Assembly (NCBI GenBank): GCA_965237415.1
Contig: CBDEFM010000002.1
Location: 992,001 to 1,056,000, forward strand
DNA from: Alphaproteobacteria bacterium
GTDB lineage: Bacteria; Pseudomonadota; Alphaproteobacteria; UBA828
Length of the DNA: 64,000 nt
Direction: 5' to 3'
The notes beneath the pieces were generated by a model that saw nothing but the letters and a program-made list of their open reading frames with translations, was not told the DNA's origin and made no database searches. Shown one piece after another: positions 1-64,000 of the stretch. Numbering within the stretch: the stretch's first letter is position 1; the number at the start of each line of letters is the position of its first letter. Position numbers and translations under genes: made by a program.

Positions 1-1
1 C

Positions 2-457
2 GAGCATTACGCTTACGGTGCCGAAGCAGTGGGCCGGGCAAGCGTCTGCTCGGTTCCCCGTGCCCGCATGCGAGAGCTCTCTCGGCAATCGCCGGCTTTA
101 CATCAAGACTTGCTCCTGGCCCTCGATCGGGAGATTGCCGCAGCGCAAGAGCGGTTGTTGTGGCTCGGGCGCAAGACGGCGCGGGAGCGGCTCGCGTGCT
201 TTCTGCTGGAATGCGCCGATCGCACGGGTGAGCCGGGAGAGGACGGCACGCAAACCGTTCCGCTACCGATGAGCCAGCTCGAAATCGGCGACTATCTTGG
301 CCTCGCTTCGGAGACGGTGAGCCGAGCCCTCGCCTCGCTCGCTCGCGACGGCGCCATCGATGTCTTGCGGCCCTTTGCCGGGGTCGTCATCCGCGAGCGA
401 CGGCGCCTCGAAGCCACGACAGACGAAGGCGCTCACCTGCCCCGCGCCTATTCGTAG
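2..457 (+). CDS. Crp/Fnr (FixK/FnrN-like) transcriptional regulator, 5'-truncated by the window edge
   Basis: Frame is open from position 2. C-terminal Crp HTH signature 'ARERLACFLLE...PLPMSQLEIGDYLGLASETVSRAL'. Confidence 0.88.
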   Translation, partial: EHYAYGAEAVGRASVCSVPRARMRELSRQSPALHQDLLLALDREIAAAQERLLWLGRKTARERLACFLLECADRTGEPGEDGTQTVPLPMSQLEIGDYLGLASETVSRALASLARDGAIDVLRPFAGVVIRERRRLEATTDEGAHLPRAYS

Positions 458-514
458 CTTGGGCGTCCCAGCAGCTCGCTCGGGCCGCGCCCCGCCCAGT
501 GGTATTCTCCGCCG

Positions 515-1465
515 ATGACCCGCCCGACGCTCCGGCTCGCCCGGCTGTTCTCGATCGCGGCGTGCCTGCTCATGCCGGTTACGGCCTCAGCGGAGCCGGA
601 TACGTCTCCGACCGCTGCACCGGACATCGAACGCAGCGCCGCCATGGCCCATCGGCTTACGGCAACGCCCGGCGCCGGCGCGGAGGGCCGGTCGGTTCTG
701 CTCAACATGGCGGTTCAGGGTCACGCATCGTCCCAATACTTGCTGGGGCTCATGCACCTCGAAGGGGCCGAACTACCTCTCGACCGTGCAGAGGCCATCA
801 AATGGCTGGAGCGCGCCGCGGCCCAGCGCCATGAGGGCGCGCGCGTTCATCTCGGGGACATGGCGGCGCGCGGCGATGTGGCAGCTCATCTCGCCCTCGG
901 CCTGATTGCGCGAGACGTTGCCGGCGACAACACGGCAGCCGCGCGACATTTGCGCGCTGCGGCCACGGCGGGTGATCCACAAGGGTTGCTCGCGCTCGGC
1001 GAACTCTACAGCGCAGGCGACGCAGTCGAGCGCGACGAGGCTTACGCCGCCATTCTGTTCCGATCCGCCACGGCAGCCGCCACGACGGCGGTGCTGCACG
1101 CGCGGCAGGGTGCGGCGGCCGGCATTCTCGGCCCCGGCTCCGACGGTTGGCTGAACAATGCCGTCGACCGCACGCGTTCCGCAAACGCCTCTCCGCCCGG
1201 TGACGATGCGAGCCGGCCGGAACTCTTCGCCCGCTACTGGATCGGTCTGACGCTTCTCGCCGGTGCCGGCACGGCGACCAACACGCCGCGCGGTCTCGCT
1301 CATCACCGCGCTGCTGCCGAGCGTGGCTTCGACCTCGCCGAATTCAGCATGGGCCTCCTCTACGAGCGCGGCCACGGCCTGCCCCGAAATCTCGACCTCG
1401 CACGCCAATGGTTTGAACGTGCCGCTGCCCACGGCCACCCGCCCGTCGCGAAAGTTTGGCCCTGA
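515..1465 (+). CDS. Secreted SEL1-like repeat protein
   Basis: Signal-peptide-like N-terminus. SEL1 repeats such as 'SQYLLGLMHLEG...EAIKWLERAAAQ' and 'AEFSMGLLYERGHGLPRNLDLARQWFERAAAHGH'. Confidence 0.85.
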   Translation: MTRPTLRLARLFSIAACLLMPVTASAEPDTSPTAAPDIERSAAMAHRLTATPGAGAEGRSVLLNMAVQGHASSQYLLGLMHLEGAELPLDRAEAIKWLERAAAQRHEGARVHLGDMAARGDVAAHLALGLIARDVAGDNTAAARHLRAAATAGDPQGLLALGELYSAGDAVERDEAYAAILFRSATAAATTAVLHARQGAAAGILGPGSDGWLNNAVDRTRSANASPPGDDASRPELFARYWIGLTLLAGAGTATNTPRGLAHHRAAAERGFDLAEFSMGLLYERGHGLPRNLDLARQWFERAAAHGHPPVAKVWP

Positions 1466-1492
1466 ATTGTTAAACACGTATGAGAATAATCG

Positions 1493-2461
1493 ATGACGTG
1501 GGCGCTCGGCCGTGAGGGTACGCACGAAGTGGTCTCCGAGACCGATCGTCATGGCAAACCGCTGCGAACCCTCATCTGCATGGAAACGGGGCTGGTACGC
1601 AACGACCCCGTACCCAGCGATGAAGAGTTGGCGCGGTTCTACGCCGACGACTATCGCATTGCCTACAAGGGTGCCGCGAAACCGCGTCGCCGCCAGGCTG
1701 TGCGCAATTTTCGGCGTGTGGCAACGTATTTGCGCATGTTTCGGGACGTGCTGGATCCCGCGACGCACGTGCTGGATGTGGGGGCAGGCTCGGGTGAGTT
1801 CGCTTATCTGATGACGCGGCTCGGCAAGACTGTGAAAGGAATTGAACCGAATTCTCGTTACGCCGCGTATTGTCGTGAGGCGCTCGGGTTAGATGTCCAA
1901 ACGGCCCATCTGTCGCCTGATCTTTTTGCTCCAAGTCAATTCGATCTGATTCGCCTGAATCACGTGTTGGAGCATTTGAACGATCCAATAAGGTATCTCG
2001 GTCAGATCGCTTGCTGGCTCACGCCAGGAGGCCTGCTTTATATTGAAGTTCCGAACATTGAAGCGTATTGCCGCGAAAAGTCACGCGGCCGCATGTTCCA
2101 CTATGCACACATCTTCAATTTCAATCCGTGGACCCTGCGCACGTGCGCCGGCCTAGCTGGCCTGACCGAAGCACCGGAAACCGCTCAGCGAACTTCGGGC
2201 ACCACAGGCGCATTCTTCAAACGCGATGCCTCGGCTGCTCAGTCGATCACGACCGAGAACCCACAAAACGCACAACATGTGCAGGCAATGATCGGGGCAC
2301 ACTACGCAGGCGCGTTCAGTCAGGGCCGCACGGGGAAGCCATTCGTCAAATTCGCCAGGCGGTTCGAGGAGACGCTGACGGGGCTTGCCCTAGGTTCGCC
2401 CGCCGCCATCGGCGAGAGCGTGGCGCGCAGCCTTCGTTCGGAGACGGACGGCGCAAGATAG
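1493..2461 (+). CDS. Class I SAM-dependent methyltransferase
   Basis: Motif I 'VLDVGAGSG'; 'FDLIRLNHVLEHL' and 'LTPGGLLYIEVPN'. Confidence 0.88.
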   Translation: MTWALGREGTHEVVSETDRHGKPLRTLICMETGLVRNDPVPSDEELARFYADDYRIAYKGAAKPRRRQAVRNFRRVATYLRMFRDVLDPATHVLDVGAGSGEFAYLMTRLGKTVKGIEPNSRYAAYCREALGLDVQTAHLSPDLFAPSQFDLIRLNHVLEHLNDPIRYLGQIACWLTPGGLLYIEVPNIEAYCREKSRGRMFHYAHIFNFNPWTLRTCAGLAGLTEAPETAQRTSGTTGAFFKRDASAAQSITTENPQNAQHVQAMIGAHYAGAFSQGRTGKPFVKFARRFEETLTGLALGSPAAIGESVARSLRSETDGAR

Positions 2462-2476
2462 GGGGCGTGTCGGCCG

Positions 2477-2902
2477 TCAGCCGTCGCGGTGGGTGCGCTC
2501 GTGTCGCTCGTGGCGCTCCTGCGCCTCGACGCTGAGGGTCGCGATGGGGCGGGCCTCGAGACGGCGGATGCTGATCGGCTCGGCAGTTTCCTCGCAGTAG
2601 CCGTAGGACCCGACCTCAATCCGCTGCAGCGCCGCCTCGATCTTCGAGATGAGCTTGCGGGCGCGGTCCCGCGTGCGAAGCTGGACCGAGCGCTCCGCTT
2701 CGACGGCAGCGCGATCCCCCAGGTCCGCCTCGTGCCCGGTATCGAGCCTGAGCTTCTCCAGGGTCGCGTCCGTCTCGTCGAGGATGTCCTGCCGCCACAT
2801 TTCCAGCTTGCGCCGGAAATACTCATGCATCCGCGACGACATGAATTCTTCTCTGCTCGTTGGCCTGTACTTGGCCGGGAGCTCTACTCGCTTCTGCGCC
2901 AC
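2477..2902 (-). CDS. dksA: RNA polymerase-binding protein DksA (alphaproteobacterial, single-Cys type)
   Basis: Coiled-coil tip 'DLGDRA', 'RTRDRARKLISKIEAALQRI', 'YGYCEETAEPISIRRLEARPIATLSVEAQERHER'. GTG start at 2902 chosen because it lies downstream of the predicted promoter. Confidence 0.93.
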   Translation of the reverse strand: MAQKRVELPAKYRPTSREEFMSSRMHEYFRRKLEMWRQDILDETDATLEKLRLDTGHEADLGDRAAVEAERSVQLRTRDRARKLISKIEAALQRIEVGSYGYCEETAEPISIRRLEARPIATLSVEAQERHERHERTHRDG

Positions 2903-2936
2903 TGCCCTGCCGGATCCCACCTCGAAATGGGCGCGG

Positions 2937-2965
2937 AGTATAAAAATGCACTGGCGCCTCGGCAA
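2937..2965 (-). promoter_or_regulatory. Putative sigma70 promoter of dksA
   Basis: Minus strand reads TTGCCG-N17-TATACT, about 35 nt upstream of the GTG start. Confidence 0.55.
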
Positions 2966-3164
2966 GCCATTCCGGCACATCGGCTGCACCAGGCCGAAGA
3001 CGTCCGCATGGTGTCAGTAATCTCGCTATTTCAATGCACTAGAATAATTCTACCGGATGGAGTCACGCGCCGCCGCACCCTGAAATAGTCGACGGAGCGT
3101 TGTGCGGCTATCATGCAGGACCGCAGGCGGGACGCCGGGGCGTCCGATTAGAGAGAGAAAGACG

Positions 3165-3365
3165 ATGGTCGAGGGCCTCGCGCCAGGCGATTGGGTCAGG
3201 AACCCGCTGGCGCCGGAATGGGGCCTCGGGCAGGTGCAGTCCGTCATCGGCGACCGCGTTACCGCCAATTTCGAGAACGCGGGCAAACGCCTCATAAACG
3301 CCGCCGTGGTCAGCCTGACTCGGGTGAAGCCGCCTGCGCCGCCGTCGGAGATGTGGCCCGAGTGA
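3165..3365 (+). CDS. DUF3553-family small protein
   Basis: 'PGDWVRNPLAPEWGLGQVQSVIGDRVTANFENAGKRLIN' matches the family as I recall it. GA-rich RBS before the ATG at 3165. Confidence 0.8.
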   Translation: MVEGLAPGDWVRNPLAPEWGLGQVQSVIGDRVTANFENAGKRLINAAVVSLTRVKPPAPPSEMWPE

Positions 3366-3509
3366 ACCCGCCGCCGACTGGCGTAGCCGCTCGTCGAATC
3401 CGACATTCAAACTAGGTCTCGACCGTCGACCGGCTAGGTGTTACGCATCGGAGCCCATTGATCGCTTTGTTCGCCGATTTGGGCGAATCGGCATCGTCGG
3501 AGACCGCAG

Positions 3510-5210
3510 GTGGCTTTTTCGGGCGGAAATCAGAAACCCAGACACCCCGGTAGCGGCCGGCGCAAGGCGCGCTATACCGAAAAGGGCCGGCAAGTCGATC
3601 CCGCGGCGCGGGAGCAAATCCGCGACCTGCTGGGCGACGAGCCCAGGCGCCCCGACCTGCTGATCGAGCATCTGCACAAGATTCAGGACCGCTTCGGCTG
3701 CCTCGCGGCCCGCCATCTCGCGGCGCTCGCGGCAGAGATGCGCCTCGCCATGGCGGAAGTCTATGAGGTCGCGACCTTCTATGCCCACTTCGACGTGGCG
3801 ATGGAAGGCGAGAGCCCGCCGCCGCCGCTGACAGTCAGGGTCTGCGACAGCCTCACGTGCGAATGTTTCGGCGCGCCCGCGCTTTTGGGAGCACTCCCCG
3901 ACGCCCTAGGCGACAACGTTCGGGTGGTGCGGGCGCCCTGCATGGGCCGCTGCGAGGAGGCGCCGGTGGTCGAGGTCGGCCATCGCCACGTGACCCGGGC
4001 GACCGTGAAATCGATCCTCGCCTGCGTCGAGGGACCTGACCATGCACCGGCCATTCCGCCCTACGTGGATTTTGACGCCTATGTCGCGGGCGGAGGCTAC
4101 GAAACTCTCAAGGAGTGCCTGTCGGGCGCGCGGCAAGTCGACGACGTGATCGCCGCTCTGGAAGACAGCGGCCTCAAGGGCAAGGGCGGCGCGGGCTTCC
4201 CGACCGGGCGCAAGTGGCGCTTCGTCCGCGCCGAGACCGGCCCCCGGCTGATGGCCGTCAACGCGGACGAAGGTGAGCCCGGCACGATCAAGGATCGGGT
4301 CTACATGGAGCAGGACCCGCATCGCTTCCTCGAAGGCACGTTGATCGCCGGTTGGGCCGTCGAAGCCGCCGAATGCTACATCTATCTCCGCGACGAGTAT
4401 CCGGGCATCCGCGAGGTGCTGCTGGAGGAGATTGCGAAGCTCGACGCTGCGGGCCTCACGACACAAACCAAGCTTATCCTGCGCAGGGGCGCAGGCGCCT
4501 ACATCTGCGGCGAAGAGTCGGCGATGCTCGAGAGCATCGAGGGCAAGCGGGGCGAGCCCAGGCACAAGCCCCCCTTCCCCTCTCAGGTCGGCCTTTGGGG
4601 CCGGCCCACCCTCATTAACAATGTCGAGACGCTGCACTGGGTGCGCGACATTCTGGAGCGAGGCCCCGCCTGGTTTTCGGACGAAGGGCGCAACGGGCGT
4701 TCGGGCTTTCATAGCTTCTCGGTGTCGGGCCGGGTGAAGGAGCCGGGCGTCAAGCTCGCACCGGCGGGCATCACCATGAACGAGCTGCTGGCGGAATACT
4801 GCGGTGGCATGGCCGACGGGCACACCTTCCGCGCCTACCTGCCGGGCGGCGCCTCCGGCGGCATCCTGCCCGCCTCCATGGCCGACCTCCCGCTCGATTT
4901 CGGCACCCTCGAGTCTCACGGCTGCTTCATCGGCTCGGCCGCGGTCGTGGTGCTCTCGGATCAGGACGATCTCAAGGGTGCGGCACTCAACCTGATGCGA
5001 TTCTTCGAGGACGAGAGCTGCGGGCAATGCACGCCCTGCCGCGTCGGCTGCGAGAAGGCGGCGGTCCTGATGAGCAAGGATCGTTGGGATGCGCCGCTAT
5101 TGCGCGAGCTGAGCACTGCCATGGCCGACGCCTCGATCTGCGGTCTCGGGCAGGCGGCGCCGAACCCGCTGCTGTCCATCCTGCGCTATTTCCCGGAGGA
5201 GCTCGCATGA
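3510..5210 (+). CDS. NAD-dependent formate dehydrogenase beta (diaphorase) subunit, NuoE+NuoF-like fusion
   Basis: NuoE-like 'VYEVATFYAHF' and 'VRVCDSLTC...PCMGRC'. NuoF motifs 'GKGGAGFPTGRKW', 'NADEGEPGT', 'GAGAYICGEE', 'ESCGQCTPCRVG', 'SICGLG'. ATGA overlap with the alpha subunit. Confidence 0.9.
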   Translation: MAFSGGNQKPRHPGSGRRKARYTEKGRQVDPAAREQIRDLLGDEPRRPDLLIEHLHKIQDRFGCLAARHLAALAAEMRLAMAEVYEVATFYAHFDVAMEGESPPPPLTVRVCDSLTCECFGAPALLGALPDALGDNVRVVRAPCMGRCEEAPVVEVGHRHVTRATVKSILACVEGPDHAPAIPPYVDFDAYVAGGGYETLKECLSGARQVDDVIAALEDSGLKGKGGAGFPTGRKWRFVRAETGPRLMAVNADEGEPGTIKDRVYMEQDPHRFLEGTLIAGWAVEAAECYIYLRDEYPGIREVLLEEIAKLDAAGLTTQTKLILRRGAGAYICGEESAMLESIEGKRGEPRHKPPFPSQVGLWGRPTLINNVETLHWVRDILERGPAWFSDEGRNGRSGFHSFSVSGRVKEPGVKLAPAGITMNELLAEYCGGMADGHTFRAYLPGGASGGILPASMADLPLDFGTLESHGCFIGSAAVVVLSDQDDLKGAALNLMRFFEDESCGQCTPCRVGCEKAAVLMSKDRWDAPLLRELSTAMADASICGLGQAAPNPLLSILRYFPEELA

Positions 5211-7963
5211 GCGACGTCATCCGCTTCACCCTCGACGGCCGCGCCGTGACCGCGGAGCCGGACGAGACCATCTGGCAGGTCGCCAAGCGGAACGGGATCG
5301 ATATTCCCCACCTCTGCTACACGCCCGATCCGGGCTACCGGGCGGATGGAAACTGCCGAGCCTGCATGGTGGAAATCGAGGGTGAACGGGTGCTCGCGGC
5401 ATCCTGCATCCGCAAGCCGACCGAGGGAATGGAGGCCAGAGCCTCGGTGGAGCGCGCCGTGCGAGCCCGTGACATGGTGATGGAGCTGCTGATCGCCGAT
5501 CAGCCTCCGCCCGAATCCAGTCACGACCCGTCTTGCGAGCTGTGGGATTGGGCGGCCAGCATGGAGCGCACAACGAGCCGCTTCCCGGCTCGGCAGTCCC
5601 CGGCTCCCGACCTCAGTCACACGGCGATGGCGGTCAACCTCGATGCCTGCATCCATTGCACGCGCTGCGTGCGCGCCTGCCGCGAGGTGCAGGTCAACGA
5701 CGTGATCGGCATGGCAGGCCGCGGGGCGCGCAACAAGATCGTCTTCGACTTCGACGATCCCATGGGCGAGAGCACCTGCGTCGCCTGCGGCGAATGCGTG
5801 CAGGCCTGCCCGACCGGCGCCCTCATGCCGGCCAAGGAGGTCGGCAAGGAGACGCCGGCTAAGAAGGTGGAGAGCGTCTGCCCCTATTGCGGCGTCGGCT
5901 GCCAGCTCACCTTCAACGTCAAGGACAACAAGATCCTCTGGGTCGACGGCAAGGACGGCCCGGCCAATCACGGCAGGCTCTGCGTCAAGGGCCGCTTCGG
6001 CTTCGACTATGTCAATCACCCCCATCGATTGACGACGCCGCTGATCCGCAGGGACGATGCACCCAAGTCGGCCGATATCGACATCGACCCGGCCAGTCCC
6101 CTCACCCACTTCAGGGAAGCCAGTTGGGACGAAGCGCTCGATGCGGCGGCGGCGGGCCTCGGGCAAATCCGCGAGCGGCACGGCGCCGGAGCCCTCGCCG
6201 GTTTCGGCTCGGCCAAGGGCTCGAACGAGGAGGCCTACCTCTTCCAGAAGCTCGTGCGCACAGGCTTCGGCACCAACAATGTCGATCACTGTACGCGGCT
6301 CTGCCACGCCTCGTCGGTGGCGGCGCTGCTCGAATGCATCGGCTCCGGAGCCGTCACGGCGAGCTTCAACCAGGTCGAGCATTCAGACGTTATCATCGTC
6401 ATCGGCGCGCAGCCCACCACGAACCATCCGGTGGCCGCGACCTTCTTCAAGAACGCGGCGAAACGCGGGGCGAAGCTGATCGTCATCGACCCACGCGGCT
6501 CGGCGCTCGCCCGCCACGCGAGCCACTTCCTCCAGTTCAAGCCCGGCACGGACGTGGCGCTCCTCAACGCGCTGATGCACGTCATCGTCGAGGAAGAGCT
6601 TTACGACCGGCAGTATGTCTCGGCCCACACGGAGGGGTTCGAGCAGCTTCGAAGCCATCTCAAGGATTACGCACCGGAGGAGATGGGGCCGGTCTGCGGC
6701 ATCGAGCCCGATGTCCTGCGTGAGGTCGCGCGTCTCTACGGGCGTGCGGAAGCGGCGATCATCTTCTGGGGCATGGGAATTTCCCAGCACATTCACGGCA
6801 CCGACAACGCGCGCTGCCTCATCTCGCTGGCGCTGATCGCCGGCCAGGTGGGCCGCCCGGGCACCGGTCTCCATCCGCTGCGCGGGCAGAACAACGTGCA
6901 AGGCGCTTCCGACGCCGGTCTCATCCCGATGATGTATCCGGACTACCAGTCGGTGACCGATCCCACCCGGCGCGAAAAGTTTTCGGATTTCTGGGGGGCC
7001 GAGCTCGACCCGAACGCGGGCCTCACCGTGGTCGAGGTGATGAACGCCGCCCATGAGGGTGCCATCAAGGGCATGTACATCATGGGCGAAAACCCGGCGA
7101 TGTCGGACCCGAACCTGCGGCATGTGCGCGAAGCGCTCGCTTCGCTCGACCATCTCGTTGTCCAAGAACTCTTCCTCACCGAGACCGCGTGCTACGCCGA
7201 CGTGGTGCTGCCTGCCTCCGCATGGCCCGAGAAGGACGGCACGGTCACCAACACCAACCGCCAGGTCCAGATGGGCCGCACCGCTCTCACGATGCCTGAC
7301 GGCGCCAGGCAGGACTGGTGGATCATTCAGGAGATCGCACGCCGCATCGGGCTCGACTGGACCTATGGCGGCCCGGCCGATGTCTTTGCCGAGATGGCAG
7401 GCTGCATGCCCTCGTTCGACAACATCAGTTGGGAGAGGCTTCGCCGGGAAAGCGCCGTCACCTACCCCTGTAGCGACGAGGACGAGCCCGGCCACGACGT
7501 CATCTTCGAAGACGGCTATCCGACCCCGAGCAAGCGGGGCAAGCTCGTGCCCGCGGGAATCGTGCCGCCCGACGAATCGCCCGATGACGAGTTCCCGATG
7601 GTACTGACGACGGGCCGGATGCTCGAGCATTGGCACACCGGCGCAATGACCCGACGCGCCTCCGTGCTCGACCATCTCGAGCCCGAAGCCGTCGCCCATC
7701 TCGCGCCGGCCGAGCTCGAGCGCATGCAGATCGAGCCGGGCGCGCCGATTAAGGTCGAGACCCGGCGCGGCGCCATCGGGCTTCGTGCCCGCGCCGACGC
7801 CGGAGTTCCCGCAGGCGTCGTCTTCATCCCGTTCTGCTTTGCCGAAGCTGCCAGCAACATGCTGACCAATCCGGCCCTCGATCCCGTCGGCAAGATTCCG
7901 GAATTCAAGTACTGCGCCGCGCGCGTCACCCCGGCGGAAGTCCCTGCCGAAGCGGCTGAGTAG
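5207..7963 (+). CDS. fdhF: Formate dehydrogenase alpha subunit (Mo/W-bis-PGD, Cys ligand)
   Basis: N-terminal 2Fe-2S and 4Fe-4S motifs ('CIHCTRCVRAC', 'CVACGECVQACP', 'CPYCGVGC'). Active-site 'CTRLCHASSV' and 'LRGQNNVQG'; C-terminal 'PEFKYCA'. Confidence 0.93.
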   Translation: MSDVIRFTLDGRAVTAEPDETIWQVAKRNGIDIPHLCYTPDPGYRADGNCRACMVEIEGERVLAASCIRKPTEGMEARASVERAVRARDMVMELLIADQPPPESSHDPSCELWDWAASMERTTSRFPARQSPAPDLSHTAMAVNLDACIHCTRCVRACREVQVNDVIGMAGRGARNKIVFDFDDPMGESTCVACGECVQACPTGALMPAKEVGKETPAKKVESVCPYCGVGCQLTFNVKDNKILWVDGKDGPANHGRLCVKGRFGFDYVNHPHRLTTPLIRRDDAPKSADIDIDPASPLTHFREASWDEALDAAAAGLGQIRERHGAGALAGFGSAKGSNEEAYLFQKLVRTGFGTNNVDHCTRLCHASSVAALLECIGSGAVTASFNQVEHSDVIIVIGAQPTTNHPVAATFFKNAAKRGAKLIVIDPRGSALARHASHFLQFKPGTDVALLNALMHVIVEEELYDRQYVSAHTEGFEQLRSHLKDYAPEEMGPVCGIEPDVLREVARLYGRAEAAIIFWGMGISQHIHGTDNARCLISLALIAGQVGRPGTGLHPLRGQNNVQGASDAGLIPMMYPDYQSVTDPTRREKFSDFWGAELDPNAGLTVVEVMNAAHEGAIKGMYIMGENPAMSDPNLRHVREALASLDHLVVQELFLTETACYADVVLPASAWPEKDGTVTNTNRQVQMGRTALTMPDGARQDWWIIQEIARRIGLDWTYGGPADVFAEMAGCMPSFDNISWERLRRESAVTYPCSDEDEPGHDVIFEDGYPTPSKRGKLVPAGIVPPDESPDDEFPMVLTTGRMLEHWHTGAMTRRASVLDHLEPEAVAHLAPAELERMQIEPGAPIKVETRRGAIGLRARADAGVPAGVVFIPFCFAEAASNMLTNPALDPVGKIPEFKYCAARVTPAEVPAEAAE

Positions 7964-8002
7964 AGCTGGTTGGGGCGGGGCGCACCCGCCGGCGGTGTCA
8001 GG

Positions 8003-8743
8003 CTAAGCGGTGCTGCCGCGGCCGGAGAGCGGCACGACCGTCGTCGAAGCCTCCTCCGAGGCTTCCCCCTCCTCGGGTTCTTCGGTCGCGTCCACCGTGT
8101 CCCCACCCTCTCCCCCGAGAGGCAACTGAGCGGGGACCTCGCCCGCCCCTTCAGCCTGCGGACCGGCGCTTTCCAGGAGACCGGCAGCCTCCAGTTCGTC
8201 GACGCCGGGGAGGTCGTCGAGACTCTCCAGGCCAAAATGCTCCATGAACGCCGGCGTGGTGACCCACGTCACGGGCCGGCCCGGCGTGCGCCGGCGCCCC
8301 TTCGGCGCGATCCAGCCCGCCTCCAGCAACAGGTCGAGCGTGCCCCGCCCCAGGTGGACGCCGCGAATCTCCTCAACCTCCGCCCGCGTCACCGGCTGGT
8401 GGTAGGCGATGATGGCGAGCGTCTCCAGCGCCGCGCGCGAGAGGCGCCGGCGGACGACGCGATGCACGGTCAGGTGCTCCGCCAGATCGGGAGCGGTGCG
8501 AAACGTCCAGCCGCCCGCGACCTTCACCAAGTGGACTCCGCGGTGCTGGTAATGCGCCGCGAGCCTGGCAAGTCCCGCTTCGACATCGGTGCCTTCCGGC
8601 AACTGCGCCGCCAAAGTGGCGGCATCGACGGGCCGGCCCGCGGCGAAGATCACGGCCTCCATAATGCGGGAGGCGCGGGCGGCGCGCTCGTCGTCCTCGG
8701 TGGGTTCCACAGAGGGCGAAGTCTCTAGCGGATCGGTGGTCAT
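8003..8743 (-). CDS. scpB: SMC-Scp complex subunit ScpB
   Basis: 'LSRAALETLAIIAYHQPVTRAEVEEIRGV' and 'PGRPVTWVTTPAFMEHFGLESLDDLP'. Confidence 0.93.
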   Translation of the reverse strand: MTTDPLETSPSVEPTEDDERAARASRIMEAVIFAAGRPVDAATLAAQLPEGTDVEAGLARLAAHYQHRGVHLVKVAGGWTFRTAPDLAEHLTVHRVVRRRLSRAALETLAIIAYHQPVTRAEVEEIRGVHLGRGTLDLLLEAGWIAPKGRRRTPGRPVTWVTTPAFMEHFGLESLDDLPGVDELEAAGLLESAGPQAEGAGEVPAQLPLGGEGGDTVDATEEPEEGEASEEASTTVVPLSGRGSTA

Positions 8744-9561
8744 GGTTCTTCCCGCCTCCGGCGAAGATAGATCGGGCCAAACGGCTCCAATTGGCGAATC
8801 TGCAGGCGGCCCTCGCGCGCGAGCTCCAGGGCCGCGGCCAGTGTGCTCGCCACGCCGGAGCGGGCCATCGCGTCGCTTTCGGCAGCAGTGCCGCGGGGCA
8901 AGAAGCGCGCCAGGGTCTCCCAATCCGGCGTGCTTCCCAGCAACTGCGACATGCGCCGGTACGCATCTTCCATAGCGTGATAGGCGCTGAGCTCGATCAG
9001 CAGGCGTCGGGGTTCGCGTCGGATGCGGTGGGCGGCATAGGCCCGCAGCAGCTCGCGGAGCGTACTTTCGTGAAGCGCCTCCTCGCGCACCGGCAGGCCC
9101 TCGGCCCTGCCGGCGGCGAACACATCCTGGCCGAGTTGCGGGCGGTCCATCAGGGTCGCTGCGGCATCGCGCATCGCTGCCAGTCGCCGCAGCCTGCGGG
9201 CGAGCGCCGCCGCCATCTCGGTGCCGCTCGGCTCCTCGGCGTCGGGTTCCTCGTCGGGCAAGAGCAGCCGCGACTTGAGGTAGGCGAGCCACGCCGCCAT
9301 GACCAGATAGCCGGCCGCGAGTTCGATGCGGAGCCGCCGGGCCTGTGTGACATAGGCCAGATACTGCTCGGCCAGCGCCAGTATGGAGATGCGCGCGAGG
9401 TCGACCTTCTGCGTGCGGGCGAGCGTAAGCAGCAGATCGAGCGGACCCTCGAAGCCGTCGAGATTGACGATCAGCTGAGACTCATCCTCGGCTGCACCGG
9501 GACGGGGCGAGGCTGTACCCCGCCGGCCGGCGTCGTCTTCTAGCGGCGTCAGATGGGCCAT
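8740..9561 (-). CDS. scpA: Segregation/condensation protein ScpA
   Basis: 'LDGFEGPLDLLLTLARTQKVDL', 'YLVMAAWLAYLKSRLLLP', 'LELAREG..IRQ..PFGPIYL'. Confidence 0.93.
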   Translation of the reverse strand: MAHLTPLEDDAGRRGTASPRPGAAEDESQLIVNLDGFEGPLDLLLTLARTQKVDLARISILALAEQYLAYVTQARRLRIELAAGYLVMAAWLAYLKSRLLLPDEEPDAEEPSGTEMAAALARRLRRLAAMRDAAATLMDRPQLGQDVFAAGRAEGLPVREEALHESTLRELLRAYAAHRIRREPRRLLIELSAYHAMEDAYRRMSQLLGSTPDWETLARFLPRGTAAESDAMARSGVASTLAAALELAREGRLQIRQLEPFGPIYLRRRREEP

Positions 9562-10253
9562 GACACCAGTGCCTCCACGCCGAACAAATCGACGATCAGT
9601 TCGAAGCCCGCTGCCATCGGCGGCAGCACAATCTCGGCCAACGGGTTGAACGCGGTGCCGAACTCCGCCGCAATCAGCGGCACGACAAAGAATCCGACCA
9701 GCACCGCGATAATACCAAAGCGCTCGAGTCGCGCGAAACGTTCGGCTGAGCGCGGTGGGAGCAGCCCGTGTAACACGCGGCCGCCGTCCAGCGGCGGCAC
9801 CGGCAGCATGTTGAAGATGGCCAGCACCAGATTGATGGCGATGCCGAGGGTGAACGTCGCCCGCCACCACTCCGCGAACACCGGCGGAAAGACGGCCGCC
9901 GCGTGGAGCAGTAGTGCCGAGAGGCAGGCCAGAAGGATGTTCATCCCCGGCCCCGCCAGCGCCACCAGGACCATGCCGCCCCGCGGGTTGCGAAGCCTCG
10001 CCGGGTTGACCGGCACGGGTTTCGCAAAGCCGAATACGAACGGCGCGCCAAGCGCAATCAGGGTCCCGGGCAACAGGACCGTGCCCACCGGATGAACATG
10101 CTTGAGCGGATTGAGGGTAATGCGCCCGAGCCTCGCCGCCGTGTCGTCGCCCAGCTTGAGCGCAGCCCAGCCATGCGCGACCTCGTGCAGCGTGATTGCA
10201 AACAGCACCGGTATCACCCAAACCGATGCGGCGAGGAGCCATGCCTCGATCAC
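9549..10253 (-). CDS. Site-2 protease (peptidase M50) family protein
   Basis: HExxH 'HEVAHG', 'NMLPVPPLDGGR' and several transmembrane segments. Confidence 0.92.
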   Translation of the reverse strand: MIEAWLLAASVWVIPVLFAITLHEVAHGWAALKLGDDTAARLGRITLNPLKHVHPVGTVLLPGTLIALGAPFVFGFAKPVPVNPARLRNPRGGMVLVALAGPGMNILLACLSALLLHAAAVFPPVFAEWWRATFTLGIAINLVLAIFNMLPVPPLDGGRVLHGLLPPRSAERFARLERFGIIAVLVGFFVVPLIAAEFGTAFNPLAEIVLPPMAAGFELIVDLFGVEALVSWPI

Positions 10254-11284
10254 TGCGGCGTCACCTGAGCGAGCAAGGCATCCAACTCGCGGCGGCCATT
10301 GGCTTCGTCGAACGCATCGGGTGCCTGCCGCGCCGCGAGCATGCGGTCGAACCGCTCCCGCGCACGGCCGGCGAGCTTCGGCACTGCCGCCGCGACGTCC
10401 TCCATTTCGTCGCGTATGCCGTTGCAGTGAAGGGTCAAGTCGCAGCCGGCGGCGAGCGCGGCGGATGCGCGCTGGCCGACCGATCCGGTCAACGCTCCCA
10501 TGGACAGATCGTCAGTGATCAACAAGCCGTCGAACCCGATGGCGCCCCGCACCGCCTCTCCGATCACCTTAGGTGAGAGCGTGCCAGGCCGCTCGGGATC
10601 GAGCGCGGCGTAGCAGACATGCGCCGTCAAGCCCACGGGCGCGTCGCGGAGCGCGCGAAACGGCACAAAGTCACGGGCCCGCAACGCCTTGAGCGGCGCG
10701 TCTACTCGGGGTAGCACCGCGTGGCTATCGGCAGTCGCTCGGCCGTGGCCGGGTAGATGCTTTACGGCAGGGACGATTCCGCCGGCGCGCAAACCGTCCG
10801 CGACCGCGCGGCCGAGTCTCGCCACCAATCGCGGGTCGGCGCCGAACGAGCGATCGCCGACGACCTTGCTCGCGCCGGCGTAACGGAGATCCAGCGCCGG
10901 CACGCAGTTGACGGTAAATCCGAGCGCGAGCAGATCCACCGCCACCAGGCGCGCATTGAGCCAGGCAGCGCGAACGCCAGCATCCCCGTCGACTTCTGCC
11001 AACGCGCCGAGCAGCGCCGGCGCCGGCGGAGCGCGCCAGTGGGGAGGGCCGAGCCGGACCACGCGCCCCCCCTCCTGATCGATCAGGACCGGCGCGTCGG
11101 GGCGGCCCACCGCCTCGCGGAAGGCCCCGATCAAAGCCTGAGTTTGTGCCGGGCTCTCGCAGTTGCGCTTGAACAGGATGAAGCCCGCCGGATCGGCGTC
11201 GGCCAAAAAACGGCGTTCGCCATCGTCGAGCGCCTCGCCCGCGCAACCGAGAATCATCGCCCGCGGCGCGACACGCGCCGTCAT
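10250..11284 (-). CDS. nagZ: Beta-N-acetylhexosaminidase (GH3)
   Basis: 'IDQEGGRV', 'KHLPGHG...DSH', 'ITDDLSM'; canonical operon position. Confidence 0.93.
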   Translation of the reverse strand: MTARVAPRAMILGCAGEALDDGERRFLADADPAGFILFKRNCESPAQTQALIGAFREAVGRPDAPVLIDQEGGRVVRLGPPHWRAPPAPALLGALAEVDGDAGVRAAWLNARLVAVDLLALGFTVNCVPALDLRYAGASKVVGDRSFGADPRLVARLGRAVADGLRAGGIVPAVKHLPGHGRATADSHAVLPRVDAPLKALRARDFVPFRALRDAPVGLTAHVCYAALDPERPGTLSPKVIGEAVRGAIGFDGLLITDDLSMGALTGSVGQRASAALAAGCDLTLHCNGIRDEMEDVAAAVPKLAGRARERFDRMLAARQAPDAFDEANGRRELDALLAQVTPQ

Positions 11285-11291
11285 GCCCACC

Positions 11292-12512
11292 TCAATCCCG
11301 CGGCACGAAGCACTCGAGCCCGCGCGTCTTGAGTTGCGTGCAGACCCGCCGCGCCGCACCCGCGTCGCTGAGAGGGCCGGCGCGCAGCCGGTAGGTAATA
11401 CCGCTGTCGCCGCTATCGACCGGCATGATCAGTGGGCTGAGGCCGACGAGCACGTCATTGTGACGGCGGCGCAGCATCTCCCAGTGGCCTTCCAGCGCGC
11501 TCCGGGAGTTGGCGGCGCCGAGCTGGACGTAGCGCCACGTGCGGGAAGAATCCGACTGCACCGGCTCTGGCGCAGCGTCCCGCGCTTTCGAAGCGGCATC
11601 GTCGACCGGCCGCTCGGCCGGCGCGGTCCGCGCGAGGCTAACCGGCTTGTGGACGGGGAGCGGCACCGAGCCTACGTACTCCTGCCGAGCGTACTCCTCC
11701 CGTGCAGGGGCTGAAGATGTCTCAGCCTCTCGCTGCAGAATTTCCTCGACCAGGGCCAGCGTCTCCGGATCCAGCTGCGGTATTTCTTCGACTGTGGTCG
11801 GTGTCTCAGGCTCATGCGGCGGCGCTTCTTCGACCATGGCCGGCTCATCGAGATCCGGCAGAGGCGTTACATCGATCCGAATAGCGGCCAGCGTTCCGGG
11901 TTTCGGTGGATGCGGCCTCACGACCGCCTCAACCATCGGCGCTTCGGGTTCCGTTGCTTGAGGCTCAATTGCCTCTGGTTCTGGTGTCGGCGCCTCCTCG
12001 ATCGGGGCGGCTGCCGGCTCGTCGACGCCGCCTGCGTCCGGTTGCAGCGCGGCGGGGTCTCTCTCTACACCCGATGCTGCGACCGCCAGCTCTTCGGCGC
12101 GGTCGGCTTCAGGTTGCGGTGGACTCATGGGCTCTTCCGGCGGCGGCAGGACCCGCTCGGGCGCTTCCTCGGGGTCGGCCGTCGTCAGCGTCTCGTAAAT
12201 CAACGTGCCCTGGTTTGGAATTTCCATTCCGCCCGGATCAGCGGGACGGACCTTCCATGGCTCGGTCGACGCGGTGATGAGCCGCACCGAGGCCTCGTCG
12301 GGAGCAGGCGGCCCGCTCCCCATGTGCTCGGTCACCGCCCAGGCGCCACCCGAGAGCACCGCGGCGCCGAGAAGTATCCACACAGGAAGCAGCCGGGGGC
12401 GCCCGCTCTCCGCCGCTTCCCCGACGGCAGGCTCTGCTGGTTCCTGCGGCGGCTCCGGGCTCGGCGACTCGGGCGCCGACGGAGTCTCGGGGCCGTCTTC
12501 GCCGCCGCTCAT
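11292..12512 (-). CDS. SPOR-domain cell division protein (FtsN-like)
   Basis: N-terminal transmembrane segment, '[16 protein letters not shown]', P/E-rich linker, C-terminal SPOR domain 'YVQLGA...[23 protein letters not shown]'. Confidence 0.85.
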
Positions 12513-14263
12513 CGCATCTCCTGCACCGGCTCGACTCCGAACAGTGCCAGCCCCTCCGCAATAACGATCTTGACGGCGCTTATCAATGCGAGCCGGGCGC
12601 GTGTCTCCGCCGGCCGCTTGCCATCGACGATGCGAAGCCGCGGGTCGTCCTTGCCCCTGGTCCAGAGCAGATGAAAGGCGCCCGCAAGGTCATGCAAATA
12701 AAAGGCGATCCGGTGCGGCTCGTGGGCGAGCGCCGCGCCGGCCAGCACCCGTGGCCATTGGCAGAGCAGGCGGATCAGGTCGAGCTCGGACGGATCGTCC
12801 AGGCACGTGAGGTCGACGCGGGCGAGAGCGGCAAGCGCAAGCTCGGGCTCGGGCACGATCTCTGCCCCGCGGCGCAGCGCCGAGCAGGCCCTGGCATGGG
12901 CATACTGAACGTAGAAGACAGGATTGTCCCGCGACTGCTCGGTAACCCGGTTGAGATCGAATTCGAGTGGCGCATCGTTGCGGCGGGTCAGCATGATAAA
13001 GCGGACGACGTCGCGCCCGACCTCATCGACAACATCCCGCAAGGTCACGAAGCGCCCGGCCCGCTTCGACATCGCCACCGGCTCGCCGCCGTCGAGCAAC
13101 TTCACCATCTGACATATCTTCACGTCGAGGCTCGCCGAATCGCCGGAAAGCGCTGATACAGCAGCCTTCATCCGCTTGACGTAGCCGCCGTGGTCTGCGC
13201 CCCAGACGTCGATCAGGTCGGTGAAGCCGCGCTCGATCTTGTCGCGGTGATAGGCAATATCGGTGGCGAAGTAGGTCCAGGTGCCGTCCGACTTCCTGAG
13301 CGGCCGGTCCGTATCGTCGCCGAAGACGGTGGCGCGGAAGAGACTCTGTTCGCGCGGCTCCCAATCCTCGTCGCGCTTGCCCTTGGGCGGCTCCGGCACG
13401 CCGCGGTAAATGAGATCGGCGGCCTCCAGTGCGGCGTACGCGTCGTCGACGCGGCCCTCGTCGACCAGCGCGCGCTCCGAGCGAAACAGATCGTGGCTCA
13501 CACCCAGCGCTTCGAGATCGGCTCGCACGAGGTCCATCATGGCGTCGGTGGCGAAGCGGCGGACCTCCGGCAGCCAGACCGATTCGGGCTCCTCCAGCCA
13601 GCGGCGACCGTCACGGGCCGCAAGCGCCTCGCCGACGGGCACCAGATAGTCGCCCGGATAGAGCCCCTCGGGGATGGCACCGATCGTCTCGCCGCACGCC
13701 TCGCGGTAGCGGGCGTGGACCGAGCGGGCCAGCGTATCGACCTGCGCGCCGGCGTCGTTCACATAATATTCGCGCGTCACCGCGAAACCCATATGCGAGA
13801 GCAGGTTGGCGAGGGCATCGCCCACCACCGCGCCCCTGGCGTGCCCGACGTGGAGCGGCCCCGTCGGGTTGGTCGAGACGTATTCGACATTGACCGGCCG
13901 GCCACGGCCGAGGTCTGTGGCGCCGTACCCTGGGCCGGTCTGGAGCAGTTCCGCCAGCCGCGCCCACCAGAACTCGTCCGTGAGCCGGAGGTTGACGAAG
14001 CCGGGGCCGGCCACTTCGACGGCACGAATGTCCGCGCGCCCGTCCAACCGTTCAGCCAGATGCTGGGCGATTTCGCGTGGCTTGCGTCGCGCCTGCTTGG
14101 CCAGGACCAGTGCCGCATTGCACGCCGCATCGCCGTGCTCCGCCTCGCGCGGAGGCTCGACAGAGACAGCCGAGAGATCGAGCCCGCGAGGCAGCAGGCC
14201 AGCCCCGCTCATCGCCTCAATCTCGACCTGAATAACATCTGACAAGTAGCTGAAAACATTCAT
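12509..14263 (-). CDS. argS: Arginine--tRNA ligase
   Basis: HIGH-type '[17 protein letters not shown]', 'WGADHGGY', 'MSKRAG', '[12 protein letters not shown]'. Confidence 0.97.
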
Positions 14264-15471
14264 CTCCACAGCACCGTATCGAAGAGATTGCGATGTTCCT
14301 GGATGGCGAAGCGATCCGTCATTCCAGCAACGTAATCGGCGACGACGCGCGCCGTCGTCACCGTTCGCGCGCCGTCGCACCGGCCCCACCACTCCTCGGG
14401 CAGGCATTGGGGCTCGTCGACGAAAAGCTCGAAGAGCTCGCGCACGGTCCGGCGCGCCTTGCTAGCCATCCGGTTGACCTTGTGATGACGATACATGCGC
14501 TCGTGCAGGAATGCCTTCAAGGCCTCTCCCTGGGCCTGCATGGTCGCCGAGAAAGCGATCAGCGGCGCACCATGCCCGCGCACGGCCTCCGCGTCACTCG
14601 GCCTCGCCTCCTCCAGGCGCTGCCGGCTCGTATCGATCACGTCCTCGACCATGGTTCCGATCATGCGGCGAACGGTCTCGTGAATGAGGCGGCCCTCGTC
14701 GCCACCCGGATGGTCGGCGATTGCGTCATCGAGAATCGCGCCCACGAGAGGGACGTCCCGCACGTCGTCGACGGTGAAGAGGCCGGCGCGCAGCCCGTCA
14801 TCCACGTCGTGGTTGTTGTAGGCGATATCGTCGGCCAGCGCCGCGATCTGGGCCTCTGGGCCGGCATGGGTGTGGAGTTCCAGGTCGTGCCGGGCCGAAT
14901 AAGACTCGATGTCGCCGGGCACGGCATCCGGCGGCCGTGGGCCATTGTGCTTCGCCACCCCTTCCAGGGTCTCCCAGGTCAGGTTCAGGCCGTCGAAGCC
15001 GTTATAGCGGTGCTCCAGGGACGTCAGGATGCGTACGGTCTGGGCGTTATGGTCGAAGCCGCCGTAGGGCGCCATCGCTTGATCGAGCGCCGCCTCCCCG
15101 GCGTGACCGAAAGGCGGGTGCCCAAGATCGTGGGCCAAAGCAAGCGCCTCGGCGAGGTCTTCGTCCACACCGAGGACGCGGCTGATCGAGCGCGCAATCT
15201 GCGCGACCTCCAGGCTGTGGGTCAGCCGGGTGCGGTAGTGATCCCCCTCGTGATAGACGAAGACCTGGGTCTTGTGCTGCAGGCGCCGAAAAGCCGTGCA
15301 GTGGATGATCCGGTCGCGGTCGCGCTGAAAGGCCGTCCGAGTGCGGCTTTCCGGCTCCGGATAGAGGCGCCCGCGGCTCTGCTCGGGGAGTGAAGCATAG
15401 GGCGCCGCGGCGCGCCGCGTCGCCGGCGCATCCTCGATCGCCTCACTGGCGCTCGCGTCGCTCACGGTCAC
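14260..15471 (-). CDS. dgt: Deoxyguanosinetriphosphate triphosphohydrolase (dGTPase, HD family)
   Basis: '[22 protein letters not shown]', '[12 protein letters not shown]', '[14 protein letters not shown]', '[11 protein letters not shown]'. Confidence 0.95.
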
Positions 15472-15980
15472 ATCTCGCCTGCGGGCCCGCGGATTGCGTG
15501 GAGCCGCTTCGTCGGCAGCTGGATCGGTGGCGGCACCGCGTAGAACGTGTGGACTTCTGGCGTCTCCTCCTCGGACTCGGCTGAATCGTTGCCCGGTTCG
15601 GTCGAGCGGATTACCACGTCGTGGCCCGAACGCCGCGTCTCGCGCATGACCGACTGAAGCCGCTGGGCGGCTGCCTGATCCCAGGGCAACGCGTAGAATC
15701 GCGGCGTTCCCTCGACGGAAAGCCAGAGATAGATGGCTTCGTCCTCGCGCAGTGCGGCCGAGAGCACTCGTGCGCCCGCCACATCGTCCAATTCGGGGGA
15801 GAGCATCTTCGGCCGCGAGAGCAGCATGGAATAGCTGAAATAGCCGACCACGACGAGGGCAGCGAGCAAACCCACGGCGGCGGCCTTCCAGAGCGCCCGC
15901 CGCCGGGACCAGACCGCAATACTCGCGAGCGCTGCGCCTACCAGCGCAAGGGCGACATAGAGGTAGGCGAAGCTATCCAC
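15468..15980 (-). CDS. Hypothetical membrane protein (two N-terminal TM helices), third gene of the MotA/ExbB-like module
   Basis: Two hydrophobic helices followed by a soluble part 'EDEAIYLWL...PRFYALPWD'. Overlaps both neighbours. GTG start at 15980 (alternative 15995). Confidence 0.75.
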   Translation of the reverse strand: MDSFAYLYVALALVGAALASIAVWSRRRALWKAAAVGLLAALVVVGYFSYSMLLSRPKMLSPELDDVAGARVLSAALREDEAIYLWLSVEGTPRFYALPWDQAAAQRLQSVMRETRRSGHDVVIRSTEPGNDSAESEEETPEVHTFYAVPPPIQLPTKRLHAIRGPAGEM

Positions 15981-16617
15981 CCGGCCGCACCTCACGGGAG
16001 CGCAGCTGAGACTGGGCGTATTCCCGTATCAGCGAGAGCCTGACGTCGTTGACGCTGCCGTGCACGAGCGCGCCCTTGCCGGTCAACGCGAAGCGAAACA
16101 CGGTCGTCTCGTGGCGCGGATAGCGCAGCTCGACCTCCTTTTCCAGGATCGGCGTCGGCCTGTTCTCGCCCTCGCGCTTGACGCTGACAACCACCTGCAC
16201 CTGTACCGGAACCGGCTGGATCGGATCCTCCAGGCGGTAGGCCTGGACATTGACGATCCATTCGCCAGGCACGATGCCCCGACTGTAGACAATCTCGTAA
16301 TTGATGTCGGTAAGGTCTTGAAACAAGCCGAGATCGTCGCGCAATAGATTGACCACCTCGTTGCCCTTGTTGGGGAAGCCGACCGGCAACCTGTCCGGCG
16401 CCTTGACCCAGAGATCGATATCGGCGTCGCGATCGGCCGCCCACACAAGCTCGATGATCACATTGCCGGGATCGCTGATCCCTTCGGCCTCGCTCTCGGC
16501 TTCGGCACCCGGATTAAGGAACGGCAACAGCATGAGCACCATCGCGACGAAGGCTGCGAGCGCCAACAGAGTGACATCGCGGAAGATCGTGCCGCTGTCG
16601 TCGTCAAACTCGTCCAT
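15973..16617 (-). CDS. Single-pass membrane protein, ExbD/MotB-like topology, with an unusual periplasmic beta domain
   Basis: Asp at the start of the single TM ('IFRDVTLLALAAFVAMVLMLLPF'), then 'IELVW..DADIDLWVKAP...NYEIVY...PGEWIVNV'. No OmpA-like peptidoglycan-binding motif seen. Confidence 0.75.
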   Translation of the reverse strand: MDEFDDDSGTIFRDVTLLALAAFVAMVLMLLPFLNPGAEAESEAEGISDPGNVIIELVWAADRDADIDLWVKAPDRLPVGFPNKGNEVVNLLRDDLGLFQDLTDINYEIVYSRGIVPGEWIVNVQAYRLEDPIQPVPVQVQVVVSVKREGENRPTPILEKEVELRYPRHETTVFRFALTGKGALVHGSVNDVRLSLIREYAQSQLRSREVRPGG

Positions 16618-17197
16618 CGGCCGCGAGGAGCTCGCTGTAGAGGGTGGCGGTGCCGGTCGCCAGCATACGGTAGTTGACGGTGAGCCACAGGCCCAGCACG
16701 GCGCCCTCCAGGGTCGTGTAAAGCGCGACCGACATGCCGCTGATAAGGGTCGAAATCATCGGCTGTACGGCAGCGAGCGTGCCCGCATCCTCCGCCGAAA
16801 CCCCGGAGAGCGCGATGATGAAACCGGTCACGGTGCCGATCAGACCGAGCACGACGAGCGCGGAGGCGATCTGCCGCACCACCGCGATGCGGCTGAAGAG
16901 GCGTGCCTTGAGCGCCTCGGCCATAAACTCCGGGCGAACGGGCGTACGGGTCCAGGCCATCGGGAGGTCTACGGTCCCGTCTGCCTCCAGCCTGTTGAGG
17001 GCAGCGCTTGTCTTGAACAGACGGTATCCGCAGAGCGCGAGGCCCACCGCGAAGACGCCGAAGATGACGAAGACGAGGCCGGTGGGATCCGCCTCTACGA
17101 GCCGGGCAAGCCAGCCCTGTGCGCCCGCGAGCCCGAGCAGGGCTGCGCCCACGATATTGACGATAAGGAACCGGTAGAGGAGCAGGTAGCGGCGCAA
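16604..17197 (-). CDS. MotA/TolQ/ExbB proton-channel family protein
   Basis: Family motifs 'LGLIGTVTGFIIAL' and 'GMSVALYTTLEG'. TTG start preceded by AGGAG with 8-nt spacing. Confidence 0.85.
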   Translation of the reverse strand: MRRYLLLYRFLIVNIVGAALLGLAGAQGWLARLVEADPTGLVFVIFGVFAVGLALCGYRLFKTSAALNRLEADGTVDLPMAWTRTPVRPEFMAEALKARLFSRIAVVRQIASALVVLGLIGTVTGFIIALSGVSAEDAGTLAAVQPMISTLISGMSVALYTTLEGAVLGLWLTVNYRMLATGTATLYSELLAADGRV

Positions 17198-17392
17198 CCG
17201 GTCGACTCCTGCGTCGTGACGGCGGCCGGCCCGCGCGGGCGCACCACGCCCGGAGCCTGTTTCGGACGGTCTATCGAACGCAGGCCCCTGTCAATGGCCG
17301 TGTCCCGATCAGGGCATTTGCGAGCGAGATCAACCAAAACGGCGTTGCGCGGTTTATCATGCCCGCGATCTCCCACGTCCGGAGGCATCTGA

Positions 17393-18532
17393 ATGATCGC
17401 GGCCGACGCCTTCCTGGAACCGGCGCAGGAACGGGGGTTCTCGTTCTACGCCGGTGTCCCCTGCTCGTTCCTGACCCCGCTGATCAACCGGGTGATCTCT
17501 GCCCCCGCGCTCAACTACGTCGGCGCGGCGAGCGAGGGCGAGGCCGTGGCGGTGGCGGCGGGCGCCTGGATGGCAGGGCGGCGCACGGTCGTGATGTGCC
17601 AGAACTCCGGCCTCGGCAATACCGTCAACCCGTTGACCTCCCTCAACCACCCCTTCCGCATCCCGACGCTCCTGATCGTCACCTGGCGCGGCCAGCCGGG
17701 GCTCAAGGACGAGCCGCAACACGAACTGATGGGCAAGGTGATGGGATCGCTCCTCGACACGATCGCCATCGGCCACGCCGGCTTCCCCAAGGAGGCCGAC
17801 GTCGTGGCGGTGGCGCTCGATCGGGCCGAGCGGGCCATGGCGGCGGACGAGTTGCCGTTTGCGCTGATCATGGAGAAGGGCAGCGTTCGCGACGACGGCC
17901 TCGATCAACCGGATCAACCGATCCACCCGCGGGGCGAGGTCGCGGACCTGCGTCAGGGTGGCGAACGGCCCGCGCGGATCGATCTGCTGCGCTGCGTTCA
18001 GGCGCTTGTGCCGGCGGCGGCCGCTGTCGTGGCGACCACCGGCAAGACGGGGCGCGAGCTCTTTACCTGCGAGGACCGCTCGCAGCAGCTCTATCAGGTG
18101 GGCTCCATGGGCTGCGCGTCGGCGATGGGCCTCGGCGTTGCCCTCAACACAGAGCGCCCGGTGGTGGTGCTGGACGGCGACGGCGCGGCGCTGATGAAGC
18201 TCGGTACCATGGCGACCATCGGCGCCCACGCGCCTGACAATCTGATCCATGTCGTGCTCGACAACGGCGTGCACGATTCGACCGGCGGGCAAGCGACCGT
18301 CTCGCCCAATGTGAATTTCGCGGCCGTCGCCCAAGCCTGCGGCTACCCGCGCAGCTTTCGCTGCGACAGCCAGGCAGGCTTCGCCCGCGCGCTGGAGACC
18401 GCCTTCGACGAAGGCCCGAGGCCAGTGCTGATTCATGCGTTGATCTCGCCCGGCTCCCTCGCCGAGCTGGGCCGGCCCACGATCGCGCCCCGCGACGTGG
18501 CACGGCGCTTCCGCTCCTTCTTGGCGGGATGA
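17393..18532 (+). CDS. aepY: Phosphonopyruvate decarboxylase (ThDP-dependent)
   Basis: 'GVPCSFLTPLIN', 'QNSGLGNTVNPLTSL', 'WRGQPGLKDEPQHELMG', 'VGSMG', 'DGDGAALM', 'DNGVHDSTGGQ'. Confidence 0.88.
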   Translation: MIAADAFLEPAQERGFSFYAGVPCSFLTPLINRVISAPALNYVGAASEGEAVAVAAGAWMAGRRTVVMCQNSGLGNTVNPLTSLNHPFRIPTLLIVTWRGQPGLKDEPQHELMGKVMGSLLDTIAIGHAGFPKEADVVAVALDRAERAMAADELPFALIMEKGSVRDDGLDQPDQPIHPRGEVADLRQGGERPARIDLLRCVQALVPAAAAVVATTGKTGRELFTCEDRSQQLYQVGSMGCASAMGLGVALNTERPVVVLDGDGAALMKLGTMATIGAHAPDNLIHVVLDNGVHDSTGGQATVSPNVNFAAVAQACGYPRSFRCDSQAGFARALETAFDEGPRPVLIHALISPGSLAELGRPTIAPRDVARRFRSFLAG

Positions 18533-18658
18533 CTCGGTTCGGCCTGAGCGGGGGAGCGCCAGACCCCCGTCGCCGAGGCGCGCCGATGCGCTGGAAAACG
18601 GGCGAAACCTTCGCGCCGAGATTCGACAGCATGTATATGGCCGCCATTGACGTGTATT

Positions 18659-18674
18659 ATTTCGACATCGAAAT
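18659..18674. promoter_or_regulatory. Palindromic operator upstream of the TAXI gene
   Basis: Perfect inverted repeat ATTTCGA-CA-TCGAAAT lying between a TTGACG hexamer and the GGAGG RBS. Confidence 0.55.
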
Positions 18675-18691
18675 CGCAGGGAGGACAAGTC

Positions 18692-19693
18692 ATGAAGCTT
18701 CTGAGACTCACGACGTGCGCGCTGGCCGCGGCGGCCCTCATGGGCCTGACCCTCGGCACCGCCGGCGAGGCGAGCGCGCAGGAGAAGAGGTTTATCTCCA
18801 TCGGTACCGGCGGCCCGACCGGCGTCTATTTCGTGGTCGGCAACTCGGTCTGCCGCATGGTCCACAAGGAGGCCGCGGAGGGCCGCAAGTCGGGCCGCAA
18901 GCACGGCATCCGCTGCGCTGCGCCGTCCACCGGCGGCTCCACCTACAACATCGGCCAGATCTGCCAGGGCGAGCTCGACTTCGGCGTCGCCCAGTCCGAC
19001 TGGCAGTTCCATGCGGTCAACGGCAGCTCCGAGAAGGTCACGAACTGCCCCGGCCTGCGCGCGGTTTTCTCCGTGCACGGCGAGCCCTTCCATCTGATCG
19101 CCGCCGACGGGTCGGAGATCGGTTCCTTCACCGACACCAAGGGCAAGCGTGTCAACATCGGCAACCCCGGCTCGGGCCAGCGCGGCACGACCGAGGTGCT
19201 GATGGAAGGCTACGGCATCACTGCCGACGACTTCGCGGTGGCGACCGAGCTGACCTCGACCGAGCAGTCCCAGGCGCTCTGCGACGGCAAGATCGACGCC
19301 TATGGCTACACCGTCGGCGTGCCGAATGCCGGCGTGTCCGTGGCGACGGACGGCTGCAGCGCCTACATCGTCAACCTCACCGGCGAGGTCGAACAGAAGC
19401 TGGTGGCGGACAATCCCTACTACGCCTTCACGACCATCCCCGCTGGCACCTACAAGACCACCGAGGCGGACGTGACGACCTTCGGCGTGATGGCGACCTT
19501 CGTCAGCCACGAGAACGTGCCCGAGGATGTGGTCTACGAGGTCACCCGTGCGGTGATGGAGAACCTGGAGGACTTCCAGAATCTGCATCCCGCCTTCGCC
19601 AACCTCGATCCGGCGAACATGATCAAGAACGGCCTCTCGGCACCGCTCCATCCGGGTGCGGCGAAGTACTACACGGAACAGGGCTGGATGTAG
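18692..19693 (+). CDS. TAXI-family TRAP transporter solute-binding protein
   Basis: Signal peptide, 'ISIGTGGPTGVYF', 'STGGSTYNI', 'VAQSDWQ', 'NIGNPGSGQR', 'APLHPGAAKYY'. Confidence 0.93.
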   Translation: MKLLRLTTCALAAAALMGLTLGTAGEASAQEKRFISIGTGGPTGVYFVVGNSVCRMVHKEAAEGRKSGRKHGIRCAAPSTGGSTYNIGQICQGELDFGVAQSDWQFHAVNGSSEKVTNCPGLRAVFSVHGEPFHLIAADGSEIGSFTDTKGKRVNIGNPGSGQRGTTEVLMEGYGITADDFAVATELTSTEQSQALCDGKIDAYGYTVGVPNAGVSVATDGCSAYIVNLTGEVEQKLVADNPYYAFTTIPAGTYKTTEADVTTFGVMATFVSHENVPEDVVYEVTRAVMENLEDFQNLHPAFANLDPANMIKNGLSAPLHPGAAKYYTEQGWM

Positions 19694-19704
19694 CCCTCCG
19701 GTCC

Positions 19705-19747
19705 TGGCGGCCGGCATCCCGCAACGGGTGCCGGCCGTTAGCTTTCT
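19705..19747 (+). terminator. Stem-loop after the TAXI binding-protein gene
   Basis: GGCGGCCGGCATCC...GGGTGCCGGCCGTT stem (includes G-U pairs), followed by a short T-rich tract. Confidence 0.55.
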
Positions 19748-19801
19748 GACTGTCCCGAGGCGGGCGGCACGAGGGGACGAACGCGCCGGAATGGGGCGCC
19801 C

Positions 19802-22180
19802 GTGACGAATAGCGATCCCAGCGCGGCGGCCACAGCTGCCGATGTCGACAAGACCCTGGAGAAGGTCGAGTACCAGGGGCGTCGGCAGGGGCCGCGGCTG
19901 GCCATTGTCGTCAGCCTGCTGTGCTTCCTGTGGTCGATCTATCAGCTCTGGATCGCCTCTCCCCTCCCCTTCATGCTCGATTTCGCCATCATCGGCGATG
20001 TCCGCGCGCGCGGCATTCACCTCGCGTTCGCGCTGCTGCTCTGCTTCCTGATGTATCCGCTCTCGCGCCGCTGGGGCGAGCGGGGCCTGCCGCCCTGGGA
20101 CATCGCCTGCGCCGCGGTCGGCTGCCTCGCCGCCTTCTACCTGTTCATCGGCTGGGACGGCCTGGTCTCGCGCCACGGCATCCTCTACGTCTGGAACGGC
20201 ATTCCGGTGGAAGCCATCCTCGGCGGCGTCGGCATGCTGCTGCTGCTCGACGCCACGCGGCGGGCGATCGGCATTCCGCTGGTCGCCGTCTGTGCGGTCT
20301 TCCTGGTCTATTCGATCTTCGGCCAGTCGATGCCGGATATCGTGTCCCACAAGGGGCTGAGCCTGAACCGGCTGATCGGCTACCAATGGCTGACCGGTGA
20401 AGCGGTCTTCGGCATCCCCATCAGCGTCTCGGTCAGCTTCGTGTTCCTGTTCGTGCTGTTCGGCGCGCTGCTCGACAAGGCCGGCGCCGGGAAATATTTC
20501 CTCGCCCTCTCCTTCGCCATGGTGGGGCGTTACAGCGGCGGGCCGGCCAAGGCGGCGATCCTGGCGTCCGGCATGACCGGCATGATCTCCGGCTCCTCGA
20601 TCGCCAATGTCGTCACCACCGGCACCTTCACGATCCCCGTCATGCGGCGGATCGGCATGCCTGCGGTGAAGGCTGGCGCCATCGAGGTCGCGGCCTCGAC
20701 CAACGGCCAGCTCATGCCGCCGATCATGGGAGCCGCCGCCTTCATCATCGCCGAGTTCATCGGCATCTCGTATTTCGAGGTGGTCGCGGCCGCGGCGATC
20801 CCCGCCGCGCTCAGCTATATCGCGCTGCTCTACATCTCCCATCTGGAGGCGAAGAAGCTCGGCCTCTCCGGCCTGCCCCGCGCGGAGATCCCGCCGCTGC
20901 GCACGACCTTCCTCAGCGGCGCGCACCACCTGATCCCCATCGTCATCCTGGTCTATTTGTTGATGGTCGAACGCTGGAGCGCGCACAGCGCGGTCTTCTA
21001 CTCGATCCTCTCGGTGATGGCGATCATCGTCGCCCGGCGGATCGTCGCGTCCGTCCGCGGCGGCGGCCAGCCCCTGGGCGAGGCGCTGCGCGACGGCTTC
21101 ACCGAAATCTATGTCGGCATGGTGGCGGGCGCGCGCAACATGGTGGGAATCGCCGTCGCCGTGGCCGCCGCCGGCATCATCGTCGGCGCCGTCTCCTCGA
21201 CCGGCCTCAACAACGCCATGGTCGGCGTGGTCGAGGCGATCGCCGGCGGCAACGTCTACATCCTGCTGGGGCTGACCGCGATCCTCTGCATCGTCCTCGG
21301 CATGGGTCTGCCGACCACCGCCAACTACCTGGTGGTCGCCTCCCTGCTGGCGGGCGTGCTGGTCGAGCTGGGCAACGCATCGGGACTGGTCCTGCCGCTG
21401 ATCGCCGTCCACCTCTATGTCTTCTATTACGGTCTGCTGGCGGATTCGACGCCACCCGTCTGCCTTGCCGCCTTCGCGGCCTCGGCCATATCCAGGGCCG
21501 ACCCGCTGAAGACCGGCGTGCAGTCCTTCATGTACGACATCCGCACGGCCATCCTCCCGCTGGTCTTCCTGTTCAACACGGAGCTGCTGCTGATCGGCAT
21601 CGAGAGTATCTGGCAAGGCGCCCTGGTGGTTGTCATGTCGCTGCTCGCGATCCTCGCCTTCAGCTCGCTCACCCAGGGCTGGATGTTCGTCAAGGTGCGC
21701 TGGTACGAGGCGGTGCTGCTCGCGGCGGCCTGCTTCATGCTGTTCCGCCCCGACTTCTTCATGGACGAGATCGCCCCGCCCTTCCAGCCGATCGCATTCG
21801 AAGCCTTCGCCTCCGGCGAATTCACGCCAGAGCCCGGCCGCTCCGTCCGCCTGCACGTGACGCGCGAGACCAACTACGGCGAGCGCTTCAAGCTGTTCGT
21901 GCTGGAGACCCCGGCGGCGCAGGCGGCAACGCCGGCGGCGACCTTCGGGGTCGGGCTCGCGCGCGAGGACGACGGCCGCTATGCGGTGGTGGACATCGCC
22001 TTCGAGGGGTTGGGGGAGAAGGCGGGCATCGACTGGGGCGACTATGTCACCGGCGTCGACGTGGAGCAGGTCGACCTGCCGCCCAAGGAGCTCATCTATC
22101 CCGCCGGCCTGGCGGTGCTGGGCCTGGTCTTCTTCTCGCAGCTCATGCGCGGCCGGCGCGCGGCCCGCGCGTCGCCGTGA
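19802..22180 (+). CDS. TRAP transporter fused (4TM/12TM) permease
   Basis: 'GGPAKAA', 'SGSSIANVVTTGTFTIP', 'AASTNGQLMPPIMGAAAF', 'GMGLPTTANY', 'DSTPPVCLAAFAA'. Confidence 0.93.
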   Translation: MTNSDPSAAATAADVDKTLEKVEYQGRRQGPRLAIVVSLLCFLWSIYQLWIASPLPFMLDFAIIGDVRARGIHLAFALLLCFLMYPLSRRWGERGLPPWDIACAAVGCLAAFYLFIGWDGLVSRHGILYVWNGIPVEAILGGVGMLLLLDATRRAIGIPLVAVCAVFLVYSIFGQSMPDIVSHKGLSLNRLIGYQWLTGEAVFGIPISVSVSFVFLFVLFGALLDKAGAGKYFLALSFAMVGRYSGGPAKAAILASGMTGMISGSSIANVVTTGTFTIPVMRRIGMPAVKAGAIEVAASTNGQLMPPIMGAAAFIIAEFIGISYFEVVAAAAIPAALSYIALLYISHLEAKKLGLSGLPRAEIPPLRTTFLSGAHHLIPIVILVYLLMVERWSAHSAVFYSILSVMAIIVARRIVASVRGGGQPLGEALRDGFTEIYVGMVAGARNMVGIAVAVAAAGIIVGAVSSTGLNNAMVGVVEAIAGGNVYILLGLTAILCIVLGMGLPTTANYLVVASLLAGVLVELGNASGLVLPLIAVHLYVFYYGLLADSTPPVCLAAFAASAISRADPLKTGVQSFMYDIRTAILPLVFLFNTELLLIGIESIWQGALVVVMSLLAILAFSSLTQGWMFVKVRWYEAVLLAAACFMLFRPDFFMDEIAPPFQPIAFEAFASGEFTPEPGRSVRLHVTRETNYGERFKLFVLETPAAQAATPAATFGVGLAREDDGRYAVVDIAFEGLGEKAGIDWGDYVTGVDVEQVDLPPKELIYPAGLAVLGLVFFSQLMRGRRAARASP

Positions 22181-22217
22181 CGGGCGTGCACGGCGAGGCA
22201 GCCCCCTCACCCTTCGG

Positions 22218-24233
22218 CTAAAGCGTGCGGCACAGGCGGAACGCGTCGAGCACCGCGGCGTAGATGTTGCGGCTGGAGACCGCGTCCCCGATGCGGAAAA
22301 GCCGGAAGCCATCATCCGCCGCCTCCGGCTGCGGCGCGCCCGCGAGCAGAGCCTGCTGATCGACGGCGCCCCGGTTCGAGGAGCGATCCACGAGGCCGTG
22401 AAAGAGCGCGTCGGCCGGGCGCGTCCCGTGCTCGACCACGATGCGGCCGGTCTCGTGCTCCTCCGCCTCGTCCGTAAGCTCGTTGCGGAACGTCACGCGC
22501 AGCCGGTTGCCCTCGCGCGCGATACGCTCCAGGCGCCGGTCGAGCCTGGGCTCGATGCCGATCTCGTAGGTTCGCCGCCGCCAGACGACCTGCTCTGCGT
22601 AGGACATCTCCATCGCGAGATGCCCGTCGAGGCCGAAGAACTCGACCCCTCCGCCCGCCTGCCTGATCGCCTCCGCCGCCGTGAGCGCCGCGTGGCGGCC
22701 GGTCCCGTCGTAGACGATCGAGTCCTCGCCCGCGCTCACCGCGCCCGTGAGCACATCCCAGACGCTGGTGCAGTGCGCGGCGCCATCGATCCAGTCGAGA
22801 TCGGGGACTCCGCCGGTCGCGACGATGACGACATCGGCCTGCTCCGCGCCGATCGAGTCGGGCTCAACGCGCGAACTAAGGCGAACCTCCGCCCCAAGCC
22901 GCTCCAGCTCACGGGCACGCCATTCGACGATGCCGGTGAGCTCGCTCCGCCAGCTTGCCTGCGCGGCCAGCAGCACCTGCCCGCCGAGCCTTTCCGACGC
23001 TTCGCAGAGCCGCACGTCGTGGCCCCGCTCGGCGCACACCCGCGCGGCCTCCAGCCCGGCCGGCCCGCCGCCCGCGACCAGCACGCGGCGCTTCTTGCCG
23101 GCGCGCTCGATCGCGTGCGGCAACGCCGCCTCGTGGCCGGTGGACGGATTGTGAATGCAGGTGGGGCGCTGCGGGCTCATGCAATGGGTGGCCCCCACGC
23201 AGGGGCGCACGCGCTCTTCCTCCCCACTCGCGAGCTTGGCCACCAGATCAGGGTCCGCGATGTGCGCGCGGGTCATCGCCACCATGTCGAGCAGGCCCTC
23301 GCGGATCGCGTGCCGCGCCGTCTCCAGCGACGTGATGCGCGTCGCGTGAAAGACGGGCAGCCCCACCGCCTGCTTGAAGGCCCCGGCGCGCGCCAGGAAC
23401 GGCGCCTCGGCTGAGGCCATGCCCGGCATGCAGTCCACGGCGAGCTTGAGCTCCGTGTCGATGCGTCCGTAGATCGCGTTGAAGAAGTCGATGGTGCCCG
23501 ATGCCTCGAAGATGGCGGCGATCTTCAGGCCGTCCTCGAAGGTGATGTGGTGCGGGCCGGCCTCATCGATGAGGAAGCGCATGCCGACGATGAAGTCCTC
23601 GCCCACGCGCTTGCGGATCGCCTCGTGCACCATCAGCCCGAAGCGGCAGCGGTTCTCGACCGAGCCGCCGAACTTGTCGCTGCGGCGATTGGTCGCCGGC
23701 GAGAGGAATTGGCCGATGAGGTGCGCGCCGGCGAAGGTCTCGATGCCGTCGAGCCCGCCCTCCTTGCACCGCGCCGCCGCCTCGGCGAAGTCGGCCACGA
23801 CGCGCGCGATGTCGCGCTCGTCCATTTCCCTCGCGAAAGCCCGATGCAATGTCTCGCGTACGGGCGAGGGACCGATGGGCGCGAGCGCCGCGCCCGCATA
23901 GGGCTCGCCCCGCCCGCCGACATGGCTTACCTGGCACATGAGACGTGCGCCGTGGGCGTGGATGCGCCGCGAGAACCGCTGGAAGCGCTCGACGACTCGC
24001 TCGTCGTAGAGGTTGATCTGCGGCAGTTGCCACGCGGACTCGGGCGAGACGTTGGACGAGCCGCCGAACATGGTGAGCGCGATCCCGCCCTTCGCCTTCG
24101 TCTCGTGATAGCGCTGGTAGCGCTCGCTCGGCATGCCGCCCTCGGCGAGACCGCAGGCGTGGCTCGTGCTCATGATGCGGTTCTTGAGGGTGAGGTGCTT
24201 CAGCCTGAAGGGCCGGAGCAGCGGATCGCTCAC
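22218..24233 (-). CDS. NADH:flavin oxidoreductase, StcD/HpbA (N-methylproline demethylase)-like
   Basis: Old-yellow-enzyme-type barrel 'DPLLRPFRLKHLTLKNRIMSTSH', Fe-S region 'RPCVGATHC..CIHNP', Rossmann 'VAGGGPAGLEAAR'. GTG start at 24233 (alternative TTG 24284). Confidence 0.8.
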   Translation of the reverse strand: MSDPLLRPFRLKHLTLKNRIMSTSHACGLAEGGMPSERYQRYHETKAKGGIALTMFGGSSNVSPESAWQLPQINLYDERVVERFQRFSRRIHAHGARLMCQVSHVGGRGEPYAGAALAPIGPSPVRETLHRAFAREMDERDIARVVADFAEAAARCKEGGLDGIETFAGAHLIGQFLSPATNRRSDKFGGSVENRCRFGLMVHEAIRKRVGEDFIVGMRFLIDEAGPHHITFEDGLKIAAIFEASGTIDFFNAIYGRIDTELKLAVDCMPGMASAEAPFLARAGAFKQAVGLPVFHATRITSLETARHAIREGLLDMVAMTRAHIADPDLVAKLASGEEERVRPCVGATHCMSPQRPTCIHNPSTGHEAALPHAIERAGKKRRVLVAGGGPAGLEAARVCAERGHDVRLCEASERLGGQVLLAAQASWRSELTGIVEWRARELERLGAEVRLSSRVEPDSIGAEQADVVIVATGGVPDLDWIDGAAHCTSVWDVLTGAVSAGEDSIVYDGTGRHAALTAAEAIRQAGGGVEFFGLDGHLAMEMSYAEQVVWRRRTYEIGIEPRLDRRLERIAREGNRLRVTFRNELTDEAEEHETGRIVVEHGTRPADALFHGLVDRSSNRGAVDQQALLAGAPQPEAADDGFRLFRIGDAVSSRNIYAAVLDAFRLCRTL

Positions 24234-24362
24234 GGCTTGACGGGATGAAGTCTCGCTCTGGGGCACGCGTCTTGCCTCCGACAACAGGGCGACCGGCGCG
24301 GGTTCATCCGCCCGATCGCCGCTCAGGATAGTCGCGGGGCGGACAAAAAGCAGCCGGCGGGT

Positions 24363-24611
24363 CCAGTCCGCATTTCTCGCCAGGGCCGCGGTCCGGTTTC
24401 GTCTTCCACCTCGGACGGAATTTAATCTTGAAGCGGGATTCGGTGGGATTAAGTGGGATAAGTGGGATTCGGCAGAACAGGCGGCTGCCTTGCGGCACGC
24501 GACCCTGGTGAGAGCTGCGGGCTATCGCCCCTGCCGTGGCCTGTTCGCTCGTGCGCTGCATGGCGCGATCCTGGTGCAGAGTCCGTGCACCCTCTATCGC
24601 ACCATGGTCCG
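24363..24611. repeat. Dispersed intergenic element, copy 1, with 4 phased GGGAT cores
   Basis: Colinear with 63415-63678: end motif CCAGTCCGCATTTCTCGCC, TTAAT, GGGAT cores at 24435/24445/24455/24464, and GCACCATGGTCCG at 24599. Confidence 0.8.
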
Positions 24612-24838
24612 TGGCGTCAGCCCGATTTCGCTTGCGATTGTTGCGGCGGGGCCACGGCGTTACACTGCGCCTCGCGACCGGGGTGCATCCGGGGATTCGG
24701 CTCAATCGGCTGGTGGGTGCGGTTCTGCGCGATCCACCGGCGTGGGGCGCAGGCGAAACGGGACACCGGCACCAACAATAAGAAGACGAGTCGCGTGTTC
24801 GCCGCGTGCGCCGGACGATTGGGCGAGAGGGGGCGACC

Positions 24839-26140
24839 ATGACTCAGACGCTGTTCACCAACATCATGATCTTCGATGGCTCCAGCAAGAAGTCGTACCG
24901 GGGCGAGGTTCTGGTTCAGGGCAACCGCATCAAGAAGGTGGCCAAGGGCAAGAAGCGGATCGAACGGAACGGCGCGGAGGTGGTCGACGGCGGCGGGGCG
25001 ACGCTCATGCCCGGCCTCATCAACGGTCACTCCCACATCGGCTATTCCGAGGAAGGGACGAACCTCTACTCGCTCGGCGACACGCCGCCCGAGGAGAACA
25101 CGCTCATCACCATGCGCCATGCCCACATCCTGTACGACCACGGCTTCACCGCCCTGGTCTGCGCCGCGACGGGCAGGGCCCGCATGGACATCGTGATCCG
25201 CAACGAGATCGCCGCCGGCAGGATCACGGGCCCGCGCGTGTTGGCCGCCTCGCCGGAGCTGACGGTCACCGGCGGCCTCGGCGATGCGCGCCAGCTCCAC
25301 ATGTATCACGGGGCATTCTCGATCATCTGCGACGGCGCGGAGCAGTTCCGTCAGACGGCGCGGATGCTGTGCCGCGAGGGCGTGGATATCCTCAAGATCA
25401 TGCCGTCGGGCGACGAGTTCATTTACCCCTACGGCCGGGGCGACACCACCGTCATGACCGAAGAGGAGGTGGCGGCGGTCTGCGAGGTCGCCGGGCAGCG
25501 GAACCGGCGCGTCGGCGCCCACGCGCGGACTTCGGAGTCGGTCCGGCTCTGCCTGAAGTACGGGATCAACATCATTCACCACGCGACCCACGCCGATGAC
25601 GAGACCATCGACATGCTGGTGGAGGCCAAGGACGAAGTCTTCGTCGTACCGGCGATCGGCATCACCCACAACACGGCCTACGAGTCCGCGGAATTCGGTA
25701 TGCCGCCGGAGAGCGAGATCGCGCTCAGGCACCACCGCGAGCTCGCCATCGTCAGCGAGACGATCAAGAAGCTGCACGCGCGCGGCGTGCGCGTCCTGCC
25801 GTTCGGCGACTATGCCTTCGCCTGGGTGCCGCACGGGACGGACGCGCGGGACTTCGAGCACTTCGTCAACTACTTCGACTTCACCCCGGCCGAGGTGCTG
25901 CACGCCGCCACGAAGCTCGGCGGCGAGCTTTACGCCTACGCCAACGCGCAAGGGACCGGCATTCCCGATATGGGCGAGGTCAAGGAAGGCTATCTCGCCG
26001 ATCTCATCATGATCGACGGCGATCCGCTGGCGGATCTCTCGCTGTTCCAGGATCCGGACAACATCATCATGGTCATGAAGGACGGCGCGTACCACAAGAC
26101 GCCCCAGCCCCGCCGCCGGGTGGCAGCGGCCGCAGAATAG
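24839..26140 (+). CDS. Metal-dependent amidohydrolase (Xaa-Pro dipeptidase-like subgroup)
   Basis: 'TLMPGLINGHSH' HxH motif, 'GVDILKI', 'GAHAR', 'IHHATH', 'GYLADLIMIDGDPL'. Confidence 0.88.
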   Translation: MTQTLFTNIMIFDGSSKKSYRGEVLVQGNRIKKVAKGKKRIERNGAEVVDGGGATLMPGLINGHSHIGYSEEGTNLYSLGDTPPEENTLITMRHAHILYDHGFTALVCAATGRARMDIVIRNEIAAGRITGPRVLAASPELTVTGGLGDARQLHMYHGAFSIICDGAEQFRQTARMLCREGVDILKIMPSGDEFIYPYGRGDTTVMTEEEVAAVCEVAGQRNRRVGAHARTSESVRLCLKYGINIIHHATHADDETIDMLVEAKDEVFVVPAIGITHNTAYESAEFGMPPESEIALRHHRELAIVSETIKKLHARGVRVLPFGDYAFAWVPHGTDARDFEHFVNYFDFTPAEVLHAATKLGGELYAYANAQGTGIPDMGEVKEGYLADLIMIDGDPLADLSLFQDPDNIIMVMKDGAYHKTPQPRRRVAAAAE

Positions 26141-26159
26141 TCCCCGAACGGACGCAGGC

Positions 26160-26190
26160 GAGGGGCGCGACTGGCCCCGCGCCCCCTCTC
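26160..26190 (+). terminator. Possible stem-loop after the amidohydrolase gene
   Basis: GGGGCGCG-N8-CGCGCCCC; no poly-T tail. Confidence 0.3.
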
Positions 26191-26306
26191 GCCGGTCAGT
26201 TCCCGAAGCACGGCCATCACCGGGCGGCGACGGATTGCGCCCGCTCTCCTCGCGCCTGCCGATTGCCGCTGTGTAAGATGCGCTGCGCATGCAGGGAACG
26301 ACCGGC

Positions 26307-27650
26307 ATGGACAGATATCTTCCGAGCCTCGGAGCCGCCGCCTTTCGGGACGTGCCGGCGTTCGGCCACTACGACGTGGTCGTCGTTGGCGGCGGCCCGG
26401 CCGGCATCGCCGCGTCGACCACCGCCGCCGAGCTGGGGCACAAGACCCTTCTGATTGAGCGGCTCGGCTATTGCGGCGGCGCTGCGGTCTCCGGCATGTC
26501 GGGCACAATCTGCGGGCTCTACCTGACGGTCGAAGAGCCGCGCAGAACGCAGCCTCAACAAGTCATCTTCGGTTTCGCCGAGCGCTTTCGCGCCGCGCTC
26601 GAGGCGGCGGGTGGCGTCACCCGCCCGCAAATTTACGGTCGTACATGGGTGGTGACGCACGACTGCGCTACCTACAAGAGGGTCGCCACCGATCTCGTGC
26701 GCGCCGCCGACGTGGATGCCCTCTACCACACGCAAGTGATCGACGTGGTCGTGGAGGACGAGGCGCCTCGCGCACTCGTGCTCCACACCAAGTCGGGTTT
26801 CGCCAAGGCGAGCGGGACTCGGATCATCGACGCCAGCGGCGATGCGGACGTTGTCTTCAAGTCCGGGCTGCGAACGACCAAGGGGAACAACGGCGTCGTT
26901 CAGAACCCGACGATGATGTTCAAGATCGGCAATGTCGATGTCCCGCGTTATCTCGACTACTGGGGCGAGGATACGATTTCCCCGCCCAAGGTCATCTCCA
27001 TGCTGGAAGCGCGCGACGAGCTCGTTCGCAAGAAGGTGTGGCTGTTCCCCACCGTGAATCCGCGCGAAATGCTGGTCAACGCGACCAAGATAACCGGCTT
27101 CGATGGACGCGCGCTCGACGTAACCGACCCTGTCGATCATACCGAAGCGGAGCAGTTCTCGATCTATCAGGCCCGCGCCTTCTTTCAGTTCCTGAAGGAT
27201 AATATTCCGGGCTGCGAGAACGCCTATTTCATCGACTATGGCGCTGAGGTCGGCGTGCGTCAGACCCGCTCCATCGACGGGATGGAGCGACTTATGAATG
27301 CTGATGTCGTCGGCAAGCGCAAACGGCCTGACTGCATCGCCCGTTCGAGCTGGCCGATCGAGCTTCATTACGGCGCCAAACCGAAGACGGAGTGGCTGAT
27401 CGACGACTACTACGAAGTGCCTTTCGGCACCCTCGTGCCTAAGGAAGGCCGCAACATCATCGTCGCCGGCCGTTGCCTCAGCGCCGAACACGAGGCGCTG
27501 GCGAGCTGCCGTGTGACCGCGCAGTGCTTCGAGTACGGTCGCGCGGCCGCGCTCGCGACCGACATGTCGATCAAGGAAGACGTGCCCTTTCAGGAGATCG
27601 AGGGCGTCGTCATCGCCGAGCATATGAAGACGCAGGGCGGCTCGGGCTGA
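26307..27650 (+). CDS. FAD-dependent oxidoreductase (FAD_oxidored-type)
   Basis: 'DVVVVGGGPAGIAA', 'IIDASGDADV', 'VGVRQTRSI', 'YEVPFGTLVP..IIVAGRCLS'. Alternative start at 26289. Confidence 0.85.
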   Translation: MDRYLPSLGAAAFRDVPAFGHYDVVVVGGGPAGIAASTTAAELGHKTLLIERLGYCGGAAVSGMSGTICGLYLTVEEPRRTQPQQVIFGFAERFRAALEAAGGVTRPQIYGRTWVVTHDCATYKRVATDLVRAADVDALYHTQVIDVVVEDEAPRALVLHTKSGFAKASGTRIIDASGDADVVFKSGLRTTKGNNGVVQNPTMMFKIGNVDVPRYLDYWGEDTISPPKVISMLEARDELVRKKVWLFPTVNPREMLVNATKITGFDGRALDVTDPVDHTEAEQFSIYQARAFFQFLKDNIPGCENAYFIDYGAEVGVRQTRSIDGMERLMNADVVGKRKRPDCIARSSWPIELHYGAKPKTEWLIDDYYEVPFGTLVPKEGRNIIVAGRCLSAEHEALASCRVTAQCFEYGRAAALATDMSIKEDVPFQEIEGVVIAEHMKTQGGSG

Positions 27651-27748
27651 CGGGCGGGCAACGACACGTGCCCCAATTCGGACCAAAGTATAACCTGTCT
27701 ATTACAGTGTGTTGTATGAGATATCTAAATCAGAAAATGGGATAATGA

Positions 27749-28873
27749 ATGGTTGTCGTCACCGTCGACAGAATCGAGCTGCTGGCGATCGGCCCCGACG
27801 GTGAGAAGGTCACGTGGTCCTCTTATCTCGGCGCCATGCACCAGGCGTTGGTCGTTGCGCGGCTGTTTCTCTCCAACGGTGTGGAGGCCGTTGCCGGAAC
27901 CACCACCTACACCGAGCACGAGTTCGACAGGACGGTGTTTTCTGCCGCATCCCTCATGGCGCCGTTCGTGTTGGGTGGCGATGCGTTCGACATCCGCGCG
28001 GCCTATGCGGACATGCGGAAGCGCTACGTGCCCCTCGGGCATATCGCGACATCGCTCTTCGATATCGCGTTGCATGACGGCAAGGCCAAGACGTCAGGTC
28101 AGCCGATTTACCGAATGCTCGGCGCATCGCGGGAAGAAATCCGCGCCTACGCGTCGAGCCCATTGCTATCATCAGATCAAGCCTACGTCGACTACTGTTG
28201 GCAGATGTACGAGCAAGGCTTTTGTGCAGTCAAGATACATCCCTACTGCGTATTCGATGACGACATGCGTCTGGTCCGAACTCTTGTCGAGACGTTCGCC
28301 GAAAGAAGCATTGGTTGGAGTTTGGATGTCGACGGAATGTACACGTTCGATCAGGCGCTTCGTATGGGACAAATCCTGGATTACGCCGGTTGGGAATTCT
28401 TCGAGGCGCCGCTCCCCGATGCGGATTTAGGCGGCTACAAGGCGCTCACCGACGCACTTGATCTCGACGTGATCTGCAGCGGAAACACCCTCCCCAACCC
28501 GCAGCTGATTGAGTTCGCGCTGCAGATGGGCGCGTGGGATCGAAGCCGCTTCGATGTGACCGGCATCGGCGGTTTCACCGGTGCGGGCGAGGTCGTTGCG
28601 GCCACCCGAGCCCACGGCAAGACCTGCGAAGTGCAGAGCTGGGGATACACCCTCACGCAGGCGGCGAACCTGCACCTGATGCTCGCTCATTCGATCTGCC
28701 GCGGCTTCGAGCAGGCCACACCCGTCGAGATGTACGAATTCGGTGCAAAGCAGGTCATACGGCCGGACGCGGACGGCTTCGTCCGCCCAAGCGGCCTGCC
28801 CGGGCTGGGGGTCGAGATGGACTGGGAGCGGATCGAGCCCTGCGTCTACGCGCGGCGCTCCTTCCCGACATGA
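27749..28873 (+). CDS. Mandelate racemase/muconate lactonising enzyme (enolase superfamily) protein 1
   Basis: 'DIALHD..AK..GQPIYRMLG', 'IRAYAS', 'FFEAP', C-terminal 'PGLGVEMD'. Confidence 0.85.
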   Translation: MVVVTVDRIELLAIGPDGEKVTWSSYLGAMHQALVVARLFLSNGVEAVAGTTTYTEHEFDRTVFSAASLMAPFVLGGDAFDIRAAYADMRKRYVPLGHIATSLFDIALHDGKAKTSGQPIYRMLGASREEIRAYASSPLLSSDQAYVDYCWQMYEQGFCAVKIHPYCVFDDDMRLVRTLVETFAERSIGWSLDVDGMYTFDQALRMGQILDYAGWEFFEAPLPDADLGGYKALTDALDLDVICSGNTLPNPQLIEFALQMGAWDRSRFDVTGIGGFTGAGEVVAATRAHGKTCEVQSWGYTLTQAANLHLMLAHSICRGFEQATPVEMYEFGAKQVIRPDADGFVRPSGLPGLGVEMDWERIEPCVYARRSFPT

Positions 28874-30027
28874 CGGTCAGGATCGAGCGGGTGGAGGTGG
28901 TGTGCCTCCAGGACCCGCAGACCCCCTACTACCGCTTCGAGGGCAGCTATCGGAACGTCGTCGTTATCGTCCAGGGCGACAACGGGCTCACGGGCATTGG
29001 CGAAAGCGACGCACCGCCCGAAATCGTCAAGGCGGCGATCGAGATGGCGCCTTACAACAATCTGGCCGAGGGGCTTGGCGCCATCGTGACCGGGCAGGCG
29101 GTGGACGACCCGCCTCGCCTGTGGGACGAGATGTATTCCCGGACGCAATGGTTCGGCCGTCGGGGCGCGGCAATCTGCGCGATCAGCGCGCTCGACATCG
29201 CCATCTGGGATCTATTCGCCCAATCGAAGGGCGTCCCGGTCGGTGAGGCGTTGGGCGGAGCGCGTCACGCGCGCTTGCCCGCCTACGCGACGATCTATCC
29301 GCTGGAATCGGAACCCGCGGGCATCGACGCGCAGGTCGCGCCGCTTCTGGAGCAAGGCTTCCGCCATCTCAAGGTCTGCGTTGAGCCTTGGTGGGCGGAG
29401 CCCGCGCGGGTGCGGCGAAACCTGACTCATTTGCGCGATCTTGTGGGGCAGGACCGCGGCCTGATGCTCGATGTCGCGCAGGAGTTCGCGCGCCTCGATC
29501 AATTGGCGCCCTACCTCGATTTGCTGGCCGATCTGAATTTCGCGTGGATCGAGGCGCCGTTCTCTCTCGATGATGTGGGCGAGCACGCGCGCCTCCGCGC
29601 CGCCACGTCCATTCCCATCGGCGTCGGCGATCTGGGCCTTACCACCTGCAGGGAGTTCGAGCCTTTCGTCGCGGCCGACGCCTTCGACATCGCACAGCCC
29701 GACCTCACGATGTTCGGTGGATTCACCGAGACGCTACGCCTCGCGCGGATGCTGGAAGGCACCGGCCGGCGCATCGTGCCCCACGCCTACAACACCGACA
29801 TCACCATCGCGGCCAACCTTCACTTCTTGGCCACGCAGCAGGAGATGGGCCTGGTCGAGTATTCGACGAGCCTGTCACGCCTGCGGCGGGGCCTCGTTCG
29901 CGGTCTCCCGCCCGTCGGAGAGGATGGGAATATCGCGGTGCCTGACGGCCCCGGCCTCGGCGTCACCTTGAACGTCGACGCGGTCGCAGAATTCGCGATC
30001 AGTCGCGCCGCTGAAGCATCCCGTTGA
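28870..30027 (+). CDS. Mandelate racemase/muconate lactonising enzyme (enolase superfamily) protein 2
   Basis: 'AISALDIAIWDL', 'LMLDV', 'WIEAP', 'IAQPD', 'IVPH', 'GPGLGV'. ATGA overlap with the upstream gene. Confidence 0.88.
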   Translation: MTVRIERVEVVCLQDPQTPYYRFEGSYRNVVVIVQGDNGLTGIGESDAPPEIVKAAIEMAPYNNLAEGLGAIVTGQAVDDPPRLWDEMYSRTQWFGRRGAAICAISALDIAIWDLFAQSKGVPVGEALGGARHARLPAYATIYPLESEPAGIDAQVAPLLEQGFRHLKVCVEPWWAEPARVRRNLTHLRDLVGQDRGLMLDVAQEFARLDQLAPYLDLLADLNFAWIEAPFSLDDVGEHARLRAATSIPIGVGDLGLTTCREFEPFVAADAFDIAQPDLTMFGGFTETLRLARMLEGTGRRIVPHAYNTDITIAANLHFLATQQEMGLVEYSTSLSRLRRGLVRGLPPVGEDGNIAVPDGPGLGVTLNVDAVAEFAISRAAEASR

Positions 30028-30796
30028 TCGTGAGACCCACCGCCAGGATGATGCCGCCCAGCACGACCGTGATGAGCCCGACTGCCGGCACCATCGGCGT
30101 GTAGCCGCCGATCATCTTGCCGTAGAGCCATTCGGGCACGGTGACGTCGGCGCCACTGGTGAAGTAGGAGAGCGGGAAGTTGCCCCAGGACAAGAGCACC
30201 GCGAAGAGGAAGCCGGCGAAGATGCCGGGCCCGAGCAGGGGCAGTGTGATGGTTCGGAAGATCTGCCAGCGCGAGGCGCCGAGGTCGTAGGCCGCCTCCT
30301 CCACCGCCGAATCGTATCCGTAGGCCTGGATCGCGACCACCAGCGTGACGATGGGCACGATCCAGACGAGCTGGGCGAACACCGTCGACTGCCAGGACAT
30401 CTGGATGCCCATGGAGTTGAACCAGAGCTGGAGCGCGAGTCCCAGCACCGCCTGGGGGAAGAAGACCGGGATCAGCAGCACCTGCTGGAAGAGCCTGCGC
30501 CCGCGCCAGTCGTAGCGGGCATAGGCAAGCGCGCCGAAGAAGGCCAGGATCACCGAGATCAGCGCCACGCAGACGGCGACCGTGAGCGACGTGAGGAAGC
30601 TCTCGTGTATCTGCAGCGAGTCCCACGTCATCTCGTACCACTTGGACGAGGTTCGCCGCATGGGGAAGAGGAAGAAGCGCGACTTGGAGACCGATGCCAG
30701 CCCAACAATCACCATCGGGATGTACATGATCACCAGAATGACGGCGATGTAGGCGGCGAGCAGCCGGCGGGTGAGCGGCCTGTCGATAGTGCCCAA
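29999..30796 (-). CDS. ABC permease, PotC-like
   Basis: Six TM segments; EAA loop 'EEAAYDLGASRWQIFRTITLP'. Confidence 0.88.
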   Translation of the reverse strand: MGTIDRPLTRRLLAAYIAVILVIMYIPMVIVGLASVSKSRFFLFPMRRTSSKWYEMTWDSLQIHESFLTSLTVAVCVALISVILAFFGALAYARYDWRGRRLFQQVLLIPVFFPQAVLGLALQLWFNSMGIQMSWQSTVFAQLVWIVPIVTLVVAIQAYGYDSAVEEAAYDLGASRWQIFRTITLPLLGPGIFAGFLFAVLLSWGNFPLSYFTSGADVTVPEWLYGKMIGGYTPMVPAVGLITVVLGGIILAVGLTINGMLQRRD

Positions 30797-30799
30797 GGC

Positions 30800-31705
30800 C
30801 TAGCGTTTTCCCAGCATGCGGTCGAGGTTCACCCGCCGCATCGCGAGCCACACGGCGGACCCAGCCAGCACGATCATCAGCACCGAGAGCGCGGAGCCGC
30901 GCGGCCAGTTCTGCCCGAAGGTGAAGGCGGATTCGATGTCCTGCGCGATGGTGACGATTACGCCCTTGCCGAGGAACTTGGCCTCGTTGAAGGCACCGAG
31001 CGAGATCACGAAGCAGAGCAGCGAGCCGATCAGAATTCCGGGCATCGCCAGCGGCAGCTCGATGTCGCGGAACACCCGCCAGCGCGACCCGCCCAGGTCA
31101 TAGGCCGCCTCCCGCGCCTCCCTCGGCACGTTGCCGAGCCCCAGCAGGATCGGGAACAGCATGAAGGGCAGGTAGATGTAACAAATGCCGAAGACGATGG
31201 CCGGCACGTTGTTGACCAGGCTCCCGGTCTCGAGACCCGTCACCACCTTGAGCGCGCCGTCGAGGAAGCCGCTCTTGTCGAAGAAGAGCACCCAGCCCTG
31301 CAGCCGGATGTTCTCGGCGACGAAGAGCGGCGCCACGATCAGCAGCGTGAGCAGGTGGGACCGGCGTCCCTTGATCCGCCTCAGCGCGATCGCCAGCGGA
31401 TAGCAGACGATCAGCAGGATTACGACGCTGATGAATGCGAGGAAGAGCGACCAACCGAAGGAGATGTAGAAGTTCTGCTCGACGATATCGACATAGTTCT
31501 CCAGTGACGGCGTCTCCGTGACGGAAAAGCTGCCGCGTGGCATGAAGCTGTAGACCAACACCAGCACCATCGGCCCGGCGAAGCCGATGATAAGCAGGAT
31601 GATGATGGGCAGCGCGGCGACGAAACCCTCGGAGACCTTCCACGGCATGATCTTGCGCCGCGGGCGCTCCGGCATCTCCGTGAGCGTCTCGACCGCCTCG
31701 GTCAT
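30800..31705 (-). CDS. ABC permease, PotB-like
   Basis: 'YIYLPFMLFPI', 'EAAYDLGG...LPLAMPG', 'NWPRGSALS'. Confidence 0.88.
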   Translation of the reverse strand: MTEAVETLTEMPERPRRKIMPWKVSEGFVAALPIIILLIIGFAGPMVLVLVYSFMPRGSFSVTETPSLENYVDIVEQNFYISFGWSLFLAFISVVILLIVCYPLAIALRRIKGRRSHLLTLLIVAPLFVAENIRLQGWVLFFDKSGFLDGALKVVTGLETGSLVNNVPAIVFGICYIYLPFMLFPILLGLGNVPREAREAAYDLGGSRWRVFRDIELPLAMPGILIGSLLCFVISLGAFNEAKFLGKGVIVTIAQDIESAFTFGQNWPRGSALSVLMIVLAGSAVWLAMRRVNLDRMLGKR

Positions 31706-32778
31706 TCAGGGAAGACCATCGAATCGCCCGGTTGCCAGGAGAGCGTCACCTTGTCGCCCGGCAGGCGCGTGACGGCGTCGGCGCGCAGCTCCTCGATGAG
31801 GAAGACCATCGCGCCGCTCCGCACCTGGTACTGGATGCGGGAGCCGAGCAGATATTCGTTGAAGAGCTCGCCCCGGATCGCTTTGTCGCCCGCCTCCGTC
31901 GCCGCGCTATCGGAGATCGCGACGTTCTCCGGACGCACGATCAGAACGCCGCGGCTGAAGCCCGGCGGCATCCCGGCAGGCGGCTCGAAGCTGGCGTCGA
32001 GCGTCTCGCAGCGGAGCCGCCCGTCATCGGCGAGCTGCACCGGGAGCGAATTCACCTCGCCCATGAACTCGGTGACGAAGCGGTTCTCAGGCTGGGTGTA
32101 GATCGTCGCGGGGCTGCCGACCTGCGCAAGCTTGCCCTCGCGCATCACGCCGATGCGGTCGGACATCACCATCGCCTCCTCGAGGCTGTGGGTGATGTAG
32201 ACGAAGGTCTTGCCCGTCTCGCGCTGGATGTCCTTGAGCTCCTTCTCCAGCGTCTTGCGCAGGCGATAGTCGATCGCCGACAGCGGCTCGTCGAAGAACA
32301 GGATCTCCGGGTTGAAGGCCAATGCTCTGGCCAGCGCCACGCGCTGGCGCTCTCCGCCCGAGCACTGGTCCACGGCCTTGTCGTAGTAGCTCTGCGGCAA
32401 GTGAGCGAGCTTCAGGCATGCGGCTGCACGCTGCCGGCGCTCCTTCTTGCCGATGCCCTTGCACTTGGCCGAGTACTCCACGTTCTCGCCCACGCTCATG
32501 TGCGGAAAAAGCGCCAGCGACTGGAAGACCATGCAGGTCGGGCGTTTGTTGGCGGGGACGTCGTTGATCCGCTTGCCCCTGAGCAGGATGTCGCCGGAGG
32601 TCGGCGAATCCATCCCGACAAGCAAGCGGATAAGCGTCGTCTTGCCCGAGCCCGAGGGGCCGACGATGGTGAAGAGCTCGCCCTCCTCGATATCGAGGCT
32701 GACGCCGTCGACGGCGTTCAGGCTGCCGAAGCTCTTCACGATGTTTCTGAGTTGCAATATGGGCGTGGCTGAGGCCAT
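31702..32778 (-). CDS. ABC ATP-binding protein, PotA-like
   Basis: Walker A 'GPSGSGKT', signature 'SGGERQRVALAR', 'FFDEPLS', TOBE-like tail. Confidence 0.9.
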   Translation of the reverse strand: MASATPILQLRNIVKSFGSLNAVDGVSLDIEEGELFTIVGPSGSGKTTLIRLLVGMDSPTSGDILLRGKRINDVPANKRPTCMVFQSLALFPHMSVGENVEYSAKCKGIGKKERRQRAAACLKLAHLPQSYYDKAVDQCSGGERQRVALARALAFNPEILFFDEPLSAIDYRLRKTLEKELKDIQRETGKTFVYITHSLEEAMVMSDRIGVMREGKLAQVGSPATIYTQPENRFVTEFMGEVNSLPVQLADDGRLRCETLDASFEPPAGMPPGFSRGVLIVRPENVAISDSAATEAGDKAIRGELFNEYLLGSRIQYQVRSGAMVFLIEELRADAVTRLPGDKVTLSWQPGDSMVFPE

Positions 32779-32807
32779 CGCACACCGTGCTCCCGCCATG
32801 CGTGCGT

Positions 32808-32839
32808 GTCGGCGCGGGCGGCGTACCGCCCGCGCCGAC
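32808..32839 (-). terminator. Perfect 14-bp hairpin between the binding-protein and ATPase genes
   Basis: GTCGGCGCGGGCGG-N4-CCGCCCGCGCCGAC, with a UACG loop on the transcript. No U-tract, so probably an mRNA stabiliser rather than a terminator. Confidence 0.55.
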
Positions 32840-32848
32840 GACCAAGGA

Positions 32849-34138
32849 TCAGGCGCCGCGGCTGCGCTTCGCCTGAGTGTAGAGGTCGTGCATCGCGTCG
32901 TAGTCGGGATTGATGTCGAAGTCGACGCAGCGATCGACCAGCGAGGCCAGCCAGCTGCCGTCCTCGCCCCAATGCACGGCGTCGAGCTCGTCCTGGGAGA
33001 ACTGGCCCAGCACCTCCGGCGCCCCCATCTGCACCACCGGGTTGAGCGTGCCCGGCGCCTTGGCCGCCACCTTGTAGGCGGCCTCGGGCGTGTGGCAGTA
33101 AATAAGGAACGCCTCGGCCAGCGGCGTCGGGTCGGGGTTGTTGACCAGCGAGGTGACCTCGATCCAGACGATACCGCCCTGGCCCATCGGCCGCTCGGCA
33201 GTCTTGGTCTCCTCGGGACCTTCCGCCGGCACCACGTTCACCAGCTGGGTCTCGCCTTCGAGCCTGGCAGCCGAGACGGTATAGACCGAGCCGGGGTAGG
33301 TCCCGATGATCTCGCCGGTGATCATGTCGCGGGCCAGCGCCGCCTGGTCGTCCGAGACCTTCTTGGCGTTCTCGAAGAGCTTGAAGATGTTCTCCTCGAA
33401 GGCCGCCATCTCATCGGCGGTGTGCTCGCGGAAGGGGATGAAGCCCGACGCGATGCACGTGTGCATGATCACCCAGTTCTCGTAGTCGAGGATGCCGTAC
33501 TGGCCCTTGGCGCCCTCGATCATCTCCATGTAGCCGCCGCTCTCCATCGTCTGCGGATCGACCAGATCAGTATTGACCGCCAGGCCGGCGGGGCCATAGC
33601 GCTGGAGCATGCCGAGCAGGTGCTCGCCGCTCTCGTCGAGCGCCCAGTGATAGGGCCACTCGAAGCCCCCCACGTTCATGTCGTAGAGCGGCGCGAACTT
33701 GTCCTTGTCGAGGGGCACGATCAGTCCCTCGGGGAAAAGCTGGTTGCGCTGCCAGGAGTTGTTGAGGTTGATCACGTCCCAGGTCGAGGTGCCGCCGCCG
33801 CGCAGGTTGTTCACGGCTGCGGGGTCCGAGATCAGCATCTGCGGGTTGACGTTCGCCCCGGTCTGGCGGCTGAAGGGGTCGAGCACCGGCTCTTCGGTGT
33901 AGCCCTCCCACGAGTGCAGGTTGAGGTCCATGCGGATATCGCTCATCCCGGCGAGCTCGGCCTTGGTCTTTTCCCAGAGCTCGTTCGCATAGGCCGAGCC
34001 CGTCGCCGCCTTCGCGCTGCCTGCACCCGCGCTGAGGGCGGCAGGCGCCACGCCGACCGCGGCGGCCAGCGCTGCCGACTGCTTCAGGAATTGCCGGCGC
34101 GAGGAGCTGAAGCTCCTGAAAATGTTTCCACTGTTCAT
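32849..34138 (-). CDS. PotD/PotF-like extracellular solute-binding protein, Tat signal
   Basis: 'SRRQFLKQ' twin-arginine motif and 'LHSWEGY'; heads the PotABC-like genes. Confidence 0.82.
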   Translation of the reverse strand: MNSGNIFRSFSSSRRQFLKQSAALAAAVGVAPAALSAGAGSAKAATGSAYANELWEKTKAELAGMSDIRMDLNLHSWEGYTEEPVLDPFSRQTGANVNPQMLISDPAAVNNLRGGGTSTWDVINLNNSWQRNQLFPEGLIVPLDKDKFAPLYDMNVGGFEWPYHWALDESGEHLLGMLQRYGPAGLAVNTDLVDPQTMESGGYMEMIEGAKGQYGILDYENWVIMHTCIASGFIPFREHTADEMAAFEENIFKLFENAKKVSDDQAALARDMITGEIIGTYPGSVYTVSAARLEGETQLVNVVPAEGPEETKTAERPMGQGGIVWIEVTSLVNNPDPTPLAEAFLIYCHTPEAAYKVAAKAPGTLNPVVQMGAPEVLGQFSQDELDAVHWGEDGSWLASLVDRCVDFDINPDYDAMHDLYTQAKRSRGA

Positions 34139-34475
34139 GTCTTCCTCCCGGTTTGCCGTGGGATCTCACGAAACGTGGTCCGCCTCGGATGCTAAATGAT
34201 GACAGGGACTGTCTCCAGTGCGATTGACGCGGTTCCGCAGGCCAAGTCACAACCCAGACTCGGGACCGCTTGCGCGTGGGCCACCACCAGGGCGTCACAG
34301 GGGAGCCGCAGCGCTCCGGATGGACGGCGTGCCGACCCGGCACCTTCGCTACCCCGATCACAAAATCTTGACTCTGACAGAGCCCGGAATTCGTAGTAGT
34401 CGCAGCGATTAACGCCAATCCGCAGTAACGTGAGTTCACGGCCTTGAGAGGCCCCGGCTTTTGGAGCACTCTGCC

Positions 34476-35678
34476 ATGATGGATCGTTGGTGGGAGAGCC
34501 GGACGGGCGTGCGCACCGCCCTCGCAAACGTGACGCGCCCGATCGAGGAGTGGGCGAGCGGACTGCCGAACGAGGCCTATGTGTCGGACGCCTTCGCCGA
34601 GTGGGAACAGGATGTGCTCCTGGCCCGCACCTGGGCCTGCATCGGCACAGGCAGGCGCGTGCCCGAGGTGGGCGATGCCATGCCGCTCGAATTCGCCGGC
34701 CTGCCGCTCTTCATGCTGCGTGGAAACGACGGCGAGGTGAACGTCTTCCACAACGTGTGCAGCCACCGCGGCATGGTGCTGATGGACAAGCCCACGCGGA
34801 CGCGCGGCGCGATCCGCTGCCCCTACCATTCCTGGACCTACGACCTGGACGGCTCGCTTCGCTCGACGCCCATGATCGGAGGCACCGACAGCCACACGTG
34901 CGAGGGCTTCGAGCGCGCGAAGCATGGCCTGAAGCCGGTTCGGACCGCCACTTGGTTCGACGCCGTGTTCGTCAACCTGAGCGGCGATGCACCGCCCTTC
35001 GAGACCTTCATCGCGCCGGTGGCCAAGCGCTGGAAGGATTTTTGCGGCGCCGACCTGCGCTACGAGGAGAGCGACTCCTCCTTCACCCTGGACGTCGCCT
35101 GCAACTGGAAGCTCGCGGTGGAGAACTTCTGCGAGGCCTATCACCTGCCGTGGATCCACCCCAGCCTCAACAGCTATTCCGGGCTCGAGGATCACTACCA
35201 GATCGCGGAGGAGGAGGACGGCTACGCCGGCCAGGGCAGCACCGCCTACCGGCCGCAGCTCGCGGAAAACAGCAACGGCTTTCCGACCATGCCGGGCCTG
35301 CCGGCGCGCTGGCAGGGGACGGCAGAATATGTCGCGCTGTTCCCGACCGCGCTCTTCGGCGTCCACGCCGACCATTGCTTCGTCGGCACGCTGATGCCGG
35401 CGGGCACCGGGCGCACCATCGAGCATCTCGACATCTACTACTTCGCCGACGAGGCCGTGGGCGAGGGCTGCGCCGAGCTCAGGGAGGCCAACACGCGCCA
35501 GTGGCGCGGCATCTTCGAGGAAGACCGCTTCGTCGTCGAAGGGATGCAGCGTGGCCGCGCCTCACCGGCCTACAAGGGCGGCGTGCTCTCCCCCGTGCTG
35601 GAGCGCACCACCCACGCCTTCTACCGCTGGGTGGCGCGGCAGATGATGGAAGCGACGGAGACCAACGGCGCTCCGTGA
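34476..35678 (+). CDS. Rieske non-heme iron oxygenase alpha subunit (choline monooxygenase / betaine demethylase-like)
   Basis: Rieske motif 'CSHRG...CPYHSW'; mononuclear Fe site 'ENFCEAYHLPWIH' and 'EEDRFVVEGMQRG'. Confidence 0.88.
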   Translation: MMDRWWESRTGVRTALANVTRPIEEWASGLPNEAYVSDAFAEWEQDVLLARTWACIGTGRRVPEVGDAMPLEFAGLPLFMLRGNDGEVNVFHNVCSHRGMVLMDKPTRTRGAIRCPYHSWTYDLDGSLRSTPMIGGTDSHTCEGFERAKHGLKPVRTATWFDAVFVNLSGDAPPFETFIAPVAKRWKDFCGADLRYEESDSSFTLDVACNWKLAVENFCEAYHLPWIHPSLNSYSGLEDHYQIAEEEDGYAGQGSTAYRPQLAENSNGFPTMPGLPARWQGTAEYVALFPTALFGVHADHCFVGTLMPAGTGRTIEHLDIYYFADEAVGEGCAELREANTRQWRGIFEEDRFVVEGMQRGRASPAYKGGVLSPVLERTTHAFYRWVARQMMEATETNGAP

Positions 35679-35693
35679 GCGGCAGGTCTACGG

Positions 35694-36008
35694 TCAAATC
35701 TCGCAGGCGTCGCCGTTGCAGCCCTGCTTGTCGCGTCCGAATAGGGCGCGGATAGGCGGAAGGTAGAGGGCCAGCCCGTAAAGAAAGAATAGGGGAACCT
35801 GCAGGCACACCTTGCGCGTGGCGTAGACGCCGGTGAATGCCCTGCTGCTCTCCTTCTCCACCACCACGATTTCGCCGACGGGGACCGGGCCCAGCGGTGA
35901 ATCGTCCGTCCGCAGCTCGACGCGGCCCAGCCAGTCCATGCGCGCCGTGAGGTTCGCCTGACGGACGCAGTCGGGACAGCGCGGGTTGTAGAAGAGCGCT
36001 ACGGTCAT
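35694..36008 (-). CDS. DCC1/DUF393-like thiol-disulfide oxidoreductase family protein
   Basis: N-terminal 'FYNPRCPDC' and C-terminal 'CNGDACEI'. Confidence 0.65.
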   Translation of the reverse strand: MTVALFYNPRCPDCVRQANLTARMDWLGRVELRTDDSPLGPVPVGEIVVVEKESSRAFTGVYATRKVCLQVPLFFLYGLALYLPPIRALFGRDKQGCNGDACEI

Positions 36009-36017
36009 CCCGCGTGT

Positions 36018-36824
36018 CTACACCCCGGCGCCCACGGGGCCGGTCCGACCGTAGAATCCCAAACGTTCCGTATCGCTGAAGGTGACGTCGGGCCTCTCGT
36101 AATAGGAGAATACGGCGATGATCCTTGCGCGATGGCCTTCGACCGGCGTCACGCGATGCGCCGTGTTCTTCCCCTTGAAGACGTTGAGCGTGCCGGGTGC
36201 GAGCGGCAGGGTCTGCACGCGTTCGTCATGGCCGGTCAGAAGACGGGCGACGCCTTCGTAGTTCGGATCCGAGTCGCTTCTGAGCCCGCTGCGGTACCGA
36301 AACTCCCCGCCCGTGCGAGGCGCCTGCAAGAGGATGGTGATGGTGAATTCGGCCCGGTCGAAGTGCCAGTTGAGCCGCTCGCCAGCCCCATAGGCCATGA
36401 CGTTGATCCGGCCGAGGGGATCGGCCATCGGGTAGAGCCGCGGCTTCTCCAGCGCCGCCGCCAGGAAGTCGATAAGCGGCTCCCACTCGTAAACCTGCGC
36501 GATCGTGCTGGCCGGAATCTGATCGCCGCAGATCGTGTGATTGACGGTCGTGTGTCGGCTCAGCGCCGGGTGACCGGCCTCAAGGCCCTCGATCTCGTCA
36601 TCGAAGTAGATGTTGTGATCCCGAGCATGGGTGAAGGACGCCGTGTCGAAAAGCGGCTCGACCTCCTCGATGGCGGCCCGAAGGGTCTTGGGCCGGATGA
36701 GGCCTGCGAGACTGAACATGCCGGCGTCGCACAGCTCGCCCCGGCAGCGGGCGACCAGCGCCTGCCCCCGCGCACCGTCTAGCGCATCCACGGGCCAGCG
36801 ATCGAGGTCGAGGATCGATCTCAT
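36018..36824 (-). CDS. 2-oxoglutarate/Fe(II) oxygenase (BesD/HalD-related, hydroxylase-type)
   Basis: 'WHFD' HxD motif, 'LLQAP..GGEF', 'HRVTPV', and a distal Arg. Confidence 0.78.
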   Translation of the reverse strand: MRSILDLDRWPVDALDGARGQALVARCRGELCDAGMFSLAGLIRPKTLRAAIEEVEPLFDTASFTHARDHNIYFDDEIEGLEAGHPALSRHTTVNHTICGDQIPASTIAQVYEWEPLIDFLAAALEKPRLYPMADPLGRINVMAYGAGERLNWHFDRAEFTITILLQAPRTGGEFRYRSGLRSDSDPNYEGVARLLTGHDERVQTLPLAPGTLNVFKGKNTAHRVTPVEGHRARIIAVFSYYERPDVTFSDTERLGFYGRTGPVGAGV

Positions 36825-36855
36825 GATGACATTCTTCGGGTCGGAGTCCCCTCTC

Positions 36856-38094
36856 CTACAGCCAACTCTCCTCCATCGGATACGACGAAAGCTGCTCGTA
36901 GCCGTCGGCGGTGATCAATACCTGCTCTTCGAGCTTGACCGATTCGCGGCCGCCGGCAGGCGAAGTGAGCGCCTCCACGCAGAACACCATCCCCTCGCGG
37001 AGCACGCCGTCGTCGCCGGGCTCCCAGTCCTCGGGATAGTGGATGACCGGATACTCGTCGCAGAGCCCCACCCCGTGCATCGCCGCCACGTAGCGCTGCT
37101 CGACGAACTCGTCGCCGAGGGGGCGCAGCCCCTCGGTCACCTCGCGAAAGGTCACGCCCGGCTTCAACAGCGCCTTGTTCTCCTGAATGTGCGCGTAGGC
37201 CTCGGCGTAGAGGCGCCGCTGCTCGTCGCTCGGGCGCGCATCGCATACCCACGTGCGCGAGATGTCGCTGCAATAGCCGTAGGGCCCGATGAGGTCGGTG
37301 TCGAAGGCCACGATGTCGCCGCGTTCGATGACCCGCATCGAGGATTCGCGGAACCACGGGTTGGTGCGCGGCCCCGACGCGAGCAGCCGGCACTCGATCC
37401 ACTCGCCGCCGCCGGCGATGTTGCCGCGGTGGAGCTCGGCCCAGAGCGCGTTCTCCGTGATGCCGGGCTGCAATGCCGCGCGCATCTGTGCGATCGCCTG
37501 CTCGCACACCGCGATCGAGTGGCGCATCAGGGTGATCTCGTCCGGCGACTTGACGACACGGGCGTTCTCCATCACCTCGAACCCGTCGACGATGTCGTAG
37601 CCCAATCGCTGCAACTCGAAGACACCGAGTGGCATGACACGGTCGAGGGCGATGCGCCGATTGCCGCCGCTCCGCTCGCGAATGACCGAGTCGATGTCGG
37701 CGGCCCAGGCCTTCGCCTTGTCTTCGTGTCGCTGGCCGGCAATGAAGTAGAGGAACGAGATGGTGGGACGGACCTCGTCGACGGTGGGCAGCCCCGTGGT
37801 GAGCAGGTCGCTGCCGCCGCCGAATTCGAAGAGGCAGGTCGGGCCCTCGGTCGGCACGTAGAGGTAGCGCGCCTCGTTGCGTGAACACCAGATCTCCATG
37901 TTCGACGAGTCGACGGCGTAACGGATGTTCACCGGGTCGTAGAGGATGATGCCAGCGAGATCGCGCGCCGCCAAAGCCTCGCGCACGCGCGCGATTCGGT
38001 AGCGGCGGACCTCGTCGAGATCGCACGGCGGGATTGTGTGCTCCATTGCACCGTGCTGGCGCGCGGTATTGGTGCGGTCGGTGCCGTCAGTCAT
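36856..38094 (-). CDS. M24 metallopeptidase-fold enzyme, DddP (DMSP lyase)-like, copy 1
   Basis: 'DPVNIRYAVDSSNM', 'GGEWIECRLLASGPRTNPWF', 'FDTDLIGPYGYCSDISRTW', 'HGVGLCDEYP', 'VKLEEQV'. Alternative start at 38046. Confidence 0.82.
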   Translation of the reverse strand: MTDGTDRTNTARQHGAMEHTIPPCDLDEVRRYRIARVREALAARDLAGIILYDPVNIRYAVDSSNMEIWCSRNEARYLYVPTEGPTCLFEFGGGSDLLTTGLPTVDEVRPTISFLYFIAGQRHEDKAKAWAADIDSVIRERSGGNRRIALDRVMPLGVFELQRLGYDIVDGFEVMENARVVKSPDEITLMRHSIAVCEQAIAQMRAALQPGITENALWAELHRGNIAGGGEWIECRLLASGPRTNPWFRESSMRVIERGDIVAFDTDLIGPYGYCSDISRTWVCDARPSDEQRRLYAEAYAHIQENKALLKPGVTFREVTEGLRPLGDEFVEQRYVAAMHGVGLCDEYPVIHYPEDWEPGDDGVLREGMVFCVEALTSPAGGRESVKLEEQVLITADGYEQLSSYPMEESWL

Positions 38095-38308
38095 GGGCCA
38101 ATTCCTATCGGGGCGGGGAAGCGCGACTGGAACGTACTACGGTCCGGGCCTCGATGCGTCCGGTCGCGGGTCAACGTGGCTACAGCCTTTCCGCTTCTAT
38201 CCATAGACGCTCCCTTCCCACCGATTTGAACTCGCCCCGGGAATGAGGCGCAATACGATCAGTGGAATCAGTATGCGCACGCGCATCGGACCTCGCCGTC
38301 GAGCAGCC

Positions 38309-38920
38309 TCATCCTGCCAGCTTTCGCACCTCTCCAGGCGCTGGCGTCCCCTCAGCTTCGAACCCCCAACACGTCCAATTGGGATTGGCCAAGCCGAGCC
38401 CGTCGGGCTCGCGCGAGAACAGCTCGATCTTGCGGAGAAGAGGGAACATTTTGTCTATTCGCAGCCGCACCTCGTCCGGCTTTTGCGAGTGTGACTCACG
38501 CTTGGCCGTGAGAAGCTGGCGGACGTTTCGTGCGCCGCGCGGGGACGGAATCTTACCCTTCTTGAACACGAGACAGAGCTCGCATTGGCTCATGGTGTAG
38601 AAGCCGGGGTTTACCCGCACCTTATCCCACACAAATGCGACCGTGGCCCAGGCGAAGCCCCATGCCTTACCCAGTTCGATCGCCTGGTCCAGGTGCGGAT
38701 TGGTCGCCCACATGAACAAGAGGCAGTCTCTCGCAGAAATACTGGGGACGTCCAACATCTTGAGATCGTCCAGGGTCACGGTCGGATAGTGCCTGACGGC
38801 GCCGCCTGTGTCCTGGCTGCCCTCGCCGGCGTGTTGAAGCTGACCTTTGTAATCCCACGGCGGGTCGGCATAGATGATGTCGAAAGGGCCGGACGGAAGC
38901 GGCGGAAAGGGCATCCCCAT
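38309..38920 (-). CDS. MT-A70 family adenine methyltransferase
   Basis: 'FDIIYADPPW', 'LFMWAT', 'WGF...FVWDK', 'ELCLV', 'HSQKP', 'IELFSR'. Confidence 0.9.
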   Translation of the reverse strand: MGMPFPPLPSGPFDIIYADPPWDYKGQLQHAGEGSQDTGGAVRHYPTVTLDDLKMLDVPSISARDCLLFMWATNPHLDQAIELGKAWGFAWATVAFVWDKVRVNPGFYTMSQCELCLVFKKGKIPSPRGARNVRQLLTAKRESHSQKPDEVRLRIDKMFPLLRKIELFSREPDGLGLANPNWTCWGFEAEGTPAPGEVRKLAG

Positions 38921-38922
38921 CG

Positions 38923-40131
38923 TTACACCTCGTGGCCAAGCAGCCTCTCGTCCAACGGGAACGTGCTCATCAGCTCGATACCTGTCTCGGCGACCAGGAC
39001 CTGCTCTTCCAGCTTCACCCCCTCGCCGCCCTCTTCGTGGCCGATGAAGCTCTCCACGCAGAGCGTCATATTGGGTTCGACGACACCGTCGTAGTCTTGC
39101 CCGCCGTCATAGTCGGCCTCGTAGATCATGTACGGATATTCGCCGGTCGCCCCGATGCCGTGAATCATCACGAAGTACCGTCTTGCGTAGTACGGGGCGG
39201 GAATCGTCCAGGCCGCCTCCGTGATCTCCCGGAACGTCCGCCCCGGCTTGATCAGCGCCATGTTGTGCTGGATCTGCTCATGGGCGAGGCGATAGAGCGT
39301 TCGTTGCGCCGGCGTCGGCCGTCCGTCGCCGCAAAGGAAGGTGCGCGAGAAATCCGCGTAGTAGCCGTGCGGGCCGACGACATCGGTGTCGTGGGCAATC
39401 AGGTCGCCGGCTTGGATCGCGCGGGTGCCGGTCTCCTGAAACCAGGGGTTGGTCCTCTCGCCCGAGCTGAGTAGCCGCGTCTCCACGTAGTCCCCATCGT
39501 TGGCGATCACGTGGCGATGGAACTCCGCCCACAGCGCGTTCTCGGTGATCCCCGGCCTCGCGGCATCCTGCAGTGCCTGCTCCGCCGCCATGACGCACGC
39601 CATAGAGCGCTTCGAGCAGACGATCTCCTCCGGTGTCTTGATCGAGCGCGCCCTTTCGGCCGGCGCCTGAGCGTCGAGGATGGTGAAGCCCGCGTCGGCG
39701 AGATAGCTGACAGCGCGCGCATCGATGCGCTCCAGTCCGATCCGCGTCTCCCCCGGGCAGTGCTGGCGCATCAGCGCGGCGATCTCCCCCGCCCAGACCC
39801 TTGCCGTCTCCTCCAGAAGCGGCCCGCGCGCCACGTAGGAGACCGTCGTGGAAACGCGGATCTCGTCGATCGCCGGATTGTCCCGTTCCAGGTGTTCGCA
39901 ACCCGCGAACTCGAACAAGACGACCGGCCCTTCCAGGGGCACGAACACGTAACGGGCCGGATTGCGCAGGACGAAGGGCATCATGTTCCGCGCGCCGGTC
40001 GCGTAGCGCACATTGTGCGGGTCGGTCAGCACCAGTGCCGCGAATTCGAACCGCGCCATCTCCGCGCGGAGACGCGCCAGCCGGCCCCGCCGAAGGGCCG
40101 TCTCGTCGGGCGCCGGCGGCAACTCGCTCAC
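38923..40131 (-). CDS. M24 metallopeptidase-fold enzyme, DddP-like, copy 2
   Basis: 'DPHNVRYATGARNM', 'ETRLLSSGERTNPWFQE', 'HDTDVVGPHGYYADFSRTF', 'HGIG', 'CVES', 'VKLEEQV'. Confidence 0.82.
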   Translation of the reverse strand: MSELPPAPDETALRRGRLARLRAEMARFEFAALVLTDPHNVRYATGARNMMPFVLRNPARYVFVPLEGPVVLFEFAGCEHLERDNPAIDEIRVSTTVSYVARGPLLEETARVWAGEIAALMRQHCPGETRIGLERIDARAVSYLADAGFTILDAQAPAERARSIKTPEEIVCSKRSMACVMAAEQALQDAARPGITENALWAEFHRHVIANDGDYVETRLLSSGERTNPWFQETGTRAIQAGDLIAHDTDVVGPHGYYADFSRTFLCGDGRPTPAQRTLYRLAHEQIQHNMALIKPGRTFREITEAAWTIPAPYYARRYFVMIHGIGATGEYPYMIYEADYDGGQDYDGVVEPNMTLCVESFIGHEEGGEGVKLEEQVLVAETGIELMSTFPLDERLLGHEV

Positions 40132-40135
40132 GGGG

Positions 40136-42244
40136 TCACTGCGCGACGTGTTGGTCCCGGTCGGGAATGGAGATCACGGGCTCGACCTCGCGCAACTCCT
40201 CGAGCGGGATATGGCAGGCAATCACGTGACGGTCGGCGTTGGTTCTGAGCGGGGGCGGCTCGGTCTCGCAGATTTCGCCGAGCTTGCGCGGGCAGCGCGT
40301 CGAGAACGGGCACCCCTTGGGCGGGTCGAGCGGGCTCGGCAGCGAGCCTTGCAGGACAATACGCCGCCTCTCGACCTCGGGGTCGGCAATCGGCACCGCA
40401 GAAAGCAACGCTTCGGTGTAGGGGTGATAGGGCGGCGAGAAGACTTCTTCCGTCGAGCCGCGCTCCATGATCTGCCCGAGGTACATCACCACCACCCGGT
40501 CGGCGAGATAGCGCACCGCCGAGAGATCGTGGCTGATGAAGAGCAGCGTGGTGCGGTGCTCGCGCTGAATGTCCATCAGCAGCTCCGTCACCGCGGCGGC
40601 AACCGAGACGTCGAGCGCCGAGATCGGCTCGTCCGCAATCACCGTCTTGGGGTTGCCGGCGAAGGCGCGGGCGATGCCCACCCGCTGCTTCTGGCCGCCC
40701 GAGAGTTGACGCGGCTTTCGCGAAACAAAGGTGCGCGGCAGCTTCACCGTATCCAACAGCTCCTGCACCCGCTCCAGCCGCTTGACCGAATTGCGTTCGA
40801 TGCCGAAGCGCTTGATCACCCGGCCGATCTGGTAGCCGACCGAGTGGGACGGGTTGAGCGTGTCGTTCGGGTTCTGGAACACCATCTGCAGCGAAGAGAG
40901 CTGCGCCGCCGTACGCTTGTTGACCGGAATGGCGCCGAGGTCGGTCCCGTCGAGCCGGACCTCGCCGTCGGTCGCGGTCTCCAGCCCCATCAGCACCTTG
41001 GCGAAGGTGGACTTGCCGCAGCCCGATTCGCCGACGATGGCAACCGTCTCGCCCTCGCCCGCGCGGAAGTTGATGCTCTCGTTCGCCTTGACCTCGCGCA
41101 CCGCGCCGCCGGACAGCAAAGCCGCAAACGAACGATCGCGCACCTTGTAGTACTTGCGCATGTTGGTGACTTCGAGGACGGTCTCGCCGACGTCGATCGG
41201 CTCGCGGCTCTCCTCCACGCGCACCACTTCTGTAACGTCGATCTCGTTCCAGCGGGTGCAGCGGACCCTGTGAGCGGGATCGTCGTCGGTGTGCACCTTC
41301 TCGATCGGGATCAGGCCTGTGTCGCACCGGCCGCCCGCAAAGAAGCCGCAGCGCGGGCCGAAATTACAGCCCTCGGGCCGCTGGTGGGGGAGCGGAAGCT
41401 GGCCCTTGATCGAGACCAGCGGGCGCGCGTTCTTGTCGGCATGGGGCAGCGGAATGCAGCCGAAGAGCCCTTGCGTGTAAGGGTGCTTGGGCCAGGAGAA
41501 GATGGAATCGATCGTCCCTTCCTCCACGACCTCGCCCGAATACATGACGCAGATACGGTCGCAGACCTCCAGCATCAGACCGAGATTGTGGGAGATGTAG
41601 AGCAGCGACGAGCCGGTCTTGCGGCTGAGCTCGGCGATCAACTCGACGATCCCCGCCTCCACCGTCACGTCGAGCGCCGTCGTGGGCTCGTCAAGAAGCA
41701 GAAGCGCCGGTTGCGAGAGCAGCGCCATGGCAATCACCACGCGCTGCTGCTGGCCGCCGGAGACCTGGTGCGGATAGGAGATCATCAGGCGCTTCGGGTC
41801 CGGGATGTCCACCGCCGCCAGCATGTCGTAGGCGCGCTGGAAGGCCTCGGCCCGGCTCACACCCTCGTGGATTATCGGCACTTCCATGAGCTGGGCGCCG
41901 AGGGTCAGGCTCGGATTGAGCGATGCCATCGGCTCCTGATAGATCATGGCGATGTCCTTGCCGCGCACGCGGCGGATCTCCTCCTCGGACATCTCGGCCA
42001 TGTCCCGGCCCTTGAACTTGATGGTGCCGCCGACGATGTCGCCGTTGTGACCCATGTAGCGCATGATGCCGTTGGCCACGGTGGACTTGCCGCAGCCGGA
42101 CTCGCCGACAAGCCCGACCGATTCGCCCTTGGCCACGGTGAGATCGAAGTCGTAGACCGCCGGCACCTCGCCGGCCCGCGTGTAGTAGCTGAGGCAGAGG
42201 CCGGTTATCTCGAGGACCGGCGGCTCGTGGCTATCGTCCGACAT
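40136..42244 (-). CDS. Dipeptide/oligopeptide-type ABC ATP-binding protein (two fused ATPase domains)
   Basis: Two 'GESGCGKST' Walker A motifs, two signature motifs and two 'HPYT' C-terminal domains. Confidence 0.92.
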
Positions 42245-42252
42245 ACTGCCTC

Positions 42253-43140
42253 CTAATCCCTGAGCGACACTTCGCGCAGGCCGTCAGCCAGCAGGTTGAA
42301 GCCGAGCACCAGCAGTGACACCGCACAGGCGGGCAGGATCGCCATGTGGGGGAAGCCGCCGGAGACGAAGGCGCGGGTCTCGGTGATCATCCCGCCCCAG
42401 TCCGGGTCAGGCGGCGGCAGGCCGAGACCGAGGAAGCCCAGCGCACCGATGGTGATCGTCGTGTAGCCCATGCGCAGGCAGAAATCGACGATCAAGGGCC
42501 CGCGCGCGTTGGGCAGGATCTCCACCAGCATGATGTACCAGGACCCCTCGCCCCGGGTCTGGGCCGCGGCGATGTAATCGCGGGTGGCGATGTCCATCGT
42601 GACGCCGCGTACGATGCGCATGACGCCGGGCGACGACGCGAAGACGACCGCGAAGATGATGTTGATCCCCGACGCGCCGACCTTCGCGATGATCAGCACG
42701 TAGAGCACCATGATGGGGAAGGAGAGAATGACGTTGGCGACGAACGAGAGAAGCTCGTCCAGGTAGCCCCGGAAGTAGCCGGCCGCGAGGCCCATGAGGA
42801 TGCCCACGACGTAGGCGCAGGCCGTGGCCGCGGTGGCGTAGAACAGCACCCGCTGACCGCCGAAGATGATCCGCGACAGAATGTCCCGGCCCAGGTGATC
42901 CGTGCCCAGCAGGAAGACGCGCCCGTCCGGCCCCTCCGCGCCCGGAAAGACGAAGGGCACCATCGTCGCATTGGGGTCGAAGGGCGCGATGAACTCCGCG
43001 AAGATCGCCAGGATTACGAACATCAGGACGATGGCGCCGCCGATCATGCCGACCGGACTCTCCCGAAGCAGCATGACCGGCCGGAGCGCCGATGCGATAT
43101 TCGTGCCCAGCCTGGCAGCCGGCTCGCGGGCGACACTCAT
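42253..43140 (-). CDS. Dpp/Opp-type ABC permease C
   Basis: 'LGTDHLGRDILSR', 'EILPNARGP', 'LGFLGLGLPPPDPDWG'. Confidence 0.9.
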   Translation of the reverse strand: MSVAREPAARLGTNIASALRPVMLLRESPVGMIGGAIVLMFVILAIFAEFIAPFDPNATMVPFVFPGAEGPDGRVFLLGTDHLGRDILSRIIFGGQRVLFYATAATACAYVVGILMGLAAGYFRGYLDELLSFVANVILSFPIMVLYVLIIAKVGASGINIIFAVVFASSPGVMRIVRGVTMDIATRDYIAAAQTRGEGSWYIMLVEILPNARGPLIVDFCLRMGYTTITIGALGFLGLGLPPPDPDWGGMITETRAFVSGGFPHMAILPACAVSLLVLGFNLLADGLREVSLRD

Positions 43141-43150
43141 GCGGAGCGCC

Positions 43151-44083
43151 TCATTTGAACCGAATCCTCGGGTTCAGGTAGGTGTAGCCGAGGTCGCCCA
43201 CGGTTTGCGTAAAGACGGCAACGAAGACTGCCGCCGTGCCGCAGGCCTCGATGACGAAGATATCGCGCCGGAGCGCCGCCTCCAGCAGCAGCGCGCCGAA
43301 TCCCTTGTAGCCGAACGCGAACTCGGTCACGACCACGCCCGAGAGCAGCCAATTGATCTGCAGCATGATCACGGTGAAGGGCGCGATCAGCGCGTTCCGG
43401 AGCGCGTGCTTCATGATGATACGCCGGTAGGGCAGGCCCTTGAGCACCGCGGTTCGGATGTAGGGCGTGGTCATCACCTCGGCCATCGACGCCCGGGTCA
43501 TCCGCGCGATGTAGCCGAAACCGTAGAGGGTGAGAACGAACACCGGCAAAATCATCTGGACCGGGTCGAAGCCGGAGGTCATCGACGAGGTTCCCGGCAG
43601 CCAGCCCAGCCAGAAGACGAAGATCCCGACGAGGAAGACCGCGCTCGCGTATTCCGGGATCGAGGTGGTGATGATGGAGAAGACCGAGATCGCCCGATCC
43701 TGCGTCGAGCCTTCCTTCATGCCCGCCAGCACGCCGAGGGTGAGCCCGATCAGGACCATGATGACGAAGGTGACGCCGGCCAGGATGCCGGTATTGCCGA
43801 GGCGGTCCCAGAAAATCTCGTTTACGGGCCGCTTGTAGATGACTGATTGGCCCAGGTCGCCGCCAAGCATCCGGCCGATCCACTCGAAATAGCGGATGAA
43901 AATGGAGCGGTCGTAGCCGTTCTCGACGACCCAGGCGTCGAGCTGCTGGACCTGTGCGTAGGGGCCGAGGACACTGCGCGCGATGAGCCGCGGATCGCCC
44001 TCGTTGATGAGGAACAGCAGCAGCGCGACGACCAGCATGATGAGAACCATCATGCCGACCCGCCTTACGATCAGTTGGACCAT
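43151..44083 (-). CDS. Dpp/Opp-type ABC permease B
   Basis: 'GDLGQS', 'RMTRASMAEV..YIRTAVLKGL..KHALRNA', 'LNPRIR'. Confidence 0.9.
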   Translation of the reverse strand: MVQLIVRRVGMMVLIMLVVALLLFLINEGDPRLIARSVLGPYAQVQQLDAWVVENGYDRSIFIRYFEWIGRMLGGDLGQSVIYKRPVNEIFWDRLGNTGILAGVTFVIMVLIGLTLGVLAGMKEGSTQDRAISVFSIITTSIPEYASAVFLVGIFVFWLGWLPGTSSMTSGFDPVQMILPVFVLTLYGFGYIARMTRASMAEVMTTPYIRTAVLKGLPYRRIIMKHALRNALIAPFTVIMLQINWLLSGVVVTEFAFGYKGFGALLLEAALRRDIFVIEACGTAAVFVAVFTQTVGDLGYTYLNPRIRFK

Positions 44084-44135
44084 GTCGGTCTCCGACCGTC
44101 AGACAGTACCCACACGCGCGCAGCTCCCCGCGGCG

Positions 44136-44173
44136 AAAAACGCGGCGCGGGAGCCCGGAGCCTCCCGCGCCGC
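44136..44173 (-). terminator. Intrinsic terminator/attenuator after the binding-protein gene
   Basis: 12-bp perfect stem GCGGCGCGGGAG/CTCCCGCGCCGC followed on the minus strand by GTTTTT. Confidence 0.7.
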
Positions 44174-44180
44174 TCGTCGC

Positions 44181-45905
44181 TTACGCGTCGTCCAACCACA
44201 CGTTGTGGAACTGATGATACAGCGTCGGATGGGTCTGGTGGCCTTTGACCCGCTTGTTCGACGCCTTGTAGACCGAGCGCCAGAAGGGCTGCGGGACGAT
44301 CGCGTCGTCCTGAATGATCTTCTGGCAGACCGCCATCTTCGTCCTGCGCTCCTCAACGTCGAGGGTGCCCTCGGCATCGTCGAGCGCCGCATCGAAGGCC
44401 GGGTTGTCGTAGGCGCATTCGTTCCACGGCACGCCGGCCCGGTATGCAAGGCCGAGCACCATGGTGCCGAGCGGCCGATGCGTCCACGCCGTGTAACCCC
44501 ACGGTGCCTTGTCCCAGACCTCCCAGTACTGATTGGACGGCATCTTGTTGATGTCGATGTCGATGCCCGCCGGCGCCGCCTGGTTCTTGAAGATTGCGCA
44601 GGCGTCCGTCATCCAGGGACCCTCGGTATCGCCGTTGGCGATCTCCAGCGTGATCCCGTCGGGATAACCGGCCTCCGCCAGCAACGCCTTCGCCTTCTCG
44701 ATATCCCGCTTGAGCGGCGGCAGCGCCGCATATTCGGGATGGATCGGGCAGACATGGTGATTCTCGGCAATCTGACCTCGGCCCTGGAACGCCTTGTCCA
44801 GGATCTCCTGGTGGTCCATGCAGGCCGCGACCGCCTGGCGAAGCTTGAGATTGTCGAAAGGCGCCTCGCTGATGCGGAAGCGCATGACCGCGGTCTGCGC
44901 GGTCGTCACCGGGTGAATATCCACGAAGGGCAGAGCCTGCGCCGCGTCGATGAGGTTGTTCGGCAGGCGGAAGACCATGTCCACCTGCTGCGACGCGAGC
45001 GCCGCGATCCAGGCGTTGGTGTCCTCACCATGGTCGAAATAGTGGATCTCATCGAGGTGGAACGGGCCGGCCCACCAGTCCCGCGCCTTCCGCATGATGG
45101 CCCTTTCGCCGAGCGCGTACTCGGCCAGCTCAAACGGGCCGGTGCCGATGGGATTTGCCGAGAGATCGGCATCGTAATCCACACCGAAGCCCCGGTGCAC
45201 GATGGCGGTCGGATAGTTGTAGAAGTTCTCCGGCATGGCCAGAGCGGCCTGCTTCAGGTTGAACTGGATGGTGTGATCGTCGATCACCTCCACCGCGCCC
45301 GCGATGCCCCGCGGCTGGCCGTCCTCGCCCTCCTCGACCATGGCGCCGAAGAGGCCAAGGTTCGATGAACCAACCGCCGGGTCGAGCCAGCGGTTGACCG
45401 TGTGGGCGACGTCGGCCGAGGTGAAGGCGTCGCCGTTCGACCAGGTGATGCCTTCGTTCAAGTGGAACACCCAGGTCGCGAGATCGTCGGAGGCCTCCCA
45501 ACTCTTGGCGAGATAGGGGACCGTGACGTTGTCGGATTTCGTCCGCGTCAGATACTCCACCATGAGGCGCGAGACGTTCGACCTCTCCGTCCAGGGGAAG
45601 GTCGCCGGGTCGGTCATCTCCTGCACGCGCATGGAAACCCTGAGCGTGCCGCCCGCCTTGGGCATCTCGTCCGCCATCGCCGATCCGATGATGCCGCCGC
45701 CGAGCTTGTCGGCCATGGCGTAGACCGTGCCGGTCGCCACGCCGAGCAGCGCCGCCTGGCGCAGGAAATCGCGCCGGCTGATCCTGCCCGTCTGAAGCTG
45801 GTCGCAGAGCTCCGGCATATAGGAGTGAGTCTCGGCGCCTAACGCGCGCTCCGACGGCAGCGTGTACCGCCGCGGGTCACGGCTTAACACTTTCTTGTCT
45901 TTCAT
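44181..45905 (-). CDS. Family 5 (peptide/nickel-type) solute-binding protein, Tat signal
   Basis: 'SRRDFLRQ', 'GGTLRVS', 'PYLAKSWEAS', 'PIGTGPF', 'KAKALLAEAGY'. Confidence 0.9.
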   Translation of the reverse strand: MKDKKVLSRDPRRYTLPSERALGAETHSYMPELCDQLQTGRISRRDFLRQAALLGVATGTVYAMADKLGGGIIGSAMADEMPKAGGTLRVSMRVQEMTDPATFPWTERSNVSRLMVEYLTRTKSDNVTVPYLAKSWEASDDLATWVFHLNEGITWSNGDAFTSADVAHTVNRWLDPAVGSSNLGLFGAMVEEGEDGQPRGIAGAVEVIDDHTIQFNLKQAALAMPENFYNYPTAIVHRGFGVDYDADLSANPIGTGPFELAEYALGERAIMRKARDWWAGPFHLDEIHYFDHGEDTNAWIAALASQQVDMVFRLPNNLIDAAQALPFVDIHPVTTAQTAVMRFRISEAPFDNLKLRQAVAACMDHQEILDKAFQGRGQIAENHHVCPIHPEYAALPPLKRDIEKAKALLAEAGYPDGITLEIANGDTEGPWMTDACAIFKNQAAPAGIDIDINKMPSNQYWEVWDKAPWGYTAWTHRPLGTMVLGLAYRAGVPWNECAYDNPAFDAALDDAEGTLDVEERRTKMAVCQKIIQDDAIVPQPFWRSVYKASNKRVKGHQTHPTLYHQFHNVWLDDA

Positions 45906-46125
45906 GAGTTTGTCCTCCGTTTGTTGCTCCGTGCCGGCACCGCTCGATCCCGATGCAAACAGTGCACCGATCTCGGTAGAGGTGCGCGCGGCCCCATACT
46001 CCCTGCTTTAATCGCCAAGCCTAACCCATAGCCGACCGTCTGTCGCCCTCGTCCCCGGCGAGGGGCAGGCGCGCCGTCGCACCGGGCCGTAATGAGTGGC
46101 GAGGGAGGACGAGTGCAGACACATA

Positions 46126-48612
46126 TCAGTTCCGCATCCGCCCGCCGTTAGGATCGTAGAGCGGCGTGGTCTGCACGCGTGCCGGGAACATCTCCCCCAG
46201 GATCTCGACGTCGAAGCGCTCGTCGGTCGTTGCGATCTCGGTCGGTACGTAGCCCATCGCCAAGGATTGCCCGACGTGATGCGCGTAGCCGCCGGAGGAG
46301 ACATAGCCGACCGCAGCACCCTCCCGCAGGATCGCCTCGTCGTTCGAGACGTCGATGGGCTCGCCGTCGATCATGGGCGAGTCGATGACAAGCGGTACCA
46401 GGCGCTTTGCGGGCCCCGCCCGGCGCTCCGCCTCCGCCGCCGCCTTGCCGACGAATTCCTTGTCCCATTGGATGAAGGCGTCGAGGCCGCTTTCGGCCGC
46501 CGTGAAGTCGGGCCGATAGTCGAGGGTCCAGACACCCCAGGCCTTCTCCAGCCTGAGCGACATCAGCGCGCGCGCGCCGTACCAACGGAGGCCGAGATCC
46601 GCGCCCGCCCCCTCGACCGCCTCCGCCAAGGCAATCTGGTACTGCGGCGCGACGTAGATCTCGTAGCCGAGCTCGCCCGAGAAGCTGAGCCGCGAGACGA
46701 TGGCCGGTACGCCGCCGACGAACATCTGGCGGATATCGCGAAAGCGGAACGCCTCAGCGGACACGTCGGCCCGGGTGATCCGGGCCAGCAGATCGCGCGA
46801 GTTCGGGCCCGAGAGCCCGATGCCGTGCAGGTCATCCGAACGGTTGCGGTAGTCGACGCCCGTTCCGAGGCGTTGCCCGAACCAGCGCCGGTGCGCCTCC
46901 TGCATCGCGCCTGAGCCGAACACCATGAAGTTGTCTTCGGACAAGCACGCGACGGTGAGGTCGCCATAGAGCTTGCCCTTCTCCGTCAGCATAGGGGTGA
47001 GCGCGAGGCGACCCGGCTTCGGCACGCGACCGGCCAGCACACGATTCAGGAAGGCGCGGGCGCCGGGGCCGGTAAACGCGTGCTTGGAGTAGTTGGCGAT
47101 CTCGATGCAGCCCACGGCCTCGCGGACCGCCTTCACCTCCTGCGCCACGTAGTCATGCGCGCGGGAGCGTCGGAAGGACGGATCCTCATGGGCGTCCCCG
47201 GGACCGCCGGCAAACCAGAGCGCGTGCTCCAGCCCGAATCCCTGGTCCATGACTGCGCCATTCGCAACCAGCCGGTCGTAGAGCGCGGTGGTCTTCTGGC
47301 GCCGGCCCTTCGGCAGGGTTTCGTTGGGGAACGTCATCACGAAGCGGCGTTCGTAGTTCTCCGACGACTTGACCGTGCCCCACTCGGGTGTCGCGAACTC
47401 GCCGAAGCGGGCGATGTCCATCGCCCACACGTCGATCGAAGGCTCGCCGTCGATCATCCACTCGGCGATGCTGCGCCCGACGCCGCCGCCCTGGCAGAAG
47501 CCCGCCATGACGCCCACCGCGACCCAGTAGTTCCGCATCCCCGGCACCGGGCCGATCAGGGGGTTGCCATCGGGGCCGAAGGTGAAGGGGCCGCAGATGA
47601 TGTCCTTGATCCCCGCCTCGCCGAGCGTCGGGATACGCTCGAACGACATCTCCAGCCGGTCGGCGATGCGGTCGAGATCGGGCGGCAGCAGCTCCTGACC
47701 GAAGTCGAGCGGCGTGCCGGAGACGTTCCACGGGGTCGACTTCGGCTCGTAGGTGCCGAGCAGGACGCCCTGCCGCTCCTGCCGGAAATAAATGTTGGCC
47801 TCGTAGTCGATGCCGCCCGGCAGGCGGCCGGCCCCCCCCTCCCCCATCCGCTCGACGATCGCCGGGATCGGCTCGGTGATGAGGTAGTGGTGCTCCATCG
47901 GCTGAATGGGGAGCGCGGCTCCCGCCATCTCCCCCACCTCGCGCGCCCACAACCCGCCGCAGTTCACGACGTGCTCGGCATGGACCGTGCCGCGCGGCGT
48001 GACCACGTCCCACGAGCCGTCCGGCCGCTGGTTCGTCTCCACCACCGGGGTGTGCGTGAAGTACTGCGCGCCGTGCACGCGGGCCGACTTGGCGAAGGCG
48101 TAGGTCGCGCCGGAGGGGTCGAGATCGCCGTCGAGCTCGTCCCAGAGAGCCGCGTAATAGTGCTTCGGGTCGATCAGCGGATGGCGCTCCGCCACCTCCC
48201 TGGGCGAGATGAACTCCTGGTCCAGCCCCATGTAGCGCGCCTTGGAGCGCTCGCGCTTCAGATAGTCGTACCAGTCCCGCGTGGACGCGAGATAGAAGCC
48301 GCCGGTGTTGTTCAGGCCGACGGACTGACCCGAGGTCTCCTCAATTTCCTTGTAGAGGTTGATCGTATAGCCCTGCAGGCGGGAGATATTGGGATCGGAC
48401 GAAAGCGTGTGGATCATCCCGGCCGCGTGCCACGACGATCCGGCAGTGAGCTCGTGCCGCTCAAGCAGGATGACGTCCTTCCACCCGAATTTCGCGAGGT
48501 GGAAGAGGATTGAGCAACCGACCACGCCGCCGCCGATGACGACCACTCTGGCATGACTGGGAAGCGGCTTGCCGGCGGTGCCAGCGCTTTCGTCTCGTCG
48601 AATTTCAGGCAT
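46126..48612 (-). CDS. GcvT-family FAD oxidoreductase (dimethylglycine/sarcosine dehydrogenase-like)
   Basis: 'VVIGGGVVGCS', 'GSSWHAAG', 'FTFGPDGNPLIGP'; folate-binding C-terminal region 'SFSGELGYEIY' and 'SLRLEK'. Confidence 0.9.
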   Translation of the reverse strand: MPEIRRDESAGTAGKPLPSHARVVVIGGGVVGCSILFHLAKFGWKDVILLERHELTAGSSWHAAGMIHTLSSDPNISRLQGYTINLYKEIEETSGQSVGLNNTGGFYLASTRDWYDYLKRERSKARYMGLDQEFISPREVAERHPLIDPKHYYAALWDELDGDLDPSGATYAFAKSARVHGAQYFTHTPVVETNQRPDGSWDVVTPRGTVHAEHVVNCGGLWAREVGEMAGAALPIQPMEHHYLITEPIPAIVERMGEGGAGRLPGGIDYEANIYFRQERQGVLLGTYEPKSTPWNVSGTPLDFGQELLPPDLDRIADRLEMSFERIPTLGEAGIKDIICGPFTFGPDGNPLIGPVPGMRNYWVAVGVMAGFCQGGGVGRSIAEWMIDGEPSIDVWAMDIARFGEFATPEWGTVKSSENYERRFVMTFPNETLPKGRRQKTTALYDRLVANGAVMDQGFGLEHALWFAGGPGDAHEDPSFRRSRAHDYVAQEVKAVREAVGCIEIANYSKHAFTGPGARAFLNRVLAGRVPKPGRLALTPMLTEKGKLYGDLTVACLSEDNFMVFGSGAMQEAHRRWFGQRLGTGVDYRNRSDDLHGIGLSGPNSRDLLARITRADVSAEAFRFRDIRQMFVGGVPAIVSRLSFSGELGYEIYVAPQYQIALAEAVEGAGADLGLRWYGARALMSLRLEKAWGVWTLDYRPDFTAAESGLDAFIQWDKEFVGKAAAEAERRAGPAKRLVPLVIDSPMIDGEPIDVSNDEAILREGAAVGYVSSGGYAHHVGQSLAMGYVPTEIATTDERFDVEILGEMFPARVQTTPLYDPNGGRMRN

Positions 48613-48749
48613 GTCGGCGCTCTCCCGGTTTCAGAACGGCCGGCGCACGCATCGCGAATGGGCTGCCACACATCCCCCGCCCTCATACCATCCGAGGGCG
48701 TGGGGCCGTTGGCTTCTATGAGACGTGTTTTCGTCGGATTCCGGCAGGA

Positions 48750-50363
48750 TCACTCGATCGACCCGCCGCTGGCGGTGCGCCAATAGGGAATAGCGGCGGC
48801 GAAGGTGCGCCAATCCTCGGCGGTTTGGTCCCGGGTCTCCTTGCGTACGCGGGCGTGCCAGCCAATCACCTGCCCGGCGCCCACCCCGATCGCAGCGAAA
48901 TCGACGCTTTCCCGGTGGGTGGCGAGCAACTCTTTCAAACAACGCTCAGCGACGGCAGCGTCGTTGAGTCGGCCGAGGTCGTCCTGGAGCCTGCGCAAAG
49001 CCCTGATATAGGGGCGCGGCTTGCCGTCGGGGAATTGAGCGGCGAAAAACTCGCCCGCGTAGCGCAGCTTCTTGAGCGCGATCCTGAGCCTGTGAAGACG
49101 GTCGTCCGAGAGTCGCGCGAAATTGCGTCCGCGCTTAAGCACCCGCTCGTGCCGCCTGTCGAGCAGGGCCCCCCCGAGACTCGCGAGCGGCCGGTCGAGT
49201 AAGGCGCCGTTCGCCTCGCCCCGCCAACCCGCGGTTTCGATCCACCGGCCAAAGCGGAGCAAGAATGACGTGTGTTCTGGCGCGCGCAACGCCTCCGCCT
49301 GCTCGTAGGCGCGCGCCCGTTCCGCCTCGGCCGCAACTGCGAGACACTCGAGAGTTGTGTCGTCCGGCCGAGCGCGCCGGACCGCGGCGAGCGTCTCGGT
49401 GATAAACACGTCCCAGTCGCGCGCCGGGCCAAGCAGATCGATAAGACGGCAGGCCTCCCGCTCCAACCAGGCGGCGTCCTCGGCCGGGAGAACAGTCTTG
49501 AAGACCACGAGGGCCGAGCGCATCCGGCGCAAAGCGACGCGAAACTGGTGCACGCCTTCAGGATCGCTGCGGTCCAGCACCGCATCGTGGTTCGCGGCGC
49601 ATTGGTTGGCGCAGGTGCGAAAAATCTTGCCGAGGGCCTCATCCACGGAGATGCCCTCCGCGAGCGCGAGGGCCGGCGCCTTGTAGCCGGCATAACTCTC
49701 CCCGCCGGCGAGGACGTAGCCGCGCTTCGCCTTGCTCGCCGTCTGTATGCTGAGCGGCGCCGAGGCTTGCAGCGTGAGGGCGAGCTCGTAGAGAGCGCTC
49801 GCCGGCCCCTCGATCAGTTCGAGCTCCAACTCGGCGATGGTGTCGAATCTGTTCCGCGCCCTGATCTCCCCGCTATCGAGCGCGAGCTCGACCAGGGCCG
49901 TGCCATGATCGGGTGCTGTGACCTCGACCACGGCGGTGCGACGCATGACGTCGGTGGAGAACGCGGGCGCCAGCTCCGCCGCTTGCAGTGGCCCTATAGC
50001 GTCGCGGATCGCCGGGTCGGATACGACGGGAAGGCTCGGCACCGGCGCCTCGACCGTGCGCGACCATTCGTTGCGCTTGAGTACGGCGCCGGCTGACGAC
50101 GGACCGTCCGACTTCAGGGTCTGGACCAGCCGTTCCCCGTCCTCGCGGATACGCAACGTGAAGCCGCGCCGGCGCAGGCGGAAATCGCCGGTATCGAAAT
50201 AGGTGCTGCGCAGCCGCCGCGATGGGCTGCCTCCGCCCGCGGGGACAGCCGCGCGCCAGCCGCGGTCGAGGGCAGCGGGATCGCCGCCGAGCTTAAGCTC
50301 GATCTCGAGCACGGAATCGCCTCCCGCGGCGTCCGCTCCTGCCCCGCCGTTTGCCTTGCCCAT
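48750..50363 (-). CDS. CYTH + CHAD domain protein (triphosphate tunnel metalloenzyme / polyphosphate-binding)
   Basis: 'EIELKL', 'YFDT..LR', 'ELELEL' (CYTH); 'VHQFRVALRRMRS' and 'HRLRIALKKLRY' (CHAD). Confidence 0.9.
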   Translation of the reverse strand: MGKANGGAGADAAGGDSVLEIELKLGGDPAALDRGWRAAVPAGGGSPSRRLRSTYFDTGDFRLRRRGFTLRIREDGERLVQTLKSDGPSSAGAVLKRNEWSRTVEAPVPSLPVVSDPAIRDAIGPLQAAELAPAFSTDVMRRTAVVEVTAPDHGTALVELALDSGEIRARNRFDTIAELELELIEGPASALYELALTLQASAPLSIQTASKAKRGYVLAGGESYAGYKAPALALAEGISVDEALGKIFRTCANQCAANHDAVLDRSDPEGVHQFRVALRRMRSALVVFKTVLPAEDAAWLEREACRLIDLLGPARDWDVFITETLAAVRRARPDDTTLECLAVAAEAERARAYEQAEALRAPEHTSFLLRFGRWIETAGWRGEANGALLDRPLASLGGALLDRRHERVLKRGRNFARLSDDRLHRLRIALKKLRYAGEFFAAQFPDGKPRPYIRALRRLQDDLGRLNDAAVAERCLKELLATHRESVDFAAIGVGAGQVIGWHARVRKETRDQTAEDWRTFAAAIPYWRTASGGSIE

Positions 50364-50633
50364 CGATCGCCGTTCCCGGTGTTGGATGCGATCCCAGCGC
50401 TGATCCGCGCGCTCTAATCCGCGTTCGGTTTCGATAGTCGCCAAACACGCATCAACCCATCAGCATAGCCCAATCGGCTCACGACCTGGAAGCGCCACCG
50501 GCAGAGGCCGCCCGGAAAACGCTGCACCGACGTTTTGAGTTGATGGCACGGCACGCATCCCCTATTCAGGAACGCAGGGCGACACGCCGAACGGCGGCGC
50601 AAGCCAACGCTCATTACGAGGAGGAATAATTCG

Positions 50634-51965
50634 ATGACCGACCGTGGAAACTCTTGGTCGAGCAACCCGCTCTCGCGGCGGACTTTTCTGAAGGGTACGG
50701 CGGCAGGGGCGGCCGCGCTCTCCGCCGCCGGCACCGGCACCTTTGCGAGCCAGGCGCGCGCGTCGGACTGGTCCGGTGAGACCCTGCGCTTCATGATCAT
50801 CAACCCGCACGCAGGCTCGATCAAACCGCTGTCCGCGGGATTCACCGAGCTCACCGGCGCCGCGGTCGAAGGGGTGAAGGTCCCCTACGACCAGATCACG
50901 GCACAATCGACGCTGGACGTGATGTCCGGCATCAACGAAATCGACGTCTTCCAGTATTGGTATGTCGACAAGGAAGCGCTGGTGCGGGACGGCGTGCTCG
51001 CCGACATCACCGACCGCATCGCGGCGGAGGAGACCGATATCGACCCCGCCGACTTCCTGGGCGCGCTCTACGACGCCTATACCCTGGTGGACGGGCGCCG
51101 CTACGGCCTGCCCTACGACGGCGACACGCACGTCCTCTTCTATAACAAGGAAATCCTCGACCGGAACGGCCTGCAGCCGCCGGCCACGTGGGACGAGTAC
51201 AACGCGGTCGCCAAGGCGGTGACGGATGCGGAATCCGCCAACGGCGTCTACGGCGCCCTGCTGATGTGCAAGCAGTTTCCGATCATCCTCTGCTCGACCT
51301 ACGCGAACCGGCTGGGCGGTTACGGCGGCGACTTCCTCGACGCCAACGGCGCGCCTGCGCTCACCAGCGATGCCGCGATCGGCGCTGCGCGGACGCTGCT
51401 TGAGGCCGGCCCCTCCGCGGTGCCGACGCCGCTGGAGACCGAGTTCGGCAACTCGATCCCCGTGTTCCTGAGCGGGGGCGCTGCCATGATCGAGTTCTGG
51501 ACCGACCTCGGCACCTGGGCGCAGGACGCCAACCAGAGCCAGATCGTCGACAAGTGGGGCGTCTTGCCCATGCCGGTCGCCGGCAGCAACACGGTCAACC
51601 GGCCGGCGATGAACGCGGGTTGGTCCTTCGGCGTCTCGTCCGGATCGCACAACCCCGAGATGGCCTGGGAGTTCGTGCGCATGTCGTCGAGCAAGGACTT
51701 CCACATCCGCGTGCTCACCGACAACACTACCGGCGTGGACCCGACCCGGCGCTCGGCCATGCCCGCCTATCGCGAATTCGCGCCGCTGCAGGCGGACGCC
51801 GTCGAGCAGGCCATTGACGACGCCTTCGCCTGGCCGACGAAGCCGGAATCGCCCAAGCTCATGCAGTCGCTCACGGACGAGCTTGGCCTGATGATGGCCG
51901 GCGACAAGACCGCCGAGCAGGCCATGGCCGATGCCCAGGCCTCCTGGGAGGATATCCTGGGCTAG
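50634..51965 (+). CDS. Carbohydrate ABC transporter solute-binding protein, Tat signal
   Basis: 'SRRTFLKG', 'YGLPYDGD..LFYNKEIL', 'PATWDEY'; strong GAGGAGG RBS. Confidence 0.88.
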   Translation: MTDRGNSWSSNPLSRRTFLKGTAAGAAALSAAGTGTFASQARASDWSGETLRFMIINPHAGSIKPLSAGFTELTGAAVEGVKVPYDQITAQSTLDVMSGINEIDVFQYWYVDKEALVRDGVLADITDRIAAEETDIDPADFLGALYDAYTLVDGRRYGLPYDGDTHVLFYNKEILDRNGLQPPATWDEYNAVAKAVTDAESANGVYGALLMCKQFPIILCSTYANRLGGYGGDFLDANGAPALTSDAAIGAARTLLEAGPSAVPTPLETEFGNSIPVFLSGGAAMIEFWTDLGTWAQDANQSQIVDKWGVLPMPVAGSNTVNRPAMNAGWSFGVSSGSHNPEMAWEFVRMSSSKDFHIRVLTDNTTGVDPTRRSAMPAYREFAPLQADAVEQAIDDAFAWPTKPESPKLMQSLTDELGLMMAGDKTAEQAMADAQASWEDILG

Positions 51966-52084
51966 GCATCGACTCGCCCCGTATCGAGACGCCGACAGGC
52001 GCGGAGAAACGCCCGGACACGGCGGATGGTCAACGCGATCCGAGATCGTCTGACCGAGTCCGGGCGCTGACAATACCGTGTGCC

Positions 52085-52126
52085 AGGCGGCCGCCGGCGT
52101 TGAGCATCCTCTAGCGGCGGCCGCCT
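52085..52126 (+). terminator. Hairpin between the sugar binding-protein and permease genes
   Basis: AGGCGGCCGCCG-N18-CGGCGGCCGCCT. Confidence 0.4.
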
Positions 52127-52138
52127 CGATTCCCAGAC

Positions 52139-53095
52139 ATGGCTGAGCCGCAAACTGCGCCTCGGGACGCGCGAGCCGGTTCGCATGTGAGGGAGCGCCG
52201 AGCCGGCTTGCTCACTCTCGACCGGCGCAGGCTGATGGGGTGGGCGGTGGTCATGCCGCTCATCGGCGGCCTGGTCGTCTTCGCCGTCTACCCCTTCATC
52301 TACCTGATCTTCCTCTCCTTCTCCGATTCCAATCTCGGCACCCTCTTCCGCGGCTGGGTCGGCGTCGAGAACTACACGGACGCTATCGGGCAGGCGAAGT
52401 TCACCAAGTCCCTGCTTCGCTCCGCCATATTCGCGCTGATGACGACGCTGGTTTCCGTCGTGCTCGGCGTGGTCGTCGCCCTTCTCCTCGATCGCGCGGT
52501 GAAGGGCCGGCAGATCCTGCGCACGCTCATCCTCCTGCCGCTGATGACGCCGCCGATCACCGTCGCCGTCATGTGGCAGCTCTTGCTCATGCCCAAGGGG
52601 GGCTGGCTCAACAGCTTCCTCATGGACATGGCGCTCTTCAGCCGGCCGGTTAGCTTCCTGGGCTCGCCCACCATGGCGTTCCCCTTCGTGTGCCTGGCGG
52701 ACGTCTGGCAGTGGACGCCCTTCATCGCGCTGATGACTTATGCCGCCCTCCAGACCCTGCCGGAGGATGTCTACGAAGCGGCCAGGCTCGACGGCGCGTC
52801 AGGGCCCGCGATGTTCTGGAGCATCACGTTGCCAATGTTGGCGCCCGCGCTGCTCGCCATCGCGGTGCTCAAGCTCGTCATCGGCTTCAAGGTCTTCGAC
52901 CTCGTCTTCGTGCTGACCGCCGGCGGGCCGGGCCAGGCGACGACCGTCTCGAGCTTCTACATTTACCGGGTCGCGATCCAGCAGTTCGACATAGGCGCGG
53001 CAGCGGCGCAGACGCTCATGTTCGCGGTGGTCGTGGGCCTCGTCACCATCCCCTTCACCACCGCTCACGACTTCGCCGAGAAGAAGCTTTCGTGA
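52139..53095 (+). CDS. Carbohydrate ABC permease
   Basis: 'DVWQWTPF', 'YEAARLDGAS', 'FKVFDLV..LTAGGPG'. Confidence 0.9.
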   Translation: MAEPQTAPRDARAGSHVRERRAGLLTLDRRRLMGWAVVMPLIGGLVVFAVYPFIYLIFLSFSDSNLGTLFRGWVGVENYTDAIGQAKFTKSLLRSAIFALMTTLVSVVLGVVVALLLDRAVKGRQILRTLILLPLMTPPITVAVMWQLLLMPKGGWLNSFLMDMALFSRPVSFLGSPTMAFPFVCLADVWQWTPFIALMTYAALQTLPEDVYEAARLDGASGPAMFWSITLPMLAPALLAIAVLKLVIGFKVFDLVFVLTAGGPGQATTVSSFYIYRVAIQQFDIGAAAAQTLMFAVVVGLVTIPFTTAHDFAEKKLS

Positions 53096-53958
53096 AAGCC
53101 GCCGGCACCAGAAACATCGACGGCGGCACCTGGCTCTCGGACGCACCGGTCGATCTTTGGACCATTGCGCGGTGGGCGGGAACTGCGGCGGTCGTGCTCT
53201 TCTTCATCTTCCCCATGATCTTCATGTTCATGGTCTCGTTCAAGGCGCAGCCCGATATCGCGAGCGGCGGCTTCATACCGCAGGAGTGGTTCTGGCAGAA
53301 CTATCCGGACGCGTGGAACTCAGTCGCCGTCGGAACCTACCTGCGCAATTCAATCGTCGTCGCCGCGTGCGGCGCGCTGGTAACGCTCGTCATCGCGGTG
53401 CCCGCGACCCATGCCATCGTGCGTTATCGCATCGGCGGCAAGTTCCTGCCGGCGTTCATCCTCGCCACCTACGTGGCACCCCCGATCGTGGCGCTCTTCC
53501 CCCTCTTCTTCCTGCTTCGCTCGATCGGGCTGTTGAACTCGTTGGCCGGCTTGGCCCTCGTCTACGGCGTGATGAATCTGCCCGTCGCCTTCTGGCTCTT
53601 GTCGAGCTTCGTGCGCCGCCTGCCGGAGGAGCTTGAGGATGCCGCGCGCATCGACGGCGCGGGTTACGGCTCCGTGCTGTTCCGCATCACGGTGCCCCTG
53701 CTCATGCCGGGCATCATCAGCACAGGGATCATTTGCCTGATCCTGGCCTACAACGAATTCCTGCTGGCTTCCTTCCTCACGCGGAGCGAAAGCACGCAGA
53801 CCCTGCCGGTCGGCCTCTCGCTCTACCAAGGGGACCGGCAGCTTCGATACGGGCAGATGTCGGTCGCGTCGCTCATCGGCATCGTGCCGGTCTACCTGTT
53901 GGCGATGTTCTTCCAGCGTTGGCTCATCCGCGGCTTGACGGCGGGGAGCACGAAATAG
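53092..53958 (+). CDS. Carbohydrate ABC permease
   Basis: 'ELEDAARIDGA', 'YNEFL', 'QTLPVGL', 'GLTAGSTK'; GTGA overlap with the upstream gene. Confidence 0.9.
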   Translation: MKAAGTRNIDGGTWLSDAPVDLWTIARWAGTAAVVLFFIFPMIFMFMVSFKAQPDIASGGFIPQEWFWQNYPDAWNSVAVGTYLRNSIVVAACGALVTLVIAVPATHAIVRYRIGGKFLPAFILATYVAPPIVALFPLFFLLRSIGLLNSLAGLALVYGVMNLPVAFWLLSSFVRRLPEELEDAARIDGAGYGSVLFRITVPLLMPGIISTGIICLILAYNEFLLASFLTRSESTQTLPVGLSLYQGDRQLRYGQMSVASLIGIVPVYLLAMFFQRWLIRGLTAGSTK

Positions 53959-53995
53959 CCGTGGCGATGAACCGGGCAACCGTGAGCAGCCGGCG

Positions 53996-54592
53996 ATGAC
54001 CGAACCCGCGACGACGCCCGCGGCGATCGCGGCGATGCTCAAGGAGCTGGTGGACGTGCTGCTGCCGGGCAACGGGCGATTCCCGGCCGCGAGCGACGCT
54101 GGCACCCATGGCCTGGTGGCGGATCGATTGATGGCGCGAACGGGCGAAAGCGCGTTGGACGATCTCGCACAGACGGTCGCTGACTGCGGCGGGCCGCTCA
54201 CGCCGCTTAGCCAAGAAGAGCGGCAGGCGGTCGTCCGCCGCATGGAGGAGACGCAGCCGGAGCAGTTCGAGACTCTCCGAATGGTGAGCTACCTCGCCTA
54301 TTACGAAAGCCCCGCCGCGGTGCGCGCCGTGCGTGCGCTCGGCCATGTCTACAACGACGCGCCGCAGCCGGCGGGCTACGTCATGGCCCCCTTCGACGAG
54401 AGCGACCCCCTGCAGGCGCCCGCGCACCGGCGGGGCCATTATGTCGGGACGGAGGACGTGAAGCGCCTCGATCTCGCGCCGCTGCCGCCCGATCCGCTGG
54501 CGCCAGAGACCGTGACGGAGGACGACGCGGTGGCGAGCGGCCGCGGCGGCATCGCCAAAGGCGCGGGCAGTCGATCTGCTGGCCGGACATAG
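53996..54592 (+). CDS. Gluconate 2-dehydrogenase subunit 3-like protein
   Basis: 'DVLLPG..FPAASDAG' and 'FETLRMVSYLAYYESP'; clustered with a GMC flavoprotein. Confidence 0.6.
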   Translation: MTEPATTPAAIAAMLKELVDVLLPGNGRFPAASDAGTHGLVADRLMARTGESALDDLAQTVADCGGPLTPLSQEERQAVVRRMEETQPEQFETLRMVSYLAYYESPAAVRAVRALGHVYNDAPQPAGYVMAPFDESDPLQAPAHRRGHYVGTEDVKRLDLAPLPPDPLAPETVTEDDAVASGRGGIAKGAGSRSAGRT

Positions 54593-54601
54593 GGGCAGGT
54601 C

Positions 54602-55681
<1,080 letters not shown>

Positions 55682-55691
55682 GGCGAGCGCG

Positions 55692-57347
55692 ATGGTCCAG
55701 CGCACGCCTCACGATCACGCCGACGTCGTCGTAATCGGTTCCGGCCCCGGCGGCGTCATCCCGGCCACCGTGCTGGCCCGGAAGGGCATCAAGGTGGTCT
55801 GCCTGGAGCAGGGCTCGTGGTTCCCGCCAGCCGAGCGCCCCCATCATGGCCGGGACTGGGAATGGCGGCGCGCCACCGACTGGTCGATCGCCGTCAACGT
55901 GCGCGGTCAGGCGCAAGACTATCCGGTGGACACCACGGACGAGACGACGCTGATGTGGAACGGCGTCGGCGGCTCCACCGGGATCTACACCGCTACCTGG
56001 CCGCGCTACCGCCCCTCGGATTTCCGCAAGGGCGCCGAGCACGGCCTGGCACCGGACTGGCCGATCTCCTACGAGGACCTCGCGCCCTACTTCGAGATCG
56101 CGGATGCCGCCTGCGGCGTCTCCGGCTGGGCGGGCGATCCGGCCATGCCGCCGCGCGGCCCCTTCCAGACGCGCCCCTGCCCGCCTGGCGCCATGGGCGA
56201 GGCCGTCGCACGTGGTTTCGATGCGCTCGGCTGGCACTGGTGGCCCATGCCATGCGCCATTCTGGCGGAGGCTTACGACGGCCGCCTCGCCTGCAACAAT
56301 TGCGGCGCCTGCCAGAGCGGCTGCCCGCGCGGCTCGCTCAACGACATGGCCGTGACTCACTGGCCGAAGGCGCTTGCGGCGGGCGTCGAGCTCAGGACCG
56401 ACAGCCGTGTCGAGCGCATCGAAACCGATGCCTCGGGGCACGCCACCGGGGTCGTCTACGTCGAGCGCAACACCGGCGTTCGCCACGTCCAGTCGGCCGA
56501 CATCGTGATCCTCGCCGCGAACGGCGTCGGCACGCCGCGTCTGTTGCTGCTGTCGGAGAGTACGGCGCACCCGCAGGGGCTCGCGAACCGGTCCGATCAG
56601 GTCGGCCGCAATCTGATACACCACACGCTCGGCATGGTGGAGTGCTGGGTCGACGCACCCACCGAATCGCACAAGGGTCTGATCTCCGCCATCGCCATCT
56701 GCGAGGAGTTCGCGGAGAGCGACACGTCGCGGGGTTTCATCAACGGCTTCACACTCCACATCGTGCGGCAGAACGGCGCAGGCTATCAGGCGCTCGGCTC
56801 GCACTCCGGCAACGTGGCGCCGTGGGGCGCGGATCACCACGCGTGGTTCGCCAGACACTTCGGGCACGGCATGGGCATCCTCATCGTGGGCGACGACCTG
56901 CCGCGGCCCGATAACCGCGTCACGCTCTCCGACACCCTGGTCGATTCATCGGGGTTGCCGGCCCCCCGCATTGCCTACGGCATGTGCGAGAACGATGCGC
57001 GGCTTGCGCGCTTCGGCATCGACCGGGCCGTCGCACTGGCGGGCGCGATGGATGCGTGGGACGTCAAGGTCAATCCCTTCCGCGACGCCAACGGCGTCTA
57101 CGCGCCGCCCGCCTGGCACCTGCTCGGCACCGCGCGCATGGGGGACGATCCGGAGACCTCGGTCGTCACCAAATGGCACCAGGCCTGGGACTGCCCCAAT
57201 CTCTACATTACCGACGGCAGCGTCATGGCCACGGGCGCGGCCATCAACCCGACGAGCACGATATCGGCGCTGGCCTATCGCGCGGCCCATCATCTCGCCG
57301 ACAGATTCGCAGAAGCCCGCCGGGCGAAAGGGCCGTTGCTGGACTAA
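55692..57347 (+). CDS. GMC family oxidoreductase
   Basis: 'VVIGSGPGG', 'NGVGGST', Cys cluster 'CNNCGACQSGC', 'HLLGTARMG', 'NPTSTI'. Confidence 0.9.
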   Translation: MVQRTPHDHADVVVIGSGPGGVIPATVLARKGIKVVCLEQGSWFPPAERPHHGRDWEWRRATDWSIAVNVRGQAQDYPVDTTDETTLMWNGVGGSTGIYTATWPRYRPSDFRKGAEHGLAPDWPISYEDLAPYFEIADAACGVSGWAGDPAMPPRGPFQTRPCPPGAMGEAVARGFDALGWHWWPMPCAILAEAYDGRLACNNCGACQSGCPRGSLNDMAVTHWPKALAAGVELRTDSRVERIETDASGHATGVVYVERNTGVRHVQSADIVILAANGVGTPRLLLLSESTAHPQGLANRSDQVGRNLIHHTLGMVECWVDAPTESHKGLISAIAICEEFAESDTSRGFINGFTLHIVRQNGAGYQALGSHSGNVAPWGADHHAWFARHFGHGMGILIVGDDLPRPDNRVTLSDTLVDSSGLPAPRIAYGMCENDARLARFGIDRAVALAGAMDAWDVKVNPFRDANGVYAPPAWHLLGTARMGDDPETSVVTKWHQAWDCPNLYITDGSVMATGAAINPTSTISALAYRAAHHLADRFAEARRAKGPLLD

Positions 57348-57431
57348 GTTGAGGAAAGCACCAGTAACCACTCTGCCTTCAACGCCGGAAAGTTGCCTAA
57401 TGCCAAATCAAAGCGTAAATGGATGAGGAAC

Positions 57432-57989
57432 TTACGCTAACTCGTCATCTTGATCGATTTCAACCACCACGTGCTTCATTGCTTCCTCAAACAATTTCTC
57501 TATTTTTGACGGAGTTGGGTTCAAGCACGCACAAGTCAGCGCTGTGAATTTCTCGACCATTTCTATTGAACTCATAGTGCTTACCGGTCGTTCCGACATT
57601 ACCAACATTGTAGTCATTGTATTGAGTTCGTCTCTTGACAACGTAGAATCTAGCTTGTGTGCAAATTTGTTGCGCAGTTTATTGAGCGTTAGGAGTCCCG
57701 GCTTGAAGAGAGCGGGAGCTTCATTCCGCTCAGGTAGCAGCATCACCTTTTGATAGTATGACAGCCGAACGTCACCCAAATTCATTATGGAAAGCTTGTT
57801 CTTCAGATATTTCTCAAGATACACTTCGGAAATCAAGTGACATTTTATGATCCTTCCAAAAAGTGAGCTGTCTTTCTGGAACAATTGATTGTACTCTCGT
57901 ATATCACGTTCAAATTGGTCACTTATTTCTTGCCAATGTGGCCGCAAAATCTCAACAGCTTTGCTAAAGCCCTTAGTATTGTTTGACAT
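57432..57989 (-). CDS. Low-GC orphan protein with an MtlR-like HEPN signature (Rx4H)
   Basis: 'HLISEVYLE', 'LSYYQKV', 'LNKLRNKFAH'. AT-rich codons unlike the neighbours. ATG at 57989 (alternative TTG 58001). Confidence 0.7.
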   Translation of the reverse strand: MSNNTKGFSKAVEILRPHWQEISDQFERDIREYNQLFQKDSSLFGRIIKCHLISEVYLEKYLKNKLSIMNLGDVRLSYYQKVMLLPERNEAPALFKPGLLTLNKLRNKFAHKLDSTLSRDELNTMTTMLVMSERPVSTMSSIEMVEKFTALTCACLNPTPSKIEKLFEEAMKHVVVEIDQDDELA

Positions 57990-58346
57990 ATTCCGTAACA
58001 AGTCTCCGCACTCCTTACGATCTAGTGAACTGACAATTGGAAGCTCTGCAGCAGCTGGTCAAGCCGTTACTGTTTGGTTTATCCGTGTCGATCAAGAGGT
58101 TCGCGGCGGGACACAGGGGTTGCCTTTCACGCTATTCCACTTCTCGGACTCGGCGATGACCTGTTCACGCCAGACTGAGGGCGAGGTGTACCGGCCTTGG
58201 TTGAGTCGTCTGCCGCGAGGCATTCTATCCTGCCCAGCGGCGATCGTAACGGGCAGCCGGCGGCGTGTGCTCATTCGACACTCGACTCCATGCCGGAGTG
58301 CGCACGTATTATGATGCACACGCGTCGGCACCGGGTGGAGGGAACG

Positions 58347-59630
58347 ATGGCCGGCTACACAAGCGCAGAGTTGCGAGAGATGGTGCAGCCCGACCGGGTG
58401 CACCGCGCCATCTACACCGACCCGGCGATCTTCGAGATCGAGATGGAGAAGATCTTCCGCCGGGTGTGGCTCTATGTCGGCCACGAGAGCCTGGTGCCGA
58501 ACCCCGGCGACTACTACTGCACCCACCTCGCGCGGCAGCCGGTGGTGCTGAGCCGGCATAAGGACGACGGCATCTGCGTTCTGTTCAACCGCTGTGGCCA
58601 CCGCGGCGCCAAGGTGCTCAACCGCGAGCGCGGCAACGCCAAGGTCTTCACCTGCATGTACCACGGCTGGAGTTTTCGGCCGAACGGCGCGCTCGCCGGC
58701 GTGCCCATGCGCGCGGACTTCCCCGAGGAGCCGTTCAAGGACCCGAAGTTCGGCATGGCGCGGCTGCCGCGGGTGGAGAGCTACCGCGGCTTCGTCTTCG
58801 CCTCCTTCAACGCGGACGCCGAGCCGCTGCTCGACTATCTCGCCGAGGCGCGGCGCGGCATCGACGAACTGGTCGACCGCTCGCCGGAGGGGGAGGTAGC
58901 GCTCAGCGCCGGCTGCCACCGCTACCACTACCGCGGCAACTGGAAGCTCCAGCTCGAGAACCTGGCGGACATGTACCACCCCGCCGCCTGTCATGCATCG
59001 ACCGTCGGCCCCGACGGCCGGCAGTTCAAGCGCCGCGCCGGCGACAAAGGCGGCGATGCCGCGTTCTTCGCCCCCAACGGCGAAGCCATCGTCGCCCAGA
59101 CCGGCGTGCGCGGCCTCAACAACCGGCACAGCTCCGAGGCGTCGCTCTTCGACAAGGAGCAGTCGGGCGGCCACTGGGACGACTACCGGGCGATCATGGT
59201 GGCGCGCCACGGCGAGGAGCGCACGGCGGACATCCTGAAGAACCGCCGCCACAGCATGACCTTCTTTCCCAGCTCCGACATTCTGCTGGCGCAGACCTCG
59301 GTGCGGGTGATCCGGCCCGTGGCGGTGGACTTCACCGAGGTCGAGGTCTGGCCGGTCCGTCTCATGGGCGCGCCCGGCAGCATCTCGGACGACCTCGTGC
59401 GCTTTGTGAACATGACGCATGCAGCCGCCTCCTTCATCCAGTCCGACGACATGGAGGCCTTCGAGCGCTGCCAGGAGGGGCTCTCAACCCAGGGCACCGA
59501 CTGGGTCCTCGTCGCCCGTGGCCTCGGCGCCGAGATCGACGAGGGCGACGGCGTGCTCTTCGGGCCGCGCTCCAGCGAGGTCGGCCAGCGCGCCCAGCAC
59601 GAGGCGTGGCGCGACCTGATGGGCGCATGA
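58347..59630 (+). CDS. Aromatic ring-hydroxylating dioxygenase alpha subunit
   Basis: Rieske motif 'CGHRG...CMYHGW'; 'NWKLQLENLADMYHPAACH' and 'DDMEAFERCQEG'. Confidence 0.9.
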   Translation: MAGYTSAELREMVQPDRVHRAIYTDPAIFEIEMEKIFRRVWLYVGHESLVPNPGDYYCTHLARQPVVLSRHKDDGICVLFNRCGHRGAKVLNRERGNAKVFTCMYHGWSFRPNGALAGVPMRADFPEEPFKDPKFGMARLPRVESYRGFVFASFNADAEPLLDYLAEARRGIDELVDRSPEGEVALSAGCHRYHYRGNWKLQLENLADMYHPAACHASTVGPDGRQFKRRAGDKGGDAAFFAPNGEAIVAQTGVRGLNNRHSSEASLFDKEQSGGHWDDYRAIMVARHGEERTADILKNRRHSMTFFPSSDILLAQTSVRVIRPVAVDFTEVEVWPVRLMGAPGSISDDLVRFVNMTHAAASFIQSDDMEAFERCQEGLSTQGTDWVLVARGLGAEIDEGDGVLFGPRSSEVGQRAQHEAWRDLMGA

Positions 59631-60145
59631 GCGTCACCGCCGAGGCCCGCGCCGCCGCCGGATCGAACGCCGTCGCGCTCGACGAGCTGCGCCGCTTCCT
59701 CGAGCACGAGGCGGACCTGCTCGACGAGCGGCGCTTCGACGAGTGGTGCGATCTCTACACCGAGGACGCCGTCTATTGGGTGCCCGCCGCTCCTGAGCAG
59801 GAGAGCTGGCACGACCACGTGTCGCTCTTCTACGACGATAAGGCGACGATGCGGGTCCGCGTCCAGCGGCTCAATCATCCCCGCATCCACTGCCAGAGCC
59901 CGCCGTCCCGCTGCGTGCGCGTGGTCTCGGGCGTCCGGCTCGACGAGGTAACGGCAGACGGCGCCTGGCTGGTGCGCTGCAAGTTCGTGATGATCGAGGA
60001 CCGCCCCGGCGCCGAACAGCGCGTCTTCGGCGGCCGCTATTCCCACACCATCGTACAGGAGGACGGCCGGCTGCGTATCCGGCTGAAGCGCGTCGACCTC
60101 ACGAACTGCGATCAGAGCTTTCCGATGCTCACCCAGCCGTTCTGA
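59627..60145 (+). CDS. Aromatic ring-hydroxylating dioxygenase beta subunit
   Basis: 'FLEHEADLLDERRFDEW..LYTEDAVYWVP' and 'KRVDLTNCD'; ATGA overlap with the alpha subunit. Confidence 0.9.
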   Translation: MSVTAEARAAAGSNAVALDELRRFLEHEADLLDERRFDEWCDLYTEDAVYWVPAAPEQESWHDHVSLFYDDKATMRVRVQRLNHPRIHCQSPPSRCVRVVSGVRLDEVTADGAWLVRCKFVMIEDRPGAEQRVFGGRYSHTIVQEDGRLRIRLKRVDLTNCDQSFPMLTQPF

Positions 60146-60226
60146 TCCGCGTCCGAACCCGGACTGAATATAGCGATCCCGGACAAGCGGCTGTTTCCCG
60201 ACCGTCGCGCCGGGATAGTGTGAGGC

Positions 60227-61180
60227 ATGGGGCAGGAGACTCCGCAGGCACCATCGCAGCCAGGCGGGTCCGCGCGCACGGGCCAGGCGCACGCGCACGC
60301 GCTCGCCTTCCTGATAATCGTCATCATTTCCACGTCCTTTCCCCTGGGCGAGCACATCACCCACGGCCTCGACCCGGCGGTGTTGATGTGCATCCGCTTC
60401 GTGCTCGCCGCGCTGCTCATGGCGCCCATCGTGGCCTGGCGCGAAGGGCTGGAGCTGCCGCCGGCCCGCGCGTGCGTGCGCTATCTCGCGCTCGGCGCGC
60501 CGCTGGCCTTCTTCTTCTGGTGCATGTTCGAGGCGCTGCGGTACACCAGCGGCCTCAACACCAGCGCGATCTTCACCATCGTGCCTGGCCTCTCCGCGCT
60601 GTTCGGCGCGGTGCTGGTGGGCGAGCGGCTCGGCCTCCATCGCCTGGCCGCCCTCGTCCTCGGCATGATCGGCGCGGTCTGGATCATCTTCCGGGGCGAT
60701 CCCGCGCGCCTCTTCAATCTCGAAGTCAACATCGGCGACGGGATCTTCCTCGCCGGCTGTCTCGGCTACGCCGTCTACGGCTCGCTCATCAAACGCCTGC
60801 ACCGGGGCGAGCCGATCCTGGTGCAAACCTTCTGGACGCTGGTGGCGGCAGGGCTGTGGCTGCTGGCGGCGAGCAACGTCAAGCTCTGGCGTACCGATTG
60901 GTCGGAGGTCGAGGCGGTGGTGCTGGGCGGCATCGTCTATCTCGCGGTCCTGCCGACCTTCGTCTCCTTCTTCCTCACCCAGTACACAACGCTCCGCATC
61001 GGCCCGACGCGGGTGCAGGCCTACGGCTACGCGCTGCCGGCGATCGTGCTGCTGCTCGACCTCGCCTTGGGCAAGGCCGCGCCGCCGCTGATGACCGTGC
61101 CCGGCCTCGCCATCGTGCTGCTCGCGAGCCTGGTGGTTCAGCTCGGCGCGATCCGCGAGTTCCGCCCCGAATCGACTTAG
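60227..61180 (+). CDS. DMT/EamA family transporter
   Basis: About 10 TM segments in two repeats; 'RFVLAAL', 'ALRYTS', 'LVGERL'. Confidence 0.85.
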   Translation: MGQETPQAPSQPGGSARTGQAHAHALAFLIIVIISTSFPLGEHITHGLDPAVLMCIRFVLAALLMAPIVAWREGLELPPARACVRYLALGAPLAFFFWCMFEALRYTSGLNTSAIFTIVPGLSALFGAVLVGERLGLHRLAALVLGMIGAVWIIFRGDPARLFNLEVNIGDGIFLAGCLGYAVYGSLIKRLHRGEPILVQTFWTLVAAGLWLLAASNVKLWRTDWSEVEAVVLGGIVYLAVLPTFVSFFLTQYTTLRIGPTRVQAYGYALPAIVLLLDLALGKAAPPLMTVPGLAIVLLASLVVQLGAIREFRPEST

Positions 61181-61641
61181 GGCGTGCGAAGCCGGTCGAG
61201 CGCGCCCTGCAGGATGTAGGCCGCGGCCACCCGATCGACGACCCGCGCCCGTTTGCGGCGCGAAAGATCGGCGTCGAGCAAGGGGCGTTCGGCCGCGACG
61301 GTGGACAAGCGCTCGTCCCAGAAGGCGACAGGCAGCGCCAGCGCCTCCGCCAGCCGCGCCGCTATGTCGCGTGTGGACTGCGCGCGCGGCCCCTCGCTCC
61401 CATCCATGTTGACCGGGAGCCCGACCACGATGCCGCCGATCCCTTCCACCGCGATCATCGCGCGCAGGGCCTCGATGTCGCGCGTGAGCTTGGTGCGCCG
61501 GAGCGTCGTGCGCGCCGTCGCGATCGTGCGGGTCACGTCGGAGACCGCGACACCCATGGTCTTGGCGCCGAGATCGAGCCCCATCAGGCGCGCGTCCGGC
61601 CCCAGCAGGCCGTTCATCTCGATCAGATCGCAGATCGCCAT
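61177..61641 (-). CDS. ruvX: YqgF/RuvX family nuclease
   Basis: 'GLDLGAKTMGVAVSD', 'VVGLPVNMDGSEG', 'WDERLST', 'DRVAAAYILQGALD'. Confidence 0.93.
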   Translation of the reverse strand: MAICDLIEMNGLLGPDARLMGLDLGAKTMGVAVSDVTRTIATARTTLRRTKLTRDIEALRAMIAVEGIGGIVVGLPVNMDGSEGPRAQSTRDIAARLAEALALPVAFWDERLSTVAAERPLLDADLSRRKRARVVDRVAAAYILQGALDRLRTP

Positions 61642-61652
61642 GGCCGCGCGCC

Positions 61653-63125
61653 TTACGCGCCCGGCGTCCCGGCCGCAAGCGCCTGCGCCGTCCGGGCGAT
61701 GCGCGCCCAGGTCCCCTCGACATGCTCGCGGCGGGTCGCGAGAGCGCCGATCGCGAGGCGAAGAACCAGTTGGTCGTCGAGTATTGTGTGGGTGAGATAG
61801 AGCGCGCCCGACCGGTTCAGCCGGTTCATCAGGGTTTCGGTGAACGCATCGCCCGCGCGGTGGCGGAAGCACACGAGGCCGACCGAAACCGGCGCAGCAA
61901 GCTCGAACTCCTCGCTCGCCTCCACCTGTGCCGCAAACCATTCGGCGAGCGCGATGCAGTGCCGGACGTGAGCACGCAAGCCCTCGGCACCGTAGTGGCG
62001 GATGACAAACCAGAGTTTGAGCGCGCGGAAGCGGCGGCCGAGCGGCACCTGCCAGTCGCGGTAGTCGATGACCGCGCCGGAATCCGTCGTACGGTTGCGC
62101 AGATACTCGGGCAGGACGCTCAGCGCCTCGATCAGCGCGGCGCGGTCGGCAACCCAGAAGCAGCTGCAATCGAAGTTGGTGAGCAGCCACTTGTGCGGGT
62201 TGAAGGTGTAGCTGTCCGCCAGCTCCAACCCGTCGATGAGGCCCCGGTGCTCGGGGCAGACGGTGGCGCTGCCCGCGTGCGCGGCATCGACGTGAAGCCA
62301 GATGTTCTCGCGCCGGCAGAGCTCGCCGATGGCGCGCAGGGGATCCACGGCGCAGGACGACGTCGTGCCGACGGTGGCGCAGACCATCGCGGGCACGGCC
62401 CCGGCCGCGCGATCCGCGGCGATCGCCGCCTCCAGCGCATCGACGCGCATCGCATACCGCTCGTCGGCATCCACGAGCCGCAGGCTGTCGCGCCCGAGGC
62501 CCGCGATCTTCACCCCCTTCTCGATCGAGGAGTGGGCGTGGCGCGAGGTGTAAACGGTGAGCCGCTGCCCCGAGGCGCCCGTTGGGCCGTGGCCGACGCC
62601 ACCATCATTGGTCGCGCCGCCGCTCGCGCGCTCGCGCGCGGCGAGGAGCGCGGTCAGCGTGCTGCTCGACGCGCTGTCCTGAATGACGCCGCCGCCGGCC
62701 GTGCTCGAGAGGAACCCCTCCGGCAGTCCGAGCAGGTCGACCAGCCAGTCGAGCACATGGGTCTCGAGCTCGGTGCAGGCGGGGCTCGTTGCCCAGAGCA
62801 TGCCCTGCACCCCGAACCCGGAGGAGAGAAGATCGCCGAGGATCGAGGGGCCGGAGGCATTGGCCGGGAAGAAGGCATAGAAGTTGGGGGACTGCCAGTG
62901 CGTGAGGCCGGGAACGATGATCTCGTCGACATCGCGCAGAACGTCCTCGAAGGGCTCGCCCTGCTCGGGCGCAGCCACCGGCAGGCGCGCGCGGACCGAT
63001 CCGGGCTCGGCCTGGCTGAGCACCGGGTAGCGCTCGACCTCTTCCATGTAGCGGGCGATCCGCTCGATGATCGCATGGCCTGAGCGCCGGAACTCGTCCG
63101 GCGTCATGTGCCTGGCATCGTCCAT
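61653..63125 (-). CDS. PLP-dependent aromatic L-amino acid decarboxylase (group II)
   Basis: 'PGLTHWQSPNFYAFFP', 'TSPACTELE', 'HVDAAHAG', PLP lysine 'FNPHKW', 'DWQVPLGRRFRALKLW'. Confidence 0.92.
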   Translation of the reverse strand: MDDARHMTPDEFRRSGHAIIERIARYMEEVERYPVLSQAEPGSVRARLPVAAPEQGEPFEDVLRDVDEIIVPGLTHWQSPNFYAFFPANASGPSILGDLLSSGFGVQGMLWATSPACTELETHVLDWLVDLLGLPEGFLSSTAGGGVIQDSASSSTLTALLAARERASGGATNDGGVGHGPTGASGQRLTVYTSRHAHSSIEKGVKIAGLGRDSLRLVDADERYAMRVDALEAAIAADRAAGAVPAMVCATVGTTSSCAVDPLRAIGELCRRENIWLHVDAAHAGSATVCPEHRGLIDGLELADSYTFNPHKWLLTNFDCSCFWVADRAALIEALSVLPEYLRNRTTDSGAVIDYRDWQVPLGRRFRALKLWFVIRHYGAEGLRAHVRHCIALAEWFAAQVEASEEFELAAPVSVGLVCFRHRAGDAFTETLMNRLNRSGALYLTHTILDDQLVLRLAIGALATRREHVEGTWARIARTAQALAAGTPGA

Positions 63126-63261
63126 GGGTGAGTCCTTCGCGTTGATTGCCGTCAGGGAGGCCCTGCTAAGCGGCAATGATGGCGGCATCCTGGCCATTTG
63201 TGCAGTGCCGCTGGTGTCCCATTCGAGAATTTCCTGCGCATTCGCAAGGTGTCCCCTCCTC

Positions 63262-63345
63262 GTCATGGCCGGGCTTGTCCCGGCCATCCACGCCCCTCCG
63301 TCCCGCCTGGCCGATGGAGATGCCCGGAACGAGTCCGGGCATGAC
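63262..63345. repeat. REP/MITE-like palindromic repeat of the alphaproteobacterial GTCATGGCCGGGCTTGTCCCGGCCATC type
   Basis: GTCATGGCCGGGCTTGTCCCGGCCATCCAC ... GATGCCCGGAACGAGTCCGGGCATGAC: two hairpin arms in inverted orientation, bounded by GTCATG and CATGAC. Confidence 0.8.
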
Positions 63346-63414
63346 GGAGTGAGGGAGTGAGGTCGAAGAGGACTCGTACAGGGTCGAAAGCGTAAGAACT
63401 TCGGAAACGCGGCA

Positions 63415-63678
63415 CTGGCCCCGATTTCTCGCCCCGATTGCGGTTACGTTCCGCCGCCCACTTTGGCCTCACGTTAATTCCTATGCGGGATTTGCCGGGA
63501 TTAAGTGGGATTAAGTGGGATAAGTGGGATTCCGAGGGACGGGCGGTGGCCGGCACAGGCCGCGGCCACTCGACAGAGAAGGGCCCTCTCACCGCAACTG
63601 GCGCGCCCTCTCTACCCTCGCACCGCATCGCGTGACGATGACGCGCTCCCCCCGCGCCGTGCAGGGCACCATGGTCCG
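63415..63678. repeat. Dispersed intergenic element, copy 2, with 5 phased GGGAT cores
   Basis: End motif CTGGCCCCGATTTCTCGCC, TTAAT, GGGAT at 63487/63497/63507/63517/63526, and GCACCATGGTCCG at 63666; colinear with copy 1. Confidence 0.8.
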
Positions 63679-63832
63679 GGTCGTCGCGCGAGCCTGAAAG
63701 GTCTCGCGCGCGCAAGAAGAGTCACGAGCGGAACGCGCGCGGCACACGTAAAGCGGGCCAAGCCCCAGGCATCGGCCCCGCCGCCGTGGCGCCATGCTAT
63801 CGTGCCGGCGGGGGACAGAGGGGAGACATGTC

Positions 63833-64000
63833 ATGCGGTTGAACGGCAAGGTTGCGATCGTCACCGGGGGCTCGCGCGGGATCGGCGCCTGCATCGCGCG
63901 CCGCCTCGCGTCGGAGGGGGCGCAGGTCGCGGTGGTCGCGCACACGGCGCGCGCGAAGGCGGAGGCCGTGGTGCAGGAGATCGTGGACTCAGGCGGCCGC
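63833..64000 (+). CDS. Short-chain dehydrogenase/reductase (SDR), 3'-truncated by the window edge
   Basis: Hand translation gives 'MRLNGKVAIVTGGSRGIGACIARRLASEGAQVAV' (TGxxxGIG motif), with GGAG upstream. Not in the ORF track. Confidence 0.88.
   Translation, partial: MRLNGKVAIVTGGSRGIGACIARRLASEGAQVAVVAHTARAKAEAVVQEIVDSGGR

Follow-up and report, generated by a model that had tools for sequence, protein, structure and literature searches.

The locus analysed here lies within a window of 64,000 nucleotides from an alphaproteobacterial contig and comprises three translationally coupled genes, termed A, B and C, on the minus strand at 15468–17197. The genes, their downstream neighbour and the codons of interest were as follows:

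16604..17197, minus strand: gene A, MotA/TolQ/ExbB-type channel subunit, 197 aa (ORF and Pfam PF01618)
16832..16834, minus strand: codon for Thr122 of A, within GLIGTV; this Thr of TM3 may line the pore (codon checked)
16712..16714, minus strand: codon for Thr162 of A, within ALYTT; this Thr of TM4 may line the pore (codon checked)
15973..16617, minus strand: gene B, single-TM subunit, 214 aa (ORF; AlphaFold2 model, pLDDT 76.8)
16576..16578, minus strand: codon for Asp14 of B, within FRD, where the TM helix begins on the cytoplasmic side; putative proton carrier (codon checked)
15468..15995, minus strand: gene C, two-TM subunit, 175-aa ORF (ORF; alignment of 30 homologues; AlphaFold2 model, pLDDT 77.1)
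14260..15471, minus strand: dGTPase-like gene (dgt) with HD and HD_assoc domains (Pfam), its start overlapping the C stop by 4 nt

A and B overlap by 14 nt, and B and C by 23 nt. A begins with a TTG codon, with AGGAG located approximately 10 nt ahead of it. As 11 of 14 close relatives start C at the position matching GTG 15980, this codon is probably the true start, giving a protein of 170 aa and a B/C overlap of 8 nt. An initial annotation of this DNA had described three overlapping genes here; the ORFs confirmed its coordinates, and every sequence string that it quoted is present (LGLIGTVTG and GMSVALYTT in A; FRD, DADIDLWVKAP and PGEWIVNV in B; FYAVPPPIQLP in C). The window ORF set consisted of 52 ORFs obtained with our own GC3-based gene call and not from an annotation record. 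No tonB, tolA, exbD, flagellar or zor genes were found among these ORFs, which extends to the whole window the absence of tonB, tolA, flagellar and zorC/D/E genes already reported for the vicinity; TonB-dependent receptor, tolB and pal genes were likewise absent from the set.

GC-rich DNA yields many long spurious ORFs (58 ORFs in a 9-kb stretch in this case), and the three ORFs could in principle be mis-called or adjacent by chance rather than parts of one system. However, the coding signal at the locus was strong (GC3 of 0.80–0.84 vs. GC2 of 0.37–0.51), and the homologues of each protein number in the hundreds to thousands. Of 80 related genome loci, 76 showed the order A–B–C, which also recurs in phages, and this conservation, together with the clustering of the loci, refuted the explanation, which we consider to have practically no chance of being correct. 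The order was retained down to 29%–49% identity. The four incomplete loci comprised two contig ends and two loci with a solo B paralogue. Of 77 triplets, 71 showed an overlap of A with B and 58 an overlap of B with C. All-against-all ORF clustering over the 80 loci showed that only A, B and C occur in most of them, whereas the flanking genes vary between loci. A conserved fourth gene was found neither by Pfam searches of 68 flanking ORFs and 83 nearest-neighbour ORFs nor by the clustering of the 80 loci. The downstream arrangement dgt-argS-SPOR was confined to the 15 closest loci (L001–L014 and L017); the dGTPase-like gene is a neighbour in this lineage only and lies outside the module. In four of the 80 loci, HlyD and ABC exporter genes, resembling a type I secretion system, adjoin the triplet.

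The B family comprised 1838 clusters at 50% identity (E ≤ 1e-3) and 5044 clusters at 90% identity, and 855 relatives of B were obtained at E ≤ 1e-3. The triplet is widespread in proteobacteria, including Azospirillum brasilense Sp7, and its plasmid matches were restricted to megabase replicons of Azospirillum (seven records). Two apparently fused forms of B (P0388 and P0389) contained out-of-frame stretches; they were rejected because reading through the overlapping genes had produced them, and they do not represent natural A–B or B–C fusions. No annotation source for the B family went beyond "hypothetical", and literature searches found no description of the triplet and no paper on DUF2135. 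The gene-neighbourhood survey upheld the earlier view of the triplet as a module of its own and showed it to be conserved.

MotAB, ExbBD, TolQR, GldLM and ZorAB form a small set of 5:2 ion-driven motors, in which energy from the inner membrane is carried to work elsewhere. A was matched by Pfam PF01618 (MotA_ExbB) with 37.3 bits against a cutoff of 22.9 (E 2.6e-9, residues 94–185), in agreement with its first assignment to the MotA/TolQ/ExbB family. Its hydropathy profile showed four hydrophobic helices, as in MotA, whereas ExbB and TolQ have three TM helices. The closest solved structure found by profile search was MotA (8gqy, E 4.6e-4), and ZorA structures were also among the PDB matches. 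T122 and T162 were invariant in all 28 A homologues and lined up with T145 (GLFGTV) and T178 of TolQ in a short, weak alignment (probability 18%). The latter two are the functional residues of TolQ according to the available text of PMC12204202 (Williams-Jones et al. 2025).

A and B together resemble MotA-MotB and PomA-PomB in the four-helix channel subunit and in the Asp carried by the partner. In contrast to these flagellar stators, A has a cytoplasmic loop of only approximately 40 aa (about residues 63–103), which is missing from the phage versions described below; therefore, it has no torque-generating interface. B also differs from MotB and PomB, and likewise from ZorB, in having no OmpA-like peptidoglycan-binding domain: no OmpA-family match was found at E ≤ 1 in Pfam, NCBIfam or PADLOC. 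The lack of flagellar genes in the window is a further difference.

In the AlphaFold2 model, B consists of a TM helix (residues 8–34 or so), a linker of approximately 14 residues, an eight-strand beta-sandwich (52–178) and a C-terminal helix (196–209). Asp14 was invariant in 24 of 24 sequences, and among 149 distant representatives the position held Asp in 130, a gap in 14 and another residue in five. It was aligned with Asp23 of TolR by hhalign, albeit over a short and weak stretch (16 columns, E 0.007, probability 5%). These results bore out the initial annotation, which had viewed B as a single-TM partner with an Asp at the TM start, and the residue proved to be near-invariant in the homologues. 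The soluble part was also as first described, namely, a beta-rich domain other than ExbD or OmpA. Searches of Pfam, NCBIfam, PADLOC and PHROG found no family for B, and its profile retrieved nothing meaningful from PDB sequences. An ExbD/TolR domain (PF02472) was absent, since neither Pfam nor NCBIfam gave a match at E ≤ 1 and the model showed a sandwich fold; a vWA domain was also absent on the basis of Pfam and the model.

A combination of this kind is not without precedent. According to the available text of Williams-Jones et al. (2025), a TolQ-like gene without an adjacent exbD or tolR is paired with a partner made of an Asp-bearing "transpore helix" and a vWA domain. B is similar in that an N-terminal Asp helix is fused to an unrelated, presumably periplasmic domain, as in that text. 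In B, however, this domain is a TerD/DUF2135-like beta-sandwich instead of vWA, and the systems in that text have paired vWA genes and no C-like protein.

The best PDB folds for B in Foldseek searches were the TerD-family structures 2qz7, 2qng and 2kxt (E 9e-4 to 0.03), although their TM-scores of only 0.37–0.52 indicated a generic similarity. The best matches also included a Ca-bound DUF4425-type protein, and TerD-like phage proteins were among the fold matches. TerD proteins are soluble and cytoplasmic. The likeness to YfaP/DUF2135 proposed earlier was backed in part: 9 of 52 distant B homologues matched Pfam DUF2135 (PF09906) at E ≤ 1, one of them (P0223) with 22.2 bits against a cutoff of 22, but the window's own B matched neither DUF2135 nor TerD at this threshold. 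With its 48 positions, the DUF2135 profile spans only one hairpin (about B residues 105–135). DUF2135 was also found in 21% of the members of the nearest named Atlas clusters (score 0.83), which is a lead only. The fold of the sandwich is regarded as weakly TerD/DUF2135-like in the model. The domain itself is under strong sequence constraint. Over 52 sequences that were 31%–47% identical to the window B, W59, D66, D68, W70, G80, L91, R93, D94, D95, G97, N106, E108 and N123 were invariant. The conserved acidic residues and the likeness to TerD suggest that the sandwich probably binds a metal such as Ca2+.

These features also raise the question of whether A and B act as a sensor or a gated channel for H+ or Ca2+ and not as a rotary motor. 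The acidic sandwich, with its near-invariant residues, would then be a periplasmic Ca2+ sensor that opens or closes the pore of A, and C would have a regulatory role. Such an arrangement is consistent with the short linker of B, which sets the sandwich directly above the pore, and with the lack of a cytoplasmic output domain in A. Furthermore, the best folds for B were Ca2+-binding TerD proteins and the Ca-bound DUF4425-type protein. However, the TerD likeness is weak, with only one of the 52 distant members matching Pfam TerD (PF02342, E 0.13), and to our knowledge, all proteins of the MotA/ExbB family studied so far that have a partner with a TM Asp work as motors. A channel or sensor is therefore considered quite improbable.

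C has two TM helices (residues 5–29 and 34–59), followed by an invariant LLSRPK motif, a beta-beta-beta-alpha-beta(-beta) domain (75–154) and a Pro-rich tail (FYAxPQPxLPPK). It had no family match in Pfam, NCBIfam, PADLOC or PHROG, and a PDB sequence search with its profile found no relative. Only OB-fold-like structures were retrieved in the fold search, and these matches were weak and generic (E ≥ 0.025).

This third gene gives the triplet the appearance of a Ton or Tol operon, and a diverged but ordinary system acting in outer-membrane transport or stability must be weighed, in which A, B and C would correspond to ExbB/TolQ, ExbD/TolR and TonB/TolA, respectively. A belongs to the same Pfam family and shares the aligned Thr residues, B has one TM helix with the aligned Asp, and the gene order, including a third membrane-anchored protein, resembles exbB-exbD-tonB and tolQ-tolR-tolA; the Pro-rich stretch in C adds to the resemblance. 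However, ExbD, TonB_C and TolA models from Pfam and NCBIfam matched neither B nor C at E ≤ 1, and the C profile was aligned with E. coli TolA at a probability of only 1.5%. The soluble domain of B is a beta-sandwich and not an ExbD/TolR fold. C has two TM helices without any His, and the C-terminal domain of TonB/TolA is missing. According to the available text of PMC12204202, the TM helix of TonB and TolA carries an SHLS motif. Approximately 115 residues follow TM2 in C, and since the tail extends only about 20 residues beyond the compact domain, C would be unable to span the periplasm as TonB and TolA do. The window contains no receptor, tolB or pal gene, and a TonB-dependent receptor gene was found in just one of 12 scanned loci (L044). 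There, it lies approximately 5.5 kb upstream of a complete triplet and nearer to a solo B paralogue. Taken together, an ordinary Ton/Tol system appears very improbable. The role of output subunit, which the initial annotation had assigned to C, is putative only; C is compact, lies close to the membrane and lacks TonB/TolA features.

A, B and C are thus interpreted as one self-contained inner-membrane machine, a separate family of proton-driven 5:2-type motors of the MotAB/ExbBD/TolQR kind, a reading that we favour by a modest degree. It is based on the match of A to its Pfam family, the conservation of the pore Thr residues, the Asp-TM hallmark of B and the joint inheritance of the three genes, together with the predicted folds of B and C, the sequence constraint on the sandwich and the phage copies described below. 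It also has a precedent in the TolQ-like ring whose Asp helix is fused to a non-ExbD domain, as presented in the available text of PMC12204202. In the proposed mechanism, A would form a ring, a pentamer by analogy, with TM3 and TM4 lining the ion path via Thr122 and Thr162. B would sit inside this ring through its single helix, presumably as a dimer, so that the A:B stoichiometry would be 5:2 as in the known motors. Asp14 would pick up and release protons, and the resulting proton flow would turn A relative to B. C would be a third obligatory subunit that docks on the complex, held by a two-helix anchor, with its OB-like domain at approximately the same height above the membrane as the domain of B. 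Both soluble domains are placed in the periplasm by the positive-inside rule and by analogy only.

In contrast to the known motors, the cytoplasmic domain of A is nearly absent (and that of its phage versions wholly so), and B has a short linker with a conserved acidic beta-sandwich in place of a peptidoglycan-binding or ExbD-type domain. Given the predicted placement of the B and C domains, this putative motor would therefore most likely perform its work between these two domains, on the periplasmic side of the inner membrane; a cytoplasmic or outer-membrane work site is unlikely. Predictions of a 1:1:1 complex of A, B and C with our own alignments gave an ipSAE of 0.00 in two runs without controls, a value that counts neither for nor against the complex.

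Compact forms of all three genes were also found in nine rhizobial phages, including 16-3; here p038 and its relatives resemble A, p040 and its relatives B, and p042 and its relatives C. This carriage by phages is a new finding that goes beyond the initial annotation. The hhalign probabilities between the phage and window families were 95% for A, 99.9% for B and 97% for C. The A-like phage protein has only 138 aa and lacks the cytoplasmic loop corresponding to A residues 63–103, and an Asp is kept at the place of B Asp14 in the four phage homologues inspected. PHROG searches with A, B and C of the window and six phage homologues returned no family and a single weak match of unknown function. 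In the available text of PMC10460002 on phage AP-16-3, a term search found no mention of p036–p042, MotA or "transmembrane".

The phage copies bear on the role of the triplet. It might serve phage exclusion or anti-phage defence on a principle like that of Zorya: as phage DNA enters the cell, the motor would sense or block what happens at the inner membrane, and temperate phages would use the triplet against rivals. This proposal concerns the role of the triplet and is compatible with the motor mechanism; as an explanation, we consider it unlikely, but somewhat more probable than a channel or sensor. The best matches of A in the PADLOC defence library were indeed ZorA models (E 3e-7 to 0.3), although they were limited to the channel core and below the cutoffs. 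Across PADLOC and NCBIfam, A matched only ZorA, TolQ and ExbB models, all sub-threshold; the ZorA and TolQ scores lay far under their cutoffs, with NCBIfam ZorA_2 at 19.3 bits against 100 (E 4.6e-4). A (197 aa) is also without the long ZorA-type tail, neither B nor C is matched by a Zorya model or any other PADLOC model, and zorC, zorD and zorE are absent from the 52 window ORFs.

Carriage of the triplet by the temperate 16-3 group of rhizobial phages and by two other phage groups fits a role against rivals; one carrier, however, is a phage of 171 kb that encodes tRNAs of its own. Genes for periplasmic trypsin-like proteases were located within about 1–3 kb of the triplet in three phage loci, and proteases of three different classes flank it in eight bacterial loci (L022, L023, L044, L045, L050, L065, L068 and L071). 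Both observations would suit a defence function, but no effector gene is conserved beside the triplet. Similarly, one genome (L054) carries three copies around a Mu-type transposase gene, whereas the B sequences grouped by bacterial family, with the phage sequences placed separately, in a quick tree with many long branches that was used for family grouping and phage placement only. This grouping and the constant housekeeping context in the 15 genomes of the window's lineage look vertical rather than island-like.

As a first guess, the proposed motor may serve to control the envelope against, or during, phage infection; envelope homeostasis would be the second guess. Tentatively, the triplet could represent a new functional class, although we hold this fuller picture to be rather doubtful and considerably less probable than the motor itself. 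It would be a minimal three-subunit rotary machine with its output wholly at the periplasmic face, in which a metal-binding B axle turns against a ring-borne OB-like C. Such a machine would be common to proteobacteria and phages and deployed early in infection to control the envelope, for example, to exclude rival phages, and the phage form, at 138 aa, would have the smallest known MotA-type ring subunit.

Each member of the 5:2 motors that has become understood has opened a new area of biology, and the triplet is a large unnamed family whose partner domains are unlike those of every described motor. Azospirillum brasilense Sp7 and phage 16-3 of Sinorhizobium meliloti are genetically tractable carriers in which it could be studied. 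The phage ring subunit, stripped to approximately 140 aa, is suited to structural work and to the question of what constitutes a minimal MotA-type motor. Moreover, the presence of the triplet in phages offers a new starting point for asking how phages deal with the envelope of their hosts.

The initial annotation described three overlapping genes of an ion-motor module, and the ORF listing showed three minus-strand ORFs at exactly the coordinates it had assigned and contained every peptide it had quoted. The triplet and the genes downstream of it are as follows:

16604–17197, minus strand: gene A, ORF of 197 aa
15973–16617, minus strand: gene B, ORF of 214 aa
15468–15995, minus strand: gene C, longest ORF of 175 aa, GTG start at 15995
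9549–14407, minus strand, as the triplet: downstream genes for argS, a SPOR-domain protein, a GH3 (NagZ-like) protein and an M50-like peptidase

Genes A and B overlap by 14 nt, AGGAG precedes the TTG start of A, and the stop of C and the start of a dGTPase-like gene share 4 nt. The B/C overlap is 23 nt with the longest C ORF and 8 nt if the GTG at 15980 is used; this alternative start (15978–15980, five codons later, MDSF...) overlaps the B stop codon and matches 11 of 14 close relatives. GC content in A-B-C was 0.80–0.84 at the third and 0.37–0.51 at the second codon position, as in other genes of the window, and the region is an ordinary GC-rich (ca. 0.66) alphaproteobacterial chromosome. 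At locus L001, on a MAG chromosome of 6.17 Mb with the label Alphaproteobacteria, the B match was 100% identical. Conservation of the cell-wall and housekeeping cluster at 9549–14407 was limited to close relatives of the window. Elsewhere, a 189-aa ORF at 57432–58001, without a Pfam match, had a GC3 of 0.48 (0.75–0.93 in most other called ORFs) and lay within the lowest-GC stretch of the window (0.605); it may be foreign DNA or no gene. The gene at 48750–50444 encodes a CYTH and CHAD two-domain protein, a type that joins a triphosphate tunnel enzyme to a polyphosphate-granule-associated domain, and has no relation to the triplet.

Protein A cleared the gathering score of the Pfam MotA_ExbB model (37.3 bits vs. 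22.9), and models for ZorA, TolQ, ExbB and PomA matched it only far under their cutoffs. In a search with a profile of 28 homologues, the nearest solved proteins were MotA (8gqy, E 4.6e-4) and then ZorA structures. The protein has four hydrophobic helices, with just ca. 40 residues separating helices 2 and 3. Thr122 (GLIGTV) and Thr162 (ALYTT) were invariant in all 28 homologues and corresponded to T145 and T178 of E. coli TolQ in a profile alignment (E 1.3e-3, probability 18%).

No match to B was found in Pfam, NCBIfam, PADLOC or PHROGs, or in the PDB by sequence. Its AlphaFold2 model (pLDDT 76.8, alignment of 24 rows) comprised the following parts:

residues 8–34: helix
between this helix and the sandwich: linker of ca. 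14 residues, low confidence
residues 52–178: eight-strand beta-sandwich
residues 196–209: terminal helix

The single helix with an Asp at its start, reported from the sequence, was borne out, and the Asp is conserved: Asp14 (FRD) was invariant in 24/24 homologues and was D in 130 of 149 representatives with pairwise identity of at most 50% (14 gaps, five other residues). In hhalign it aligned with E. coli TolR Asp23 over a short stretch (16 columns, E 0.007, probability 5%). The top PDB folds for B were the TerD-family structures 2qz7, 2qng and 2kxt (E from 9e-4, TM 0.37–0.52), followed by other Ca-binding or PLAT-like sandwiches, and the viral library agreed. Over 52 sequences only 31–47% identical to the window B, the invariant residues of the sandwich were W59, D66, D68, W70, G80, L91, R93, D94, D95, G97, N106, E108 and N123, and its acidic cluster is a probable metal (Ca2+) site. 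A and B together might also be read as an ion channel or Ca2+ sensor, which we regard as a lesser rival to a motor. The proposed likeness of B to DUF2135 was partly supported: 9 of 52 distant members of the family matched the 48-position profile at E ≤ 1 (one reached the cutoff), whereas the window B itself gave no match. The family is large, with 1838 representatives at E ≤ 1e-3, 1332 at E ≤ 1e-10, and 5044 clusters at 90% identity when an Azospirillum protein was the query; all source names shown were ‘hypothetical’ or ‘uncharacterized’. Two database proteins considered as natural A-B and B-C fusions (P0388 and P0389) were ruled out, as they contain out-of-frame stretches and are frameshift read-throughs of overlapping genes.

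Protein C had no significant family match in Pfam, NCBIfam or PADLOC and no sequence relative in the PDB. Its structure model (pLDDT 77.1) consisted of:

residues 5–29 and 34–59: helices
after helix 34–59: beta-beta-beta-alpha-beta domain with a returning strand at 149–154 (FYAV)
after strand 149–154: Pro-rich tail of ca. 20 residues

Fold matches were OB-like and weak (E ≥ 0.025). Conserved positions included W29, Y52, L59, P62 and K63 (LLSRPK), E84, an IYLW stretch, P98, R99, W105 and A110. Because the loop between the helices is basic (SRRRALWK), the positive-inside rule suggests a cytoplasmic loop and a periplasmic domain. The C profile scored a probability of 1.5% against E. coli TolA. 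C cannot be a TonB/TolA-type transducer reaching the outer membrane. The role of output subunit proposed for C in the initial annotation would be a guess, and a TonB-like output role is improbable. The failed tests for Ton and Tol features leave practically no room for reading A-B-C as an ordinary Ton or Tol system.

A scan of 185,579 species genomes yielded at least 582 loci with a B relative, of which the best 80 were surveyed. The complete triplet was present in 76 of these 80; two loci ended at or just past B (L019, L051), and two held a solo B paralogue and no complete triplet (L057, L076). The solo-B type also lay ca. 3 kb upstream of a complete triplet in five further genomes, and A was split or truncated in a few MAG contigs (L016, L018, L034, L056). 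With start codons picked by a heuristic, A and B overlapped in 71 of 77 triplets (median −14 nt) and B and C in 58 of 77 (median −4 nt). In all-against-all ORF clustering, nothing apart from A, B, C and the antisense shadows of these genes recurred in most of the 80 loci. Pfam searches of flanking genes covered 68 ORFs from 12 diverse loci and 83 of 103 nearest-neighbour ORFs (of the other 20, 17 were counted among the 68, and two from L001 and one from L073 were omitted); the neighbours were unrelated housekeeping genes that repeated within lineages only (Geminicoccaceae, NIPSNAP; Granulosicoccaceae-labelled MAGs, malate synthase). Of the best 80 loci, only those of the 15 closest genomes had dgt-argS-SPOR after the triplet.

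Carriers among these 80 loci were labelled Geminicoccaceae, Azospirillaceae, Dongiaceae, Kiloniellales, Hyphomicrobiaceae and Rhodospirillales, with further low-GC MAGs labelled Pelagibacterales and others labelled Granulosicoccaceae or Gammaproteobacteria. Among the cultured carriers are Skermanella species and three of Azospirillum, namely A. oleiclasticum (L036), A. brasilense and A. halopraeferens; strain Sp7 of A. brasilense has the triplet on replicon p1 (1.75 Mb). In a quick tree with long branches, B from the 80 genome loci and the Sp7 replicon formed one clade, subgrouped by bacterial family.

Several local arrangements were also observed. Low-GC (0.30) MAGs labelled Pelagibacterales or Rhodospirillaceae (L044 5974–9603 and L050, L065, L068, L070) have an extra solo B ca. 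3 kb upstream of a full triplet, followed in L044 by TPR and DsbA-like genes, and L057 and L076 belong with them as holders of a solo B; solo copies were a sister clade to triplet copies in the quick tree. A reprolysin-like M12 peptidase gene lay just upstream of A in L044, L050, L065 and L068 (the ORF at this place in L070 matched a TPR-like profile only). In L044, L050, L065 and L070, the gene immediately downstream of C encodes a discoidin (F5/8 type C) domain. Protease genes of differing classes flank the triplet in unrelated lineages (L022 and L023, 7363–7884; L071 7154–8281; L045 8429–9469). In MAGs of Kiloniellales the triplet is followed at once by a gene for a retropepsin-like aspartyl protease, and in Granulosicoccaceae-labelled MAGs DegP-like trypsin-PDZ genes lie downstream; this flanking could be chance. 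Genes resembling type I secretion systems (HlyD-type and ABC-exporter genes, one of them encoding a C39 peptidase domain) adjoin the triplet in 4/80 loci from two lineages (L020 and L027, ca. 7170–10870; L022 and L023, ca. 1–5065), and the association is not conserved. One alphaproteobacterial MAG (L054 4202–11689) carries a full triplet, a solo B, A fragments and a second triplet, with a Mu-type transposase gene (8274–9773) between them. Mobile DNA can duplicate the triplet or carry it to another place.

A tblastn search with B against 50,697 phage records matched nine, each of them a Rhizobium or Sinorhizobium phage. The match in temperate phage 16-3 was p040. Its A-like protein is p038 (138 aa; hhalign probability 95%, E 2.7e-8), encoded two genes upstream of p040; it aligns with A helices 1–2 and 3–4 and lacks the cytoplasmic loop. 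The C-like protein is p042 (141 aa; probability 97%, E 8e-11), encoded two genes downstream of p040. RHph_X2_25 carries this set as well, and its B-like protein retains FRD (probability 99.9%). With the phage proteins as queries, the whole set was found in six records: 16-3 (two), AP-16-3, NV1.1.1, RHph_X2_25 and RHph_TM3_3_14B. A second, more distant group comprised RHph_N3_13, I3_11, N3_19 and RHph_I1_18 (171 kb); in the two examined, RHph_N3_13 and RHph_I1_18, the three genes were contiguous, matched the profiles of A (5.7e-7 and 0.012, respectively), B (8e-29 and 3e-23) and C (1.2e-5 and 8.4e-7), and encoded B-like proteins with an Asp ahead of the TM helix (YLDF, FIDF). The A/B/C-like genes are compact in these phages and span the following positions of the phage loci:

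L082 3187–5048: phage 16-3
L083 3233–5514: RHph_X2_25
L084 2422–3929: RHph_N3_13
L085 2543–4016: RHph_I1_18

Tiny ORFs lie between these genes in the 16-3 group, as does an HNH endonuclease gene in X2_25. Phage B sequences fell outside the bacterial clade at two separate places (quick tree, long branches), and one C-like cluster in the protein Atlas was 64% viral among its classified members.

The occurrence of the triplet in temperate and large phages is consistent with a role linked to phage infection, as are the nearby protease genes (a periplasmic trypsin-like protease gene lies ca. 1–3 kb away in 16-3, where it is p036, and in X2_25 and N3_13, three of the four phage loci), the leaning of A towards ZorA in the defence library, and the three copies around the Mu-type transposase gene in L054. 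A classical defence island is disfavoured by the vertical-looking pattern that the quick tree shows within families, by housekeeping surroundings that stay fixed across the lineage of the window, and by the lack of a conserved effector gene beside the triplet.

In solved 5:2 motors, a ring encloses the partner helix and proton passage drives relative rotation. By analogy with those of the MotA/ExbB family, A would form the ring with the B helix within it, and protons would pass between B Asp14 and the threonine rings of A to cause relative rotation. A has almost no cytoplasmic domain, and its phage versions have none. The B sandwich, on its short linker, would have to sit directly over the ring, and the C domain, following the second helix and the conserved LLSRPK hinge, would lie at a similar height. 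Together, these features would locate the work of the motor at the inner membrane's periplasmic face, where C might either ride on the ring past the B sandwich or gate it. We consider the A-B motor pairing probable and C a rather likely stable third subunit, and we lean slightly towards the full statement that A-B-C is one self-contained motor working at this face.

The nearest described idea, in section 8 of PMC12204202, is a TolQ-like ring whose partner joins an Asp-bearing ‘transpore helix’ to a vWA domain; the triplet would follow the same principle but has another domain and one more subunit. PMC12505986 treats non-flagellar ‘GIT’ relatives and how diverse their structures are; its sections 8 and 14 do not mention the triplet family. 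In the main texts searched, no paper on the triplet, DUF2135 or 16-3 p038–p042 was found. The triplet is a genuine and large family that has no name. Its members are probably MotA-type motors, their partner domains are new, and rhizobial phages share the family with bacteria.
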